Origin: an uncultured virus (IMG/VR IMGVR_UViG_3300028844_005252)
Lineage: Duplodnaviria; Heunggongvirae; Uroviricota; Caudoviricetes
Strand: one strand, 5' to 3'
IMG/VR virus record: IMGVR_UViG_3300028844_005252
DNA: 64,000 bases
Each line of letters starts with the position of its first letter. Positions within the stretch are counted from its first letter, which is position 1. Positions 1 to 64,000 of the stretch are shown in pieces. The notes under the pieces were generated by a model. That model was given only the letters and a program-made list of their open reading frames with translations. It searched no databases and was not told where the DNA came from. Made by a program: the position numbers and the translations under genes.

Positions 1-1357
1 TATATACAAGGATGAAAGCTCTAAGCGTGGGCAGGACGAGAAAAAAGAAAACACAGACCGAGACCAGGCATCTTATAAATCTAAAGGTGCGTGGGAACAC
101 GAGCTACCTCAGAATTTAGAAAACTCGTTCGGGGTATACGACCCTTTTTCGGGATCGTATATTGTGTATGTCGAGTCTAAAGAGTACCTAGCTTGGAAAG
201 AAGCTAATAATAAAACTATTATTGAAGAAGATGACTTTGTATGCCCCGCGGATGAGGATGTACCTAATTCTGATCCTATTATTTTAGAACACCCCGAGCC
301 AAACCCCGAACCAGACCCGGTAAAAGTCCAACCACCAGAAGAGCCCGTAATCCCAGATGATCCGGTTATGGCTGAACCTTGTGGCTCTGACGAGGTTGTT
401 CATACAGGTGGTAAAAGCTACCCCGAACCTCATGTAATAGAGTTTGATCTTGGATCTGATACGGGTGAAGTGACTTTAGAAGTAAATCCAATTATAGCTC
501 CCGATAGATTTGTAGTAGAATTTAATGGGGAAGAGGTTGTTGACACCGGTTTCTTAAGTAAAGCCCCAGCCAGAGGTGCTTCTGAAATGGGTGAAGCCAA
601 AGGAGAAGAAGTTATCGACTGGCAAGAAAGCGGTGGTATATTTACATTTAAAAAAGAAACCACTCACGCGATAGCCAAACTTAAAGTATACGCACCTGGC
701 GATTTAACTCGGTGGACAGCTAAGATGAGTTGTCCAGTACCCGAAAGTAGACCCGTTTCTTGCCCATTAGAGGATTTATCGGAAAATTTTGTAATATTTA
801 ATACTTTCTACCTAAAAGCAGGTAGGCTAACTAAGGAAACTTTAGATTGTTTAATAGATTATTATGACCGGGGTGACCTTAGAGATGAGCTTCACGAACT
901 ATTTGACCAATCTGTAGAATGGGGGGTACCTATCTGGATCGGTAATCCGGCAGCTACGGACGCTCATGCTTTTTACGGCCCAGGCCCAAGATCGGCCAGT
1001 AATATACAAGACCAAGTATTAATAGCTATGGGTGGTGAAAAAGGTTTAATCATGATACACGGGCATACTTTACCTGCTGATGGGGGTAATAAACCAATGG
1101 AGCAGTTTACCGAATCATTTAGACACGAGATGGTTCACGCCGCACAAGATGTAGAAGATGGAATAGATAACACAACTCTTGAAACCGTAAGTACCGACAA
1201 CAGAAAAGTATTTAACCAACACGGTCAAAAAGAGGTAAACACATTTTACGCAACAAAGAGCCCCCTCATACAAGCTTTAGAGTTAGAGGCTAACTCGGCT
1301 GAAATTGATATGGATTTAGTAAGATTAGCTTTTGAATTAGCTGAGGACGGAATATGA
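1..1357 (+). CDS. Tail/virion protein, 5'-truncated by the window, with Pro/Glu linker and C-terminal HExxH zincin-like motif
   Basis: Frame is open from base 2, upstream of the called GTG at 164. FRHEMVHAAQ near the C-terminus. Lies in the structural cluster. Confidence 0.55.
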   Translation, partial: IYKDESSKRGQDEKKENTDRDQASYKSKGAWEHELPQNLENSFGVYDPFSGSYIVYVESKEYLAWKEANNKTIIEEDDFVCPADEDVPNSDPIILEHPEPNPEPDPVKVQPPEEPVIPDDPVMAEPCGSDEVVHTGGKSYPEPHVIEFDLGSDTGEVTLEVNPIIAPDRFVVEFNGEEVVDTGFLSKAPARGASEMGEAKGEEVIDWQESGGIFTFKKETTHAIAKLKVYAPGDLTRWTAKMSCPVPESRPVSCPLEDLSENFVIFNTFYLKAGRLTKETLDCLIDYYDRGDLRDELHELFDQSVEWGVPIWIGNPAATDAHAFYGPGPRSASNIQDQVLIAMGGEKGLIMIHGHTLPADGGNKPMEQFTESFRHEMVHAAQDVEDGIDNTTLETVSTDNRKVFNQHGQKEVNTFYATKSPLIQALELEANSAEIDMDLVRLAFELAEDGI

Positions 1358-2094
1358 TCGAAGATACAACAGCTCAAGTAACTAAAGAAATAATAGTCGA
1401 AGGTAAAAGACCCGACTTTTTAGGTTGGGCAAGACCTCCCAAGTACAAAGGGTATGTTTTTAGTGAAAACAACAGCTCACTCGCGGGGCCTATGTCTCAG
1501 CAAAATTTGACAACTATCACTGCTGATCAAAAAGCGGGTAACCTTTATGCCGTTAATGAATCTAACGAACTTTTGGAGACTAACATAAAAGAAATAAGTG
1601 ATCAGACATTTTCTAAAGCACCAGATGATTTATGGTGGGACATAGAATACCCGCTAGGGGTAGATGAGTACGGTATCGTTGGTTCGGAAACGGACGGAGC
1701 TTTTGCATACAGAGGTAAAGCTTTACAAGCTCCTTTTAATGAACCAATGACGGGTGAGGCCTATATTACGGATCCTTTATATTTTAGAGATTCTTATTTA
1801 TCAATAATTGAAACTAACTGGGTACACTTAGGTGATGAGCATAATGAAAAACAGATTCATCGGTTAGATCTTTCTTTTCACAAGAACTCCACGGGTCATT
1901 TATGGGGTTACGGTAAATCTGATGACGGTTTGGTCAAGGGTCAGTATAAAGGGTTAATACAAGAACATATGAAAGTGTTCATGAATCTGAGAGGTCGAAG
2001 ATTTAAATTCAAACTATTCGTAGCCACTCACGACAACTACCCATGGGCGCTTAGGGAAATGTCAATTGGGCATTTATTTGGAAAGTCTTTTTAA
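1354..2094 (+). CDS. Putative tail tubular/stabilisation protein (C-terminal-type domain)
   Basis: ATGA-coupled to the previous ORF. Beta-rich C-terminus (IETNWVHLG...LRGRRFKFKL) resembles podovirus tail stabilisation proteins. Confidence 0.45.
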   Translation: MIEDTTAQVTKEIIVEGKRPDFLGWARPPKYKGYVFSENNSSLAGPMSQQNLTTITADQKAGNLYAVNESNELLETNIKEISDQTFSKAPDDLWWDIEYPLGVDEYGIVGSETDGAFAYRGKALQAPFNEPMTGEAYITDPLYFRDSYLSIIETNWVHLGDEHNEKQIHRLDLSFHKNSTGHLWGYGKSDDGLVKGQYKGLIQEHMKVFMNLRGRRFKFKLFVATHDNYPWALREMSIGHLFGKSF

Positions 2095-2648
2095 TGAGTG
2101 AATTAATTACTAAAGCGGAAGTTAACGAGAACTTAGAAATATTACTAGGGCTTCCTCGTAAAATAGAAGCTGGTGTACAGACATCGATTAATTATGTTGT
2201 AATTTGTACTCATGCCGGAAGCCCCGAACTTGTGTCTAGTGAAAATGATTTATTTGTTGTACGGGACGAAGACGGTAGAGATGTAACAAATTATTATTGG
2301 TGGGCTAGGCCGGGGAAATATACGGTAGATGTTGTCACTTTTGCAATTTGTCCGGCTATTGGCCCCGAAAAAGCCCCGAGAAATCTAACTTATTTAACTA
2401 ACCCACCACCAATATCAGGGTTAAAAAGCTACGATTACGATAAACTTAGAGCGGCTTTAGATGCCAACCCACCGTCTAGTCTTGAAGTTGAGGATAAGTC
2501 ATTCACCCACAGATCGAGCCCTTTTAATGCAAAATTAATTAATTTAAGATTGAATATAGAACCAACAAACGCGACGGTCTCAGATTTGAATTTTAACAGT
2601 AATTCCGATTCTCAGCCTACAGATGTTCAATTACAAACGCTTACCTAG
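2094..2648 (+). CDS. Virion protein with P-x-x-L repeats
   Basis: TAATG coupling. Repeats APRNLTY, PPSSLEV, QPTDVQL. Confidence 0.5.
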   Translation: MSELITKAEVNENLEILLGLPRKIEAGVQTSINYVVICTHAGSPELVSSENDLFVVRDEDGRDVTNYYWWARPGKYTVDVVTFAICPAIGPEKAPRNLTYLTNPPPISGLKSYDYDKLRAALDANPPSSLEVEDKSFTHRSSPFNAKLINLRLNIEPTNATVSDLNFNSNSDSQPTDVQLQTLT

Positions 2649-2674
2649 AAATAACTCTAAACTATATTTAAAAT

Positions 2675-5600
2675 ATGGCAGACATAAGAATTAACTGGGA
2701 GCCCCCTATAGACAAATCGATAGTAGATTCGATATCAATTTATAGATATGCGGGAGAAACATCCGATTGTAATATAATCCTTAGTGACGGAGTTTTAGTG
2801 GTTGAAAATTTAGCTGCTGACTCAGATAACTATGATGATCTTGGTATAGCCGATTCGAATCACTACAGTTACGGTGTGTTTTCTAAGAATGTAACAGGTT
2901 TCTCGCCTTGTGCTCATGCTAGTCTTTCTTTAGTCCCAACAATCGACGGAAGTCCAACTGATTTAACGGCCGTTTATGTCGCAGCTGCACCAGTAGAAGG
3001 GCCAACGAACATCGTACCAACGATAGAAGTGGCACCAAAATATGGGATTGATACGGGTATTTTTGTTTACCCATTATTCATAACTGAAGCGGAGTCTGAT
3101 TATTACGATTCTCAATTTGGCGGGACTGGTACAAGTCATACAATGACTTATAATTCCGTGACTTATTATATGCCGGACAACGGGAGTACTCACGCCGGTA
3201 CGGAAGCACCAACTTTTGTCACAATAAATGGTAATGATTTCAATTATGCCCAAGTCGTAACTGGGCTCGAGTTAGGTAATAAACCCGGCAATAATGAGGG
3301 GCCGACATCACTTGCTCTCAAAGTTGATATGGACGAAGATGGTTTTTATGCCGATGTTGATGTCGATGACAATGATGATTCGGTAAATATTGCACCCGCT
3401 GCAAACAGTGCTCCTACTGGTTTAACATCCATAGAACAGGCGGTCGCTCCGACTAATGGGCCTACTGCTTTGGGAACAACCGCAAGCCCAGTAAATGGGC
3501 CAACCGATTTAACTTCTACGGAACAAATAGTAGCTCCAGCTAATGGGCCAACCGATTTAACATCTACGGAACAAATAGTAGCTCCAGCTAATGGGCCAAC
3601 CGATTTAACTTCTGTAGAAGAAATACTAGCTCCAACCAGCGGGCCAACCGACTTAACTACTCTTGCGAACCCTAATGAAGCTCCTTCTGCTTTAGGAGTA
3701 ACGGCAAACCCTAATGATGCTCCTACTAGTTTAACTTCTGTAGAAGAAATACTAGCTCCAACCAGCGGACCAACAAACTTAACTACTCTTGTCGATGCCG
3801 ATGAGGACGGTTACTATGCCGATGTAGACCTGGATGACAACGACGAAAATATGGGTTTGTACCCCACTAATGTCGATATTACTTTTGATGGTTATGATTC
3901 TACATACGCTCAAATGTTTAGCTCAAATGAGCCCGAACTTTATTATATAGAAGGGTATAGTTATATAAGGAGAAATGGAGATAGCCCGATGGTTAGTCAG
4001 CCAGGTACTTCGACTAACACTATATTTATTAGACAAGGTCAGACGGTTACTTTTACAAATAACACGACCAATATGTTTTATGTCAGAAAACAAACTGATC
4101 TTAGTGTAAATTTACTTTCAATAATGGGCGTTAACGCTCCTTCAAACACAGGCACTTATACTTTCAACGAACTGGGTCAGTACGGGTGGAAAGAAAATGA
4201 TTCGGGCTCGGTTTACCTTAAATTTAGGGTTGTATCGGCAACCGCCCCACTTGACTCATTCCAAATTTTAGACCAGGGAGCAGCAGCCGGTCAAAGTTTC
4301 GCGGGTGACTATACTTGGGATTATTACGAAAATAACCCTTCATCATTAGGTTGGTTACAAGACATAGAGCAAAACGGTAATACTACTTTTACAATACCGT
4401 CGGGTTATTCAACTACATACGCGACTATCCTCTATAGAAAAACGGGGACTGTCTGGAGTCATACAGGTTATGGTGATGCTTTAATTAGATTTGAATCTTT
4501 AAGCAACGGACAAGATACTAAGAATTATCTTTACGCTACTTTTGGTGCGTCTGTTAGTACTCAGCAAATTTTAATTTACGAAATTACCGATCAAAGACCC
4601 TACACGCTTGGGGAGGTTCTTCCGAGTTGGTTCATAAGTGAACTAGCGGCAGAAGATTACCACATATCATACACCAAAAGACCAATTGATTCGCCAGCAA
4701 ATATCACCGCTGTTGAAGAGGTAGTAGCACCGACTACTGGGCCGACTGACATAACAGCTGAAGAACAGTGGTCCTATAATGCAACACAAGGAGATACTTT
4801 AACTAACACATTAGCGACAGATGTAGACCTAGAAATGCTTTATGTGGAACCTGGCACTTTCACGATGGGAAGTCCATACACAGGGCTGACGACTACTCAA
4901 GATCAAACTGAGCATCAAGTTCAACTGAAAAAAGGTTTTTACTTGAGTAAGTATGAAGTTACGGGAGCACAATACGAAGCAGTGATGACAGGGAATACTG
5001 ATGGGCTGAGTGCTATGCCAGGACAATGGGCTTTCGCTCCAAACCGCCCGGTGGAACAAGTATCATGGGATGATATCCAGATTTTCCTAAGCCGTTTGAA
5101 TGCTCAGCAATCTGAAAATATTCCCGCTGGATGGCAGTATGTCCTGCCCACCGAGGCTCAATGGGAATATGCCTGTCGTGCGGGTACGACCACTCCATGG
5201 TCAGTTGGGAATGGGACCAATCTCTTAGCGGCAGATGGAAATTTCGGAAACCAAAGGACATTTACCCTTCATGTCGGAATGTTTGAACCGAACCCATGGG
5301 GCTTTTATGATGTGCATGGAAATGTCAGGGAATGGACTGCGGATTGGTACGACGCTACATATCCTGTTGGCGACCCTGTAATTGATCCCACCGGACCGGC
5401 ATCGGGCTCGCTTCGGGTCGCACGGGGTGGAGGCTACACGGACGGAGGGGGTACATCAACTTCGTCCTATCGATACAGCATCGCCCCAGACGTCCGCAAC
5501 AACGACCTTGGCTTTCGAGTAGCTTTAGCGCCATCGACAACTTATTCAGCAAAACTTGATGCACTCGTTTTTCCTGGGGCACAGATTACGAACGGTTTTT

Positions 5601-5830
5601 ATGCAGAATATTCAGGTTCGGATGGGTATCTCGAAGTAACCTCGACGACCGCTACATGGACTGGGGAATTCGCATTAAACTTAGTTATCTGGAGTCAAAG
5701 TGATGGGGATAACCTTGCAACTACGACTAACTTTCTCGCGGGTTGGAATATCGCGGTTGGAACTTACTCAAATGGCGCCTATCAAGATCTAACCGTTTCG
5801 TCCAACTCGCCTTTGGCAACGGCAACATAA
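2675..5830 (+). CDS. Mosaic adhesin/decoration protein: FN3-like N-terminus, GPTxLT repeats, acidic DxDxDG motifs, FGE-sulfatase (SUMF1/C-type lectin fold) domain
   Basis: FGE-sulfatase motifs PGTFTMGS, YEVT, PVEQVSW, LPTEAQWEYACRAG, PNPWGFYDVHGNVREW, RGGGY, LGFRV. Two copies of D(M/A)DEDG(F/Y)YADVD(V/L)DDND. Confidence 0.8.
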   Translation: MADIRINWEPPIDKSIVDSISIYRYAGETSDCNIILSDGVLVVENLAADSDNYDDLGIADSNHYSYGVFSKNVTGFSPCAHASLSLVPTIDGSPTDLTAVYVAAAPVEGPTNIVPTIEVAPKYGIDTGIFVYPLFITEAESDYYDSQFGGTGTSHTMTYNSVTYYMPDNGSTHAGTEAPTFVTINGNDFNYAQVVTGLELGNKPGNNEGPTSLALKVDMDEDGFYADVDVDDNDDSVNIAPAANSAPTGLTSIEQAVAPTNGPTALGTTASPVNGPTDLTSTEQIVAPANGPTDLTSTEQIVAPANGPTDLTSVEEILAPTSGPTDLTTLANPNEAPSALGVTANPNDAPTSLTSVEEILAPTSGPTNLTTLVDADEDGYYADVDLDDNDENMGLYPTNVDITFDGYDSTYAQMFSSNEPELYYIEGYSYIRRNGDSPMVSQPGTSTNTIFIRQGQTVTFTNNTTNMFYVRKQTDLSVNLLSIMGVNAPSNTGTYTFNELGQYGWKENDSGSVYLKFRVVSATAPLDSFQILDQGAAAGQSFAGDYTWDYYENNPSSLGWLQDIEQNGNTTFTIPSGYSTTYATILYRKTGTVWSHTGYGDALIRFESLSNGQDTKNYLYATFGASVSTQQILIYEITDQRPYTLGEVLPSWFISELAAEDYHISYTKRPIDSPANITAVEEVVAPTTGPTDITAEEQWSYNATQGDTLTNTLATDVDLEMLYVEPGTFTMGSPYTGLTTTQDQTEHQVQLKKGFYLSKYEVTGAQYEAVMTGNTDGLSAMPGQWAFAPNRPVEQVSWDDIQIFLSRLNAQQSENIPAGWQYVLPTEAQWEYACRAGTTTPWSVGNGTNLLAADGNFGNQRTFTLHVGMFEPNPWGFYDVHGNVREWTADWYDATYPVGDPVIDPTGPASGSLRVARGGGYTDGGGTSTSSYRYSIAPDVRNNDLGFRVALAPSTTYSAKLDALVFPGAQITNGFYAEYSGSDGYLEVTSTTATWTGEFALNLVIWSQSDGDNLATTTNFLAGWNIAVGTYSNGAYQDLTVSSNSPLATAT
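3494..3790 (+). repeat. Coding tandem repeats (48-nt unit, NGPTDLTSTEQIVAPA, and degenerate copies)
   Basis: Units start at 3494, 3542 and 3590. The segment encoding TSVEEILAPTSGPT is also duplicated. Confidence 0.9.
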
Positions 5831-5881
5831 CTCAAATTACAACCGCTTTAAACTAACCTTAAACTCAAATATATTCTAATC

Positions 5882-6223
5882 ATGGCAAATGTACTATTAA
5901 ATTGGACAGCACCCGCGGATACATCTAATATCACGGGAATTGTAATCTTAAAAAAATCCGTAACAGCGGGAGCAGCCGCCCCATCATGTGGTGACTTTAT
6001 TCCAGCTGACATAGTTAGAGGCGCTAACACAGCAGCCGACCTAACCGATAACACCGTTTCTCAAGTAGGTTCGGACATTACTGACGCGACAACTGTTGCG
6101 GCAAATGGTTCTGTAACCGAAACCGGTGTAACCCCTGGAAGCTATTACTACGGAGCTTTTTCTTACAACGCGGCGGGATATTCCCCTTGCGATGTGACAA
6201 ATGACGAACTTGTAATTTCGTAA
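5882..6223 (+). CDS. Small FN3-like virion protein, paralog of the N-terminal domain of 2675..5830
   Basis: VLLNWTAP...YYYGAFSYNAAGYSPC matches IRINWEPP...YSYGVFSKNVTGFSPC. Confidence 0.7.
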   Translation: MANVLLNWTAPADTSNITGIVILKKSVTAGAAAPSCGDFIPADIVRGANTAADLTDNTVSQVGSDITDATTVAANGSVTETGVTPGSYYYGAFSYNAAGYSPCDVTNDELVIS

Positions 6224-6224
6224 A

Positions 6225-7379
6225 CTAAGCTACCCATAGTGCCAGCATGTCTTTGCTTGGCATTAGTTTGGCGTAATATTTCGAAGTAACTGAAGGGCTT
6301 GTATGGCGTAAATAACTTTGCGCAACATACAGGCCCTTAGTTGTTGCTAAATAAGATCCGTAAAGTTTCCTTAATTCATGCAAGGGGCTTTGCCTAGTCC
6401 AGCCGATATCTCTTAATGAGTCTGTTACTTTTTTAAAAGTTTTCTCCGCAACCCGAGCACGATCCGTAACAAGATAATCAAAACCTTCGGATTTTTCTAA
6501 TATCTTAGAACCCCATTCTGTTATGCCGGCTGTGTAGCCATCCAAACCCCCTTTAGGTTTAAATTTACCCTCGGCTTTAATACAAATTGCACAGCGATCA
6601 TCATCTATGTCTACCCAATTTCTCCTAGCAAAAAAGATCTCTTTCCGCCTCATACCAAAGTGTAAAGCTAAAGCCATAATTACAAAATGGTCACCGTCAA
6701 CCTCGTTCATTAACTTAAAAGTGTCTTCAATTAATGATGTCTCCGGCAATGTGTAATCTTTTTTTACCCGATTAAAGAAGATTTCCTTTCGTAAAAAACC
6801 GAGACCTTCAAAGCTCCAGTTTTCTGGGTAATAAGCCATAGCAGTCTCGGAAAATACCGATTTGGCATTTCGAAGAAGAGTATTATAGGATCTTTTCTTT
6901 TCGCCTAAAGTAACTAAATCTTTAATACCCTCGACCCTCCGTTTCTTTTCCTCGCGAAGCATCTTCTTGGTGAGCTTCTTTAAAGGCAGATCCATCGCGT
7001 CCTCGTCCGACAAACCGGTGACCCTATACAACCCCCTACGATAGCATTGAACCGTACGATCGCTTATACCGACTAAATTTTTATTTTCCTTGAGCATGTC
7101 GACAATTAATCCAAGAGTCGGCTGTAGTCGGTCGTCGGTCTTAGGGGTCGGAGTAGCTTTACCCTGCTGTTTTTGAGGCGAGTATTTTAGTAAAGTATCC
7201 GATACTGTATTAAAAACTAAGTAAGCATCGATTTCGTCAGCCATCGCTTTTGCAATGTTTAAATCTTTTCCTAAATTAAAATACAAAGTTTTTTTATCTC
7301 TGACTATTCTGTAAGTCCAGTTTTTCGAACTCTCGTTTCTTTTATAAACACGATTTCCGCGTTTCGTTGTATACTTCAT
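6225..7379 (-). CDS. int: Tyrosine integrase
   Basis: Catalytic set R (FGMRRKEI), K, HxxR (HELRK), H (LRH), Y (KYY). Start moved to ATG 7379 (MKYTTKRG) because the TTG extension runs through att repeats. Confidence 0.9.
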   Translation of the reverse strand: MKYTTKRGNRVYKRNESSKNWTYRIVRDKKTLYFNLGKDLNIAKAMADEIDAYLVFNTVSDTLLKYSPQKQQGKATPTPKTDDRLQPTLGLIVDMLKENKNLVGISDRTVQCYRRGLYRVTGLSDEDAMDLPLKKLTKKMLREEKKRRVEGIKDLVTLGEKKRSYNTLLRNAKSVFSETAMAYYPENWSFEGLGFLRKEIFFNRVKKDYTLPETSLIEDTFKLMNEVDGDHFVIMALALHFGMRRKEIFFARRNWVDIDDDRCAICIKAEGKFKPKGGLDGYTAGITEWGSKILEKSEGFDYLVTDRARVAEKTFKKVTDSLRDIGWTRQSPLHELRKLYGSYLATTKGLYVAQSYLRHTSPSVTSKYYAKLMPSKDMLALWVA

Positions 7380-7419
7380 GTTGTACCTTTTTTTGACCCT
7401 GTTATGTTTATGTTTAAAC

Positions 7420-7484
7420 ACCACATGTTGTGGAAGCGTCAATCAGAGTCCAGTATTGGTGCGGATAACTACCACATGTTGTGG
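7420..7484. repeat. Direct repeat ACCACATGTTGTGG x2, probable integrase arm-type or operator sites
   Basis: Identical 14-mers at 7420-7433 and 7471-7484, each quasi-palindromic, between int and the att core. Confidence 0.7.
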
Positions 7485-7495
7485 TTTTTGGCTAA

Positions 7496-7535
7496 ATTTA
7501 CAGTCCGCATCCTTTAGCCACTTGGATACCCTACC
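7496..7535 (-). other. attP core: 5' half of a tRNA-Tyr(GTA) gene
   Basis: Minus strand GGTAGGGTATCCAAGTGGCTAAAGGATGCGGACTGTAAAT gives acceptor 5' strand, D-arm, anticodon 5' stem and CTGTAAA loop, then similarity stops. Adjacent to the integrase. Confidence 0.85.
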
Positions 7536-7545
7536 AGGCAGTTGA

Positions 7546-7574
7546 TTGACAATGCTTTACAAAAATGTGATATT
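7546..7574 (+). promoter_or_regulatory. Sigma70-type promoter for 7608/7837
   Basis: TTGACA-N17-GATATT. Confidence 0.5.
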
Positions 7575-7607
7575 TATAGTGAAATTGCGTGACCCTCTTT
7601 TGAACTT

Positions 7608-7862
7608 ATGGATTGGTTAAAAAATAGTGGAGAATTAGAAAAGCCTTTAATTAAAACGATTGGTGAAAGTGTAGAAGCTCTTGTGGATGAATTGATACCT
7701 GAGCTGAAACTTGCCGCCTATGAAAATGATTCTACGGCTAATGTCGAGTGTAAAATAAATGTAACATTTGTTGATAACACTTTTGAAGTAGAGACCATCG
7801 GTCAAGTCGAATTTCCGGCAAGGATCATTAAGGTCAATGCTGTGGAGGAAAAAGATGCTTGA
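7608..7862 (+). CDS. Hypothetical protein
   Basis: ORF downstream of a predicted promoter, coupled to the next ORF. Confidence 0.55.
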   Translation: MDWLKNSGELEKPLIKTIGESVEALVDELIPELKLAAYENDSTANVECKINVTFVDNTFEVETIGQVEFPARIIKVNAVEEKDA

Positions 7863-8163
7863 TGAACTAGGCTTAACTAAAGACTTTGTTCAAAACTCTT
7901 TTGGTGTAACTTCAGATAAAGTAGAGCTTGATAAAAAAAACTATTTAGATGTCGAAGATCAAAAACGAATTCGGCGTAGACTTAAGCAGTATTCTAATTT
8001 CATCATAGCCAGATTTGAGCAAGGCTATGCTCCTTTTACAATTGCTCAATTGTTAGGAGTGTCCGAAGAGTCTATCAGGTCGAGACTTAGAAAGGCGGGG
8101 TTGTTTAATTCAGAAGGACCTGGTCGCCCGAAGAAAACCCGAAATAGTTCCAACGGTCTCTAA
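7837..8163 (+). CDS. HTH DNA-binding protein (possible recombination directionality factor or regulator)
   Basis: GYAPFTIAQLLGVSEESIRSRL helix-turn-helix, next to attP. Confidence 0.6.
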   Translation: MLWRKKMLDELGLTKDFVQNSFGVTSDKVELDKKNYLDVEDQKRIRRRLKQYSNFIIARFEQGYAPFTIAQLLGVSEESIRSRLRKAGLFNSEGPGRPKKTRNSSNGL

Positions 8164-8563
8164 ATTTCTCATACTGGCCTTTTGAGTGTCTTTTGTGTGG
8201 GTACACATGAACAATAGATGCGGTTATTTTTTTAACAGGTACTATGTACCAAGCGTCTTTTTCGGCTATGAATATTACTAAATAATTAACATTAGTGTCT
8301 CGAAGATGTACGCGATCACCCATACAAGTTCCTTTTACTTGGTAGCGGATAGACTCTTCAGCCAACCCGTGTTCTAATTTACTACCGGTTCTAACTTGAA
8401 CGATAATAGGCTTTCCGGTTTTTTTATTAAAAATAACAATATCAAAACAAGCGGGATCGCCCCACGGGACGCAAGGACATAAACCTCTATTGTAGGCTTC
8501 AAAACAAAATCGTAATTCTCCCGCCGTACCTCGCTCGGAATTTATTCCCGTTTTATAATCCAC
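8105..8563 (-). CDS. PD-(D/E)XK endonuclease (PDDEXK_5-like)
   Basis: GTAGE...PWGD...FDIV...IVQVR pattern. Confidence 0.7.
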   Translation of the reverse strand: MDYKTGINSERGTAGELRFCFEAYNRGLCPCVPWGDPACFDIVIFNKKTGKPIIVQVRTGSKLEHGLAEESIRYQVKGTCMGDRVHLRDTNVNYLVIFIAEKDAWYIVPVKKITASIVHVYPHKRHSKGQYEKFRDRWNYFGFSSGDQVLLN

Positions 8564-10659
8564 CTATACACACCTTTTTTATCATCTCTCCTTAACCAAG
8601 GAAGACCCTTGGATACCATATGCTTCAAACCCCAACCCAATTTCTTGGGGTTCACATCGCGGAGGAGAATTTCAACACCGGTTACTTTACTCAAATGCTT
8701 GAGGAGTTCCGAACAGGTGCCAACCCATTCTTCTCCTTTTTCAAGCTGAGAATCTCTGAATATTTCTAAAAGCTCAACGATATGGGAATACCTACCATCA
8801 GCGTGTGAAAGAGCCTCGATCACGGGTGAAAGGTAAGCCTTTACCCCAAACCTAAAATCTTTGTGCTCATCGGGAATTTTATAATCCCTCAACCACGCAC
8901 AAAAATGAGGTAGCTCTTTTAACATGACACTAAGCCAACCTTCATAAAATCCGGTAAACTTTTCGCAGTTAAAAACCATCAACTTATCGCGAGTACTCAT
9001 ATCTAAGTCGGGTAGCATCCTCATTGACATCGGATCGTTATTACATGTGATACTCAATCTACCGCACCAAAATACTCGACCCGATTTCTTAAACTTTGCG
9101 TTAACAACGAATGTGTCATTCGCTACAAACTCCTTAATCTTAGATGAGAATTTAACATGCGACTCACCGCTAGCTCCGGCTTCATCATCAACCGTCCATA
9201 AACCACTTTCAAAAAGATGGTCATTGAATTCGGTTCTGCCTACTAAGTATTCCGAACACTTTATATGGCCACCAAAAATTGTGGCTAGAAGTTTAGTGTT
9301 CCACATAGTTTTACCGCAGTTGCTAGGGCCTACTAAAATATGGCAGTGGCCTTTCTTGGGGACGCCTTTTAAGAATCCCTGATAAGCATAAGCTAACCAA
9401 GACTGTTCCCAGGGAAGTTGATCTTTACCGAACATCCCCTCAGCCCACTCGGCTATAAAAGGAAAATCTTCACCCCACTTTTTAGATTTATCCGAAGGGT
9501 GCCGCGGTGCAATTCGTGAAGTGTTAAAGTAACGCTTGCCCTCAAAATTAACTATTACATTTTTATCAAATACAAAAGGTACTGCGGATTCGACACGCTT
9601 AACCGTTTGAACTTGATGCAACGCTTTATTTGCTTCGGACAGAACATCACCGCGCATTCTTTGGTTACTTAAATTATGACGGGCTTGAAGATCTAAAAAC
9701 GCTTCTTCTTTAGCAGCCGTTATAAAATTACCGGTGTCTTGCTCGATGTGGTAATTCTTACCATCGTACCAGTACTTCTCGATACACTGACCTATTCTTC
9801 CAATTTCAAATTGAGATACAAAACGGGATCCTAAAATGTCAGCCCAAGTATAAAACGGTTTGTCGGCACTAAAGCATTGCATACCCTCAGCCCTGACAAT
9901 ACACGCGGTTGGATTCCAATCAGAGTTAGCCCCTGGCCCCCAAAACCAAATACCCCGTGAACCTTCTTGGAAAGCTCCAGTCCATAAATTAGGAAACTGT
10001 TTCTTAACTTCTTCGTAAACTAATTCTAATGGTATAATAGTGCCACTGCCGTCAAAGTCTTCGGCTCGGCTAGTTTCGTATTGCCAATAATGAAGTGTAC
10101 TAGATGGGATCTTTATGTCGGAAACTTTCTTCCAATCTATACCTAAATTATAATATGTGTGAGGATTAGAAAATGCCGGTTTGTCAAAGCCACGACATAG
10201 CTTATCAAGTTCCAATTCTGCTGAGATTCTCTGAAGCAACCTTTTAGTAGCTTTAGACCCATGGAGCATAATTGGTTTTTCAAATTCCCATGTAGCGTGA
10301 ACACCACCGGAATAAGATCGTGAGACGCGGGTACACGGGTACTGTAAATCGATCATCCGTTTCATCACATCTGTAAACTCATCATCACTTAACTTAGCGT
10401 CCCAATCAGCGGTCACCGAATGTAGGTACATTGGTGGATTCTGAGAGGTGACCCGTTGGCTAGGGTCGACACCTTCAGATCCGCAATAAAGTAAATACTT
10501 AGTTGTAGGAAAAGCTATCCACTGGCGAAACTTAGCTTTAGATTCAAAATTAGGAAGCTCAATCTCCTCATTCCAAGGATCTCTTTCTTCAACGATGTGA
10601 GCGGAAACATTGGGAATACAAAAATACTTAGTAGACATTAGACATCCTCCCAACTTCAA
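8542..10659 (-). CDS. Primase-helicase (N-terminal primase, C-terminal SF3/DUF5906-like helicase)
   Basis: ADWD...SYSGGVH primase-like motifs, Walker A GPSNCGKT, Walker B VDDE, motif C ITCNN. Confidence 0.75.
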   Translation of the reverse strand: MKLGGCLMSTKYFCIPNVSAHIVEERDPWNEEIELPNFESKAKFRQWIAFPTTKYLLYCGSEGVDPSQRVTSQNPPMYLHSVTADWDAKLSDDEFTDVMKRMIDLQYPCTRVSRSYSGGVHATWEFEKPIMLHGSKATKRLLQRISAELELDKLCRGFDKPAFSNPHTYYNLGIDWKKVSDIKIPSSTLHYWQYETSRAEDFDGSGTIIPLELVYEEVKKQFPNLWTGAFQEGSRGIWFWGPGANSDWNPTACIVRAEGMQCFSADKPFYTWADILGSRFVSQFEIGRIGQCIEKYWYDGKNYHIEQDTGNFITAAKEEAFLDLQARHNLSNQRMRGDVLSEANKALHQVQTVKRVESAVPFVFDKNVIVNFEGKRYFNTSRIAPRHPSDKSKKWGEDFPFIAEWAEGMFGKDQLPWEQSWLAYAYQGFLKGVPKKGHCHILVGPSNCGKTMWNTKLLATIFGGHIKCSEYLVGRTEFNDHLFESGLWTVDDEAGASGESHVKFSSKIKEFVANDTFVVNAKFKKSGRVFWCGRLSITCNNDPMSMRMLPDLDMSTRDKLMVFNCEKFTGFYEGWLSVMLKELPHFCAWLRDYKIPDEHKDFRFGVKAYLSPVIEALSHADGRYSHIVELLEIFRDSQLEKGEEWVGTCSELLKHLSKVTGVEILLRDVNPKKLGWGLKHMVSKGLPWLRRDDKKGVYRWIIKRE

Positions 10660-11188
10660 GTTTATGGATTAATGCCTCGACTGCTAAAACGAGATCGTTT
10701 TCGTAACATGAAACATTTTTAAATTGGTAATCAATCAAATGTTCAGCTATTCCTTGCTCCGATGGGTGAGGGTCTCTGTCGGCATAGAATGATTCATCTC
10801 TGACAACTTCTACTATCACTCCTCCCTCTTCTTGAATAGCCTCAGCCTCGTTGTTAAAGCGCACATCATCGATGATTACATTGTCCATACCATCGCCTCG
10901 GAAACGCTCTATTAAATGGTCAATCCATATTGTCTGCGACACACATTCTCTACCCCATGCCGTACCCAAACTCTGGAGTAACTGTCTTGGCGTTTTATAT
11001 CCGAACACCCAATTAGTACCCGACTCTTTGAGCTTCGGATCATTAAGCATGTCCTTGGGAATACCTAATGCGTTTAACATATCTCTAAGGGGGTCTGCAA
11101 AACTCATGGTATTGTAACCATAAGGCTCCCCCGCTTTTGCCACGGATGATTTTCCGCAACCTTTTCTACCACACAATCCTATTATCAT
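10628..11188 (-). CDS. Deoxynucleoside monophosphate kinase
   Basis: IIGLCGRKGCGKS, SFADPLR, RQLLQSLGTAWGR, DDVRFNNE, HPSE (T4 gp1/T5 dnk-like). Confidence 0.9.
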   Translation of the reverse strand: MIIGLCGRKGCGKSSVAKAGEPYGYNTMSFADPLRDMLNALGIPKDMLNDPKLKESGTNWVFGYKTPRQLLQSLGTAWGRECVSQTIWIDHLIERFRGDGMDNVIIDDVRFNNEAEAIQEEGGVIVEVVRDESFYADRDPHPSEQGIAEHLIDYQFKNVSCYENDLVLAVEALIHKLEVGRMSNVY

Positions 11189-11197
11189 ATCTCGCCT

Positions 11198-13120
11198 TTA
11201 CTTTGTATACCTCTCCATAATCACGGTGTCTGAATCAAGTGGGATATCACACCATGTCGGAGGGGTAGTCATTATTCTTTTTATGTCTTTTTTGGCTTGG
11301 TGAAGTTTTTCATTTTCAACTTCAACAACAACCTCGTCGTGAACAGTCATGACGATTTTGTAACCAAGCCTATCAATTTCAATCATGTGCTCAGAAAACA
11401 AATTCCGAGCATTTGCTTGAACCTCATTTTGAAATAGATTAGCTCCGTAATAATTACTTCTACGGGCTCCGCCTTTTTGTAACTTCGCTTTAGTCTGATC
11501 TTTTTCCTCACGGATGTTCCAAAAATTAATCATGCGGCCATTCATTAATTCGATCTGCATATCTTGGCCGTCATTTCGTGACTTATATTCCGAATCATAC
11601 TCCCGCCATATTTTGACGATTTTCGGATTTTTATCACGATAATCCATGACTTGTATGAATGCATTAACCCAATGCTTTTTCGTAGTAGCATCAGCGGCAT
11701 CAAACCACGCCAAATACTTTTTCTGATAAGAATCTAAAAAGTTAGTAAATCTTTTCTTATCACCAATAGCGTAACTGCCTTCTAAAATTTTTAATTGCCC
11801 AAAAGACTGAACGGTCTCGTAAAACTTGTGCCAACCACAACCGTATCCAAGCTGAAGAACGCGGGTCTTAGCTAGCAAGTAGAGGTCGGGATCTTCATCT
11901 TTAAGTTTACCACCCGTCCACCCCATAGTATTTATAGCATGAGCCTCATACGGATTGTAACCTTTGCGAACAAGGTCGAGAGACTTCTCGTCACCAGCAC
12001 ATGCCCAAATTAAACGGGCTTCAATTTGACTAAGGTCACTTACGATGAATGAATGACCATCGGGTGCTTTTATGCAGTTTCTAATATTAACACCGAACTT
12101 TGTGTCCCGTGGTAGGTTCTGCATATTAAAACCACCAGCTCCACTCCATCGGCCGGTAACCTCTGCACCAAAATACATGAGTGAGTAGGGCATTCTACCG
12201 TGTATGTTAATACGGCTGTGCATCGTCTTTAAAGTCTTCAGATGCTTGTTGATGCGGTTGTAGTTCTGCATATCCGCAACAAACATCAATTTGTCTTTGT
12301 ACTTAGCCAACCACTTCCCCGTTTCCTTGTCTCCCTGGGCGAGGGACTTAGGTGGTGGGATGCCTCTTTTTCTACACTCCAATGCTAATGCCTTCTTGGA
12401 GTAAACCACATAAGGTTTTTTAGTATCGGGGTCGATTTGATCGTACCAAGGAAGATTCCTTTTAGCTTCCCATAAAGCCTTTTCCAACTTATCAATACCC
12501 GCCTCGACTGTGGGCTCACATATATTCACACCTTCCTCGCCCATCCTTATAGTCAGATCCTCAAGCTCAAGTTCGATCTCGGGAATCTGTGGGTACAGAT
12601 ATTCTAACAGTCTCCATTCGAGAACTGCATCCTGTTTTGCGTAATTAACGACATCGTCCCATTTACCTTCCGCTTTCATGTCCGCGGGAGTCTTACCTTT
12701 CATGTAATCTCTTACTTCTTTTGACATGTCCTCATCAAAAGCACCTCGCATCGCATCTTGGAGACTTCGCCCAAGCTGTAAATAACAAGACATGGCAGAA
12801 GTATCGTGCCACCCTTTAATTTCGATATCGGGCATAAGACCCATCTCGATAGCTTTAAGGGTGACGGGATAATCGAATCCTCTATTGTGGGCTACGGCAA
12901 TCCTACCTTCGAGCCTACCCCAATCAAACTCTCGGGGGTCGCCTGCCCATGATTCGTCTTTCCCGCCACCCCAAGCTAATCCCACGAGATATGGACTAAA
13001 TTGCGGGTGATTGCAGTACTCCCACGCGGTTGTACCTTTTATCGTGCAGTCTTTGTCATAGTAAGTTTCCCAGTCTATGACGAAATAGTTTTCTTTTAAA
13101 AATTGTCTTCTCGTGGTCAT
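11198..13120 (-). CDS. polA: Family A DNA polymerase with 3'-5' exonuclease
   Basis: Exo DWET, HNRGFD, YAKQD; TGRWS; motif A DLSQIEAR; motif B AKTRVLQLGYG; motif C VHDEV. Confidence 0.92.
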   Translation of the reverse strand: MTTRRQFLKENYFVIDWETYYDKDCTIKGTTAWEYCNHPQFSPYLVGLAWGGGKDESWAGDPREFDWGRLEGRIAVAHNRGFDYPVTLKAIEMGLMPDIEIKGWHDTSAMSCYLQLGRSLQDAMRGAFDEDMSKEVRDYMKGKTPADMKAEGKWDDVVNYAKQDAVLEWRLLEYLYPQIPEIELELEDLTIRMGEEGVNICEPTVEAGIDKLEKALWEAKRNLPWYDQIDPDTKKPYVVYSKKALALECRKRGIPPPKSLAQGDKETGKWLAKYKDKLMFVADMQNYNRINKHLKTLKTMHSRINIHGRMPYSLMYFGAEVTGRWSGAGGFNMQNLPRDTKFGVNIRNCIKAPDGHSFIVSDLSQIEARLIWACAGDEKSLDLVRKGYNPYEAHAINTMGWTGGKLKDEDPDLYLLAKTRVLQLGYGCGWHKFYETVQSFGQLKILEGSYAIGDKKRFTNFLDSYQKKYLAWFDAADATTKKHWVNAFIQVMDYRDKNPKIVKIWREYDSEYKSRNDGQDMQIELMNGRMINFWNIREEKDQTKAKLQKGGARRSNYYGANLFQNEVQANARNLFSEHMIEIDRLGYKIVMTVHDEVVVEVENEKLHQAKKDIKRIMTTPPTWCDIPLDSDTVIMERYTK

Positions 13121-13132
13121 TTTAAATTGGGG

Positions 13133-13178
13133 AAAAAGGCGGGGTGCTGGAGAGAAAGGAAAAAACCCCCAGCACCCC
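13133..13178 (-). terminator. Hairpin/terminator between the SSB-like gene and polA
   Basis: 10-bp stem GGGGTGCTGG/CCAGCACCCC followed by GCCTTTTT on the minus strand; long loop. Confidence 0.5.
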
Positions 13179-13216
13179 TATGGAATGAATCTAACTAATC
13201 TATAAACCTAGTGGAA

Positions 13217-13885
13217 TTACATGAACTCCCCTAAGAATGCTTGAAACTCCTCGGTATTACCTCCGGATCGCTTCAAAGTGTTTACCCAATATGAACCTTT
13301 TGCTCCGTCCACTTTCTTAGGCTCCATAGTGAAACTTCCACCACGGATATTGTTTTTAAGAAAGGTACTGTCAGCGGTCACGATAGGTTTAGCGGCTGTT
13401 GCGTAACTAGTACCTTTAATTCTCCAAGCGCAGAACATGAAGTTGTTACCTTCAAATTCATATGGGAACTGCTGTGGGTCTGCATTTTCAGGCCCATGTA
13501 CACAGATCATAGTGTCCATAAGTGCGTTGGCCGATGGTCGCTGGTTATCAACCCATTTAAGGCTGAGACCGGCTTCCAGTAGTTCTTCCTCTGTGTCAAA
13601 GAATCGTGAAGTCTCGTCAGCCCCATAAGGGACATACTCAACATATGATTTCTTATAACTCATTACGGTTACGGTTGCCGGCTTATCAATCTCGTACTCG
13701 TTATCGATTACAAGTTTGCCCTTCTGCCAATCACCCCATGCTCCTGCCCCTTGGGCTAGTCGAAGCTCGGGCATAATTATATCGGAGGCTTGAAAGTCCC
13801 CCTGTGCATAAGAGCCGGTTGCGATAGCAACTTCATTCGTTTCTGTTTTTGTTTCTGTTTTTGGTTTTTCTGCTGTTTTTGGCAT
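13217..13885 (-). CDS. Putative ssDNA-binding/replication accessory protein
   Basis: SDIIMPELRLAQG N-terminal motif, located between the nuclease and polA as in many PolA phages. Confidence 0.5.
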   Translation of the reverse strand: MPKTAEKPKTETKTETNEVAIATGSYAQGDFQASDIIMPELRLAQGAGAWGDWQKGKLVIDNEYEIDKPATVTVMSYKKSYVEYVPYGADETSRFFDTEEELLEAGLSLKWVDNQRPSANALMDTMICVHGPENADPQQFPYEFEGNNFMFCAWRIKGTSYATAAKPIVTADSTFLKNNIRGGSFTMEPKKVDGAKGSYWVNTLKRSGGNTEEFQAFLGEFM

Positions 13886-14000
13886 GACTTAGTTGGTTTT
13901 TTGGTTTGGTTGTTTGTTTGTTTCAGCAATGTATAAAAAAATTATACACTGTAGTTAAAACTTAATATGCGTTGAAAGCGGGGAAGTGTGACAAAAAACT

Positions 14001-14219
14001 TCAATCATAGTTCTTTTGATGGTTGAAATCTATACACGCGTTGGCTTGATGCTCCTTACGAAGAATGTCAAAGTCCTCGTCTACCTTTTTATCAAGGTAC
14101 GCATGCATTTCCATTTGAACACTGTCCACAGCTCTTGGGCCACTGGACGCAAGCATATCTTCCCATGTTTCGAGCTGAGTTAATAGCTCACTATAGTCGT
14201 TGGATTCTTTTTCTCTCAT
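14001..14219 (-). CDS. Hypothetical protein
   Basis: ATGA-coupled to 14216..15064. Confidence 0.5.
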   Translation of the reverse strand: MREKESNDYSELLTQLETWEDMLASSGPRAVDSVQMEMHAYLDKKVDEDFDILRKEHQANACIDFNHQKNYD

Positions 14220-15064
14220 GTTTTTGTTTTTGTTAAATAAGGTGTTCTTGAGTCTTGTTCATCGTCATCGCTGGCAATGACTCCACTCTTTAATAAGGCT
14301 AATTCAATTTTTGCTCGGGCATCTTTCTTCTCACCCCGTGGTAATTTAGATGCGTAGGCTTTCGCTAAGGCGGGTAAGGTGACCTTACACGCTTTAACAA
14401 ACTCCTCAGGTGCTAGAAGTTGCTCCAAAGCATCAAATGCGTCCTGTGCATCATTGATCTTTGCAGCCGGTGATCGGTATCTAAGATCGAAACCTGGAAT
14501 ATCATACCCCTCATCGGTAGCTAATTCTAGAGCCCTAGCATTCACGGCTGAAGTCCAGCGGTCGAGTACCATAGACACAACTTTCATCTGTCCGATGGTC
14601 GCAGGGTCGTCAATAAGTGCGGGATCCATCTTATCCAAAAGAGAAATCTCAAACTCGTCAACTTTGTCGGCGTATTTCTTAGCGATTGGCAAGAGCTTAT
14701 CAGATAGGGCAGGGCAGGTAATCCTTTCCCCACAAAATCTACAAGCCTCGGTGTCGGGATTTAACTCCTTCTTGTCAGACAAAGCTCTTTCGATAATAAG
14801 TCTAATCCGAGCAACCTTTTCCAAGATCTCTTCCCGAGTGAATGTGTGGGATAATACTTCGTTACGCCTTGGGCATACAAAATATATCTCCACAGTCTCC
14901 ACCCACTCGTATCTTTGCAGAAGTCCGATTGCATAGGCCAATGACTGCGGGTTGATGTCCGCAGGCTCAATAGCCCCGTAGCCAAACTTATAGTCTACTA
15001 ACTTAGCTAACTTAAGCGGCTTGAATAGAATTATCTCGTCCGCTGTCCCGAATATTGAACGCAT
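14216..15064 (-). CDS. Cas4-like/DUF2800 PD-(D/E)XK exonuclease, C-terminal part
   Basis: FGTAD...VDYKFG...NPQSLAYA, CRFC...CPA. Confidence 0.8.
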   Translation of the reverse strand: MRSIFGTADEIILFKPLKLAKLVDYKFGYGAIEPADINPQSLAYAIGLLQRYEWVETVEIYFVCPRRNEVLSHTFTREEILEKVARIRLIIERALSDKKELNPDTEACRFCGERITCPALSDKLLPIAKKYADKVDEFEISLLDKMDPALIDDPATIGQMKVVSMVLDRWTSAVNARALELATDEGYDIPGFDLRYRSPAAKINDAQDAFDALEQLLAPEEFVKACKVTLPALAKAYASKLPRGEKKDARAKIELALLKSGVIASDDDEQDSRTPYLTKTKT

Positions 15065-15218
15065 TGCAAAAATTTAAGAAGTTAGCATCGCAGGTAAATT
15101 CAGCCAATTGGTATAAAACTCCGTCATCTCCTTTGACTTTGTAAATCCCGTCGTGCTGTTGAACATATTTCACAGGCACTTGTTTGCGCCTCATTGTGGT
15201 TGTAAGAGTATGGGTCAT
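15012..15218 (-). CDS. Small ORF inserted within the split nuclease gene
   Basis: Starts at an ATGA overlap with the upstream fragment's stop and runs 53 nt into the downstream fragment. Confidence 0.45.
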   Translation of the reverse strand: MTHTLTTTMRRKQVPVKYVQQHDGIYKVKGDDGVLYQLAEFTCDANFLNFCNAFNIRDSGRDNSIQAA

Positions 15219-15481
15219 GTAATATCTATGGTTAGCTTGGTTTCTTTAATGACTTCGTCAGCCCCTTCCCTAAGCGGTCGCACCACATCCAAGACTTTAT
15301 TAACAAGGGCTATCTGATCTTCTGTCAGACCCTCAAAGTTCTCAGTCTCGGTGGCGTGGTGAAGAAGTGTACCTTCCTCAGCCGCGGGATTAGTCTCCCC
15401 CGAATTCCTAAAGCCCGGACAAATCTCCAGATGCTTTAAAGTACTCGGACCGAATTTGTGGTGATCAATCGGACTTGCCAT
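15215..15481 (-). CDS. Cas4-like/DUF2800 exonuclease, N-terminal part
   Basis: HHKFGPS...ICPG...AAEEGTLLH...KETKL, the usual N-terminus of this family. Confidence 0.8.
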   Translation of the reverse strand: MASPIDHHKFGPSTLKHLEICPGFRNSGETNPAAEEGTLLHHATETENFEGLTEDQIALVNKVLDVVRPLREGADEVIKETKLTIDIT

Positions 15482-15779
15482 CCGATATTTCGGCTAATTT
15501 AGTCGATAATGCGGCTAAGTTAATTTTAAGGTAAGCCAACTCCATAACAAATGGGGTCAGTACCGCCGCTAAGTGGTCAATATCTTCACCCTTAGACTCC
15601 CATTCTTTAACAGCTCTGTCGGTGCCTTTTTGCAAAGACTGTGAAAGATGAGAAGCATTTACGCTTACTAATTCTTTCATATCATCGGGTAGGTCTTCTA
15701 CATTCTTTAATGAAAGCAACAGATTCATCTCAGTGCCTTCAGGTTTTTCGGGACTTTCGTCGTCTAGTTTATATCTCAT
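15465..15779 (-). CDS. Hypothetical protein
   Basis: Co-oriented operon ORF overlapping the next gene. Confidence 0.55.
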   Translation of the reverse strand: MRYKLDDESPEKPEGTEMNLLLSLKNVEDLPDDMKELVSVNASHLSQSLQKGTDRAVKEWESKGEDIDHLAAVLTPFVMELAYLKINLAALSTKLAEISDGKSD

Positions 15780-15929
15780 GATTTATGTGTTTTATTTGTT
15801 ACTTAGAGCCGAGGTGGCTTGGTTAATTTCCCCTCTCGAGGCCAAGGTTCATCCACCTTCTGCTTGGAAAGTCTACCTTGCAGGTAGTTTTTTAGTTTGT
15901 CAAACAAAATATAAAAAAGTTTTACAATG

Positions 15930-17285
15930 TTATACAAATATAGGATTAAGGTCGTCATCATTTACTAGGTCTAGGTTATTAAGTTTCTTCTTGACGAGTG
16001 AGCATACTCTCATCTCTATTGACTCAGCCGCGAAGATTATTTTTTGAATGGCAGGACTCTTAGAGCCTGCACGGTGAATTCTACCCAAGGTCTGTCTAAG
16101 TTCAATCGCACTGAACCCTGGACTTATTAAAGATACTCTAGGATGGTTGCCATGAGTGTCATGTAAATTAATACCAACACCACCGGCTTGTATCATGCAA
16201 AGAATGATCCGTGTTTTATCTTTCTGAAATCTATCTATTTGAACCCCTCTTATCTCGTCACTCTGACCGCCTTCTACGATGGACAATGGACACAGGTCGC
16301 TGAGACGCTCCCCGATGGCATCAAGGGTATCTCTAAAATTAACAAAGATCGCTACACTGGAACCTTCTGCATAAGCATCCTTGGCAAGCTCTACAAAAGT
16401 AGGCACTTTCATCAACTCAATCTTTTGACGGGCTCGAAGCTGAATGATCAATGGGCTGTCTTCCGACTCACCATCAGCCACTCGTTGTTCAAGCTCCGAC
16501 AGCTCGAAAGCCATACTATCATAAATCGAATCAATATTGTCATCCAATCGATACCCCTCGGGAATTATTAAATTCTCGGGAAAAGAACCCTTGGGCAGAT
16601 CCGCTATTCTGATTCTAGAACCACGACCCTGCTCATAGATATGTTTATGAAATCTTTTTAGCACAGGCTTGGGGTTTTGGAACTCTAAGGAGAAGCGGCC
16701 TTTCTTACATCCGTTCTTTTGGCACCAATTCCACCAATCCTTCCCGGCATGCATATCGAGGGCGTAACCCATCGCGCGCATTTCTAAAGGATTAGAACAA
16801 CTTGTGGCACCAAGCATCAAGATCTTAAACCCCAAAGCCTTTGCGCTAATAAGCATCTTAGAATTAAGACTCTTATGGCCTTTCATCCTATGATCCTCGT
16901 CAAAAATAAGTAAAGTGTTATCGGGATCTAATGTCTTCCAACGAAAGAAGCCTTTCTTAGGTATCCAACCCCAATCAGTCTTACCACCCCGTAGTTTCTC
17001 GTAGTTAACTACATGCTCGGGGTCTCTATTAAACTTTTCCATCCACTCTTTCCACGCGGGAATAACAGCTTTGGGGCAAACTACGAACGGAGTATACCCC
17101 GTACGCTTTGCAACTTCCATCGCAATAACAGTTTTACCCGTTCCGGTGTCACTGCCATCCTTGGCAAAGCCGTTCTTGGTGATACTCTCAGTAAGTTTAT
17201 CACAATGATCCTCCTGCCAGTCGTACAAGATACTGTCCAACTTGTTTTCAGTGCTCTGCCTTATCATTCCTTCTATAGTGCTCAA
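15930..17285 (-). CDS. SF2 (SNF2-like) helicase
   Basis: DTGTGKT, VVCPK, DEDH, GATS, GGVGINL, QTLGRIHR. Confidence 0.9.
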   Translation of the reverse strand: MSTIEGMIRQSTENKLDSILYDWQEDHCDKLTESITKNGFAKDGSDTGTGKTVIAMEVAKRTGYTPFVVCPKAVIPAWKEWMEKFNRDPEHVVNYEKLRGGKTDWGWIPKKGFFRWKTLDPDNTLLIFDEDHRMKGHKSLNSKMLISAKALGFKILMLGATSCSNPLEMRAMGYALDMHAGKDWWNWCQKNGCKKGRFSLEFQNPKPVLKRFHKHIYEQGRGSRIRIADLPKGSFPENLIIPEGYRLDDNIDSIYDSMAFELSELEQRVADGESEDSPLIIQLRARQKIELMKVPTFVELAKDAYAEGSSVAIFVNFRDTLDAIGERLSDLCPLSIVEGGQSDEIRGVQIDRFQKDKTRIILCMIQAGGVGINLHDTHGNHPRVSLISPGFSAIELRQTLGRIHRAGSKSPAIQKIIFAAESIEMRVCSLVKKKLNNLDLVNDDDLNPIFV

Positions 17286-17458
17286 TGTTGAAACTCCTCT
17301 AAATCTATTTTGTCGTCTTTAGCTATCTTGTGCATCTTCCTCCTCAACTTCCGTATCGCCACCTCCTCGATCTGACGGATACGCTCACGGCTAACACCCA
17401 CAAACTCTGCTATCTCCTGCAATGTGTGAGGATTTCCCGGCTCAGCCTCCATTACCAT
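17282..17458 (-). CDS. Stand-alone sigma70 region 4 domain protein (start uncertain; frame open to 17716)
   Basis: HTLQEIAEFVGVSRERIRQIEEVAIRKLR is canonical RpoD region 4.2. Confidence 0.75.
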   Translation of the reverse strand: MVMEAEPGNPHTLQEIAEFVGVSRERIRQIEEVAIRKLRRKMHKIAKDDKIDLEEFQH

Positions 17459-17474
17459 CTGCCTAAGTTTAAGA

Positions 17475-17732
17475 TCAACTAATGTGAGCTTCTTGGCGGA
17501 CTTCTGATTCGAGTGTATGTTGATCGATTCCGAGGGCTTTTTCGAAGACTTCGGTCTTTTTTCTAAGCGTTCGGTTTTCGATGATGAGATTGTGGATGAA
17601 GTCGCCCTCGATTTCGCGGGTCGTGAACCGATGGCCGCAAGTAGAACAGCTACGGCGTCTTCTCCAGCTATCCCCAGGTCCTTGACGAGAGTCTTTGACG
17701 GATGTTCTTTTTTCACACTTAGGACACTTCAT
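17475..17732 (-). CDS. NrdR-like N-terminal zinc ribbon protein (no ATP cone)
   Basis: MKCPKC...VKDSR...RRRRSCSTCGHRFTTRE. Confidence 0.8.
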   Translation of the reverse strand: MKCPKCEKRTSVKDSRQGPGDSWRRRRSCSTCGHRFTTREIEGDFIHNLIIENRTLRKKTEVFEKALGIDQHTLESEVRQEAHIS

Positions 17733-17919
17733 TAGTTGAGTAAGCCATCTTCGACTTCTTTACACGCTCGGAAAAAGCTAAAGCCGCATTACGGGCAACA
17801 GCCTCACGCTCCTTTAATTTCTTCTCTATATTTGAGAGCCTCTCGACCAAACCGTCAACGGTGTGCTCAAGAATGTTAAGCTGGTTTTCAATCTTATTTA
17901 AATCTATATTTAATGTCAT
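17719..17919 (-). CDS. Hypothetical coiled-coil protein
   Basis: Heptad pattern, operon position. Confidence 0.5.
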   Translation of the reverse strand: MTLNIDLNKIENQLNILEHTVDGLVERLSNIEKKLKEREAVARNAALAFSERVKKSKMAYSTNEVS

Positions 17920-18080
17920 CGGTTTTCTCCTTTAATACAGCATTTATCCATGTAGCATGGGCCATGGCCTTCTTCGGGACAGCTGTGGTGTGTATGTTCG
18001 TGGCATAATAAATTCGAGCAACTAGGTGCTAAAATTATTAGGCCGGTAATGTAAGTTACTTTTAGTGCAAGCATCCCTAC

Positions 18081-18108
18081 ATCGTATGTGTTTGTTATAC
18101 AATGTCAA
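18081..18108 (-). promoter_or_regulatory. Leftward sigma70-type promoter with a palindromic operator in the spacer
   Basis: Minus strand TTGACA-N16-TACGAT. TTGTTATACAA palindrome at 18092-18102. Confidence 0.55.
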
Positions 18109-18208
18109 ATAAAATATAATAAAACAATACGATAAGGTCGAAAACCGGTGTTCAACAAAGGTTTAAAAAGTAAAAACCTGGTTCGGAGTTCTCCTCCGAC
18201 TCCTAGTC

Positions 18209-18433
18209 CTAGTTTTCGACTGAAACTGTTTCCTCGAGCTTAGCCTCGTCAAAAGATTCTTTTAAGATATAAGCTACACCGATATCAAAGAAATCTTTTT
18301 CCGTGCTTATTTCCTTACCCAAGGCTGATACTTTAACAAAAAGATCATTAGGTATAGAACATTCTACTTCTACAACTACTTTCGAGTTTGAGTTCATTCG
18401 ATAATAAATTCCTAGAAATACACGATATGTCAA
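18209..18433 (-). CDS. Hypothetical protein
   Basis: Coupled ORF in the leftward operon. Confidence 0.4.
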   Translation of the reverse strand: MTYRVFLGIYYRMNSNSKVVVEVECSIPNDLFVKVSALGKEISTEKDFFDIGVAYILKESFDEAKLEETVSVEN

Positions 18434-18861
18434 CTTTTTAATGCATAATCTAATACAAGCAACGCATCCGCGGTAGCATTTGTAATACCTTTTAATACGG
18501 GATACATACGAATTGCATTATCTTTTAAAATCCTTTTCCTCTGGGCATAACTTAATTTAGGACGAAGCCCTGGCAAACCCTTCTGCCATTTCTTGGGAGA
18601 GACTAACTCCACTGGAAATGCAAAAGCTCGGCAAGCCCCCATTATAAAGCCAAAGTTATAGCCCAACTTAAATGAGGAAGCATTACTAGTGGCCGCTGAT
18701 ACAAAGGCCGGGACATCCTCGACAAATATACGAGTCTTGCGGTCAAAATTTTCTATGATTTTCAGATAATCAGATTCTGTCTTGAAGCTGTGCAAAAAAT
18801 ATTCCTCACCATCAAAGTAAGCAACACCACCACCTTTGCCGGGATCAAATGCTGCAATCAT
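18430..18861 (-). CDS. RuvC-like Holliday junction resolvase
   Basis: AFDPGKGG, FVED, SFKLG, VSPKKWQ, ADALL. Confidence 0.85.
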   Translation of the reverse strand: MIAAFDPGKGGGVAYFDGEEYFLHSFKTESDYLKIIENFDRKTRIFVEDVPAFVSAATSNASSFKLGYNFGFIMGACRAFAFPVELVSPKKWQKGLPGLRPKLSYAQRKRILKDNAIRMYPVLKGITNATADALLVLDYALKS

Positions 18862-19040
18862 TTACCTATGACCTCTAATTGAAGCTCAAGTTTTTTACTG
18901 CGCTCCCGTCGCTCCAACTCCTTGCGGATAGCCTCTCTAGCTATCTGAGAACGGGTTGTACCCGCTTCCTCCGCTTCTTTAGTAAGCTTTTCGTCGGTGT
19001 TGTCGTCCAACCGTATATTGAGTTGTGTTACCCATCTCAT
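18858..19040 (-). CDS. Ribbon-helix-helix (CopG/Arc-like) regulator
   Basis: LNIRLD...LTKEA...TRSQIAREAI. Confidence 0.8.
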   Translation of the reverse strand: MRWVTQLNIRLDDNTDEKLTKEAEEAGTTRSQIAREAIRKELERRERSKKLELQLEVIGK

Positions 19041-19179
19041 AAGAGCACAGTATCACTGGTCGTTGGTCGAAGGGCAAAGAAAAGTTTATGAAATACTATA
19101 TTTTGTATATCAATTGTTGACAATTCGTATAAGAACGATTAGGGATGGATTACAAAACTCGTAAAAAGTACATAAAAAC

Positions 19180-19470
19180 ATGAAAAGAAAACAAAATAAC
19201 GATCCTAATGCAGCTAAGGATATAACATGCGCAGTTAGGTTCAACAGTAGTATGTACACTAGTCTTAAGACGACGGCCGCTGATATGAACTTATCATTAT
19301 CAGATGTAATCAGACAGGCGTTAGTAGACTACATGGAAAAACATAGCAAATCTGTATTAGAGAAAAAACTCGAGCAGATTGAATTAAGAAAAAAAGTAAC
19401 AGCGGCAACGGCAAACGAAGACCAGAGCCTCAGGGACACACTCCTCGAGCTGTTAAATAAAGCAGGTTAG
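19180..19470 (+). CDS. Ribbon-helix-helix regulator, divergent (candidate repressor)
   Basis: CAVRF...LKTTA...SLSDVIRQAL. TTGACA upstream near 19116. Confidence 0.75.
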   Translation: MKRKQNNDPNAAKDITCAVRFNSSMYTSLKTTAADMNLSLSDVIRQALVDYMEKHSKSVLEKKLEQIELRKKVTAATANEDQSLRDTLLELLNKAG

Positions 19471-19544
19471 CAGTAGAATAAGTCAGAAAGGTGGCTTGGC
19501 GGCTTAACCGACAACCTGTCGGAGGCAATTTCTTTGTATTTTGC

Positions 19545-19770
19545 CAAAATATGGTTTAAAACAAGGGCTTTATGGTTTATTGCAATAAAAACCATATTTC
19601 ATAAGTCGTTGATATTTCGATTATTTCTATTCCTTCTTATTGTTTTATTATTATTATATATATATAGTTAGTATAAGATAAGAAAGAAAGAAAAAGAAGG
19701 GAGGGTAGAAAGAAGATAAGAGAGATATACTCTATGGTTCCTATGGTTTCAAATAAAACCATAAACCCGA
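19545..19770. other. Candidate replication origin
   Basis: Direct and inverted TATGGTT repeats flank an AT/TA run with a pyrimidine-to-purine switch. An IHF-consensus match (TATCAACGACTTA, minus strand) lies near 19602-19614. Confidence 0.5.
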
Positions 19771-19890
19771 TGTGGTGCGCTGGAATTAACGCTTTTCCCG
19801 TTTAAAACTTATGTCCTTAAAAACTACTTTTATCGACATATACGAACTCACTTGTCGATAGCGTCGACACAAAGGGGTGTCGTGTTGGGG

Positions 19891-20163
19891 TTAACGCTTT
19901 TTCCGCTTAAAACTTCTGTTCTTAGATTTGCTAACTGCCCTTAAGTTCGATCTTCTATTATCAGCCGTATTCCGGTTTTTGTGATCGACATCCTTACCGT
20001 CGCCTTTCCGTACAGCACCTGCTTTTGTCATTTTGCGCCTAGCGGCGTTTCTTTGGGCCCTTCTCTTCTTTTGCTTAGGCTTCTTATGGTACTTGTCGTA
20101 CTCGCTCCTATAGTTCCTTTTAGCGGGCTTCCTGGGCTTCGGTGCTTTTTTTCTTACTGGCAT
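19891..20163 (-). CDS. Small basic HNH-like protein
   Basis: RNYRSEY...KGDGKDVDH...N...NLR...NR. Confidence 0.75.
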   Translation of the reverse strand: MPVRKKAPKPRKPAKRNYRSEYDKYHKKPKQKKRRAQRNAARRKMTKAGAVRKGDGKDVDHKNRNTADNRRSNLRAVSKSKNRSFKRKKR

Positions 20164-20208
20164 AATCGTATTTTAGTTAAATAGGTACCGAAATTCTACC
20201 GTTTGCAT

Positions 20209-20243
20209 TGGCTAGGGCTTATCATTTGGCTAGCTACTATCAT
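20209..20243 (+). repeat. TGGCTAG-N4-TATCAT motif, tandem pair (also 27979-27995, 28887-28903)
   Basis: Four intergenic copies in the same orientation. Confidence 0.75.
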
Positions 20244-20392
20244 TTAAAGCGGGTATGTCTTACATCCGTAATACAAAGTGTAGCACATCCGTAACACAAA
20301 TCAAAAAGAAATTATAATGTATAACATAATAATACTTTACAAGTACGAGTAAGCGCGCAATACCTATTTGTATAACTTGTGGAAACGCCCTC

Positions 20393-20446
20393 AAGTTCCG
20401 TTAATGGATCGTTTGTGGCGGTAGGTGGTGGTTCTCCTTCCCCGTT
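20393..20446 (+). promoter_or_regulatory. Early-region motif GTTCCG-N3-ATGGATCG-N-TTGTG plus G-rich hairpin, copy 1
   Basis: 19 bp identical to 28365-28383; third copy at 29032. Each precedes a predicted transcription unit. Confidence 0.65.
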
Positions 20447-20468
20447 TTAACTATTAACAAATTCAAAA

Positions 20469-20657
20469 ATGCTAGACTACTTAATCTTCCTTCCTTGGCT
20501 AATCCTCTTCATCGCCATGACGATTAGCTTCTTCAAAACACCCAACACTAATGCGCACTACTCAACAAAATATCCAACAGGTAAATCTAAACATAACCGA
20601 TCTACAAGCACAGGTATTAATAGCTCAATCACGACCCGTGAACTTAGACCATATTAA
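20469..20657 (+). CDS. Small membrane protein
   Basis: Hydrophobic N-terminal helix; first ORF after motif copy 1; overlaps 20551..20736. Confidence 0.35.
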   Translation: MLDYLIFLPWLILFIAMTISFFKTPNTNAHYSTKYPTGKSKHNRSTSTGINSSITTRELRPY

Positions 20658-20736
20658 ATATCTAAAAAATAAACTCTTAGTGCTCTACGAAATTATAAAC
20701 AACATAGAACAAAAACATCACTACGAAAGGAACTAA
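20551..20736 (+). CDS. Hypothetical protein
   Basis: TAATG-coupled to the glycosylase-like gene. Confidence 0.45.
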   Translation: MRTTQQNIQQVNLNITDLQAQVLIAQSRPVNLDHIKYLKNKLLVLYEIINNIEQKHHYERN

Positions 20737-21302
20737 TGCAGATCGATTATAATAATATAACTAATTATCAACGCAGTGTCACCGAACTAACAGGATTTCT
20801 CCTATGGTGTACAGTAACACCAGGGAAAAGATCAGATGTTATTACTCCTAAATTTAACAACATCCTAGATCAACACGACCCAACCAAACTAGTTAAAGCT
20901 CACGGTAAAACAGTACGCACAGCTTTAGAAAAACAAGGTATTGGTCAATACGATCGAATCATGAAATGTTGGAAACAAATTGGTCAAAACATTAAACCAC
21001 TTGGTAAACTAAAAAGTATTACACGAGAAGAATTACTAGCAATAGATGGCATAGGCCCAAAAACAGCATCCTTCTTCATCGTACATTCTAGACCGTGGAG
21101 TGAATTAGCTGTCCTCGATGTTCATATATTACACTACTTACAAGAACAGTATCCTAAATACCCCGTATCCCGTGGCACACCTCAAGAACTAGACGAGTAT
21201 AAAAGACTCGAACAAATGTTCTTAGGTATAGCTGCATCTCAAAACAAAACACCTGCTGATCTCGATCTAGAGATATGGCGTCAACGCTCACTATCATCAT
21301 GA
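20736..21302 (+). CDS. HhH-GPD DNA glycosylase-like protein (Ogg2-like)
   Basis: REELLAIDGIGPKTASFF...AVLDVHIL...Y...E...DLEIW. Confidence 0.8.
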   Translation: MQIDYNNITNYQRSVTELTGFLLWCTVTPGKRSDVITPKFNNILDQHDPTKLVKAHGKTVRTALEKQGIGQYDRIMKCWKQIGQNIKPLGKLKSITREELLAIDGIGPKTASFFIVHSRPWSELAVLDVHILHYLQEQYPKYPVSRGTPQELDEYKRLEQMFLGIAASQNKTPADLDLEIWRQRSLSS

Positions 21303-21466
21303 AAATCAAAAGAAAACCTCAGCGTAGAGATTCATCAAACAACTTAATTGATGAACCTGAAACTAATAACCCATTAACGCGATTCTACAGACCTAAACAA
21401 ACATGGTCAGGTGGATCAATTAAAAACGGAGGCCATTGGCTTAAAGACGGCAAACCAACAAAATAA
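21299..21466 (+). CDS. Hypothetical basic protein
   Basis: ATGA-coupled start MKIKRK. Confidence 0.45.
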   Translation: MKIKRKPQRRDSSNNLIDEPETNNPLTRFYRPKQTWSGGSIKNGGHWLKDGKPTK

Positions 21467-21521
21467 ACCATAACAAATACGCATTCAAGTAAACATTCTA
21501 AAGGTAGTAAAGGAAAAAAAA

Positions 21522-21872
21522 ATGACATTAACAATAAGTAGAACAAAATTAGAAAATCTAATCAAAAATCTAGGCGGGAAGATCTTCAATGTCTGTTGGG
21601 TAAAAAAAACAGGCGAAGTTAGATGTGCTAATGTGCGACAAGCAGTAAAAAGTAAAAGAAAAGGTACAGGCAAAGGCATCGCAAATGCATCTAATTCTTA
21701 TCTAACCGTCTACTTAATGTGGAATATGAAAGGTAACACTTTCATTGGAGAAAAAGGTTACCGAGTAATAAACCTAGACACTATCAAATACATAAGTGTA
21801 CACGGACACCATTGTAAAATTACACCAGAACCAATTGTTGAATTCCATGACACAACAGCAACAGCTGCCTAA
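21522..21872 (+). CDS. Conserved phage protein, SH3-like
   Basis: IFNVCWVKKTGEVR...GYRVINLDTI pattern typical of phage early proteins. Confidence 0.6.
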   Translation: MTLTISRTKLENLIKNLGGKIFNVCWVKKTGEVRCANVRQAVKSKRKGTGKGIANASNSYLTVYLMWNMKGNTFIGEKGYRVINLDTIKYISVHGHHCKITPEPIVEFHDTTATAA

Positions 21873-22080
21873 ACCAAAAGGCTCTAAACGATTCTTTTAC
21901 CACTATAACAAAATTAAAAAATGTTTAACAATACACTTCAACGATGCATGTTATTATACCCAAGACATTCTTTGTTTAGTGCCAACAGAATCTCATTCAC
22001 AAAAACAACAACCACGCAAAATTGTGCGAGGTTGGTATAACAAAATAGAACATTCAAATACATTAACAAAAATATTATGA
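21847..22080 (+). CDS. Hypothetical phage protein
   Basis: RFFYHYNK...TIHF...C...QPR...RG; ATG at 21847. Confidence 0.55.
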   Translation: MTQQQQLPKPKGSKRFFYHYNKIKKCLTIHFNDACYYTQDILCLVPTESHSQKQQPRKIVRGWYNKIEHSNTLTKIL

Positions 22081-22922
22081 ACGGATTATACTTACACTGC
22101 GGATCATCTCCCGTCGACTACAACGCTATTCAAAACTCAAGAACGCCTGCTCCAACAAGTACTCACCAACCTATTGATCACGATTACTTCATCAATCAAG
22201 TAAGTACTTCATTAACTGCACATGGTTTAACCATCGATGATCAAAATTATGGGTTATCACACGATGACAATCGAATGTTTAGTTTAATGAGTATCTCAAA
22301 AGAAGGCGAACAACCAAACGGCACATTCAAAAATGTTCTAGGTATTCGTAATGCTCATGACAAAGCCTTCAGTGCCGGACTCGTATGCGGATCTAGCGTA
22401 TTCGTATGTGACAACCTAGCATTCAGCGGAGAAATTACAATGAGCCGTAAACATACTGCTCACATCCTGCGTGATCTACCCGACCTTGTCTACGATATGG
22501 TAAGTAGAGTTATCGAAGGATGGACAAGACAAGAAGAAAGATATGACGGCTACAGCAATACATCTCTAAACCAATCAAGAGTAGATGAGATATTCGGCTC
22601 AGCTCTACGCAACAAAGCAATACCCGCAAGCAAACACGATCGAGTGCGTCAAGAATGGGATGAACCCAAACATGACGAATTCAAACCTCGTAATGCATGG
22701 TCACTATTCAACTCCTTCACCGAAGTAATGAAAAGCTCACCTAACCAACTACCCAAGCGTAGTATAACACTTCACCGTGTATTCGATGAGTTCTGCGATG
22801 TTAAAATGACACTACCTAACAACTTAAATCTAGACTACGATGGTGACACCTTAGACGAAAATTTAACAGCAGAAGATGTGCTTCAAGCTCAACAACAAAA
22901 CACAGGTTTCTACTTAACCTAA
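22077..22922 (+). CDS. DUF932-like protein
   Basis: THQPIDH, GIRNAHD, VFVCDNLAF, RKHT, NAWSLFNSFTE. Confidence 0.8.
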   Translation: MNGLYLHCGSSPVDYNAIQNSRTPAPTSTHQPIDHDYFINQVSTSLTAHGLTIDDQNYGLSHDDNRMFSLMSISKEGEQPNGTFKNVLGIRNAHDKAFSAGLVCGSSVFVCDNLAFSGEITMSRKHTAHILRDLPDLVYDMVSRVIEGWTRQEERYDGYSNTSLNQSRVDEIFGSALRNKAIPASKHDRVRQEWDEPKHDEFKPRNAWSLFNSFTEVMKSSPNQLPKRSITLHRVFDEFCDVKMTLPNNLNLDYDGDTLDENLTAEDVLQAQQQNTGFYLT

Positions 22923-23070
22923 GTGGTTAGTACCTATTGTAAAAAATGCAAAAAGAGAAAGCAATCACCAGTATGTTCACACTGTGCGTGGTACGAATAC
23001 TACGACTCAGTAAACCTACAGTATTATCTCAAATTACCATCAACAAAAACCCAACTCAATCAATTAGCTA

Positions 23071-23838
23071 ATGCAAAAAACCATAACATGGTCACAAGGA
23101 AACATAAAGCTACCTGATCGTGTAATCCACATGAGCCTGCCGTCAGGGTATACATGCCCTACGGCGCTCAAGTGTCTAGCCAAAGCAAATAAAAATACAG
23201 GTAAAATAACTGACGGTGTCAGCCAAGAATACCGATGCTATTCAGCAATGCAAGAAGCTAGGCATAAAGGATTACGCAATCAAAGGTGGAATAACCTCAT
23301 CGCTCTAAAAAAACTAGATCGACACGGTATGTTTCTACTACTCAAGCGTACGCTTAAAAATATCCACGATAACTATATAATCAATCACGATCAACGTCCT
23401 ATTGTTAGAGCTCATGTAGGTGGTGACTTCTTCAATGAAGATTACTTCCGAGCATGGTTAAAACTAGCAACAGAATTCGAACCAACACAGTTCTATTCAT
23501 ACACAAAACGAACAGACTTATGGGTAGAAAATCTGCATAGAATACCAAACAACTTCGAGTTAAATGCTAGCAGAGGTGGTAAGCGTGACGACTTAATAGA
23601 TAAGTTCAAACTAAAATGTGCAGAAGTAGTACTAAGCTACGAAGAAGCAAAAAACAAAAACCTTAAACTAGATAAAGATGACTCACTCGCATACACACCA
23701 GGACCAAACTTCGCTCAACTTATCCATGGATGCCAAAAAGCAGGATCCAAAGCAAGTAAAGCCCTCTCAAACCTCAAAAAAACACACAATTGGACGGGGT
23801 ATAATTCAGGTACCAAGGCATTGCAAAAAGCGTATTGA
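23071..23838 (+). CDS. Gp88-like protein (Cys cluster, radical-SAM-like fold)
   Basis: SLPSGYTCP...C...CY, VRAHVGGDFF, FYSYTK. Confidence 0.75.
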   Translation: MQKTITWSQGNIKLPDRVIHMSLPSGYTCPTALKCLAKANKNTGKITDGVSQEYRCYSAMQEARHKGLRNQRWNNLIALKKLDRHGMFLLLKRTLKNIHDNYIINHDQRPIVRAHVGGDFFNEDYFRAWLKLATEFEPTQFYSYTKRTDLWVENLHRIPNNFELNASRGGKRDDLIDKFKLKCAEVVLSYEEAKNKNLKLDKDDSLAYTPGPNFAQLIHGCQKAGSKASKALSNLKKTHNWTGYNSGTKALQKAY

Positions 23839-24505
23839 AAAGTTCTTTCACTCGCTAAGCGACGACCCCGACAAACTATTAGATTACTACAACGATTGGA
23901 ATAACAAAATCAAACCTCAATCAGAACAAGGTAGGCTAAATAGATGGCGATTCGCATTCTGCACAGTGCACACACCTTGGTTGTATAGCTGCTTACAATA
24001 TCAAGACATTGAAAACATGCACGAGTGGACTGATTACGACTCACTCGAAACAAACCTATCAAAGTCATCAGGCGGTATGTATAAAATCAAAGCCGAAGGT
24101 ATAGACAACCTTCACAAACTTTGGTCACAATCCGAACTGTTCGATCTGCAAGCACTATCATCTAGATCCGATTGGCGTAAACAACGAAACAAACTAACTA
24201 AAAAACTAAATAAACTTGGCCTAGCAAAAACTAGCTTCGCAATAGAAATGCTCGAGCCAATTAACTGTCAAGTCATCTGTATAGATCGCCACATGTTCAA
24301 AGCATTTGGATGGGAAAATGTAGACGACTCATCAACACACAAACAATACGAGTATTTTGAAGACTATTGGTTAGACCTATCCGAAGAATACAAAGTACCA
24401 CCCGCTATCTCAAGAAATCTATTTTGGGATATCATTCAAGAAAAACCAAACTCCATGTATTGGGGCAAATACCTAAAAGAATATGTATATACCACACGCA
24501 ATTGA
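23726..24505 (+). CDS. Second HhH-GPD glycosylase-like protein (start uncertain)
   Basis: RWRFAFCTVHTPW, LGLAKTSFAIEM...CIDRHM...YE...W. Confidence 0.7.
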   Translation: MDAKKQDPKQVKPSQTSKKHTIGRGIIQVPRHCKKRIEKFFHSLSDDPDKLLDYYNDWNNKIKPQSEQGRLNRWRFAFCTVHTPWLYSCLQYQDIENMHEWTDYDSLETNLSKSSGGMYKIKAEGIDNLHKLWSQSELFDLQALSSRSDWRKQRNKLTKKLNKLGLAKTSFAIEMLEPINCQVICIDRHMFKAFGWENVDDSSTHKQYEYFEDYWLDLSEEYKVPPAISRNLFWDIIQEKPNSMYWGKYLKEYVYTTRN

Positions 24506-25460
24506 CGAACATAATATAACCGTAGTTGTCGACAATGAAACTCACATCATTCCTCGATCAGCTCTTAACTATAACGCCATCAAAGATGCTTTAAACTCAG
24601 GTGATCACTCATCTATTTCTAGCTTACTTGATACAAAAGCAGCACTCGAAACACAAACCGAAGGTAAAGTATCATGCAACGGTGACTCAGTAACTTACAA
24701 TGGTCAAGTCATTGAAAACTCAGCAACTCAAAAACTACTTAACTTAGTAGCAGACGGTTACTCAGATATGACACCATGGCTTAAGTTCATTGATAAACTT
24801 ATGCGCAACCCATCATTCTCCAGTAGAGAACAAGCGTATAAATTCCTTGAACACAAAGGTATGCCATTAACAGCAGATGGTAATGTACTAGGTTACAAAG
24901 GTGTACGCGAAGACTACAAAGATAAATGGTCAGGTAAATTCAGTAACCATGTTGGTGCAGAACTATCAATGGAAAGAACTCAAGTTGATGACAACATCAA
25001 CCACGGTTGTTCAGCAGGATTTCATGTAGGCTCACATGAATATGCAGACAGTTGGGCATCATCAAATGGTAAGCTCATGCTTGTCGAGTTCTCACCTGAA
25101 GACATCGTAAGTGTACCACATGACTGTCAATACGCTAAACTTCGTGTATGCAGATACCGTGTAGTATCCGAATGTTTTGACCGTAAAATTCTTGATGACT
25201 CAGGCGTATACGGAAATCAAACAAATGAAAACACAGCAGAGATTGTGCGTGAAGTAATAAGCACATGTAATCTAGGCGGTTCATTCAAAGATCTCCAACG
25301 CAAATACCCAAGCAAAACCGTCAATCAATTCATTGATGCTTTCGAAGCTGAAAATATGAATGCACCAAAATTCATATACGACAGCGATCTCAATGACCTA
25401 AGAATATTCTTAGATGAAGGAGAACCCTTAGAAGAAGAGTACGAATACCTCTACAACTAA
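24483..25460 (+). CDS. rIIB-like protein
   Basis: NPS...YKFL...TADG...YKGV, MERTQVDD...CSAGFHVG, PEDIVSVP...KLRVCRY. Confidence 0.85.
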   Translation: MYIPHAIDEHNITVVVDNETHIIPRSALNYNAIKDALNSGDHSSISSLLDTKAALETQTEGKVSCNGDSVTYNGQVIENSATQKLLNLVADGYSDMTPWLKFIDKLMRNPSFSSREQAYKFLEHKGMPLTADGNVLGYKGVREDYKDKWSGKFSNHVGAELSMERTQVDDNINHGCSAGFHVGSHEYADSWASSNGKLMLVEFSPEDIVSVPHDCQYAKLRVCRYRVVSECFDRKILDDSGVYGNQTNENTAEIVREVISTCNLGGSFKDLQRKYPSKTVNQFIDAFEAENMNAPKFIYDSDLNDLRIFLDEGEPLEEEYEYLYN

Positions 25461-25468
25461 CAACAACA

Positions 25469-25495
25469 AGACCCGAGCATGTCTATAAACTGCTC
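25469..25495 (+). ncRNA. H-type pseudoknot motif, copy 1
   Basis: S1 AGAC/GTCT, L1 CC, S2 GAGCA/TGCTC, L3 ATAAAC. Confidence 0.7.
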
Positions 25496-25521
25496 ACCCA
25501 CCCATATACATTAATTAAATT

Positions 25522-27600
25522 ATGAAACTTGATACAGTAAATATAAACACCACTTCAACAATACCAGCAGAAGCAGACTTTGGCATGAACAAAGAAGACA
25601 TGCCTCACATAACTAATCTTCTGCGTAAACAAATCTATTCAGATAAACTTCTAGCAATACTTCGTGAGTATTCAACTAATGCTTATGATGCACATGCAGA
25701 CAAAGGTATCACACAAGTACCGATCGAAATCACACTACCAACTCTAACCGATCAAAACTTAAAAATCAGAGACTTCGGTGACGGCTTAACCGAAGAAGAG
25801 ATCATGAGTATCTACATCAAATACGGTGCATCTACAAAGCGTAACTCAAACGCAGTAACAGGTTGTTTAGGTATTGGTTGTAAATCTGCATTCGCATACT
25901 CAACTCAATTCAAAATAACATCATACAAAGACCATCAATGTAATACATTCTTAGCACGCATTGATGAAAATAATATCGGTACTATATCCAAAGTCTCCAA
26001 TAAAACCTCAGACCAATCAAACGGTGTAGAAGTATCAATACCAATCAATGCTAGCGACCATACAGAACTAACTAACAACACACATATAGAAAAAGTAACT
26101 TACCACAAACAAACAGACGATTGGGGTATTGTAGATACAAATAAAACAGTAACCGAATTATTCAACTATTCAGCAACCGTATTCATGGGTAATATTCCTT
26201 ATCCCGTTAATCTCTCAACGCTTGCTATAAATGATGACTCAATTAAATCCGTACTATCATGCAAATCACTAGTTATCTTTGCACCACTAGGTTCATTAGA
26301 TATATCAGCATCTCGTGAAGCATTAGAATATACAAACAAAACTAAGAACGCACTCACTGCTATTGCTAAAAATTGTCTATCCGACCTATGTTTAAATATT
26401 AATAAAGCAGTCAATGCAGAAACAACAGCAATCAAAGCAGCACATGTAGCACAAAAATTAAAAAGCGAACTTAGTTATGAAATAAGTAGAATCGTATCAC
26501 ATGGATTAACTTGGAAAGGAAACAAACTCCTATACCAAATACAATTCCCAACAGATATACCGTTCCACTTCAGAAAACACAGATGGAGAGCAGATGATCA
26601 TGTCAACAGTAAAGAAGATTCAAAATACGCAGCCATAACAGAAAACTCTTACTTCTGTGTGTACAGTGATGACTTAAGTCAAGTAACAAGAAGAATCAGA
26701 TCCGTGCAAGCTAAAAACGGTTGGAATAACGGACATAAGTACTATGCAATACCAACGCATCTAATGTCATCATGCTCACCTCCATTAATGAGTAATGATG
26801 TAATCGATCTTGATGAAATAGAACCAATGAAAGCAAACCGATCAACAGTAAGTGCAGACGGTAGTTCTAAAAAAACAGTTAAGATCTCAGTATGTGAAAT
26901 TAAACATAACACAATGAAATCAGGTAGAGTATCAGATAATGTAGAACCATTAGCTGATGAAAATGGTAACTTCATATATGTACCATTAGACAGATACGAT
27001 TGGATTGGAGGAGGCACTAATGTCGAAGATCCGTTAGCAAGAATAGGTTCAATTAAAAAAGCTATTCAAATACTAAATAAGATAATAAAAAATCAAATGT
27101 CATGCCCAATCATACATGGTGTAAAAAAACATTATCTTAATAAAATAAAAGATAACACAAATTGGGTTACTTTAGATGTGTATCTCAAAGCCTTGTTCAA
27201 ACAAGCAGAGAAAAAAACACCTAAACTATTCAAAGCATCAGACTTATGTATGTCAGATTCTAGTTATCTATTACCAGAGTCCAGGTCACTAATGAGTGCA
27301 TATGAAAACTCTAATTCTAAAGTGTTAAGACAAATAGCATACGCTCACAATCACGACAGCGGTAGCTTCCAAGAAGAACAAAATACAATCGTCGATATAG
27401 ATTGGACTGAAAGCATGTTAAAAAATGTAAACTATGTAACAGAAATATTCACATGGTTAGGCTATAAAAAAGAGTCAAAAGCTCTTGCAATTATAGAAGA
27501 AAAACTAATCAAAAAATATCCACTATTACGATTCCTATCTAGCTCATACCACAACACTGCCGACCTAACTCAAGCGTTAAACAAATACATCAAATCCTAA
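25522..27600 (+). CDS. rIIA-like protein (GHKL/HSP90-like ATPase N-terminus)
   Basis: IYSDK...REYSTNAYDAH, IRDFGDGL, YGASTK, GCLGIGCKSAFAY, SASREALEY. Confidence 0.85.
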   Translation: MKLDTVNINTTSTIPAEADFGMNKEDMPHITNLLRKQIYSDKLLAILREYSTNAYDAHADKGITQVPIEITLPTLTDQNLKIRDFGDGLTEEEIMSIYIKYGASTKRNSNAVTGCLGIGCKSAFAYSTQFKITSYKDHQCNTFLARIDENNIGTISKVSNKTSDQSNGVEVSIPINASDHTELTNNTHIEKVTYHKQTDDWGIVDTNKTVTELFNYSATVFMGNIPYPVNLSTLAINDDSIKSVLSCKSLVIFAPLGSLDISASREALEYTNKTKNALTAIAKNCLSDLCLNINKAVNAETTAIKAAHVAQKLKSELSYEISRIVSHGLTWKGNKLLYQIQFPTDIPFHFRKHRWRADDHVNSKEDSKYAAITENSYFCVYSDDLSQVTRRIRSVQAKNGWNNGHKYYAIPTHLMSSCSPPLMSNDVIDLDEIEPMKANRSTVSADGSSKKTVKISVCEIKHNTMKSGRVSDNVEPLADENGNFIYVPLDRYDWIGGGTNVEDPLARIGSIKKAIQILNKIIKNQMSCPIIHGVKKHYLNKIKDNTNWVTLDVYLKALFKQAEKKTPKLFKASDLCMSDSSYLLPESRSLMSAYENSNSKVLRQIAYAHNHDSGSFQEEQNTIVDIDWTESMLKNVNYVTEIFTWLGYKKESKALAIIEEKLIKKYPLLRFLSSSYHNTADLTQALNKYIKS

Positions 27601-27601
27601 T

Positions 27602-27934
27602 ATGATTCCTGCAAAGCAACTACCACTACCTGTAGTATTCCTAAACAACAAAACATTGAATAAACACATTGTTGAAGGTAACGGATACGAAGTAATACCA
27701 GCATCAACGCAAAAAGGTAAACTACCTGAAAATACCATAGCAGTATGGAAAGATTCCTATAATACAACCACTAGATTCGTACAAGATCGCTACAGATATG
27801 TAGAGTTTCAAAAACCTAGCGGATACGACCAAATCTATATATCCGGAACAATAGCAGATATAGACAATATGAATGCGTTCATGGATACATACAACCAACT
27901 GCATCGATACATAAATAACATATACATTAAGTAA
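27602..27934 (+). CDS. Hypothetical protein
   Basis: Starts 1 nt after the rIIA-like stop; same codon bias. Confidence 0.55.
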   Translation: MIPAKQLPLPVVFLNNKTLNKHIVEGNGYEVIPASTQKGKLPENTIAVWKDSYNTTTRFVQDRYRYVEFQKPSGYDQIYISGTIADIDNMNAFMDTYNQLHRYINNIYIK

Positions 27935-27940
27935 CAGGGT

Positions 27941-27971
27941 AGAGCCTGAGCACGCTCTTTAAAAACTGCTC
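27941..27971 (+). ncRNA. H-type pseudoknot motif, copy 2
   Basis: S1 AGAGC/GCTCT, L1 CT, S2 GAGCA/TGCTC, L3 TTAAAAAC. Confidence 0.7.
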
Positions 27972-28038
27972 ACCCCTTTGGCTAGCAACTATCATCATGT
28001 CACGAGTTCTCGTGGCGTAACCACTCGCACTCTCAATT

Positions 28039-28365
28039 ATGAATAAATCCACACTCAAAATCACATTACCACAATCAATAACTGACGACTTCCGTAAACT
28101 CTATGTAAAACCTAGCACCAAACACGGTTATAACTTCACCGAAATAGGTATAGACACATCAGATATCACATGGGCCTCAGACAGAATATACATAATACAA
28201 GATTTACTAACTCAATTGCTCAGTATTTCAAAAGATAAAAAAACAGTTGAAGCACAACTAACAGCAATCAACACAATATTACAATCCATGCTCAGTAATA
28301 TGGAATCACACGATAATTACAAAACGCTTCATGAAACAGAATTTACAGCAACACCTCAGCCATAA
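28039..28365 (+). CDS. Hypothetical protein
   Basis: 108-aa ORF with early-region codon bias. Confidence 0.55.
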   Translation: MNKSTLKITLPQSITDDFRKLYVKPSTKHGYNFTEIGIDTSDITWASDRIYIIQDLLTQLLSISKDKKTVEAQLTAINTILQSMLSNMESHDNYKTLHETEFTATPQP

Positions 28366-28426
28366 AGTTCCGTTAATGGATCGGTTGTGAGGGGGGAGAG
28401 GAATTTTCTTTTTCCTTCGCTCCCTC
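28365..28426 (+). promoter_or_regulatory. Early-region motif copy 2 plus hairpin
   Basis: AAGTTCCGTTAATGGATCGGTTGTGAGG followed by a purine/pyrimidine hairpin. Confidence 0.65.
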
Positions 28427-28460
28427 GTTTCAATTTTATGCCGACTGATCATTGGCATAA

Positions 28461-28819
28461 GGGGAAGCATGTAGCTTAGCCGTACAGAGGGCTAACATGC
28501 ACAAATTGTTCTAACTCTTAGCAGAGTATCTCGAGTTCAAATGAACAGGAAAGATTTCAGACATGAATAGAATAGGTTTCGGATGATCAAGAGAAATTGC
28601 AGAGAGTATGCCTGTCCAATAACTGATGAGTTGGATGATGATGCAAAGTAGACAACCTAGTGGAAGAAGCTTTGTAAATCGTATCGTAGCTGATACCTCT
28701 CGTACTTCAGTATGGCAAAAACCATAATTGAACTTATGCGTTTATCTTCTCACTCGCAAGAGTGTCGCATAGAATATCTTGAACATATCGGATGCAGGTA
28801 TCCAATCCTGTCCCCATCA
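28461..28819 (+). ncRNA. Large structured ncRNA with tmRNA-like landmarks
   Basis: No ORF of 60 aa or more. Ends pair (GGGG/CCCC). At least 10 hand-found helices, including GNRA-capped CACTC-GCAA-GAGTG and TTCA-GACA-TGAA. Bounded by the repeated motif and a terminator-like hairpin. Confidence 0.65.
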
Positions 28820-28840
28820 ATTTCTTCACTCATAATAGTG

Positions 28841-28880
28841 ATCCCGTCATCATCTTAACAGGTGGTGGCGGGATTTCTCT
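28841..28880 (+). terminator. Terminator-like hairpin after the ncRNA
   Basis: ATCCCGTCATCATC/GGTGGTGGCGGGAT, whose G-U pairs work only on the + strand; weak U tract. Confidence 0.6.
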
Positions 28881-29031
28881 ATGGCATGGCTAGCTACTAT
28901 CATTATGTCACTAGCGTTTAATAGCAGGGTGATGTCCTAACCAGACTACATCCTTAAATCTCTACATCACTATTAAAGTGTCCCCTTCGGGAGGTTTTAA
29001 ATTGTTACTCAGGTGACCACCTGTCGGTGGT

Positions 29032-29084
29032 GTTCCGAGCATGGATCGATTGTGAGGAGGGAGGGGAATTCTTCTTCTCCACTC
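29032..29084 (+). promoter_or_regulatory. Early-region motif copy 3 plus hairpin
   Basis: GTTCCGAGCATGGATCGATTGTGAGG... Confidence 0.65.
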
Positions 29085-29116
29085 ATTTATTAATCCCGTA
29101 TCAGGAGACAAATACC

Positions 29117-29479
29117 ATGCCATTACCAACACTACAACAAAACCTTCCCGAAGGAAACCATACCCTTACCTTAAAGAATAGCTCATTAGAGCAAAGTGGA
29201 AGAGGAGAACGATTAGTGCTCTATTGGGAGAAAGCAGGAGCCAAGACTGTTACTCAGTCATGGATACCTACCGATAATATGAAAAGGCTTATGGAGGAAT
29301 CCATAGTGAAGCTCGATCTAGGAGAGCTTTATCCTGCCAAGCCTGCCAAGTCCATAGAAGGCTTATTCGGTCAAGTCCATAACCTTGTCCAAGCATACCG
29401 TGAAAAGGGTGCTGATGACATAAAGCGTAAAGTGAAAATCATCACGAACTCGAGAGGCTATCCCGAGTTCAAAATCTAA
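29117..29479 (+). CDS. Hypothetical protein (possible OB-fold/DUF669-like)
   Basis: CAGGAG Shine-Dalgarno before ATG 29117; LPEGNH...NSRGY pattern. Confidence 0.55.
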   Translation: MPLPTLQQNLPEGNHTLTLKNSSLEQSGRGERLVLYWEKAGAKTVTQSWIPTDNMKRLMEESIVKLDLGELYPAKPAKSIEGLFGQVHNLVQAYREKGADDIKRKVKIITNSRGYPEFKI

Positions 29480-29500
29480 TCATACGAACATAAACCTTAA

Positions 29501-29530
29501 GCACCTGAGTATGTGCGATAACAACTGCTC
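29501..29530 (+). ncRNA. H-type pseudoknot motif, copy 3
   Basis: S1 GCAC/GTGC, L1 CT, S2 GAGTA/TGCTC (U-G wobble), L3 GATAACAAC. Confidence 0.7.
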
Positions 29531-29540
29531 ACCTACTATC

Positions 29541-29926
29541 ATGAGTAAAATCTTAAATTCCGTAGGCATACAAGATGCCGAACAAGTAAAAAGAATAATC
29601 AAAAGAGAAAGTCAGCCAAAAGTAGATTTCTCTAGGTTGCCAAGCAGTTTGGAAAAATGCCTTGCCGAACCCGATAAGCGTCCAAATACTTATCGTCTCT
29701 GCAAATCATTNNNNNNNNNNNNNNNNNNNNNNNNNNNNNNNNNNNNNNNNNNNNNNCTGCAAATGATGTGCTAGGCAGAAAGCCTCACGCTGACATCAGT
29801 AGTGTCAGTGCAAGGTGTTATCGATCTCTTCAGCAAGATATGCTAGGAGCACGCCTGCCTGCCGTAAATATCGAAGCCAAAGTGCATGACGCTTTAGGAT
29901 ACGGTATTCCTAACCTTAACCTTTAA
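29541..29926 (+). CDS. Hypothetical protein spanning the N gap (29711-29756)
   Basis: MSKILN... before the gap; an open frame ANDVLGRK...NLNL* after it ends just before a terminator. Confidence 0.45.
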
Positions 29927-29932
29927 CTCCTC

Positions 29933-29975
29933 AGCCTCATCTTCGTACTATCATGTATGGAGGTGAGGTTTTTTT
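29933..29975 (+). terminator. Rho-independent terminator ending the early region
   Basis: GCCTCATCTTCGTAC-TATCAT-GTATGGAGGTGAGGT followed by a T run. Confidence 0.85.
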
Positions 29976-30576
29976 GTGTGGTATTTAATCGAGTTGCTTC
30001 GCAATTGTTAGCGTCTTCAACAAACTTGTAAAAGTTTGATACCGACGGGATCTTTATCCATTATCTTAGCGTCTCAAATAGGAACTTTGAGCCACTAAGA
30101 ACCTCCCCACTAAGCAAAAGCCTTTTTGAATAAGTCTTGGGGTTATAGGGGGTAAGCGACGACTCGAGCCACATGCGGAGTGTGAGTCTGCACCACATCA
30201 TGACGCAAGTCGTTGATGATCAGGCACAACATTGACATTGACATTAATGTTGACCCTGACTTGACCTTCATCAGTCCTGATCTGACCCAAGACACCACCC
30301 CTATCCCCCGAGGTACCAACACTATCATCAGCCTCGATATTGAGTATATATAGTATAAGGTAGTAGGTAACCTTTGGAAAAGAAATAGGATTCAACAAAA
30401 TGCATGTTATACCAGGCATATACCCGGCAAACCTAAAGTAATACTTCAAATTTAAAGTACTACTTTAAAAATGCACGATATAACATGCATAGATATGTGT
30501 TTGATATACAACCGATAGACCCCCCTATGGGTATGGGGTACCTTAAAACTGAATTAAATGTAATTAGGGAACCCAT

Positions 30577-30975
30577 ATGGCAAAAAAACCTAGCAGAAAA
30601 TATATGCAAGAAGACATCCACCGGTTTATGGAGGAGGATGACTTCGCAAGTGCAGCCAATGTTTTAAGAACTGGCATGAAAGCCACCCATACCGTCCGCC
30701 GGAACCGTGAAGGCGGCGAAAGAGGGGTAGAATACGAAGAAGTTGCCGACCACAGCACTAGATTAGCAGCCGCCCGACTCACATTGGAGTACGGATTTGG
30801 GAAACCAGCCACCAGACACGACATTACAATGACCAAAGAGACAACAACCACCGTAACACCGGCCGAAGTTATGCTCAGATTGAAGGAATCCGGTCAAGAT
30901 TTGGCCGAAATCATCGATGTTTACTCTGAAGCAGTAAAAGAAGCCCCAATAGAGATCGAAAATGAACGCGAATAG
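30577..30975 (+). CDS. Putative terminase small subunit
   Basis: DHSTRLAAARLTLEYGFGKP motif; first gene of the late operon, upstream of TerL. Confidence 0.55.
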   Translation: MAKKPSRKYMQEDIHRFMEEDDFASAANVLRTGMKATHTVRRNREGGERGVEYEEVADHSTRLAAARLTLEYGFGKPATRHDITMTKETTTTVTPAEVMLRLKESGQDLAEIIDVYSEAVKEAPIEIENERE

Positions 30976-31492
30976 CCTTAATAATTATTTTGATGTGTTA
31001 GAAGAGGCCGGAAAGAGGGCCGATTTTATAGATAAAAACGCCAAACCACAGCCCTACCAACCTCAAACCATTTCTATAGAAGATTTTCGCAAAAGACAGG
31101 AAAATCAAAGAGTTCAACGCCAGTACGAGGCTTTAGGCCAGTACGAGGCTATGGCTAACGAAGCTCTTGTTGAAAACTTCTTTGACCCCGATTTTGGTTT
31201 AGACAAGGAGTATGAACTGGCTTCCGACAGACCTCTTAACCCAGATCCCGAGCCTCAACCTCAACCTCAACAGCTACCACCAGGCTACGGATATTATGAA
31301 TATGAAGGCAAAAGATATGAAGACCTCGGAAACGGTTGGAATGTACTACAACCAGGACAAGCTGCCCAAGACGCTAATATCGAGAGGGAATATCAGGAAA
31401 AGTTGAAAAATAAGAGAAAACCCGGATTTGTAACGGGCAAACCACTTTTACCCTCCAAGCTGTTTCAAAAACCTACAATAGCACAACGATGA
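30962..31492 (+). CDS. Hypothetical protein
   Basis: Coupled ORF in the late operon. Confidence 0.55.
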   Translation: MNANSLNNYFDVLEEAGKRADFIDKNAKPQPYQPQTISIEDFRKRQENQRVQRQYEALGQYEAMANEALVENFFDPDFGLDKEYELASDRPLNPDPEPQPQPQQLPPGYGYYEYEGKRYEDLGNGWNVLQPGQAAQDANIEREYQEKLKNKRKPGFVTGKPLLPSKLFQKPTIAQR

Positions 31493-31683
31493 CCAAAGAA
31501 ATAAAAACACCCGAAGAGCAGTTCGAGCATGAATTATCTAATGTTTTTGTTCGCTGGTGGGAGGAATCCGACCTCGATGAGCTTGAAATGTCTCAAATTG
31601 CAATAGATGTAGTGGAACGCTTTTGCGACACCACCGTAGAATTTGAACCCGATTTCGATTTGGATGAGGTTGAGGATGAGTGA
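31489..31683 (+). CDS. Small acidic protein
   Basis: ATGA-coupled. Confidence 0.55.
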   Translation: MTKEIKTPEEQFEHELSNVFVRWWEESDLDELEMSQIAIDVVERFCDTTVEFEPDFDLDEVEDE

Positions 31684-31954
31684 CCCAAGACCAGGAGCGT
31701 TTGACCCAGAAGGTGATGGCTATGACTACCGCACCGCTAAAGCCGCGGGTATAAAAGAAGGATCGGACGGTCATTGGCCTTCAAGAGAGCCTAAATCAGG
31801 CAGACTTTTAAAAGGTCGAAAACATAAAACCTTCGAGAAAGGAGTCAAAGCGGACAAAACATTAGGATACGATTTAGAAAAAAGAGCCGACGGTAGATAT
31901 TACACCGTAAAAAGAAAAAGAGCAGGTACAGGTAACCACCCAAAAAACAAATAA
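31676..31954 (+). CDS. Basic phage protein (HWPSR motif)
   Basis: GYDY...GHWPSR...LKGRKHKTF; C-terminus KRAGTGNHPKNK. Confidence 0.6.
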   Translation: MSDPRPGAFDPEGDGYDYRTAKAAGIKEGSDGHWPSREPKSGRLLKGRKHKTFEKGVKADKTLGYDLEKRADGRYYTVKRKRAGTGNHPKNK

Positions 31955-31971
31955 ATTTAACCAACAATATT

Positions 31972-32235
31972 ATGGATAAACAAAGCGAGTATAAAGGCGG
32001 TAGTGGTCAAACTTCTAGTAGGAAGTACGAAAAAAAACTAGATAAAAAAAGAAGAAAGCAGTTTACGGAGGATAACCCCGATCTTCCTCCTCTTCCTCCC
32101 GGTTATAAAAAGGGTAAGAAGAAGGGCTACGATCACTCACTCCCGCTTCCTCCCGGTTACCGTTGGAAAAAAGGAGAGGTCAAGCCTCCTAAGAAAAAAA
32201 GAGCAGGTACAGGAAACCACCCACAAAACAAATAG
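31972..32235 (+). CDS. Basic Pro-rich protein
   Basis: PLPPGY twice; C-terminus KRAGTGNHPQNK. Confidence 0.55.
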   Translation: MDKQSEYKGGSGQTSSRKYEKKLDKKRRKQFTEDNPDLPPLPPGYKKGKKKGYDHSLPLPPGYRWKKGEVKPPKKKRAGTGNHPQNK

Positions 32236-32373
32236 GTGCCAGCAAAAAAGAAAAAATCTAATAAGAAAGGCCCTTGTTGGAAGGGGTACAAAGCAATTGG
32301 TATGAAAAGTAAGGGCGGTAGAAAAGTCCCTAACTGCGTACCTAACAAATCAAAAGGGAGGAGTAAACGATGA
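32236..32373 (+). CDS. Small basic protein with PCWKGY...GRKVPNCVP motif (not in ORF track)
   Basis: GTG start, 45 aa; the motif is recurrent in marine phages. Confidence 0.65.
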   Translation: MPAKKKKSNKKGPCWKGYKAIGMKSKGGRKVPNCVPNKSKGRSKR

Positions 32374-32432
32374 CTCATTGCGGAACAAAGCGAAAGAAGA
32401 AAACCAAAAAGAAAAAAGGTTATGGCAAGTAA
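32370..32432 (+). CDS. 20-aa Lys-rich peptide (not in ORF track)
   Basis: ATGA-coupled; MTHCGTKRKKKTKKKKGYGK. Confidence 0.4.
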   Translation: MTHCGTKRKKKTKKKKGYGK

Positions 32433-32694
32433 GAGAAAACCAAGTAAGCCCATACGGAAGACGACCAAGGGCAAAGGAGCTAATTACCGCACCGCAAAAG
32501 CTGGTGCCGGTATGACGAAGAAGGGCGTAGCAGCTTATCGAAAAGCTAACCCCGGATCTAAGCTCAAGACCGCGGTCACGGGTAAAGTTAAAAAAGGAAG
32601 TAAAGCGGCTAAGCGTCGTAAAGCATTTTGTGCGAGATCTAAGAGTTGGAATGGGGAAAGAGGTAAAGCAGCTCGTCGTCGTTGGAAGTGCTGA
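32422..32694 (+). CDS. Basic phage protein (DUF6321-like)
   Basis: GMTKKGVAAYRKANPGSKLK...RRKAFCARS...RWKC. Confidence 0.75.
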   Translation: MASKRKPSKPIRKTTKGKGANYRTAKAGAGMTKKGVAAYRKANPGSKLKTAVTGKVKKGSKAAKRRKAFCARSKSWNGERGKAARRRWKC

Positions 32695-34451
32695 TGACCG
32701 AAAAAGAGAACCAAATTCAGGACTTAATCCGCATCGATCCAGAGGTGTGGTTTTCTACATTTGCGGTCATTAAGGACAAAAGGGGTAAAGATATTAAACC
32801 TAAAGCGAATACGCTACAAAAGCGTATGTTCGCTCATTATAGAAAGTGTCAGCTTGAGCAAAAACCATGCAAAATGATCATACTGAAACCACGTCAGAAG
32901 GGAGCATCAACGTGTGCTCAAGCGCTGACTTATCATCACATGAGGAAGCACGAGAATCTGGCGGGCTCTCTAATGGGGGACATAGCGGGAACCTCGGACA
33001 AGGTTTTCGAGATTTATCGAAGATATGCGGAAAACGACGCGTTCCCTTGGAACGATACAGGAACAAACCTCGAGGACGGTGGAAGTCTCGCCGACGCGAT
33101 CAAGCTAGTCAGCAAAAGCGTTTACGGCAAAGAGACCGCAGGATCCAAAAATGCAGGTCGAAGCGGAACTATCCAGGTCGGTAACATGACTGAGGTAGCT
33201 TTTTGGCCAAACACAGGTCAAAAAGACCCAGCTCTCGGATATCTACAGTCGCTGTACGACGGCGATAATGTTTCTTTGGTTGTCGCAGACTCAACTCCTA
33301 ATGGTCCAGCCGGTTGGTTCTATAACACATGGGTGCAAGACAACGAATGGGCGAAGATATTTGCGGCATGGTGGGAATTCGAAGATTCCGAGATTCCTTT
33401 CAAATCTAAAGACGAGCTTCAGGATTTCAAGGATACTATGACCGATGATGAGAAGTCAGAAGTCGAGCGTTTCGATGTAACATGGGAACAAATGCATTGG
33501 AGAAGAAGGACTCTTCAAGACAAATGCAACGGTGATGTTTCTAAGTTCCGCCAGGAGTACCCATCTGATCCCGAAGAGTGTTTCTTAATGTCATCCCGAC
33601 CCCGCTTTCAAATGGAGGTATTAAAGGAAATGACGGATGCGGCGGAAAAACAACATTTTAGAACCGGAAATCTGTCCCTACAAGATAACAAGACAGTTTC
33701 ATTCAATTTGGATAGGGCGGGTTCATGGAATATTTACGATGAGCCGGAGCATGATTCTAAGTATATAATTGGAGTAGACACATGCACGGGTGAGGATCAG
33801 CAAATGCAAGGTCTTGCGGCTGATCCCGACTATCATTCCGTTCAGGTTTGGAAAGCTCCTTATGAAGATTGGAACGGGGATTGGCATATTGCTCGTATGG
33901 TAGCCGTGCATCATTCCCGTGTGGATATCGGAGTACTAGCCGAAGAGATTCAAGCCGCAGCCGCATGGTATGGGGGTGCTTTTGTGGTACCCGAAGTTAA
34001 CAATAGTGGTCTGGCTATAATCAAATATCTGCTGGAAGCGGGTGTACATGTCTATCAAAGGCGTAAAGTAAACAATTCGACCGGTATGGTTGAAAAGTTC
34101 TATGGTTGGCAGACGGATAAAATCACCCGAAAGACGGTTATTGACCATATGGCATCCGAATTGATGGATAGGAATTTCGATATTCCCGATAAGGACATAC
34201 TTCAGGAAATGAAAGTATTCGTTATTAACGATAAGGGTAAACCCGAAGCCGCTCCTGGTCACCATGACGACCATGTATTAGCCGCAGCTCTTTGTTTATA
34301 CAACATGGAATCGGCTTCGACATTCAAAGGAGCAAAGAAAAATAAAATTACAACTCGAATGCTTCGTAAAAATCCGAGTCTAATGTGTCCCGATGGTTTT
34401 ATGAGGGTTCCTTTAGGGGCTATTAAACAGAATTACAAGCGGTTGAGGTAG
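32694..34451 (+). CDS. terL: Terminase large subunit
   Basis: ILKPRQKGAST, MTEVAFW, DSTPNG, FRQEYP, IIGVD, VPEVNN, HDDHV. Confidence 0.92.
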   Translation: MTEKENQIQDLIRIDPEVWFSTFAVIKDKRGKDIKPKANTLQKRMFAHYRKCQLEQKPCKMIILKPRQKGASTCAQALTYHHMRKHENLAGSLMGDIAGTSDKVFEIYRRYAENDAFPWNDTGTNLEDGGSLADAIKLVSKSVYGKETAGSKNAGRSGTIQVGNMTEVAFWPNTGQKDPALGYLQSLYDGDNVSLVVADSTPNGPAGWFYNTWVQDNEWAKIFAAWWEFEDSEIPFKSKDELQDFKDTMTDDEKSEVERFDVTWEQMHWRRRTLQDKCNGDVSKFRQEYPSDPEECFLMSSRPRFQMEVLKEMTDAAEKQHFRTGNLSLQDNKTVSFNLDRAGSWNIYDEPEHDSKYIIGVDTCTGEDQQMQGLAADPDYHSVQVWKAPYEDWNGDWHIARMVAVHHSRVDIGVLAEEIQAAAAWYGGAFVVPEVNNSGLAIIKYLLEAGVHVYQRRKVNNSTGMVEKFYGWQTDKITRKTVIDHMASELMDRNFDIPDKDILQEMKVFVINDKGKPEAAPGHHDDHVLAAALCLYNMESASTFKGAKKNKITTRMLRKNPSLMCPDGFMRVPLGAIKQNYKRLR

Positions 34452-34477
34452 TAAATAATTAAAATTAAGGTAATCCA

Positions 34478-36406
34478 ATGGCAAAAGATATTTTAAAAAG
34501 ACAAGAAGAGTTGTTAGAAAAATTCGTAAATGGGACATTAACACCCGAAGAAGAAGCCGAATTTGACGCAATCCAAAAGGATGCCTCTCTTAAAGAAAAA
34601 AGAGCCGCTCAAAAGAATGGTATGGCTAAGTTTATGGATATTCTAGACGAAGACCAACCCGTCGACGAAGCTGCCAAACAACACGAAAATCTTAAAGCCG
34701 AAGAAGCTCCCGCCGCCGAAGAAGCTCCCGCCGCCAAAGAAGCTCCCGCACCAAAAAACATTGATGAGCCTGAGGTTAACAATGATAATTTTGATGTAGG
34801 GAAAGCGCAAACGGAAGGCCGCCTTGGAGCCACTCCCGCTGTCCGCAGAGAGGGCGTCACTATGGACCGACCACAGACAAATCAGGAAATAATAGAGGGA
34901 GCAGAACGAGGCAGAAGAACAGATCTCGTAATACCCAGAAAAGGTAACCCCGGATCCACAATGCCCAATTTACCCGCTCTTAAGCAGAATGCGGCACTTG
35001 ATTATTTTAATGAACAACAGCTCAAACAAGCTTTAGAAAATACGGCAGAATTTAATCGAAGAGAGGCAATAATAGGCGGTAAATACGACGAAAGTATGGG
35101 CTACGGAGCCTTTGCTAATTTATCAGATGCCGAAAAAGCAGCCGCACGGCAATCTTACGGGGCAAGTGGTGTCCGTTCCGTAAATAACGAAAACAATAGA
35201 CGCCAGCAAAACTTAATTAACCAAGGGCTTTTAGAAGACACACCCGAAGCTAGAATGCGAGAAGCATTACCTAAAGCCCCGATCGATTTAACGAATGAGG
35301 GTTATGCTATGAGTGGCAGACTCAACCCAGAGCAACAGCAAATTAAAGATCAGAAAGATGCTCAGGTTAAAGCAGAATTAGACAAAATAGCTGCCGCTGG
35401 TGGTGATGTTGTTTCAACTGAAGGTTATACACCACCACCCGGTTACCAAAGACCAGGAAGTTTAGACGACATAGGTGTCGCTGGCCCCGTCGGTGAGCGT
35501 GGTGTTGAGGGAACTATGGGAGGCGCTATGACTACAAACATAACCCCTTTTATGACCGATGAGGAGCAGGATAAAATAGTAATGGACGGTCTCAACGAGA
35601 CTTTTTCAAATACTCAAAAGATTACTCCTTTTATGCCGAATGCTCCATTAACAACGGATCAACCCTTTAATTCTAACCAAGGGACTGCTCCTCAACAGTC
35701 TCAACCCGGTTTTAATCCCTCTTTTGGTTTAAATAATTTAAATCAACCACCCGTACGCCAACCTCAGGATTTTGCTCAAGATATAGTTGACACGCTACCT
35801 CCTCCAGTACCACAAAGGGGTAACGAGTTTGATGTAAGTAAACTTCCAACTTTGGAAGAAAGAATAGACCCAGGTTTACCAGATCTAAATTCTCTACCAG
35901 CGGCAGATCCTTTTGAACCAAAACAGCCCGCTCCCGCTCCAGCTCCAGCTCCAGCTCCATCAATAGAAAATTCAGAAGTCAAACCTACACCATTTCAGAC
36001 TATGATGGAGAACAGGTCTCATTCAGCTCCCGAAGGTAGAGCAAGACCTATAACCCAGACTGAGATGCTTTTTAACTCTATACGAGACCACTACGGCAGA
36101 AATGGGGTAGACATCGAAGGAGCAAATTCACCCGGCATGGAAAAAGCCCGCAGAGACTTTACATTGATGCAGAATCAATGGAAAAACATGCATCCCGCTG
36201 AGAAAGATAATTTTATTAGAAGTAAGATAATGTCTCATAATACAGTCGACCCAAACCCTCTTACGGGCAAACAAGAAGATATTAATCATTATAATGATAA
36301 GCGGGATCTGGATAATATGGGCTGGAAAGACCAAATGCGAGCAACTGGATTTGGTGTAGAAAAACCAAAAAATAATAGACTAAAAAACATCCTAAACCCC
36401 TTTTAA
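34478..36406 (+). CDS. Low-complexity putative internal virion (ejection) protein
   Basis: AEEAPA x3 and PA repeats; Q/P/N-rich; precedes the giant protein. Confidence 0.5.
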   Translation: MAKDILKRQEELLEKFVNGTLTPEEEAEFDAIQKDASLKEKRAAQKNGMAKFMDILDEDQPVDEAAKQHENLKAEEAPAAEEAPAAKEAPAPKNIDEPEVNNDNFDVGKAQTEGRLGATPAVRREGVTMDRPQTNQEIIEGAERGRRTDLVIPRKGNPGSTMPNLPALKQNAALDYFNEQQLKQALENTAEFNRREAIIGGKYDESMGYGAFANLSDAEKAAARQSYGASGVRSVNNENNRRQQNLINQGLLEDTPEARMREALPKAPIDLTNEGYAMSGRLNPEQQQIKDQKDAQVKAELDKIAAAGGDVVSTEGYTPPPGYQRPGSLDDIGVAGPVGERGVEGTMGGAMTTNITPFMTDEEQDKIVMDGLNETFSNTQKITPFMPNAPLTTDQPFNSNQGTAPQQSQPGFNPSFGLNNLNQPPVRQPQDFAQDIVDTLPPPVPQRGNEFDVSKLPTLEERIDPGLPDLNSLPAADPFEPKQPAPAPAPAPAPSIENSEVKPTPFQTMMENRSHSAPEGRARPITQTEMLFNSIRDHYGRNGVDIEGANSPGMEKARRDFTLMQNQWKNMHPAEKDNFIRSKIMSHNTVDPNPLTGKQEDINHYNDKRDLDNMGWKDQMRATGFGVEKPKNNRLKNILNPF

Positions 36407-36411
36407 ATTAA

Positions 36412-39400
36412 ATGGGAGCTCTCGATGATCTAGATCTCGGTAAGGACCAATACCAAACCGAGAAAGAACAGGACGATTTAGGTTTTAAGAATTACCAAAG
36501 ACCTCTTCGCCCTCAACCCTTGCATGGCGAAATTCAGCCTTATGAGGATCCCGTCCAGCAAGAGCTTCCTCAACAACAGAGGCAGGCTTATAAGGATATA
36601 AAAACATTTAAAAACGACCTAGATACTCTTAATGACGGTATTAAACGGTACAAAAGTATATCCGAAACAAAAGAGCAGGCTTTAAATGATTTTTACTCAA
36701 CTAAGTTTAGCCCGTATTTCGACGAAAGCTATGCCGACGATTTTAATGTAGTAAGTGGTGAGCAGTTCGATAGCAAAAATTTCTCTACCACAAAGTTTGA
36801 TCAAGTAGACAAAGCATTTGACGCAATTGGCCGTGATTATACAGACATCGAAGCTAGGGTAGCCGAAGGTGATACTAAATGGTTTGGTGACGACACAGCT
36901 TTTCTTAGAGCACAGCAAAAACTCAAAGGTAAGAAGAGGTTTGAATTAATAAAAGCAAAACATGACCGTATGCGTAAAGATTACGACCATGCTTTTAAAG
37001 CCCACGAAAATTCCGTAGCTCGAAAGAAAGGCATGTCCGACGCATTTACAAGTTTGCCCCTTGGTATGCGAGAAGCTGCAAAAGCCTGGAAGGAAGAAAA
37101 TCCAGGGAAGAACCTTTCCGCCGATTCAATTAATAAACTTTTAGACTCCACTAAATTCGAGGATCCTAAATATTCCCCAATGGGTCTACTTTTAAACCAG
37201 GACAAGGTTGATCCCCGAACTAACTTGGTTATGCACAAAGGTAACCGGGAAGAGGAACAGCATCAAAAGCTCCAAGGTCGCAGGTTGGCGGCTGTAAAGA
37301 AAGAAGGTAAAGCCGGACTTGCAAGGGATATAAAAACTTTTGACCAGGAGACAAAGTTACGCGATCGGGGTTTAATGTACTCCACCTTAGGCCGGTTAGC
37401 TAATCATTCAATTTATCTTAGCAAGGCAGAGAAAGAGGCTTTGCACATAGATAAATTAAAGAAAGACGGCTTTATTCAATATAAAGGTGTAGATATAGCC
37501 AGTGCACAAGAAGCTCTTGGTGGGGAAGATCGTGTAATTGCAGCTAAAGCTATCGAGAATTTTGGTGAGGCTTTTACCAGCTTACAAGACGCCGAAGTAA
37601 ATTACACTAAAAACAAGGGATCAAAAGGTATATCTAAAGCCAAAGAGATACGCGATCTTGCTCAACTTAATTACGATGAAGCTGTAAAGTCCGTAACTCA
37701 ACTTGGGTTTTCAAAAGAGCTTTTAAAAAGGGGTCGCTCTAAGAGTTATTTTGGGCATCTCCGGGATTCTGCTACAAGAGGTAGTCTTTTGGATGACGCT
37801 TCGGAATACGCTTTTGCATTGGACGGCTGGCAGGAATTTGGAACGGATAAAGCTTCCGAATTAATTTCTATAATGGAGCAAATGGAATCTCTCGAAGGTT
37901 CTCATGCTTTTAAAAAATTCGGTATGGCAGAATCCGAAGGGCTGCTTGAAGCCTTCGGAAACCTATTTAGTAACTTTGAAGCGATACCCGAACTTATCAC
38001 TGAAACCATCGTAGGTTTTGGTAGTTCATATTTTGATGCCGAAAGATTAGGGGCTACAGTAGGTGTGGGGGCCGGTACAGGTTTAGCCGTAGGATCGGCT
38101 GGGTTCAATCCGCTTACAGCCGGTGGAGGAGCTGCAACAGGTGCTTTATGGGGTGCAAGAATAAATGCGGGGCTTGCTTCATTTGTAATGGAGTATGTCG
38201 GAGAATTTCTCGGAGAATTAGATAAAGAAGGCGTAGATTGGCGTAATCCAAATGTATTAGTCGCGGCAGTTAACAATCCCGCATTAATGGATAAGGTCAG
38301 AGAAAAAGCTAGGACTAAATCAGGCACTGTTGCGTTTTTCGATTTAGTAGCCGCCGGTATAGCTGGCAGAACAGCTAGGTTGGTTAAAAAACCGTCCGCT
38401 ATGAAAAAACTGCCTAAAGGTATTAAAGCTTTTAGACAAGAGTTAGACGGGGCGGCTCATGCAAGTTGGTTTAGAAATTTAGCCGCTGGAGGTGCTGAGC
38501 TTGCCGTTCAGGGATCTCTCGGGGGTATGGGTGAGGGCTTTGGTCAATTACTTACTTTAGACCCAGGTGAAGAGATTGACTGGGATGCTATAGCAGCCGA
38601 AATCGGAATCGAAATGGTTGGCCCAGGTGGTATCGGTTTAGGTATTAATTCAATATCTGCAAAAAGCCGTGGAATGTTCGGCGATTTCGGAATGGAGGAC
38701 ATTAGTGGCGCAAGTGAGACCGTACTTAATCAAGGTAATACTGAGACTGAATACGGCCGTTTAGAACAAGTCGATAGGGCTGGGTGGAAACATGAAAGAA
38801 GGCGGTTTAATACTTCCGAAGGTTTCATGCAAGCCTTGCAGGAGGTAGAGGGTTTTGATCCAAACTCAGCCAGTGGTTGGTTAATATCCCGTATTGCCGG
38901 TTTTGCGTACGGCATGGAAAAAAGAAACCTCGGTTTGGTTATTTCAGATAGAACTCCTTTTAGAAATTCAAAAACTAGAGGCGCATATCAAGACGGTGTC
39001 GTTTATATAAATACGAAAGCATTAAAAGACGGAGCTTCAACTAACTTAGTTTTACTACACGAGCTTGGCCACTTCATGCAGGATATGTTTTTCTCCGATC
39101 CCGCAAGTGTCGAGAATTTATACAATAGCCATCACGCCGGTAATGATGAAGTTCAAACCGCGGAAAACAAACTACTATCATGGGCTCAATATATTTTAGG
39201 TAAAAGGGTTACCGATCTATCTGAACTCTCCCCTAGTGAGTTGAAGATGGCTAAAGACAAATTTCAAAATACTCCCGATAATGTTATTAGGGCGGAGTGG
39301 TTTACTACACAGTTCGGATTAGCTCTCGCACAGGAATCAGGGATTGCATCGAGTGACAAACTTTCAAAAGAAATAAAGGTAGCCACTAAGAATTTCCTTA

Positions 39401-42400
39401 AAGCTATATTCGAAGGCCAGGATGAAGCTCTGGGACAGTTCTTTCCTAACGCAGATGCTAATGTAGCTGGCGTAGAGGCTAGAATGTTAATGTTAGAAGC
39501 GCTCGGTTTTAATCCAAGAGATTTAACACACAACAGAGAAGAGCAATTCAGCAGATCAGGGCCTGATGCGATAGACTTAGACAGCCAAAGAAGCACCTTC
39601 ACAGTAAATATTGCGAACATTAAAAACTGGTCTCCACAGGCTAAGGATTTATACGCTAGGCTATTAGGTTTCGATAATTATAAATCGCTTCCTAATGAAT
39701 ATAAAAACCCTCGCTATGGTAAAACCCAGGAGGTTATGGAGAAAGGCGGTGTTACCGAAGCAACTGCCGATGTAGATCTTTTAGATCCTTCTTTCCAATC
39801 TAAATTTGATCAGGGTAAAGCAACTGAAACTCAAGAGGGTGGTACCGGTTTAAAAGAAGCACTGTCTCCCGAAAAGCCCGAAAGCTCAACAACAAGAGCC
39901 GCTAAAGATGCGGCTAAGGTAGCAAGCAAAGCTAGGGTAACCGATGATGAGCTAGAAGAGCTTGGAATGACCCGTAAAGCATACGAAGAGCAAGCCGCAA
40001 AGAACGAGTTAAATCCAGGTAACACAGAGTATGCTAAAGATCTTTTAGAAAGAAGGGGTTTAGCTCCGCCGAGTAAGGAAGAAGTACAAGCGGAGAAGAC
40101 CAAGAAATTAGAAGAAACCGCCAAAGAAGGTAAACTTACTAAAGGTGCCGAAAAGGTAATTGCCGATTCTGAAAAAAGCAAAGACAAGGTTAAGCCCGAA
40201 GCTAAGCCCGATCCCGAAGCCGCCGAGAAAGCAAAGAAGGCAAAGGCTAGAAGAGAATCAGCTCCCAAAACGAAAGTAGCAATAGGTAAGAATCCCGAAG
40301 AATTAAAGGACACTCCTAAGAAAGAAGAAAGCACCGAAGAGGGGAAGCCTACACCAAGCGGTAAATTTGACGAAAAGTTCGAAGAAGAGAATTTAAAAAA
40401 GCTAGATCCACTTATTGAGCCTACCCCAAAATCGGAAGACCAAGAAGCAAACATAGATCTTCTCGAAGAAAAGGCAGAAGCATATAAAGAGCAAAAAGCT
40501 GAAGAAGAAGCCGACGCTAAAACCGAATCTGAGGGATCCGCAAATGACTTTGAACTTAAAGCCAGGGCTAAGCTGGAAGGTTTGTTAAGTAAAAACAATG
40601 CAGATTTTACTTACGAATACAAAAAAGCATCGAATGCTCTACTAAAAGAAAATAAATACCCAACCGCTTCTAGAATATTCTTTAAGATGTTATCAGAAGC
40701 CGCTGGTGACGGGAATGTCTTTATAGACGAAACTCCAGCTTTACAGGCCGCCATAAAAGAAGTCTTAGGTAGTCCGCTAATAAGACCAGGTAAAGAGGCA
40801 ATTAATAAACTAATTACAATTCTAGAATCAGCCGTAAATGAGGATTTTAACCATTTAGCAAGTAAAGAATTAAAAGTAGACGGCGTATTAATGCCCTTCG
40901 GAGTTCATCCTTTAGCAGATGTCGATTACGACAGAATCGAAATGGGTATACCCCGCCTATCGATGAATTTCAGAGCCGACGAAGAAGTTGCAACGGGTTG
41001 GGAGACTGAAAAGAATGTAAATACTCTCTTAGATCAAAAGTTCGCCGGTATTGGTAGTAGGAATTTACCCGAAAGAGCTAGAACGGCTATCGCCGGATTG
41101 CTAGCTGGTAAAATGAAAGGTCGGACTATACATTCCGGAGCCGCGACTGGAGCCGATTTTCTTTTCCATCAACAGGCTTTATTGGGAGGGGGTAAAGTAA
41201 TTAACCACTCTTTTAAAGACCATACTATACACAACAATAGCCAAGAGGAATTTGCAAAAGTACACACTCCAGCTCAACTTAAAAAAGCGGATGTACATTT
41301 AGATAAAGCCGACGAGACGCTTGGAAGAGGTTGGAAAAATAGAAATGAGTACATAAAAAACCTTTTCAGAAGAAATTACTACCAAGTTAAAGATGTTAAT
41401 CAAGTTATAGCGGTAGCTCCAATAAAAGACGGCATTGTACAAGGTGGTACAGGTTGGGCTGTTCAAATGGCTATTGACCTTGGTAAAAAAGTTACGGTTT
41501 ATGACACGAACACAAATACCTGGAAGACCTGGAATTCAAAACCATCGAAAACAACCTTAGGCAGAAGAAAAAGAGACGATGTAAAAGGTGAGACTACAAT
41601 GGAGTGGATTAAGAACGGTCAAAGAACCGCAACCACAAGAACAAAGGCTCAGGTCAGAGGTATTAAACAAGGCGATATAATAGAGTTTTACGATGGTAAA
41701 GAAACCGTATTAGTAAAAGTAACGCACGATCCTTATCAAGTTAATCACTATACAATTTCCTCCGGTATGTGGAGTCGTTATGAAGGTTGGCATGAAGACA
41801 TGTATAAACAAGTCATAAACGCCGATAAGCCCAGGTTTCAGTTTAGGTATAAACTTTTAAATAAAGAAGAAACCGAAGCGGCAAGAAAAGCTCCAATAAA
41901 ATTAGAACTTAAAGAACACATCGGCCAGGAGGGTCAATATGTTAACTTTAGAAGAAGAAGTGAGAAAGCCCATCAAAGAGACACCTCATCATCTTTATAC
42001 GCTTATAAAATAGTTAAGAACCGTAAAAGGTATAACGACGAATCAGCTTTTACTTTAGCAGCTGCATTACAAAGACTCATCGGTGAAACTCAAGATATAT
42101 CCGATTATTTGTACGGTGTTCAAAGTGTAGCTGGTGAGTTTATAGACAAGAAAGATTTAGAATACGACAGCTCCGTTATAGCCGAAATGGCTGAAATTTT
42201 CGAGTCTCCTCTAAAAGATAAGAACAATTCCGAAGGTACTACTTTACAAGAAAAACAAGATAAAATTCAGTCATTAAATCAAAAATTAACTTCTTTTTCT
42301 ATACAGTTAGCAAAAGCAGCTTCAGATTGGAAAAATTCGCACGACCCTAAAAAACCTTCAGAGGTTGCTTATTTAAAAAGAATGGAAGCGGCTCTTGAAA

Positions 42401-45400
42401 CTCTCAAGAAAGATTACGGGGGGAGTAAAACTGAAAAAGAAGCTAAAGTCAGAATGGCTCAAATAGAGCGAAGTCTGAAACATATCGAGCTAGCTGAACA
42501 AAAATTTCGTAAAGATACTAAAAAAGATCCGTATGAAGTTGAACTAGTTCCTGTAAATAAAGAAGACGCAATAGAAAACGGTGTCGACTGGTTAGATCTA
42601 CCCGTGGGTTCTTTGCTATCCCGTGATAAGAAAAAAGGTCTTTGGAATCCCTTCAGCTTAGAAAACGACTTGCAAACTCTTTTCGGTGGTAAAGTTTACA
42701 AAAATCAAAAAACTGGCGAAGTTCAAAACCAATATATGACCGTACTCGGCGCTATGGTTGGTAAAAAGAAGATGAAACTTTCAGCCGGTGGTAAATTGGC
42801 TCAAGAAGGTAGCCCAAACAGAGAATCAGTCATGATGACCGATTATGTTTCTCTTTCTCAGGAGAACAGAATTGCCGCCGTTAAAAGGATGTACGCAAAA
42901 GCAAAAGATGGGGAACAGCGTATAAAACTTAAAAAACAGCTTGATGAGTTACAAAAGAAACAGCGCGAATCCGACAGGGTTGGGTCTTTAAATACTAAAT
43001 ACCCACCTAAAACAAATGCTGACAATGAGCACATGATATCGTGGAAAGATTCTCTTAAAATCTACAACATGATAAAGCAGAGTTTCGCAACCACCGAGAC
43101 ACCGGCTGGTGCCGCTGTGGCTGCCGCCCAGACAAGATTGAAAGATCTGATGGATAAAGCATTCGAAGATATAGACGATCAACGGGGCTTCCACAATACT
43201 ACTTTAAGAGCAGTCAGTCCTCTTGGAGCTTTATTTAAAAGGATCAGAGAACAGACCGAAGTAATAGACACCGATTTAAAACCACCCGCATTTGGGGACG
43301 ATATAGGTGATTATATATCTGCTATTATTTCAGACCAACATGAATCACTAGGCTACGAGTATAAAAAAGCACTGTACAGCGATTTCGTAAGAAGGTTGTA
43401 TGAAGGTGACGCCGCTCAATCAAAGAAATCCTCCGAGCAGTTAGACCGTCTTAAGAAATCTAAGACTGTCTTCAACATGGTTGAGGATAATTGGGAAGAA
43501 ACTAAGCTAGAAGACCGTAACAAATACGAAACTACGGCTAAAGAAACCGTGTTTTTAGTAGATGAGAAGGGTAGGGGTTATACAAGAACTAGAGTAATAG
43601 CTACTCCGGATCAGATGGACACAGTCTGGGAAGATGAAGCTGAGCAAAAAGCTATGACCTCCGGTGAAACTGCCGATAATGTCGGAGGAACTTCGGAAAT
43701 TAAATCATGGGTATCTTCAAAAAATGATCGATCCGCAAAATATTTCCCATCCATATTAATGGCCAATATAGAAGAGGTAGAAAATACACCGAAACCTAGA
43801 GACGGGACTAAGGAAGATATGTGGTTACACGGGCTTAAACCAAAAGGTGAAAAGGTAGGCTACGACTATGTTAAAAGAATAATCGCTTTTATTAAAAAGT
43901 TTTCAAAAAATAAAACCGATCTAGCTAATCAAGATTTTAAATCCTTTATAAATAATGCTATAGCTGGACAGGCTTTTCCCGAGCTTAACATTAAAGCCGC
44001 TTCTCTTTCCCGTGTAAAAGATATGAGACCCTGGCAGGTTCATAACTTATTACCCGTGGTAATCGCTAATATGGTTGAGCGAAATGGTCTAGAGAATATT
44101 ACCTCATTACCTAATAAAAATGCTTTAAACGAAATTACCGAAGGTGGCCTTGCGGGTGGTTGGATATTTAAATCAGGTATTCTAGGTGTTGCGGTAAATC
44201 ACTACGGTGAAGTGTTTAAAGGTACTAATCGTATAGACGCGGGTATCACCGCAAAAGACTTGCTCGCAAGATCCGGAAAACAATTTGATGACATCGTAGC
44301 AAAATACCAGGCTTTAATAAACGATCCAAATGCCGATAATGTTTACGGCAGAAAGAAAGCTCAATCGGACTTAGAAAAAATGTACAAAATGTTCGGCGGA
44401 CCGATTAACTACTCTTTAGGACAGTTTGCCGAGGAAATAAGAAATGACGAAGCAAGAGAGCGTTACCAAGCAATGTATTTTGCACAATGGATAACTAAGA
44501 GAGTGGCCGAGATGGGTGGGCTAGAGTCTTCGTTCGGAGCTAAAGTTTTCGAGGATGCTCAAAACCCAGATGTTCTAACAGAAAGCCAGGAAAGAGACGC
44601 ATCCGATAAGGCTAATGACGAAAATGATATGACTTCTGCCAGAGATTTAGCGGACGCTATGTCAGGTCTTAATGAAAAATCAGAAGCTAAAACTAATGTA
44701 ACAACATTAGCAGACACTGTATCGGATCCAGCCGAGAAGGTTATGGAGTCCGAAATAAAATCAGGAGCCTGGGAAGATGTCCATTCCGTAATAAGTATGT
44801 CTAACGAACAGCTTGGCAAAGACCCTCGATTCATGAGGCTTTTAAAAACAGGCGAAGTTACAACGGACATGGTTCGCAGGATGGCAGAGCTTACATTCGC
44901 AGATTCTTTAAATCAGTTAGGAACTGATGCAGAAGTCACAGCGGCATTAGACGCAATAATGGAAGACAATAAAAAGAAGTACGGTAAACCCACAGCTTTA
45001 GGTTCCGAGCTTCTTCTTGTTTCTGAGATGCCCGCTTTATTTAGCGAAAGATTTTCAGCGGCAACAAGAGCCGCTCTCGCCGGTGGTTGGAATAAATTAC
45101 CCGAAGAATGGAGAAACCAGATGGAGAAAATGTGGTATGGGGTTCGTGTAAGAATCTACAACCAACATATTTCCTTAGAAGAGTTGTCTACAAAGCTTAA
45201 TAAAGATTTAAAACTTGGATACGGTGACACCGCTCGAGACTTCTTTGATGTTATGGGTATCATACTACCCAGCTATGCAAAAGTTAAAATAGCCTCCCGC
45301 ATATTTGACGCTAAATATAAGAAACCAATTCTTAAAATATTAGAAGAGTATGGGGTCTCCGATAAACAGTTTGGTGAGTATGTTCAGGCACTATCGGCTG

Positions 45401-48400
45401 GCGTTAATAATAGGCACATTCGCAAACTTCTGAATGATGAAAGATCGAAACTAAAAGAAGATCTAAAGGTAGCCGAGGAAAATTTAAAACAAGAAACAAA
45501 TGACGACGAGAAGAAGTCAAAAGAATCTAATATCAAAAAACTCAAAGAAGAAATTGAGCAGTACGACGAAAGTAACTACAACAATGCAAAGGGGGAGTTT
45601 GCAGCTTCGGGATATAGTAATGCAGAAGCTATAGATCAGATAAAAAAATCATTAAAAGATCCACAGCTTAAAAAGGCGTTAGCTGATAAAAGAAATCTAA
45701 TGGGCTTGTTCCAGCAGATGAATGCATCAACTATCATAACGGCATGGCAGACTGGTCAAATTACACAGGAAGCTATGTTTAAGATGTTAACCACTAAATC
45801 CCGTGCATCTTCAGCCGACAAACTCGTTGACACGGTATTTAATATGCTCGCTCTTAATCCCGAAACGGGGAAGCCATTTAACAGAGAAGACTTTAAAGAC
45901 GACATTGAAATCATAAAAAAGACTTGGGCTTCTGAGTCCTGGGATCAGCAAAGGACAGAGGAAGGTGGTGAGATACTAGACGGTTATTACTACGCACCTA
46001 TGCTTGGATTTGCTGACAACGAAATGCATTTCAAACAAGAAGAATCTTTAGCCGAACTTACTGGTATGGGGAGTGGTTCAGGATCAGGTGGATGGAATGC
46101 TAGCCCATCTAAAAAACCTCTAGGTCCGTATGCCCAAGGCCGTAGGGGTATAAGCAGACCCGACCCGAAATCCGCACTATCTCATTCATTTTTAAAGCAT
46201 GACGAAATTGTTATGCGCGGAGCTAAACAGGAACCTGGCAAAAGAGTAAGAGAGTGGTACGAATTGTTTCTTGAAATGAAGCAAAACGAAAAAGCTATTC
46301 GTGAGCAGAAGTCGGTCGAATGGTCTGAAAACTTTCAAGGTATTATAGAGAACTATAATATGAAAGGTATATTCACCAACCCTTCAAAAACATCCGTTAT
46401 ATTTAATCAATTCGATTCAATGTTCGAATCAGTGCAAGAGCATCCCGATGGTAAGATGCCCACACAAAATAGAATCGTAGTAGAGCCTGTCGAAAGAGGT
46501 AATAAACGATTTGTGTCACTTAGGAAAAAGGATGTGAGTCTTAGGACGACGGACAAAGGGATGTTTTTCGTAAAGAAAGAAGGTGAATTAGAGTTTGTAA
46601 AATTCAGACAAGATATTGGCGGAGTAAAAGGAGCGAGAGTTTTTAACGAGCTTACCAACAACCAAGTGAATAAACTTCTCGGAGTAGACTTACAGAATAA
46701 TTTACTTCTAAGAACTATTAATTGGGGTACAAGAATGTTGGCTCAAGCATACACATCTTATAACCCCGATTTCATACTTACCAACCTTGTTAGGGATATG
46801 ACTACTGCTACCCTAAACTTAGGGGAAGATGATAAAAAACGGATTACTAAAGCCTATACAAAACAGTTTAAAAAGTTCCCATCGTATATAAATAAAATAC
46901 GAAAAGCCGAAGCCGCTCTTGATGAGGGTACCCGTTCTTTAAAGTTTAAAAATATGTCCGCCGAAGAAGCTGTTAAAAACATAGCCGACGACGACATAGC
47001 TCAATGGTTCCAGTTCTTCGAAGCTCACGGCATGAGAACTTCTTTTACGAAGCAAGAAAAGCAAACCGAAATGATGTCCGCGTTGCAGGATGCGATCGGT
47101 GAGAAGAAGTTTCCAAAAGTTGATAAAGTAAAAAAGATTATAAATAACAAAGGCGTTCGTGGTTTTGTGGAGTTTGTTGAAAACGCCAATGTGGGTGTTG
47201 AAAATGTATCCCGTGTTGTTGTAGCAAAAGAAATGCTTAAAAGTGGTAAATTTACCTTACAACAATCCGTAATGGCTGGTAGAAATATATCGGTGGATTT
47301 TAACAAAAAGGGTACTTGGAGCTCGGGAATAGGTTCTTTAATGCTGTTCTTTAATGCCGGTGTTCAAGGTAACATCCGGTTTGTTAAGTCCGTATTCAGC
47401 CACGGTAGTGGTAGAGCACAAAAACTAGCCGTAAGTATTATAGGTGCATCCATACTTCATTCGATGCTTCAAAGAATGTTGTCCGCCGAGGAGGATGATG
47501 AGGAGAACAATCATTATAATAACTTAGGCAGTTACATAAGAAACAACAATTTAGTTATATTCACAGGAGATAAAAAACATATAACAATCCCTCTTCCTTG
47601 GGGGTATAATATATTCTGGTCTATCGGTCAGAGAATTGCTCACGCTATGGCGGGAGGTAATATTATCGACGAGGGTGCGGGGATTGTAAATGATGTACAT
47701 AACACATTAAATCCTTTAGCTGGCGGTATAACCCCAGGTGTCTTTGCTCCGATAGCCGCCGTAAAGGATAACGAAACCTTTTATGGGGCTCCATTAACTA
47801 AACCTAAAAGAGATTTTGATGTAGAAAAGCCACCAGCTTTTAGAGAGATAAAAGGAACAAAGCAGGCTTTTATTGACATCTCCCGAGCTATGAATTCCTT
47901 TTTCGGTGGGGATTCGGTAAAACCGGCCACATTAAAAGGTTTGTTTACCGATGAAATACCCGAAGGTGACTTTGATATTAATTTAGCAATGTCAGGAAGT
48001 GCATTGGAACATTTATTCGAAGGTTACACAGGTGGGCCTGGAGCATTCTTAAGTAGAATACTTTCGGGTACTGCTTCTCTGATGGATGATGAGCCTATAG
48101 ATATGAATTGGAATGAGGTTCCCGTAACCCGCCGTTTCTTTAAGGGTGATTATTCCAACTTCGCTATATCGAAAAGATTCTATAACTTAAGAGACAGAGT
48201 ACTAAAAGCGGATACTTATGTCAGAAACCTAAAAAACGGTGTTAGAGTTGAGGAGGCTAAACAAGGTATGAAGAACAATAAAAACCTTATTAGTATAAAA
48301 GCATCACTCGACGGAGCTGAATCTCGAAGAAAAGATCTTCAAAGAATGTTAGATAAACTAGAACAATCTAATATACCACCCGCGGAAAAGAAGATAAAAA

Positions 48401-48480
48401 GAGAAAAGCTCGAAAAGCAACGGGTAGACGCTTGGAAGAAAGTTTTATATAAAGCTAAACAGCGGGGCATCGATGTATAA
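36412..48480 (+). CDS. 4022-aa polyvalent internal virion protein (zincin HExxH, SLOG/YpsA-like, ASCH-like, LPD38-like C-terminus)
   Basis: LLHELGH; FAGIGSR, SGAATGAD, RRNYYQV, GGTGWAV; IKNGQRTATTR...GDII; VDFNKKG...LFFNAGVQG, IPLPWGY, VPVTRRF. Confidence 0.75.
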   Translation: MGALDDLDLGKDQYQTEKEQDDLGFKNYQRPLRPQPLHGEIQPYEDPVQQELPQQQRQAYKDIKTFKNDLDTLNDGIKRYKSISETKEQALNDFYSTKFSPYFDESYADDFNVVSGEQFDSKNFSTTKFDQVDKAFDAIGRDYTDIEARVAEGDTKWFGDDTAFLRAQQKLKGKKRFELIKAKHDRMRKDYDHAFKAHENSVARKKGMSDAFTSLPLGMREAAKAWKEENPGKNLSADSINKLLDSTKFEDPKYSPMGLLLNQDKVDPRTNLVMHKGNREEEQHQKLQGRRLAAVKKEGKAGLARDIKTFDQETKLRDRGLMYSTLGRLANHSIYLSKAEKEALHIDKLKKDGFIQYKGVDIASAQEALGGEDRVIAAKAIENFGEAFTSLQDAEVNYTKNKGSKGISKAKEIRDLAQLNYDEAVKSVTQLGFSKELLKRGRSKSYFGHLRDSATRGSLLDDASEYAFALDGWQEFGTDKASELISIMEQMESLEGSHAFKKFGMAESEGLLEAFGNLFSNFEAIPELITETIVGFGSSYFDAERLGATVGVGAGTGLAVGSAGFNPLTAGGGAATGALWGARINAGLASFVMEYVGEFLGELDKEGVDWRNPNVLVAAVNNPALMDKVREKARTKSGTVAFFDLVAAGIAGRTARLVKKPSAMKKLPKGIKAFRQELDGAAHASWFRNLAAGGAELAVQGSLGGMGEGFGQLLTLDPGEEIDWDAIAAEIGIEMVGPGGIGLGINSISAKSRGMFGDFGMEDISGASETVLNQGNTETEYGRLEQVDRAGWKHERRRFNTSEGFMQALQEVEGFDPNSASGWLISRIAGFAYGMEKRNLGLVISDRTPFRNSKTRGAYQDGVVYINTKALKDGASTNLVLLHELGHFMQDMFFSDPASVENLYNSHHAGNDEVQTAENKLLSWAQYILGKRVTDLSELSPSELKMAKDKFQNTPDNVIRAEWFTTQFGLALAQESGIASSDKLSKEIKVATKNFLKAIFEGQDEALGQFFPNADANVAGVEARMLMLEALGFNPRDLTHNREEQFSRSGPDAIDLDSQRSTFTVNIANIKNWSPQAKDLYARLLGFDNYKSLPNEYKNPRYGKTQEVMEKGGVTEATADVDLLDPSFQSKFDQGKATETQEGGTGLKEALSPEKPESSTTRAAKDAAKVASKARVTDDELEELGMTRKAYEEQAAKNELNPGNTEYAKDLLERRGLAPPSKEEVQAEKTKKLEETAKEGKLTKGAEKVIADSEKSKDKVKPEAKPDPEAAEKAKKAKARRESAPKTKVAIGKNPEELKDTPKKEESTEEGKPTPSGKFDEKFEEENLKKLDPLIEPTPKSEDQEANIDLLEEKAEAYKEQKAEEEADAKTESEGSANDFELKARAKLEGLLSKNNADFTYEYKKASNALLKENKYPTASRIFFKMLSEAAGDGNVFIDETPALQAAIKEVLGSPLIRPGKEAINKLITILESAVNEDFNHLASKELKVDGVLMPFGVHPLADVDYDRIEMGIPRLSMNFRADEEVATGWETEKNVNTLLDQKFAGIGSRNLPERARTAIAGLLAGKMKGRTIHSGAATGADFLFHQQALLGGGKVINHSFKDHTIHNNSQEEFAKVHTPAQLKKADVHLDKADETLGRGWKNRNEYIKNLFRRNYYQVKDVNQVIAVAPIKDGIVQGGTGWAVQMAIDLGKKVTVYDTNTNTWKTWNSKPSKTTLGRRKRDDVKGETTMEWIKNGQRTATTRTKAQVRGIKQGDIIEFYDGKETVLVKVTHDPYQVNHYTISSGMWSRYEGWHEDMYKQVINADKPRFQFRYKLLNKEETEAARKAPIKLELKEHIGQEGQYVNFRRRSEKAHQRDTSSSLYAYKIVKNRKRYNDESAFTLAAALQRLIGETQDISDYLYGVQSVAGEFIDKKDLEYDSSVIAEMAEIFESPLKDKNNSEGTTLQEKQDKIQSLNQKLTSFSIQLAKAASDWKNSHDPKKPSEVAYLKRMEAALETLKKDYGGSKTEKEAKVRMAQIERSLKHIELAEQKFRKDTKKDPYEVELVPVNKEDAIENGVDWLDLPVGSLLSRDKKKGLWNPFSLENDLQTLFGGKVYKNQKTGEVQNQYMTVLGAMVGKKKMKLSAGGKLAQEGSPNRESVMMTDYVSLSQENRIAAVKRMYAKAKDGEQRIKLKKQLDELQKKQRESDRVGSLNTKYPPKTNADNEHMISWKDSLKIYNMIKQSFATTETPAGAAVAAAQTRLKDLMDKAFEDIDDQRGFHNTTLRAVSPLGALFKRIREQTEVIDTDLKPPAFGDDIGDYISAIISDQHESLGYEYKKALYSDFVRRLYEGDAAQSKKSSEQLDRLKKSKTVFNMVEDNWEETKLEDRNKYETTAKETVFLVDEKGRGYTRTRVIATPDQMDTVWEDEAEQKAMTSGETADNVGGTSEIKSWVSSKNDRSAKYFPSILMANIEEVENTPKPRDGTKEDMWLHGLKPKGEKVGYDYVKRIIAFIKKFSKNKTDLANQDFKSFINNAIAGQAFPELNIKAASLSRVKDMRPWQVHNLLPVVIANMVERNGLENITSLPNKNALNEITEGGLAGGWIFKSGILGVAVNHYGEVFKGTNRIDAGITAKDLLARSGKQFDDIVAKYQALINDPNADNVYGRKKAQSDLEKMYKMFGGPINYSLGQFAEEIRNDEARERYQAMYFAQWITKRVAEMGGLESSFGAKVFEDAQNPDVLTESQERDASDKANDENDMTSARDLADAMSGLNEKSEAKTNVTTLADTVSDPAEKVMESEIKSGAWEDVHSVISMSNEQLGKDPRFMRLLKTGEVTTDMVRRMAELTFADSLNQLGTDAEVTAALDAIMEDNKKKYGKPTALGSELLLVSEMPALFSERFSAATRAALAGGWNKLPEEWRNQMEKMWYGVRVRIYNQHISLEELSTKLNKDLKLGYGDTARDFFDVMGIILPSYAKVKIASRIFDAKYKKPILKILEEYGVSDKQFGEYVQALSAGVNNRHIRKLLNDERSKLKEDLKVAEENLKQETNDDEKKSKESNIKKLKEEIEQYDESNYNNAKGEFAASGYSNAEAIDQIKKSLKDPQLKKALADKRNLMGLFQQMNASTIITAWQTGQITQEAMFKMLTTKSRASSADKLVDTVFNMLALNPETGKPFNREDFKDDIEIIKKTWASESWDQQRTEEGGEILDGYYYAPMLGFADNEMHFKQEESLAELTGMGSGSGSGGWNASPSKKPLGPYAQGRRGISRPDPKSALSHSFLKHDEIVMRGAKQEPGKRVREWYELFLEMKQNEKAIREQKSVEWSENFQGIIENYNMKGIFTNPSKTSVIFNQFDSMFESVQEHPDGKMPTQNRIVVEPVERGNKRFVSLRKKDVSLRTTDKGMFFVKKEGELEFVKFRQDIGGVKGARVFNELTNNQVNKLLGVDLQNNLLLRTINWGTRMLAQAYTSYNPDFILTNLVRDMTTATLNLGEDDKKRITKAYTKQFKKFPSYINKIRKAEAALDEGTRSLKFKNMSAEEAVKNIADDDIAQWFQFFEAHGMRTSFTKQEKQTEMMSALQDAIGEKKFPKVDKVKKIINNKGVRGFVEFVENANVGVENVSRVVVAKEMLKSGKFTLQQSVMAGRNISVDFNKKGTWSSGIGSLMLFFNAGVQGNIRFVKSVFSHGSGRAQKLAVSIIGASILHSMLQRMLSAEEDDEENNHYNNLGSYIRNNNLVIFTGDKKHITIPLPWGYNIFWSIGQRIAHAMAGGNIIDEGAGIVNDVHNTLNPLAGGITPGVFAPIAAVKDNETFYGAPLTKPKRDFDVEKPPAFREIKGTKQAFIDISRAMNSFFGGDSVKPATLKGLFTDEIPEGDFDINLAMSGSALEHLFEGYTGGPGAFLSRILSGTASLMDDEPIDMNWNEVPVTRRFFKGDYSNFAISKRFYNLRDRVLKADTYVRNLKNGVRVEEAKQGMKNNKNLISIKASLDGAESRRKDLQRMLDKLEQSNIPPAEKKIKREKLEKQRVDAWKKVLYKAKQRGIDV

Positions 48481-48491
48481 TAATTTATAAC

Positions 48492-50525
48492 ATGAAGAGT
48501 ACAAATCTAATACTTAATCAGGAACAAGAAGAAAAACTTGTAGAGTACGCTTTAGACAGGGTAGAAAATCTCGCCGAAGATAATAGAGAGCGTATAAGTA
48601 GTGACCAGTTAGCTTGGAAAACTTATCAGAATGACAGGAGTGATCGGGCGGATATGGACTCTATTTACTCTCAGTCCAACACACCCGTACCGCTTACAAG
48701 TTTAGTCGTAGATCACTTCTTAGCTAGAGCAGAAGACGAGATCACCGGTACGAGTCCTTATTTTGAGTTTAAACCTCAAGGAGTTTCAGACACTCAAGCC
48801 GCCGAGGAGTTTAACAGGTATTTTCATTGGAAATTAGAAGACAAGGGTAGGATTAGAGAAAGATTGGAAGAGAGTTTTCTTCACATCTTTTTGCAAAGAG
48901 CCGCTATATTTAAATCAGTTTACGAGGAAAGAAAGTCTACTTGGTACGACATGGAGCGTAATGCATTGTATGACAATGAAGAACAATCCTTTGTAGAACT
49001 TCTAGACATCGGTCCTGTGATTGAGGGGGAAACCGAAATGATCCCCGAAATGAATCCAGAGACCGGCGAAATGGAGACCCGTTTAGCTGCTGATCCAACT
49101 TTTTCAGTCATCCCCGGCAAGCATGAATTTAAATCATTTCCCGAAGGTGTACCGACTCAACAGATAAAGTACAAAGGTCCCAGGTCGGTGGTCGTAGATA
49201 CAGACAGGTTTTTAGCACCTAGTAGTGTAGAACATTTAGAATATGCCGATTTTATTGCCGAACTTTACGACAAAGACTTAAATTGGTGTCGTGATATATT
49301 CTTGGAAAGAGACTGGTTCTCTTACGCTGATTATGCAGAGACTGCTAAAAAAGATCCAAACCCAAGAACTAAATCACAAAAGAACGAGGAATCTAAAGAC
49401 TCTAAAAAGTTCGATAAAGAGAAAGTTCCAATGGTTCCTATCGTGGAGTGTTGGATTAGCCGCGATGTTTTAGGAACAGGCGAGCCTCAAGAGTTCTGTG
49501 TATTCATAGACACGGAAACTAAAAAAGCTATTTATTACGAATACACCGCAAAACTAACACCTGATAACCGCCCACCTTATGTAACGGTTGCTATTGGTAA
49601 AATGCAGAACCGTTGGTGGGGGCCGAGTTTACCTGAGAAAATTAGGGTGTATCAGGAGTATATCGACAAACAGTTTAATTCAGAGAGTTACAGAAACGAA
49701 CTTGCTGCTAATCCTATTATAGGTGTTAACCCGCAGGCCGTGGAAGATGAGCCCGAGGATGTAGAACTTCATGCTGGTAAACTATTTCAATTAAAAGATC
49801 AGTACGGTATGGAAGACTTTCTGTCTTTCTCAGCTCTACCAAACATGGATCAAAAAACACAGGAACTTATAGATTTTGTTTTTGGAATGGTTCAGCTTTG
49901 GTTGGGTGTTAGTAATATGGCTCAGGGAGACTACCAAGCTCTGTCTCCAGCTAATACCGCAACAGGAGTAGAAGCAACTCTTCGTGAAGCCTCTAAAATT
50001 GGTCGTCGTTGGATGCGTAGAATCGTTCGTGGTTTTGAGGAGCATTTAACTAAGCTCATAAAACTCTCCATGGCTACTATGGATGAGGCTGAGATCTATG
50101 AGTACATGGAAGGAGAAGTTTCAGCTTTTGCCGAAATGACACCCGAAAAAATAGCGGACTTAGAAATGAACTGTAAGGTCATAATGTCGCAGGACCAAGG
50201 TCAACGGGCGATAGAGAAGGCTAACCTAGCTCTTCAAGTTCAGGAAAGGTATTTAGAACATCCTCCCGAAATTAGACCGTTCAGCCGACCAATGTTCAAA
50301 AGAATTTTAGATGCCCTTGGATTTGAAAATATCGATGAGTTACTTCCCGAAGCAGCTCCGCCAAGCCCTAAAAGTGAGGCTGAGATAATGAAACTTATGG
50401 CCGACTCACAAGGTGGTGGGGGTGGCGAAGTACCTCAAGCAAACAATCAAATCGACGCTCAAATACAGGGAATGGGTAACAGCAATCCCCAGGGCGAAAA
50501 CCAATATCAACAACAGACAGGATAA
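48492..50525 (+). CDS. Portal protein
   Basis: Size and position; PQGVSD...A, RWWGPSL, NTATG, IVRGFE motifs typical of P22/N4-like portals. Confidence 0.8.
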   Translation: MKSTNLILNQEQEEKLVEYALDRVENLAEDNRERISSDQLAWKTYQNDRSDRADMDSIYSQSNTPVPLTSLVVDHFLARAEDEITGTSPYFEFKPQGVSDTQAAEEFNRYFHWKLEDKGRIRERLEESFLHIFLQRAAIFKSVYEERKSTWYDMERNALYDNEEQSFVELLDIGPVIEGETEMIPEMNPETGEMETRLAADPTFSVIPGKHEFKSFPEGVPTQQIKYKGPRSVVVDTDRFLAPSSVEHLEYADFIAELYDKDLNWCRDIFLERDWFSYADYAETAKKDPNPRTKSQKNEESKDSKKFDKEKVPMVPIVECWISRDVLGTGEPQEFCVFIDTETKKAIYYEYTAKLTPDNRPPYVTVAIGKMQNRWWGPSLPEKIRVYQEYIDKQFNSESYRNELAANPIIGVNPQAVEDEPEDVELHAGKLFQLKDQYGMEDFLSFSALPNMDQKTQELIDFVFGMVQLWLGVSNMAQGDYQALSPANTATGVEATLREASKIGRRWMRRIVRGFEEHLTKLIKLSMATMDEAEIYEYMEGEVSAFAEMTPEKIADLEMNCKVIMSQDQGQRAIEKANLALQVQERYLEHPPEIRPFSRPMFKRILDALGFENIDELLPEAAPPSPKSEAEIMKLMADSQGGGGGEVPQANNQIDAQIQGMGNSNPQGENQYQQQTG

Positions 50526-50530
50526 TTATC

Positions 50531-50773
50531 ATGGCAAACAAATACACACACTCAAAAACACCGACTAGCCAAAAGGCTAAAACAAGACCGGACGGAAACG
50601 CTAGGCTTTCTTTGAAAAAGTTAGGTTTAAACCGATTTAAAGGAGCTAACCTAGAAGTAGTCAAGCGTCAGCTCGGAGCTAACTTTGGAAGCTACATCCA
50701 CCCACTCGGGAAAGCTTACTCAACACTTACAGGCGTTATTTCTAAGACCAATAGAGCACAATCCGTAGGTTAA
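50531..50773 (+). CDS. Hypothetical basic protein
   Basis: Late operon ORF. Confidence 0.55.
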   Translation: MANKYTHSKTPTSQKAKTRPDGNARLSLKKLGLNRFKGANLEVVKRQLGANFGSYIHPLGKAYSTLTGVISKTNRAQSVG

Positions 50774-51054
50774 TGAGCGACATCGTTCTATTTGATAAAC
50801 TTTCCGATGTTAAAAGGCTTACAACGGATGAGGCTTTTGGGCATCTTGAAAAACGGTTTCAGACCGAAAGAGGTAGATACCTCTCCAGGATGCTTGACCG
50901 CGAAACAAGTCCCGAGGAAACAATTGCTTTCAAGGCCGTCGTTAATGCGTTGGAAAACTTATCGCCAATGGCTCTCGCGGAAACAGTCATCAAAATAGAA
51001 TCGAAGAATCTCAAAAAACATAACCCCGAAATGTTTAAGATTAAAAAAGCGTGA
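50773..51054 (+). CDS. Hypothetical protein (post-portal)
   Basis: TAATG coupling. Confidence 0.6.
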   Translation: MSDIVLFDKLSDVKRLTTDEAFGHLEKRFQTERGRYLSRMLDRETSPEETIAFKAVVNALENLSPMALAETVIKIESKNLKKHNPEMFKIKKA

Positions 51055-51221
51055 ATAACGAAAAAACCACATCTATAGTTTCAGCTAAAGTTACGAGTCC
51101 CACCCCGGTTACTAAACCTGTGAATAAACCTAACCCCGTAAAGGTAAGTAACCCTTTGTTTACTAAAGTAGTACCGGTAAAGACTAGTAATAACCTTTTC
51201 ACAAAAGTTAACCCAGTATAA
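51051..51221 (+). CDS. 56-aa P/V/K/T-rich protein (not in ORF track)
   Basis: GTGA and TAATG overlaps at both ends; LFTKV repeated. Confidence 0.5.
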   Translation: MNNEKTTSIVSAKVTSPTPVTKPVNKPNPVKVSNPLFTKVVPVKTSNNLFTKVNPV

Positions 51222-51424
51222 TGCCTAACCCGATTAAAGTATTAACAGGACCACCCGCTCCCGTTATAAATCCAAACACACCCGCTACTGAACCGGTTAA
51301 ATCTTATATAGACCGGTTACTTAGCTCTTATCCGCAAAAAACGGAGTTTTCCGAAAATTCAACTACAACCACTTGTTATGTATTGGACGGTGGTGACTCC
51401 GGAAGCCAGCCGTGCGATGACTAA
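51221..51424 (+). CDS. Small virion protein
   Basis: Coupled; VLDGG motif common in phage fibre proteins. Confidence 0.5.
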   Translation: MPNPIKVLTGPPAPVINPNTPATEPVKSYIDRLLSSYPQKTEFSENSTTTTCYVLDGGDSGSQPCDD

Positions 51425-51657
51425 TGAGTGTATCTTTAAGAATTCGTCGCGATACCGAGGCTCGGTGGCTCGAAAACGACCCTGTCCCACACCAGGGTGA
51501 GTTGTGTATGGACATTACGAATCATAAAATTAAATTAGGCGACGGCTTCAACGAGTGGAGCAAACTTTCTTATATGAACTCAGAAGAAGTCAGTTCAATC
51601 CGTGAAGAATACGGAAATGAAACCGATTTCATTCTTAACTACGAACTGTTTAAATAA
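51424..51657 (+). CDS. Mtd-N/hyaluronidase-N-like tail fibre anchor domain protein
   Basis: IRRDT...W...DPV...GE...D...KIKLGDG...W...LSY. Confidence 0.8.
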   Translation: MSVSLRIRRDTEARWLENDPVPHQGELCMDITNHKIKLGDGFNEWSKLSYMNSEEVSSIREEYGNETDFILNYELFK

Positions 51658-51665
51658 TAACTACT

Positions 51666-52575
51666 ATGGCAGACCCAACAAATATTTTAGGTAAAATCGG
51701 TAAAAAAGTCGGGGAAGAGCTTAAAGGCTTTAGAACCACAAGCGACAGCACATATGCTACTCAGGTTTCTTTAGGTAATACGGACGGACAAGTCTCTATT
51801 AACTCAAGTGCTATTGTAAGCTTAGGTAACGCTATTATAAGCTTGGGCAATTCCTCAGGTCAGGATTATGTTACCAAAGTTTCATTAAATAATTATAAAA
51901 CGGGGATTAATGTATTTACAGATCTTGCCGCAACAAGAGCCGAGATTGGTGATTTAACAGTTACAGGTACGACTACAACTTTAAATACACAGACCGTTGT
52001 CGTTGAGGATAACATCATCGAGGTTAATTTAAAATCCGACGGGTCTGAATCCGCACAGACAGGCGGTATTCAGATTAACCGAGGAGAATCCCCCGCGTCA
52101 GTTACTGAAACTTTGGGTAATGGTATTGCTAACTTTAATGCAACACCTAGTGGTGGCTTCCTTCATACTATAAGTTGGCTACAGGATGGGAACGATCCGA
52201 GCACTGATACTGTTACATTTAATGTCGTTAATACTCAACCAACAGGAAGTGAAGTAGACTCTCATATCGGTAAACTCCAGGCGGGTGAGAATTATATAAC
52301 TAACTCATCAGGGGCAACTTTGGTTTTCGATTTTGATACCAAAGGTAACCTCCTCTCTATTGATACTTTTGAACAGATAGGTGCAGGTTCTAGCGTAAGA
52401 CGGATAATCGGTTTCAACCATGTAGGTGGTGTAGAGGATAAAGCTAAAAGTTAAGGATGTCAACGCAAGCGGAATTGTTGCAGTTTCAAGTGGGACAAGC
52501 CTTACTATAAATGGAATAGATATAGGTGATTTCTCTGAGTTCGCAGCGGGTGTTTCCCTTGGTAAGACTGTGTAA
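51666..52575 (+). CDS. Tail fibre-like protein with apparent frameshift near 52447
   Basis: GDLTVTGTTTTLNT...VEDNII fibre motif. The ORF stops at 52454 but a +1 frame continues KVKDVNASG...GDFSEFAAG to 52575. Confidence 0.6.
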
Positions 52576-52578
52576 GAT

Positions 52579-52896
52579 GTGGCTTCGATTCTTGAACAGA
52601 TTGGTACTAAGGTCGGTCAAGAGTTAAAAGCTCTTGATGCTAAGATCGGTCAAAGCAATGGCTCACCTACGGATAGCTATTCAGAAACTACTTTTACAAA
52701 TGGTTTATTAAGTGGACTAACTTTTTGGTCCAATAGTTCTAAATTAACAAAACTATCCTCCAAAACATTTTCATACACAAGTGGTAATCTAACTAGCGTA
52801 GTAGAAAAAGACGGTTCTGATGTTACTACGCTCACGAAGACTTTAACCTATGATGGAGATGGTAATGTCTCATCAATCACAAAGGATTACGCATGA
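52579..52896 (+). CDS. Small tail fibre-associated protein
   Basis: N-terminus ILEQIGTKVGQELK is paralogous to ILGKIGKKVGEELK of 51666; YD-like KTLTYDGDGN. Confidence 0.65.
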   Translation: MASILEQIGTKVGQELKALDAKIGQSNGSPTDSYSETTFTNGLLSGLTFWSNSSKLTKLSSKTFSYTSGNLTSVVEKDGSDVTTLTKTLTYDGDGNVSSITKDYA

Positions 52897-55559
52897 ACAT
52901 TACATCCGATACCACTTATTCTTCTAGTGGGCATACTGCTAACAACACTTTGGTAGTTAGCGACTTCGCGACTCTTACAATAAATTCAACAACGGCAACA
53001 ATTTCAAGTCTCACATTTAGTGGAGGAGGAGGTAAAGTTTTAGTTGAGAACACAAGTACAACTAACCCAATCTTTGTAGGACTTGGTGGAGATTTTGATA
53101 TTTCTGAAAATGGTGAATTGGATGTAAATGGTGGGTTAATTGAATTAGCAACTGGAAATGGTACAACTACAACATTCACGCTACCTACAGATGGAAGTAA
53201 TCAGTACACCAACCTTGGTGCGGTTTGGGTGGGTACTGATACATTTAGGAACGGGACAGAATACAAGGTCACTTATGGAGAAATTGACCAATTCACTAAT
53301 ATTGAATCTCATGCAAGTCTGAAAAATTTCTTCATGCATGACACAACTAGCAATCAAATTGAGTTTTTAGAAGCACCTGCAAATGGTGTTAAAATTTGGA
53401 TACCCAATGTGCAAATCAGCGGTATCACCACCTTGACTTGCGTAGGTCAAATAAACGCTACGAATTGTGCCTTGGAGCTTGATACCCAAGTAGGTGGCTA
53501 TTCTAAAAAGACACAAGTTTTTAATACTGTAGGAATTGTTCAGACAAGTACAACTTTTATGAACAATAGAAGGCAAGTAGGTAGTTACAATTTCTTAAAT
53601 GTTGGTAGCAAGGCACAGTCTTATTGGGATTTTTATGGAATGGCAGAAACCATTATTTTAAAGAATTGCGTATTCTCAAGCAGGAATAATCGTGTTATGG
53701 ATACTAACGGGGCAAGTAAAGTAGAAGCTGAAAAAGTTGCCTTTATTAACAGGGAGCCTGCTTCTGCTGGACATCTAAATCACAACTCATTTCTTTTAGG
53801 AGGGCAAACCTCTAGAGTTTATGACATTACAATAGCAAGTACATGTCGCTTCAGAATAGACTCAAATCGTGCAATTATCAGAGGGGTTTACCATTCTATT
53901 AAATTCTACACTACTCAATCTCATAAACAAATTAATCATGTGTATTGCAGAGGATTTGATAATCTATTTGATGATTATAATCAGATTCCAGTTGGTTCTG
54001 GTGGTAGTTCTATAGTTTATTGTGAGACAGGGACTAGCGGAAACACATTCAACGACTTCAATGTTGATGGCACTGCTATAAGTTATGGGCTTTGGGACAG
54101 AGGAGTTGGAACTAGAGCTAACAAATGGAATGTCTCAACTAACTTTAATGTTGATGTAAACGGAGATGGTGAGACATCTAATGGTGAGTTTAAAAACTTT
54201 ACTAATCAAAATGCTCATAACATTTCCGCAGGGACTTTGTTACCAACAGATGGAGAGGTTGAGCGTATGCTTATTCGTAGCAATGATCTTGACCTTAGAT
54301 GTGGACTTGCCGTTCAGTCCATGACTAACGCATCAACCGGTTTGTTATACACAAATACAAACAAGACACAGGCTAGGATTGCAGGATGCTTTTCAAGACC
54401 CAACGCAAACACAACAGACAGAACTTACGCTGACTCAGATTATAAATACTCTGCAAATAACAAACTCCACATAAAAAACATCAATGGTGGTGGAAGTTTT
54501 GAGTCACGGGCATACAAGGGAGTGACCGGAGTTAATGGATTTGTGTTTAGTGATTTTGGAGATTTTACTTACACAGTACAGTTGAGAAAAATTGGAGGGA
54601 CATACTCTAGTGCTTACGAAATAACTGACACGAGTGGGACTGGGCTTTCGGCAGATAATACTGCTTTAGCAACTGCTTATTCTGCACTTACTGATGGGGA
54701 TGCAGACACGATACAATATAAAATAAGTTTCTCAAAAAACACAGGGACAACTTATGATGATTATGTAAATTATTTTGGATTGGATGTCACAACTGATGCA
54801 AATTACGAAGCAGAGTTTTTAATAGTAGACGGGTCACTCGTATCAGCACCGAATATCTTATCTGGAACGAGGGTGCAGATTTACAATGTTAGCAAAAGTG
54901 TAGAGCTTGATACACAAATTTTAACAACAAATGGATATAAATTGGTCTTAGACCTTTCGGCAAATGTTAATGTTGATGATGGAGATACATTAAGATTAAG
55001 AGCAACTTGTACGGCAGGAGCAGAAGCATTTCTTCCAGTAGAAAGTTTTGGTGTTATAAACGAAATTGGTATAACTTTTGCAGATTCCCAACAAGCGGAC
55101 ACCGTATACAACTCTAATGCCATAGACGGAAGTCAAGTATCAACATTAACCGCAGACTACAACAACCCAATGGGAGTAGATGTATCGGATGCGGATGGCA
55201 CAGCAAGCGTTAAAGAAATGTATGCATTCTTTGTGTATTCAACAACGACAGTGGATGGTGTTGATAAATGGTTTAATGGTATACGAGCTATTGATAATGC
55301 AAACTACGAAGTGGTCACAGCTAATGCCGATATAAAGATTCAGAACATAGGTAGTAACGCAGTCGTAGTGATGGATGGCAGATTATATCGAGACGACTAT
55401 GCGTCCGTTCTATATGCAGAAAACGGTGACAAACCAATATCTATGGATTCAGGTGCTTTAACTACGAATGTTCAGCCAATGGTAGAGTTCGTTTTGAATA
55501 ACAACGCCAAGGTGAATTCAATAGATAAAAATACAAAAATAATACCCGCACTATTATGA
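52893..55559 (+). CDS. Tail spike/receptor-binding protein (beta-helix-like)
   Basis: T/N/G/S-rich beta content; C-terminal GTRVQIYNV...GDTLRLRAT module. Confidence 0.65.
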   Translation: MNITSDTTYSSSGHTANNTLVVSDFATLTINSTTATISSLTFSGGGGKVLVENTSTTNPIFVGLGGDFDISENGELDVNGGLIELATGNGTTTTFTLPTDGSNQYTNLGAVWVGTDTFRNGTEYKVTYGEIDQFTNIESHASLKNFFMHDTTSNQIEFLEAPANGVKIWIPNVQISGITTLTCVGQINATNCALELDTQVGGYSKKTQVFNTVGIVQTSTTFMNNRRQVGSYNFLNVGSKAQSYWDFYGMAETIILKNCVFSSRNNRVMDTNGASKVEAEKVAFINREPASAGHLNHNSFLLGGQTSRVYDITIASTCRFRIDSNRAIIRGVYHSIKFYTTQSHKQINHVYCRGFDNLFDDYNQIPVGSGGSSIVYCETGTSGNTFNDFNVDGTAISYGLWDRGVGTRANKWNVSTNFNVDVNGDGETSNGEFKNFTNQNAHNISAGTLLPTDGEVERMLIRSNDLDLRCGLAVQSMTNASTGLLYTNTNKTQARIAGCFSRPNANTTDRTYADSDYKYSANNKLHIKNINGGGSFESRAYKGVTGVNGFVFSDFGDFTYTVQLRKIGGTYSSAYEITDTSGTGLSADNTALATAYSALTDGDADTIQYKISFSKNTGTTYDDYVNYFGLDVTTDANYEAEFLIVDGSLVSAPNILSGTRVQIYNVSKSVELDTQILTTNGYKLVLDLSANVNVDDGDTLRLRATCTAGAEAFLPVESFGVINEIGITFADSQQADTVYNSNAIDGSQVSTLTADYNNPMGVDVSDADGTASVKEMYAFFVYSTTTVDGVDKWFNGIRAIDNANYEVVTANADIKIQNIGSNAVVVMDGRLYRDDYASVLYAENGDKPISMDSGALTTNVQPMVEFVLNNNAKVNSIDKNTKIIPALL

Positions 55560-56041
55560 GTAGAGGAGACATAGCTTTACTTTTAGACATACTGCTAATA
55601 GTGGCTATGGTTTTACTGACTCAGAGTTGCACAGTTTCCCAATGGTATCCCGCCGCGGGTGCTGTTGCGGGAGGGGCGTCGGGCTCAATTTTAGGGCCGG
55701 CGGGAGGTGGAATTGGTGCCGGCATTGGTTATGCGGGTGGGAAGACTGCTCAGATGATGTCTGAGAATGAAGATCTTAAGGAGACAGTCGATGCCTTGAC
55801 ACACGGTGATGTTTCAAAACTTGTTGAAAAGGGCTTAGAATCTCAAGCGTCAGGCTTTCAAGAGTTTACGGGGAGTATAAAAAATATACTAACGGTAGCG
55901 GGGTCAGTTCTGCTCGCGTATCTTTGTATTCCAATACTACTTGCCAGAAGAAGTGCCCAAAAAGAAGTGCAGAAATGTGTAACTAGAGCGCCTTTCCCGG
56001 TAAGACCGCCGCCAAGACCCAGCGACCATGAAAAACTTTAA
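55556..56041 (+). CDS. Putative lipoprotein/membrane protein (glycine zipper), lysis-related candidate
   Basis: Signal peptide with lipobox-like TQSC, GxxxG repeats, C-terminal TM helix. Confidence 0.6.
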   Translation: MSRGDIALLLDILLIVAMVLLTQSCTVSQWYPAAGAVAGGASGSILGPAGGGIGAGIGYAGGKTAQMMSENEDLKETVDALTHGDVSKLVEKGLESQASGFQEFTGSIKNILTVAGSVLLAYLCIPILLARRSAQKEVQKCVTRAPFPVRPPPRPSDHEKL

Positions 56042-56144
56042 ATTACTCAAAGAATACTACGGAACATTATCATGCAAAGGAAAACTAATTTTCGCAGCAG
56101 TAGTGTTGGCAACAGCCTACATATTACTAGATACGGTATCATGA
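56028..56144 (+). CDS. 38-aa membrane peptide (not in ORF track)
   Basis: MKNFKLL...LIFAAVVLATAYILL; ATGA-coupled to the next ORF. Confidence 0.45.
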   Translation: MKNFKLLKEYYGTLSCKGKLIFAAVVLATAYILLDTVS

Positions 56145-56296
56145 CAGACAGCACACCAATAATAGGAATGATCGGTACTGGGCTTTCTTTTACGCTCGGC
56201 CAGTGGAACGATTTAGTAGGACTAATAGCCGGCGTTTTAACATGCGGGTATATGTTATGGAAACTTTATAGATTTTATAAAAATGAAGAAAAATAA
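56141..56296 (+). CDS. Holin-like small membrane protein
   Basis: Two hydrophobic segments, charged C-terminus. Confidence 0.5.
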   Translation: MTDSTPIIGMIGTGLSFTLGQWNDLVGLIAGVLTCGYMLWKLYRFYKNEEK

Positions 56297-56423
56297 AAAG
56301 AAAACTAACAGCGTACGCAGTTGCGTACAGTCGGGTAAATGTAAATCACCTAAAGCGTGTATGGAAAAAAAGAAATGCGCACTTGAGGGTAAGCCTGGTA
56401 AACGAGGACAGTACGGATACTAA
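56283..56423 (+). CDS. Small basic Cys-rich protein (not in ORF track)
   Basis: C-x4-KCKSPKAC...KC, 46 aa. Confidence 0.45.
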   Translation: MKKNKKKTNSVRSCVQSGKCKSPKACMEKKKCALEGKPGKRGQYGY

Positions 56424-56467
56424 TACAACCGGTTTTCAGACCCGTATAACATTAGTATTGTACGGGA

Positions 56468-57517
56468 ATGGATAACGATACCGAGGTGGTTGATTCCCCT
56501 CAACAAACGGAATTAAATCTTGCGGATGTGTCTACTGACGACCTTCGACAAGCAATATCAACGCAGCAGCCTTATGAGGCTACAGAACAGACTGAGCAAG
56601 CTGAACCTGAGGGGCAACCCCAAGAAGAGGCAACCGTTCAAGAAGAACCTGTAGCGGAAGAATCCGAAGCGACCGAAGAAACTGTAGTTTCCGAGGAAAC
56701 TGAAGAGGATAGGCTGGCCAAAAGAAGGATTAGACCTAAAAGCGAATTAGACCAACAAGTCATAGATCTTTATAGATCAGAAGGATTTAGCGGTACATTT
56801 GCAGATGCGTCTAGAATTATTTACGGCCAAACCGTTGTCCCGAATCAACCAAACCCGCAACCCGCTCAACAAACTGAGCAACCAATTTCAAATTCGTTTA
56901 CTGGGTTGGCGGAGACACTTAATGCTGAAATAGCTGAACTTGAGGCGGAAGTTACTCAAGCTGCTGACGATTTAGACACGGTCAAAGCTTTGCAACTGCA
57001 AAGAGAGATCATGAAAAAAGAGTTAGAAGTTAGAGATTTAAACTTCAGAAAAGAACGCCAAGAGGAGAAAGCTCAGGAGGCACACAGTTCAAATCAGCGT
57101 AGTAAAGCTCAAGAGAGTAGGGATCGTGCATTTGAATCTTACCCCGATCTGTCAGACAAAAATACTGTCTACAGAAAAGAGTTCGATGATTTTGTAGCCC
57201 AAGCTCAAAGCGATGCAGACTACGAAGCGGTTTTTCAGTCACCAAGGTGGCCGGAAATGTTGGCACACGACTTTGCTGCTAGAAAAGGCTACCAAGCCCC
57301 AATGCAGCAAAATACCACAAATCCAGCTCCCGAAATACCAAGGCAAGTAGCCCCTCAAATGGGTAATCAAGCTAAAGTATTGACGACTGGCCAAACTGCG
57401 CAACCCGCAAACACTCAATTAACACCGGAGTATGTTTCTAACAACATCGGTCAAATGTCCAACGAACAGCTTTATCAGCTTCTAGGACACGATGACAATA
57501 GAAAGTTCCTCCGTTAA
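56468..57517 (+). CDS. Capsid scaffolding protein
   Basis: Acidic coiled coil directly upstream of the capsid gene. Confidence 0.75.
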   Translation: MDNDTEVVDSPQQTELNLADVSTDDLRQAISTQQPYEATEQTEQAEPEGQPQEEATVQEEPVAEESEATEETVVSEETEEDRLAKRRIRPKSELDQQVIDLYRSEGFSGTFADASRIIYGQTVVPNQPNPQPAQQTEQPISNSFTGLAETLNAEIAELEAEVTQAADDLDTVKALQLQREIMKKELEVRDLNFRKERQEEKAQEAHSSNQRSKAQESRDRAFESYPDLSDKNTVYRKEFDDFVAQAQSDADYEAVFQSPRWPEMLAHDFAARKGYQAPMQQNTTNPAPEIPRQVAPQMGNQAKVLTTGQTAQPANTQLTPEYVSNNIGQMSNEQLYQLLGHDDNRKFLR

Positions 57518-57538
57518 CCTATTAAATAATTATTAAAA

Positions 57539-58981
57539 ATGGCTTCTAAATCATTCCCAACAAGTACTACTGGATTCGGCACCGCAGGTGTCGACCTCAC
57601 TACTACTTTAACTTCACATGCTAATACAATTGGAGCAGCTGATTCCGATTTGCGTACAAGACTTTGGTCTGAGCTCGTAACTCGTGATGCTCGTGAGAAA
57701 AATGTATTCTCTAAATTCATCGGATCCGAAGGATCTGGATCTCCCGTCGTTGAAAAACGCGACCTTTCCGCTGGTGGTTCTGACAAAGTGACTTTCACTA
57801 CTGTTGCACCAATCAGAGGACAAGGTGTTCGTGGGGAAGAAATCCTTAAGAACTCAACCGGAAAGCTCAAATTTGGAACTTTCAATGTTGAAGTCGATCT
57901 TATCCGTCACGCTGTAGCTTGGACACAAGTTATCAAACTTATGCGTTTTACTGGTAAAACTATTGACCAGCTTTCCGCAGAAGTTATGTCCGAATGGGCA
58001 GGCCGCACTGAGCAGGATCATATCCAAATGTGTCTTCGTGACACTTGCTTAAACGCAAACACTTCTAACCTTATTTCGGGTTACGGAGCAGGAGCCGATC
58101 TTCTATACACTGAAGGTTTAAGCACTGATATTATTCAGGAAGCTAAACAAGCATTGATCGCCCAAGGTGGTGAGCCAATGAATGTTGGTGGTGATGACAA
58201 AACGGAAATCCCCGGTTATTTGTTCTTCGCACCTGACGCTTGCTTACGCCCTCTTCGTTCAGATCCTGATTACCTCGAAGCCATTCTTTCTGCTGACGAG
58301 CGTAGCAGTTCTAACAAGTTGTACAGTGGTAATTACGCAATGTGGGACGGCAATGTAATTGCTAACCATAATGTGTTGATTGACACAGCCGACGGACGCC
58401 AAGGTTCTCCTTTGCTTCCAACAGCTTTGACAACCTCGCAGTTTTCTCCAACTAACGGTGGAGATTTGACTCTCGGTGGTGATACATTCGCTAACTTCCT
58501 CGGTTTTGATGCTAGAATTCCTGGCGCAGGCGGATTAAATTACACTGTATCCTCACCTGGGTACTTCCTTATCGTAGCACCTGATGGATCTTACTCATGC
58601 TTCGGTTATGGATCTAACGACGGAGCTTCTCTTAAGACTCTCGCTTATACTGATATAAGCGTTGGTCAAGGCGGAAGTCAGGTTGCCGACGGAACAGCGT
58701 TCGCCGCTGGTTCAATGATCTATCAGTGTAATGCTGCTGGAACTCCAATCGGATATGCATTAGCGATGGGTAAAAGTGCACTATACTACGCAAAAGGTAG
58801 TGTATTTAACGAACAGATTTTCCATTATGACGATTACTCCAATTCAGGAAACGAGGCACACCTCAATTCTGTTGGTATTCAATCCGTTTATGGAATGGCA
58901 GCTTACTTGGACACTAACGGAAGAATCCCAGGTGTTCAGCTTGTTGAAGCAGTTCGTCAGATCCCAGGATTTAAGTATTAA
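57539..58981 (+). CDS. Major capsid protein (N4 gp56/DUF4043-like)
   Basis: RLWS...FSKFIG...KRDLSAGGSDKVTF...GQGVRGEE...VDLIRHAV; strongly biased codons; followed by a terminator. Confidence 0.85.
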   Translation: MASKSFPTSTTGFGTAGVDLTTTLTSHANTIGAADSDLRTRLWSELVTRDAREKNVFSKFIGSEGSGSPVVEKRDLSAGGSDKVTFTTVAPIRGQGVRGEEILKNSTGKLKFGTFNVEVDLIRHAVAWTQVIKLMRFTGKTIDQLSAEVMSEWAGRTEQDHIQMCLRDTCLNANTSNLISGYGAGADLLYTEGLSTDIIQEAKQALIAQGGEPMNVGGDDKTEIPGYLFFAPDACLRPLRSDPDYLEAILSADERSSSNKLYSGNYAMWDGNVIANHNVLIDTADGRQGSPLLPTALTTSQFSPTNGGDLTLGGDTFANFLGFDARIPGAGGLNYTVSSPGYFLIVAPDGSYSCFGYGSNDGASLKTLAYTDISVGQGGSQVADGTAFAAGSMIYQCNAAGTPIGYALAMGKSALYYAKGSVFNEQIFHYDDYSNSGNEAHLNSVGIQSVYGMAAYLDTNGRIPGVQLVEAVRQIPGFKY

Positions 58982-59019
58982 TCTTTTGAGAATATCCACC
59001 ATATTCCAATCCTAACAAC

Positions 59020-59055
59020 AGCCTCTCCTCTGCGTAGCGGGGGAGAGGTTTTTTT
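59020..59055 (+). terminator. Rho-independent terminator after the capsid gene
   Basis: CCTCTCCTCTGC-GTA-GCGGGGGAGAGG plus T7. Confidence 0.85.
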
Positions 59056-59065
59056 ACATACAATC

Positions 59066-59404
59066 ATGAAAATAATAATTATCGGAAAAAGAGATCAAAT
59101 GGGAACAACCCCCGTTATCAGAGTAAAAGGTATGAGTCGTTTACAGTATGTCTTTGAATGGGACAAAGAATGTAGACACTATGCTTATGAACCTAAAGAT
59201 CAGCGTGAGGCTGACGATATATTCAGAACGCAGGGCAGGCTGTACAAGCGTATGTTCTTTTCAGTTCTTATGGACGAGAAAAAAGAGTCAGAAACCGACC
59301 ATCACTTTGTAAAAGAAAAACCAGCTTCTAAAAAGAAAAGTAAACCTAAGGTTGAAAAAACGGATCGTGCTCCCGAATTACAAGCGGTGGTTGAAAAAGA
59401 TTAA
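59066..59404 (+). CDS. Hypothetical protein
   Basis: Post-capsid ORF. Confidence 0.6.
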   Translation: MKIIIIGKRDQMGTTPVIRVKGMSRLQYVFEWDKECRHYAYEPKDQREADDIFRTQGRLYKRMFFSVLMDEKKESETDHHFVKEKPASKKKSKPKVEKTDRAPELQAVVEKD

Positions 59405-59425
59405 AAAGGTTAGGGTAGCTTAACC

Positions 59426-61873
59426 ATGGCTAAACTACCAAAAGGGAAGATCTATCAAACCGATTACACAGACTTAAGTACGCGGGTTGACAGTCAAACG
59501 ATAATAGACTCACCTCTTTGGGTCTTAGATAACTCGGCTCCTTCTGAAATAGGTAACTATTTAGACGCTTATAATCAAGCATTCTACTGGGAGGGCTCAA
59601 CTTCTGGCTATGTGGTCGACCCAAGAATGGTGTATTCTAACCCTTTTACTTCGGTTAGTAGACCTAATTTTAGCAGACCCGAAGATGTGCTAAGCATATA
59701 TAGGGCAACATTCGGTGCCCGTAATGTAAATGGTGCTTGGCATTTTGATCTTTATATAAAAGACTCATCAATTTCGGGTGATTATATTCACATACTGTTT
59801 GCCTTAAAAAGTGCGCAAACAGTGTTCGATACATCTACTTGGGATACATTCAATACTACAGGGTTTAACGTCACCGATGCTGGTTCGCCTGTTAATATGG
59901 GTGTAGAAGTATTTGATTCAGCCTTGCACCCAGCTGCATGGGGAAATAACTGGGTAGTTAATTCTGATGGTACAGACATAAGATATTTCGCAAATGAGGT
60001 TATAAGTAGTGGGGCTGCACCTATGACCACTGCTACTTTTGAGTTCCCATTTAATCTAGGATTAAGCACCACAACGGGTGAAATATTCCAAGGCTCGCTA
60101 TCTTCATATGCAGTAATTGATTCCCCGTTTCTATACTTACCGCATATGCCTGGTACGCCATTTGGCAGTTATCATAGCTTTGGGAGTGGTGTTATAAATG
60201 CAACCAGTAACCATCCCGAATGGTGGCCATATGTTTGGCCAGCCTCTGGGGTTACAACTCCAGTCACAGAGCATTTTAGTAAGCATTCCAGCTTATCTTA
60301 TAGTACATATGTCGGTCAGTACAATATCGCTGCTAAACGCCAATGGTATAACCCTACAAGCGCCCTACCTTGGTTAAACAATATTAATGATACCTTTGAC
60401 CCCCGTATAGTAAAATCAGATTGGCATGGTAGAAAAGTAGAGAAGCATTGGACATTTGCATTATGGACTAATACCGTAAATCAGAGCTATGTACCATGGA
60501 ACCCATACAATAAAATTCCATACTTTAATATAAATGCGTTCATGTATATGGACTCGCAAATTGGGTTTAGGTTAAAAGAGGGACAAACCGTTTTTGATAC
60601 ATCTACATGGGAACCCGCTGTTACATCGACTTCGAGTGGTCCATATGGTCAAAATGGTTCTTTTGTTGCAAACTGGGATGCGGGTGCCCCGATACAAATT
60701 AGAGCTGTAGCGCATAATGTGGCTCTACATCCTGCGGATTTAAAAAATAATTGGTTAGTTAATAGTGACGGTACGGAACTTCAATTTTTCTACGAAAGTG
60801 GGGTAGCAGACACAGGTCTTGCCCCCATGGTAGCTGGACTTGATGAATTTACAGATCCTTGGAATCCACCCCCACCAGGTGCGGGCGAAGCACCAACTTC
60901 AATCGAAGTCGTATCGAATTCAATAGACTCGGTAACTGGGTTAAAATTAACAGGCCAACCAGGTGCCCAAGAAGCCCCTACTGATTTTAGAATAGTCTTT
61001 CCACCCGAAGAGCCTGCGGTCATAGACAGTATAATAATTAGCCCAAAAGAAGAATCAAAAGTATCTAATTTAAATACCTTCTTATCACCAAAATACTCAG
61101 GTGCCCCGACTAACATAACAGCCGAAGCTTTAATTATGTTTGACGACATACTTGATCAAATAGCAAGTATGCTCGGAGCTGACCAATGGGAAGATTTACC
61201 AAAAATAGATCGGGATAGGGTTAAAATTGTCGCTAATCAAGCGTACAGAGAATGTTATGCTCCAATCGACGGTCACAGGCCAAGATGGGCTTCACGCAAG
61301 ATGTCCGTTTCTTTCAATGAAGATCAACAATCCGTAAATCTGCCAAAAGATGTTATCGACATAGAAAAAGTACCAGTTCTCGCTGGTCATGGGCCGCTGT
61401 CTCCTATGAACGCTAGGACTGATGAAATAGCCGCTAGAAGCCATTACTCGGGAGATTTTAGACCTATAGGCGGATTTCAAGGGGCTTTCCCTTCCATCGA
61501 TATGGATAAACCCGAGAAAGACAGACCAATCTGGTATTATATAGATCAAACCGATGAAGGGTTTGATAACTATATAGTAGTCCCAAGACTTGTTTTGTAC
61601 CCGATACCCAACAAGGAATACACCGTAGATTTAGTGGCAAATGTTATGCCCGTTTTATTAAACGAAGGAGACAGCCCAAGGTTACCCGGTGATGCGATTT
61701 GGGATATAATGCTACCTATTGCTCAATATAAACTATTAACAGATCCCCGATATAATGGAGATAACCGAGAGGTCATTGTTCAATCCGCAAGAGAAGCCAG
61801 AAGAAAACTAAAACATTTCTCATCACCACAAAAACAAAGAACTATTAGAATAGTCAGAAGAAAGGGTTGGTAA
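59426..61873 (+). CDS. Head-tail adaptor-like C-terminal domain fused to a duplicated N-terminal domain
   Basis: Internal repeat IDSP...QTVFDTSTW...ALHPA...NNW.VNSDGT...APM; APTxI/F linkers; C-terminus ANQAYRE...PIWYY...LYPIPNKEY. Confidence 0.6.
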   Translation: MAKLPKGKIYQTDYTDLSTRVDSQTIIDSPLWVLDNSAPSEIGNYLDAYNQAFYWEGSTSGYVVDPRMVYSNPFTSVSRPNFSRPEDVLSIYRATFGARNVNGAWHFDLYIKDSSISGDYIHILFALKSAQTVFDTSTWDTFNTTGFNVTDAGSPVNMGVEVFDSALHPAAWGNNWVVNSDGTDIRYFANEVISSGAAPMTTATFEFPFNLGLSTTTGEIFQGSLSSYAVIDSPFLYLPHMPGTPFGSYHSFGSGVINATSNHPEWWPYVWPASGVTTPVTEHFSKHSSLSYSTYVGQYNIAAKRQWYNPTSALPWLNNINDTFDPRIVKSDWHGRKVEKHWTFALWTNTVNQSYVPWNPYNKIPYFNINAFMYMDSQIGFRLKEGQTVFDTSTWEPAVTSTSSGPYGQNGSFVANWDAGAPIQIRAVAHNVALHPADLKNNWLVNSDGTELQFFYESGVADTGLAPMVAGLDEFTDPWNPPPPGAGEAPTSIEVVSNSIDSVTGLKLTGQPGAQEAPTDFRIVFPPEEPAVIDSIIISPKEESKVSNLNTFLSPKYSGAPTNITAEALIMFDDILDQIASMLGADQWEDLPKIDRDRVKIVANQAYRECYAPIDGHRPRWASRKMSVSFNEDQQSVNLPKDVIDIEKVPVLAGHGPLSPMNARTDEIAARSHYSGDFRPIGGFQGAFPSIDMDKPEKDRPIWYYIDQTDEGFDNYIVVPRLVLYPIPNKEYTVDLVANVMPVLLNEGDSPRLPGDAIWDIMLPIAQYKLLTDPRYNGDNREVIVQSAREARRKLKHFSSPQKQRTIRIVRRKGW

Positions 61874-61874
61874 A

Positions 61875-63692
61875 ATGCCTAACGATTTAAGAATCCGACA
61901 AATCGGTAGGGCTAAGATTGAAAAAGACTCAGCCGCCGGTTTTCAAAAGCTGACCCGTAAATATGCGGTCGAAGGTCCAAAGGCCAGCAAAGTAGGGCTC
62001 GACGGTAGTCAAGATGGGGTAGCTCTGTTTAGAGAGTACGGAGAACCAGATGAAGAGTTCTCAGATCACTATTTAATAAATCAATCTGTAACTCCAGGGG
62101 CTACTGTAGATAAAGCAACACTTACTAGAGAGTATGCTCAAATAAGAGACACTTGGTACGGTTTGCAAACAAGCGAAAGCGGTCAGCTTAAGAAAATGAC
62201 TCGTAAATTTGTGGTTATTAAAAACAGTAACCATATACTTTCACAGTTGGGCACTCCTAATTTAGGATATGATACCGAAGCCTGGAGCTTACACCCAAAG
62301 ACCGGCCAAAATTCACCCGATGAAGCAGATAACTGGGACATGCTTCCAACCATAGTTAAAGAAACTGAACCGGTTAATGTGTCCTATGCCGACGGTGATG
62401 CGTCTGGAACTATACCTCCAGTAACACAACTATCATCGGAGAATGGGAACACAAAAGTTCTATTCCCTAGAGTTGTTAAAGTTCTTAGTAATGCAAATGG
62501 AAATGTTGAACTTGAAGTTGTTGGCTCATCCCCATGGAAATTGGGAGAACAGGTATTTTCGAACACTGAAGGTAAAGCCGAAGTAGACACCAAGCAGATA
62601 TTTAATGTTGATGAAGAATTTGTCGTTCTTGCAGATCCAAGATCAACTCCTTTTGCAATAGATGACCCATCAACCTACGATCCATCGGATCCATATACAA
62701 CCAGCATTGGTACGCTGGACATAGGCTCGACGGTCACGCTTGCGGATACAAATATAAAACCGGTCAAAGCAAATGTCCCATCCGTTTACTCTCAAACCGA
62801 TGATGCCGATGTTTTATACTCGTTGCAAAATGCTACAAGAACTACCAATTTTGTTGAAGATTTAGCGGTACTCGAGAATAGAATCCCCACCGAGGAAGAA
62901 GCCACAAACACGACAGTTGGTAACTTAATATGGGTAAGAGGAGCGTGTTCAGTAGACACAAGCAACCCAGGTATAGATATGTGGACTGTTTCTTATGTGG
63001 CTCCGGTTGCATCTTATTGGTCAATTGGTTCTGCAAGGGAAAAAGATATAAACCAACCCGTTATTGTGGCTTTTGATCATTTAGGTCTGAAAACATTTAA
63101 AACAACTTCCAAAAGGGTAGGTGGTTCTGCGGTATTTACTTATTTTACAGTTCAGGAACAGGTGCCAATTCAGAGCTCTTCTTACACAAAGAACTCCGGA
63201 TCAGTGTCAATGGATGTAAAAATCATCGGTACTGATGGGAGTAAAGCTACGGCTACATTTAGACAGTCTTTTAAAAATGCCGCTATGTATAAAACCGTAA
63301 GCGGTGGAGGAGGTTCGGGTGGTTCTACTGGAGTCCGTATGATGTGGCCTACGAAATATAAAATTATAGATCTTCAATTCGGGGCTTCTGTAGATTACCA
63401 ACAAGTAGCCTGTTACGGAAGTGGGTGTGCCGGTAAAGATTGGTTAACCGAGCCCCATTCCGATATGACCGACCGATCCTGGAAGTTTCATTGGCAAGCT
63501 GATGATACTTTAGAGTTAATGAATCATCCATGTTTTCAAGGTGAGCCTATTCAGTTAGCCGCGGGACATATTACTTGGGATTCTACAATTTGGAACACCC
63601 GTATTACAGCAACTCCTTCAAACTTTAAAGTTACACCTATATTTTTCCATAATAAATTAAAAATCTGGAAAGTCGAAGTAACCTACTTTTAA
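61875..63692 (+). CDS. Putative tail/virion protein
   Basis: Beta-rich, late operon. Confidence 0.55.
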   Translation: MPNDLRIRQIGRAKIEKDSAAGFQKLTRKYAVEGPKASKVGLDGSQDGVALFREYGEPDEEFSDHYLINQSVTPGATVDKATLTREYAQIRDTWYGLQTSESGQLKKMTRKFVVIKNSNHILSQLGTPNLGYDTEAWSLHPKTGQNSPDEADNWDMLPTIVKETEPVNVSYADGDASGTIPPVTQLSSENGNTKVLFPRVVKVLSNANGNVELEVVGSSPWKLGEQVFSNTEGKAEVDTKQIFNVDEEFVVLADPRSTPFAIDDPSTYDPSDPYTTSIGTLDIGSTVTLADTNIKPVKANVPSVYSQTDDADVLYSLQNATRTTNFVEDLAVLENRIPTEEEATNTTVGNLIWVRGACSVDTSNPGIDMWTVSYVAPVASYWSIGSAREKDINQPVIVAFDHLGLKTFKTTSKRVGGSAVFTYFTVQEQVPIQSSSYTKNSGSVSMDVKIIGTDGSKATATFRQSFKNAAMYKTVSGGGGSGGSTGVRMMWPTKYKIIDLQFGASVDYQQVACYGSGCAGKDWLTEPHSDMTDRSWKFHWQADDTLELMNHPCFQGEPIQLAAGHITWDSTIWNTRITATPSNFKVTPIFFHNKLKIWKVEVTYF

Positions 63693-64000
63693 TGACAAAC
63701 GAAGATTTACAACAGGCTCTCAGGGAACTTGAAGAGCGTATTGACGGTATGGAGATCGATCTGACTCCACCCGAAGACGCTATGAGTAATTTTACCGTCT
63801 TTGAAAATGAAACGGGTGATCGTCAGATGATTGTCCACTTTATTGATGTAGAGGATTATTCCGTTGAGCTTCCTACAAACAGAGAAGAAGCAAGAACCGT
63901 TTTTCTTACGGTTATAAAAGAGCATCAGGATCACCAAAATAGAACGATTTCACATGGCGATTTAATGGTTCTTAATTGCCAGCCTTGTAATTACTATTGT
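63692..64000 (+). CDS. Virion protein, 3'-truncated by the window
   Basis: TAATG-coupled start MTNEDLQQALRELEERID; frame open to the end. Confidence 0.55.
   Translation, partial: MTNEDLQQALRELEERIDGMEIDLTPPEDAMSNFTVFENETGDRQMIVHFIDVEDYSVELPTNREEARTVFLTVIKEHQDHQNRTISHGDLMVLNCQPCNYYC

What the first reader, a model, noticed from the sequence alone, without database searches (positions are those of the whole stretch)
28437..28880. ~360-nt structured RNA with tmRNA landmarks but an atypical acceptor end and an acidic tag (DELDDDAK)
Seen: an ORF-free stretch between a repeated promoter-like motif and a terminator-like hairpin folds almost completely. Helices include GGGG/CCCC ends, GCATG-TTAGCC/GGCTAA-CATGC, a 4-way junction closed by TGTTCTA/TAGAATA, ATGATCAAGA/TCTTGAACAT, TGCAAAGT/GCTTTGTA, TATGG/CCATA, TATGCG/CGCATA and CACTC-GCAA-GAGTG. 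Landmarks occur in tmRNA order: 5' GGGG; GGTTTCG; a P2-like long-range helix; ATAACT followed by GAT GAG TTG GAT GAT GAT GCA AAG TAG (28625-28651); GCATAGAA; CGGAT plus a T-arm-like GCAGG-TATCCAAT-CCTGT; CCCCATCA. Known: tmRNA needs a 7-bp acceptor stem with G3-U for alanylation, and its tags usually end in Ala; acidic-ended tags resist ClpXP. Here the stem is 4 bp without G-U and ~110 nt is inserted before GGTTTCG. Inference: a tmRNA-derived decoy (SmpB/ribosome sponge), a rescue RNA adding a non-degrading tag, or a new class of large phage ncRNA.
Basis: partly seen in the sequence, partly recalled or inferred. Interest (0 to 1): 0.85.

Follow-up and report, generated by a model that had tools for sequence, protein, structure and literature searches.

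The report
New folded RNA gene, marine phage
This stretch of an uncultured marine phage is a real, separately expressed gene for a roughly 400-base, intricately folded non-coding RNA that matches no catalogued RNA family; its resemblance to the ribosome-rescue RNA (tmRNA) does not hold up, and its job is still unknown.

Summary
Window 28436-28816 (+ strand) is a densely folded RNA. Fold z-scores on the + strand are -4.1 to -4.8 in three variants. I found five distinct variants in two phage lineages that are only 47-50% identical. They keep about 20 helices through many compensatory changes. In the close clade 137 pairs are 99.8% paired and 16 changed on both sides (0 of 500 shuffles).

Contigs of 346-430 nt from four RNA-library runs (four studies) cover only the RNA, not its flanks. 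There are no Rfam hits and no ARAGORN hits in the window.

The tmRNA reading fails:
- There is no G3-U pair in any variant.
- The hairpin loop has 8 nt, not the 7 of a T-loop.
- GGTTTCG and CGGAT are the two strands of helix P2 and are replaced in the distant lineage.
- The DELDDDAK frame and its stop are not conserved.

The RNA is an accessory gene: only 2 of 22 related viral records have it.

The window copy lacks 35 nt that every other copy has. TATGCG/CGCATA is therefore a window-only pairing.

Unexplained features are 7-8-nt direct repeats bracketing the unit, with a different sequence in each lineage, and invariant palindromic loops (UGAUCA, GUAC).

Best reading: a new family of stable, trans-acting phage RNA. 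Its function is only inferred.

The parts
28367..28392 (+). Phage promoter-like motif GTTCCGTTAATGGATCGGTTGTG(AGG), one of three copies in the window (the others are near 20404 and 29041)
   Evidence: 3 matches on the + strand against 0.20 expected, and 0 of 100 shuffles reach 3. The same motif lies upstream of the RNA in L092/L096 with a different spacer. Its role as a promoter is inferred, not shown.
28389..28426 (+). Purine-rich/pyrimidine-rich hairpin directly after the promoter-like motif. It is probably the 5' stem-loop of the primary transcript.
   Evidence: Read from the sequence. Analogous hairpins follow the motif copies at 20404 and 29041. The sequence differs in L092, so it is not part of the conserved RNA.
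28430..28436 (+). 5' copy of the direct repeat TCAATTT that brackets the conserved unit
   Evidence: The repeat is ATCAATTT in L092 and TTCCAAA in L033. Random 16-nt against 20-nt windows share 7 nt or more in 0.96% of trials.
28436..28460 (+). H0: 5' hairpin whose loop holds the invariant palindrome UGAUCA
   Evidence: The stem covaries: UUAUGCCGA/UUGGCAUAA, against UUAUACUGAU/AUCAGUGUAA, against GGGAU/AUCCU (helix 1). The loop UGAUCA is kept in all 5 variants. The X15 RNA contig includes it.
28461..28464 (+). P1 5' strand (GGGG), pairing with CCCC 28812-28815. This stem closes the whole fold.
   Evidence: In L033 it is 7 bp, GGAACAG/CUGUUCC. No variant has a G-U pair here.
28467..28500 (+). 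H1: hairpin with an internal loop and the invariant 8-nt loop GUACAGAG (GUACAGAA in L001)
   Evidence: compensatory changes AU to UA and UA to CG between the lineages.
28506..28575 (+). Four-way junction domain with three hairpins (loops UAGC/UCGC, AAAU, GACA), followed by the conserved GG at 28575-28576
   Evidence: helices 5-8. The inner stem reads GUUC/GAAC, ACUC/GAGU or CCUC/GAGG in the different variants.
28578..28592 (+). P2 5' strand (UUCGG-AUG-UCAAGA), pairing with 28777-28792.
   Evidence: L033 has AAUCAGAAAAUA/UGUUUUCUGAUU at the same place.
28598..28772 (+). Central domain (P3-P7): P3 is UGC with GCA, P4 is GAGAG/CUCUC enclosing three hairpins, then P5, P6 and P7 (GCAA tetraloop). 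In this window it is damaged by a 35-nt deletion between 28737 and 28738.
   Evidence: All four RNA-run contigs carry the 35 extra letters at 28737/28738 (tables 5 and 5c).
28625..28651 (+). It is made of the 3' strand of helix P4a and the 5' strand of P4b.
   Evidence: The stop is not kept (TGT in L001/L094; CGT in L092/L096 and in an X18 RNA variant). There are 1-4-nt indels just upstream and no counterpart in L033.
28777..28792 (+). P2 3' strand (UCUUGA-A-CAU-A-UCGGA).
   Evidence: helix 9: 14 pairs, 100% of cells paired.
28794..28811 (+). 3' hairpin ('T-arm-like'): GCAGG-UAUCCAAU-CCUGU, stacked directly on P1
   Evidence: The stem covaries: G-U to G-C in L001, and GUGG/CCAC in L033. The loop always has 8 nt: UAUCCAAU, UAUACAUU, or UCAUCAAU in an RNA-run variant.
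28812..28826 (+). P1 3' strand CCCC (28812-28815), then A28816, then the conserved tail with the 3' copy of TCAATTT (28817-28823). Similarity between relatives stops by about 28830, 5-10 nt beyond this tail.
   Evidence: RNA-run contigs end at 28816 (X15) and at about 28812-28814 (X18, X19, counting the loose letters). The tail CAAUUUCUU is complementary over 9 nt to GAGAAAUUG 28591-28599 (read from the sequence, positions). This pairing is not evident in L033.
28840..28882 (+). Terminator-like hairpin (16-bp stem with G-U pairs) followed by UUUCUCU
   Evidence: Each relative has a different hairpin here, and L092 has a classic one with T8. The simple terminator scan did not list the window's hairpin.

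Best explanation
Window 28436-28816 (+ strand) is a stand-alone gene for a stable, highly structured non-coding RNA of a family that is not catalogued. The RNA is about 380 nt here and about 415-430 nt in every other copy.

Shown:
- The fold has about 20 helices. A 5' hairpin is followed by a closing stem P1. P1 encloses a hairpin, a four-way-junction domain, a long-range helix P2 with a multi-helix central domain, and a 3' hairpin stacked on P1.
- The fold is conserved through compensatory changes in two phage lineages.
- The RNA is present in environmental RNA libraries as contigs that cover it and nothing beside it.
- It is an accessory gene that sits in non-homologous neighbourhoods.

Inferred:
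- It is transcribed from the phage-specific promoter-like motif at 28367-28392 towards the hairpin at 28840-28875.
- It is trimmed to an RNA that ends at or near CCCCA (28816).
- It acts in trans as a folded particle. The invariant loops (UGAUCA, GUACAGAG, AAAU, GACA, UNNNCANU) are displayed on a covarying scaffold to bind a partner. The partner is another copy of itself through the palindromic UGAUCA and GUAC loops, in the way ROOL, GOLLD and OLE RNAs assemble, and/or a host or phage macromolecule during takeover.

My odds:
- Real ncRNA gene of a new family: about 0.9.
- Acts in trans as a structural or binding RNA rather than in cis: about 0.6.
- Self-association through the palindromic loops: about 0.3.

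The confidence figure of 0.55 is for the statement as a whole, including trans action.
For: Fold stability is strand-specific:
- Window: z -4.11 on the + strand, -0.46 on the - strand.
- L033: -4.51 and -1.78.
- L092: -4.81 and -3.06.

Homologues:
- nhmmer found the L001/L002 contig and L033 among 82 loci.
- A pattern scan of metagenome contigs gave 5 loci, and all 5 match the profile.
- There are five distinct sequences. The close clade is 84-91% identical within itself, and L033 is 47-50% identical to it.

Covariation:
- In the close clade (A7, 3 sequences), 137 pairs in 22 helices have 99.8% of 410 cells paired.
- 16 of those pairs changed on both sides. 0 of 500 shuffles reach this, and partners slid by 1-3 columns give 0-1.
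- With L033 added, the 5' domain has 41 pairs with 11 changed on both sides.
- The P5b-P7 stretch has 21 pairs with 6 changed on both sides.
- The helix lists of L033 and the close clade match in order, with different sequences in P1, P2, P4, P6, P7 and the 3' hairpin.

Expression: four RNA-library runs from four studies each hold contigs of 346-430 nt on 28422-28816. Depth is zero on 27600-28403 and on 28873-29600.

No conserved ORF: in L033 the longest stop-free stretch is 50 codons or fewer in all six frames, the indels are not multiples of three, and tblastn gives only short block matches.

No known family: Rfam gives 0 matches at gathering score in the 64 kb. At E up to 10 the only match touching the RNA on its own strand is a 13.4-bit one (BTnc231, E 6.9, gathering score 80.4), and it does not recur in two relatives.

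Independent unit:
- The promoter-like motif occurs 3 times against 0.20 expected and is also upstream in L092.
- A different hairpin follows the RNA in each relative.
- The flanking ORFs are not homologous between the window and L033.

Precedent for palindromic kissing loops that build RNA-only assemblies: passages read in PMC12286853.
Against: - The function is not shown by anything here.
- Only five distinct sequences, in two lineages, were found. The covariation statistics therefore rest on few events, and the tested structure was derived from the same sequences.
- Contigs cannot give the strand, true ends or level of an RNA.
- For L033 I found no promoter or terminator consensus, so a separate transcription unit is not shown there.
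- The window's own copy lacks 35 nt. This removes the 3' strands of P5b and P5 and half of P6, so this particular copy may be impaired.
- The UGAUCA loop could equally be a protein site or an intramolecular partner: UGAUCA also occurs in the P2 5' strand of the close clade.
- The R1 model found the RNA in only 2 of 22 related viral records, so it is dispensable for this phage group. The third match in that call, 11.2 bits at E 0.097, I take as noise.
Confidence: 0.55

Rival explanations
1. A tmRNA-derived RNA: either a decoy for SmpB or the ribosome, or a rescue RNA that adds a peptide tag. P1 plus the 3' hairpin would be the tRNA-like domain and P2 the P2 helix of tmRNA.
For: - The topology is tmRNA-like once the 110-nt insertion is ignored. 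The 5' strand of P1 is followed by a conserved GG, then P2, then an inner domain, then the 3' strand of P2, then a hairpin stacked directly on the 3' strand of P1.
- In L033 P1 has 7 bp and the hairpin stem 4 bp, close to the 12-bp acceptor/T stack of a tRNA.
- RNA contigs stop at or near CCCCA.
- A different stop-free frame runs from the conserved AAGUUCUGU to the conserved GUC GCA UAR. It has 22 codons in the close clade and 24 in L033, and both end in Ser-Val-Ala-stop.
- Marine phages do carry tmRNA genes, often two-piece ones (PMC9004378, passages read).
Against: - ARAGORN finds nothing in the window.
- With -ps, ARAGORN finds nothing in 7 sequences. At -ps80 it reports a tmRNA in only 2 of the 7 (L001 and L094, which are identical). 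The acceptor stem it uses, GAUGGGG/CCCCAUC, is not present in the window, where the same place reads GAUGAGU. At -ps70 the calls are scattered and mostly disagree between homologues.
- The Rfam searches returned no tmRNA-family match, even at E up to 10.
- No G-U at position 3 of P1 in any of 5 variants. G3-U70 as the AlaRS identity element is textbook knowledge, recalled.
- The loop has 8 nt. Only U1, C5, A6 and U8 are constant, so it has no UUCRA T-loop.
- GGUUUCG and CGGAU are helix strands that are replaced in L033.
- The DELDDDAK frame is not conserved.
- The alternative frame lies in helices P5b, P6 and P7, whose changes are compensatory at the RNA level. Keeping the frame and avoiding stops over about 24 codons by chance is roughly 1 in 10 (my estimate).
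- There is no SmpB gene and no tRNA gene in the window.
Confidence: 0.05
2. A cis-acting leader (riboswitch-like or attenuator) that controls the genes downstream through the hairpin at 28840-28875.
For: The RNA lies between a promoter-like motif and a terminator-like hairpin, upstream of + strand ORFs. Large leaders with terminators are the usual build of riboswitches (general knowledge).
Against: - The downstream genes differ in every lineage and are not homologous.
- The hairpin after the RNA has a different sequence in each relative, and similarity stops about 10-15 nt after P1.
- A second copy of the promoter-like motif (29041) serves the next ORF.
- The RNA-library contigs end at P1 and do not run on.
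- No riboswitch family matches.
Confidence: 0.07
3. A mobile or cassette-like RNA gene: the unit was inserted, or is exchanged, as a block, and the 7-8-nt direct repeats are target-site duplications or recombination cores. This concerns how the gene came to be here. It is compatible with the best explanation of what the RNA does.
For: - Direct repeats bracket the unit in both lineages, with lineage-specific sequence: TCAATTT, ATCAATTT and TTCCAAA. Chance is about 1% per lineage.
- Distribution is patchy: 2 of 22 related records, and 1 of 4 that are at least 90% complete.
- The neighbourhoods are not homologous.
- Similarity between close relatives begins and ends at the repeats.
Against: - I found no empty site. 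The last scan found only the known contig.
- There are no terminal inverted repeats, and no transposase, integrase or reverse transcriptase lies beside it.
- In L033 the 3' copy overlaps four bases of P1, which is odd for a target duplication.
- The repeats could instead be a shared processing signal, or strands that compete for the same partner: the tail can pair with 28591-28599.
Confidence: 0.2
4. A ribozyme, either self-processing or acting on another RNA. The conserved junctions and loops would form a catalytic core.
For: The size, the multi-junction architecture, the GNRA loops (GCAA, GAAA/GAGA) and the invariant unpaired stretches are typical of large ribozymes (general knowledge). The discrete ends in RNA contigs would fit self-processing.
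Against: No match to any ribozyme family in Rfam. The unit does not interrupt a gene, and its ends do not fit group I or group II splice-site rules (sequence read; the rules are recalled). No cleavage evidence is available here.
Confidence: 0.08

Closest known systems
tmRNA (ssrA; the tmRNA families of Rfam, and ARAGORN's tmRNA model)
   Same: The length class is similar. The 5' and 3' ends pair in a closing stem, and a hairpin is stacked directly on its 3' strand. A long-range helix (P2) encloses an inner domain. Phage-encoded examples exist in marine phages (PMC9004378, passages read).
   Different: The Rfam and ARAGORN searches gave no tmRNA match. There is no G3-U70. The loop has 8 nt instead of the 7-nt T-loop. 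No pseudoknots are evident. About 110 nt (a hairpin plus a four-way junction) lie between P1 and P2. There is no conserved tag frame at the proposed site, and no SmpB gene nearby.
ROOL and GOLLD RNAs (large ornate RNAs of phages and prophages; Kretsch et al. 2025, PMC12286853, passages read)
   Same: They are phage-borne, accessory, very highly structured RNAs of unknown function, present in environmental data. In those RNAs conserved palindromic loops make symmetric kissing contacts.
   Different: There is no sequence or model similarity (Rfam). This RNA is shorter, about 400-430 nt against about 580 and 800 (lengths partly recalled). It is not next to tRNA genes; the window has none. Oligomerisation is only a lead here.
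Abundant early 'long non-coding RNAs' of Cellulophaga phage phi14:2, g004-g006 intergenic regions (Drobysheva et al., bioRxiv 10.1101/2020.03.07.982082, passages read)
   Same: They are marine phage intergenic RNAs that are more abundant than most mRNAs, and their function is unknown.
   Different: I found no detectable relation. The 5'-domain model R1 with filters off gives only weak matches over phi14:2 1-9000. The best is 16.3 bits and lies inside the g002 gene, and inside the intergenic stretch 2905-4601 the matches are at most 3.9 bits (E 2.3 or worse). nhmmer gives nothing below E 0.5. Only the 5' domain was modelled.
phi29 pRNA (packaging RNA)
   Same: It is a phage-encoded structured RNA that works as a multimer through loop-loop pairing (recalled knowledge).
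   Different: pRNA is about 174 nt, essential and universal in its phage group. This RNA is absent from most relatives, so it cannot be an essential packaging part.
Phage T4 stable RNAs C and D (species 1 and 2)
   Same: They are phage-encoded stable RNAs of unknown function (recalled knowledge, not checked here).
   Different: They are much smaller and lie in the tRNA cluster. No similarity was tested.

Membership tests
tmRNA | Recognised by the family's covariance models (the tmRNA families of Rfam) or by ARAGORN | tested here: not met
   ARAGORN finds 0 genes in the window. Rfam gives 0 at gathering score, and none of the matches listed at E up to 10 is a tmRNA family, in the window and in two relatives. 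With -ps, ARAGORN finds 0 in 7 sequences. At -ps80 it hits only L001/L094, which are identical, using an acceptor stem that the window lacks.
tmRNA | 7-bp acceptor stem with G3-U70 (alanine identity) | tested here: not met
   P1 is GGGG/CCCC in the close clade and GGAACAG/CUGUUCC in L033. There is no G-U at position 3 in any of 5 variants (helix 2).
tmRNA | T-arm with a 7-nt T-loop of tRNA type (U-U-C-R-A) | tested here: not met
   The loop has 8 nt: UAUCCAAU, UAUACAUU or UCAUCAAU. No register gives U..A with C-R between them in all three. The consensus itself is recalled.
tmRNA | Conserved open tag frame with a resume codon and a stop | tested here: not met
   For the frame at 28625-28651, the stop is lost in L001/L094 and L092/L096, there are indels upstream and there is no counterpart in L033. 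A second frame ending in S-V-A-stop keeps its phase in both lineages, but RNA helices explain it. I rate that one inconclusive.
tmRNA | 3'-terminal CCA, encoded or added | tested here: inconclusive
   The genome reads CCCC-AUCA in the window and UUCC-AAAC in L033. One RNA contig ends at A28816. Contigs cannot show added letters.
tmRNA | Binding to SmpB and alanylation | not testable with these tools
   No SmpB domain among the 41 window ORFs scanned.
ROOL / GOLLD / OLE / raiA and other large RNAs in Rfam | Match to the family's covariance model | tested here: not met
   no match, even at E up to 10.
phi14:2-type phage lncRNA family (uncatalogued; lead from earlier notes of this scan) | Sequence or structure similarity to the phi14:2 g004-g006 intergenic RNAs | tested here: not met
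   R1 with filters off and nhmmer --max over NC_021806 1-9000 give only noise in the intergenic stretch 2905-4601. The test is partial because it used the 5'-domain model and a DNA profile only.
Structured non-coding RNA gene (generic) | Helices kept by compensatory change; no conserved ORF; a transcript exists | tested here: met
   for covariation, for the lack of a conserved ORF, and for RNA-library contigs confined to the element in 4 runs of 4 studies.

The most novel reading that the evidence does not exclude
The unit is a self-contained, horizontally moving RNA-only cassette, marked by lineage-specific 7-8-nt flanking duplications. It encodes a new class of ornate phage RNA. The RNA is trimmed to a tRNA-like acceptor/hairpin end (CCCCA) and assembles into homo-oligomers through its invariant palindromic loops (UGAUCA, GUAC). 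It would be a third kind of phage RNA nano-assembly beside ROOL and GOLLD, and one that spreads as a mobile gene.
Probability: 0.15. Interest if true: 0.85.

Novelty: categorically new. Interest (0 to 1): 0.6.

Why it matters
Large, elaborately folded RNAs are rare, and nearly every one studied has turned out to be a machine (ribosome, RNase P, introns, tmRNA) or an unexpected self-assembling object (ROOL, GOLLD, OLE).

This RNA is about 400-430 nt long with about 20 covarying helices. RNA libraries from four separate marine studies contain it. It has a defined promoter-like element, a small set of invariant loops and clean boundaries. That makes it a tractable candidate for in-vitro transcription, probing and cryo-EM.

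Its accessory, cassette-like distribution in a variable region just downstream of rIIA in the close clade suggests a role in host takeover or counter-defence. That role is a guess.

The generic kind, an uncatalogued large phage RNA of unknown function, has precedents. This scan's own earlier notes list several others in marine phages. The family is new, but the phenomenon is becoming familiar. That tempers the surprise.

Tried and rejected
1. Search for the RNA in cultured phages: blastn 'distant' of the window RNA and of the L033 RNA against 50,697 phage records gave no match.

2. Searching the window's own assembly: it is not held. The nearest record, G001 (12 kb), has no match.

3. IMG/VR pattern scans:
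- Searches found only the two known contigs.
- One search found only the L001 contig (IMGVR_UViG_3300006990_000069).
- One search gave 3 extra loci and one search gave 4. All were chance matches, because neither R1 nor nhmmer confirms them.

4. Pattern scan of one genome per prokaryote species: 15 loci, mostly one Acinetobacter locus. None matches the RNA profile.

5. rIIA-based and terminase-based synteny:
- Among the 80 terminase loci, only L033 holds the RNA.
- Many close relatives' contigs begin at about 29900-30013, so they do not cover the locus.

6. Functional hints from neighbours: PHROGs and Pfam give nothing for the flanking small ORFs in any of the contexts.

7. Promoter and terminator consensus around the L033 copy: none found.

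8. Group I or II intron, RNase P, 6S, Y-RNA-like, omega/bridge RNA, retron RNA:
- No Rfam match.
- No partner gene (RT, TnpB/IscB, recombinase) beside the RNA.
- The unit does not interrupt an ORF.

9. attP fragment of a host tmRNA gene: rejected. The element has its own promoter-like motif, is 21 kb from the weak integrase-like ORF, and is conserved over its whole length.

10. Supplements of PMC10690425 (10,006 candidate viral structured RNAs): the contig numbers of my homologues do not occur in the 6 files that could be searched. Three files could not be searched. I therefore cannot say that this RNA is absent from that catalogue.

11. Earlier notes of this scan: none for this genome, and no look-alike by sequence.

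12. RNA-run cover of the flanks was zero. I use this only to say that the contigs do not extend, not as proof that the flanking genes are silent.
Full report
**What the window is**

The 64-kb window is most of the genome of an uncultured marine tailed phage.
- It has rIIB-like and rIIA genes (24483-25460 and 25522-27600) and a large terminase (32682-34451).
- It has a 4022-residue polyvalent protein (36412-48480; LPD38 and DprA-like matches) and an SU10-type portal (48492-50525).
- It has a family A DNA polymerase and helicases on the - strand.
- The terminase has 494 relatives at E 1e-10 or better. Some come from Tara material and sit on contigs of about 67-72 kb.
- No cultured phage is closer than about 27% terminase identity or 33% rIIA identity.
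- The window holds no tRNA or tmRNA gene by ARAGORN and no Rfam family at gathering score.

**The observation**

- The + strand of 28437-28880 folds at -133.8 kcal/mol against -110.1 +/- 5.8 for dinucleotide shuffles (z -4.11; 0 of 100 as good).
- The - strand gives z -0.46.
- No ORF longer than 48 codons overlaps the core on the + strand.
- The motif ATGGATCGRTTGTGAGG occurs three times in the window, allowing up to 3 mismatches (20404, 28376, 29041). All are on the + strand, against 0.20 expected.
- The three copies share a longer left part (GTTCCG..ATGGATCGNTTGTG), and each is followed by a purine-rich/pyrimidine-rich hairpin.

**Homologues**

- A 19-nt stretch found one IMG/VR contig (L001), which is 90% identical over the RNA.
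- A terminase alignment brought in 80 related loci. nhmmer with the RNA found only L001/L002 and, weakly, L033 (E 0.025).
- Reading L033 showed a 570-nt ORF-free stretch with the same RNA at 47-50% identity.
- A pattern built on the invariant loop and junction found five metagenome contigs, and all five match the profile.
- That gives five distinct sequences: the window; L093, which is the window plus 35 nt; L001/L094; L092/L096; and L033.
- Four further pattern scans of IMG/VR and one of prokaryote genomes added no member.
- A model of the 5' domain (R1) found the RNA in 2 of 22 whole related viral records, and in 1 of the 4 that are at least 90% complete. I count the third listed match (11.2 bits, E 0.097) as noise.
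- The RNA is therefore an accessory gene, rare in assembled contigs. Sampled words of the stretch do occur in 20 public runs of 17 studies.

**Structure**

The minimum-energy folds of four variants give the same order of helices:
- H0, a 5' hairpin.
- P1, the closing stem.
- H1, a hairpin with the 8-nt loop GUACAGAG.
- A four-way junction with three short hairpins.
- A conserved GG.
- P2, a long-range helix.
- P3 and P4, enclosing three hairpins.
- P5, with the invariant GAACUU/AAGUUC hairpin.
- P6, a two-part stem with a GNRA loop.
- P7.
- The 3' strands of P3 and P2.
- A 3' hairpin with an 8-nt loop.
- The 3' strand of P1.

Covariation in the close clade (L092, L001, L093):
- 137 predicted pairs in 22 helices are paired in 99.8% of 410 cells.
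- 16 pairs changed on both sides. 0 of 500 shuffles reach this, and sliding the partner by 1-3 columns gives 0-1.
- Caveat: there are only three sequences, and the structure was derived from them.

Covariation between the lineages:
- Most stems have different sequences but the same shape.
- P2 is UUCGG-AUG-UCAAGA/UCUUGA-CAU-UCGGA in one lineage and AAUCAGAAAAUA/UGUUUUCUGAUU in the other.
- P6 is AGAAG-AAGCGU/GCGUUU-CUUCU against ACAGG-AGCUCA/UGAGUU-CCUGU.
- The 3' hairpin is GCAGG/CCUGU against GUGG/CCAC.
- P1 is GGGG/CCCC against GGAACAG/CUGUUCC.
- On MAFFT alignments that include L033, 11 of 41 pairs in the 5' domain and 6 of 21 pairs in the P5b-P7 stretch changed on both sides. Those alignments have some register errors, which count against the structure.
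- L033 and L092 also fold better than shuffles on the + strand (z -4.51 and -4.81) than on the - strand (-1.78 and -3.06).

No reading frame is conserved. Indels are 1, 2, 4 and 35 nt, and L033 has no stop-free stretch above 50 codons in any frame.

**Expression**

- Six runs on record as RNA hold part of the stretch.
- I laid four of them, from four studies, on 27600-29600.
- Each holds contigs of 346-430 nt that lie on the RNA only: X15 on 28422-28816 (the whole 430-nt contig), X17 on 28460-28780, and X18 and X19 on 28478-28786 plus 26-28 further letters of a variant 3' hairpin.
- Depth is zero in every bin from 27600 to 28403 and from 28873 to 29600.
- DNA contamination would cover the flanks too, so these are RNA-derived.
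- Contigs cannot give the strand, exact ends or level. Three studies' contigs stopping within 28812-28816 is only a weak hint of a 3' end at P1.
- All four RNA contigs carry 35 letters between 28737 and 28738 that the window lacks, as do all the other DNA copies.
- The window copy is therefore a deletion variant. It has lost the 3' strands of P5b and P5 and the 5' half of P6.
- More divergent relatives exist in the RNA runs. One has the four-way-junction stretch replaced. Two contigs at depth 130-150 are alike only over 28610-28643.

**The gene as a unit**

- In the close clade the RNA follows rIIA and one or two ORFs of about 110 codons. The promoter-like motif lies 45-95 nt upstream.
- After the RNA each relative has a different hairpin, and L092 has a classic terminator with T8.
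- Similarity between relatives stops shortly after P1, by about 28830: L092 diverges after CCCCATCAATTTC and L001/L094 after CCCCATCAATTTCTTCA.
- In the L033 genome there is no rIIA within 14.7 kb upstream, and the flanking ORFs are unrelated to those of the window.
- None of the neighbours has a known function.
- For L033 I found no promoter or terminator consensus.

**The tmRNA question**

The defining features fail.
- ARAGORN at default finds nothing in the window. With -ps it finds nothing in 7 sequences.
- At -ps80 it calls a tmRNA only in L001/L094, which are identical. The acceptor stem it uses, GAUGGGG/CCCCAUC, is not present in the window, where the same place reads GAUGAGU. At -ps70 the calls are scattered and mostly disagree between homologues.
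- The Rfam searches list no tmRNA family, even at E up to 10, in the window and in two relatives.
- No variant has G-U at the third pair of P1.
- The hairpin loop has 8 nt (UAUCCAAU, UAUACAUU, UCAUCAAU) with no common T-loop register.
- GGUUUCG and CGGAU are the two strands of P2 and are replaced in L033.
- The DELDDDAK frame is built from the strands of helices P4a and P4b. Its stop is TGT or CGT in close relatives, indels of 1-4 nt lie just upstream, and L033 has nothing like it.
- The window has no SmpB gene.

One point does not fit neatly. A different stop-free frame runs from the conserved AAGUUCUGU to the conserved GUCGCAUAR in both lineages. It has 22 codons in one and 24 in the other, and both end in Ser-Val-Ala-stop. 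It lies in P5b, P6 and P7, whose changes are compensatory, and no start codon is kept. I read it as a by-product of RNA conservation. By my estimate chance gives about 1 in 10.

I put the tmRNA-derived readings at about 5%.

**What it most likely is and does**

Shown:
- It is a conserved, covarying, transcribed, non-coding and accessory unit.

Inferred:
- It is transcribed from the phage motif at 28367-28392 and trimmed to an RNA that ends near A28816.
- It acts in trans as a folded particle.

The invariant parts are loops and junctions on a variable scaffold:
- UGAUCA in H0.
- GUACAGAG in H1.
- CACAA after H1.
- AAAU and GACA in the junction domain.
- GG before P2.
- UGUCGCAUA at P3.
- U...CA.U in the 3' hairpin.

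Two of these are palindromes in hairpin loops (UGAUCA, GUAC). In OLE and GOLLD such palindromic loop cores, including GAUC, make symmetric intermolecular kissing contacts (PMC12286853, passages read). That makes self-association a testable lead, which I put at about 0.3. It is not a finding.

The gene's position in a variable block of small unknown ORFs, just downstream of rIIA in the close clade, and its patchy spread fit an accessory role in host takeover or counter-defence. That is a guess.

**Unexplained**

- Direct repeats of 7-8 nt bracket the unit in both lineages, and their sequence differs between lineages. They are TCAATTT at 28430-28436 and 28817-28823, ATCAATTT in L092, and TTCCAAA in L033. 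Chance is about 1% for each lineage.
- The repeats could be target duplications of a moving cassette, a shared processing signal, or competing strands.
- No empty site was found.
- The tail CAAUUUCUU (28818-28826) is complementary over nine bases to GAGAAAUUG (28591-28599). The same pairing is not evident in L033.

**Comparison and novelty**

The closest things in kind are the large ornate phage RNAs ROOL and GOLLD and the abundant intergenic RNAs of Cellulophaga phage phi14:2 (bioRxiv 10.1101/2020.03.07.982082, passages read).
- None is related by any test I could run.
- Earlier notes of this scan list several other uncatalogued large RNAs in marine phages. None resembles this one by sequence.
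- A catalogue of 10,006 candidate viral structured RNAs (PMC10690425; outline and abstract read) could be checked only in part. 6 supplementary files were searched without a hit to my contig numbers, and 3 were not searchable. Prior listing there cannot be excluded.
- None turned up this RNA.
- I rate the family as new at the level of RNA class. The general phenomenon has precedents.

**Verdict**

- The tmRNA interpretation is not supported.
- A new class of large phage ncRNA is supported.
- Interest is 0.6.

Noticed in passing
window 20390-20420, 28365-28392, 29030-29057: A phage-specific promoter-like motif (GTTCCG..ATGGATCGNTTGTG) occurs three times on the + strand. Each copy is followed by a purine-rich then pyrimidine-rich hairpin. 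The phage also encodes a 144-residue protein with a sigma-70 region 4 match (17282-17716, - strand) that might read it.
   Followed up: partly
window 28737/28738: The window's RNA copy lacks 35 nt that are present in every other DNA copy (six loci: L001, L092-L094, L096 and L033) and in contigs of four RNA-library runs. L093 is otherwise identical to the window. This is either a natural deletion variant or an assembly fault.
   Followed up: yes
window 28430-28436 and 28817-28823; L033 about 1380-1387 and 1801-1807: Lineage-specific 7-8-nt direct repeats bracket the RNA unit (TCAATTT, ATCAATTT, TTCCAAA). They may be target-site duplications or a processing signal.
   Followed up: partly
window 29711-29766 and 29855-30013: There is a run of 56 N. 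The contigs of several close relatives end or begin within about 150 nt of 29900 (L093's contig ends near 29855; L003, L004, L006 and L008 start at 29900-30013). This suggests a genome end, a repeat or a hypervariable point about 1 kb downstream of the RNA.
   Followed up: no
window 29930-30577: An ORF-poor stretch of about 650 nt begins with a strong terminator-like hairpin (29930-29975). It holds a 20-nt inverted repeat (30400-30419 with 30471-30490). It could be an origin, a packaging site or a regulatory region.
   Followed up: no
window 36412-48480: A 4022-residue protein has a DprA-like stretch (residues 1543-1704) and an LPD38 'large polyvalent protein' domain (3700-3905). I found no RNA polymerase match, so it is not shown to be an N4-type virion RNAP.
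   Followed up: no
window 2675-5830: A 1051-residue protein has an FGE-sulfatase (formylglycine-generating enzyme-like) domain at residues 720-950. This is unusual cargo for a phage.
   Followed up: no
RNA runs X18 and X19 on window 28610-28643: Contigs at depth 130-150 are alike only over 34 nt of the central domain and run on into unlike sequence. More divergent members of this RNA family therefore exist in marine RNA libraries and may be more abundant than the window's type.
   Followed up: no
window 28738-28772 (full in L093 1093-1195, - strand); L033 1688-1762: A stop-free frame runs from the conserved AAGUUCUGU to the conserved GUC GCA UAR and keeps its phase in both lineages (22 and 24 codons). 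In both it ends in Ser-Val-Ala-stop. No start codon is conserved. The window's deletion cuts the frame to 14 codons.
   Followed up: partly
window 6225-7442 (- strand): A weak phage-integrase match (24.5 bits, below Pfam's cut-off of 27.1) hints that the phage may be temperate.
   Followed up: no
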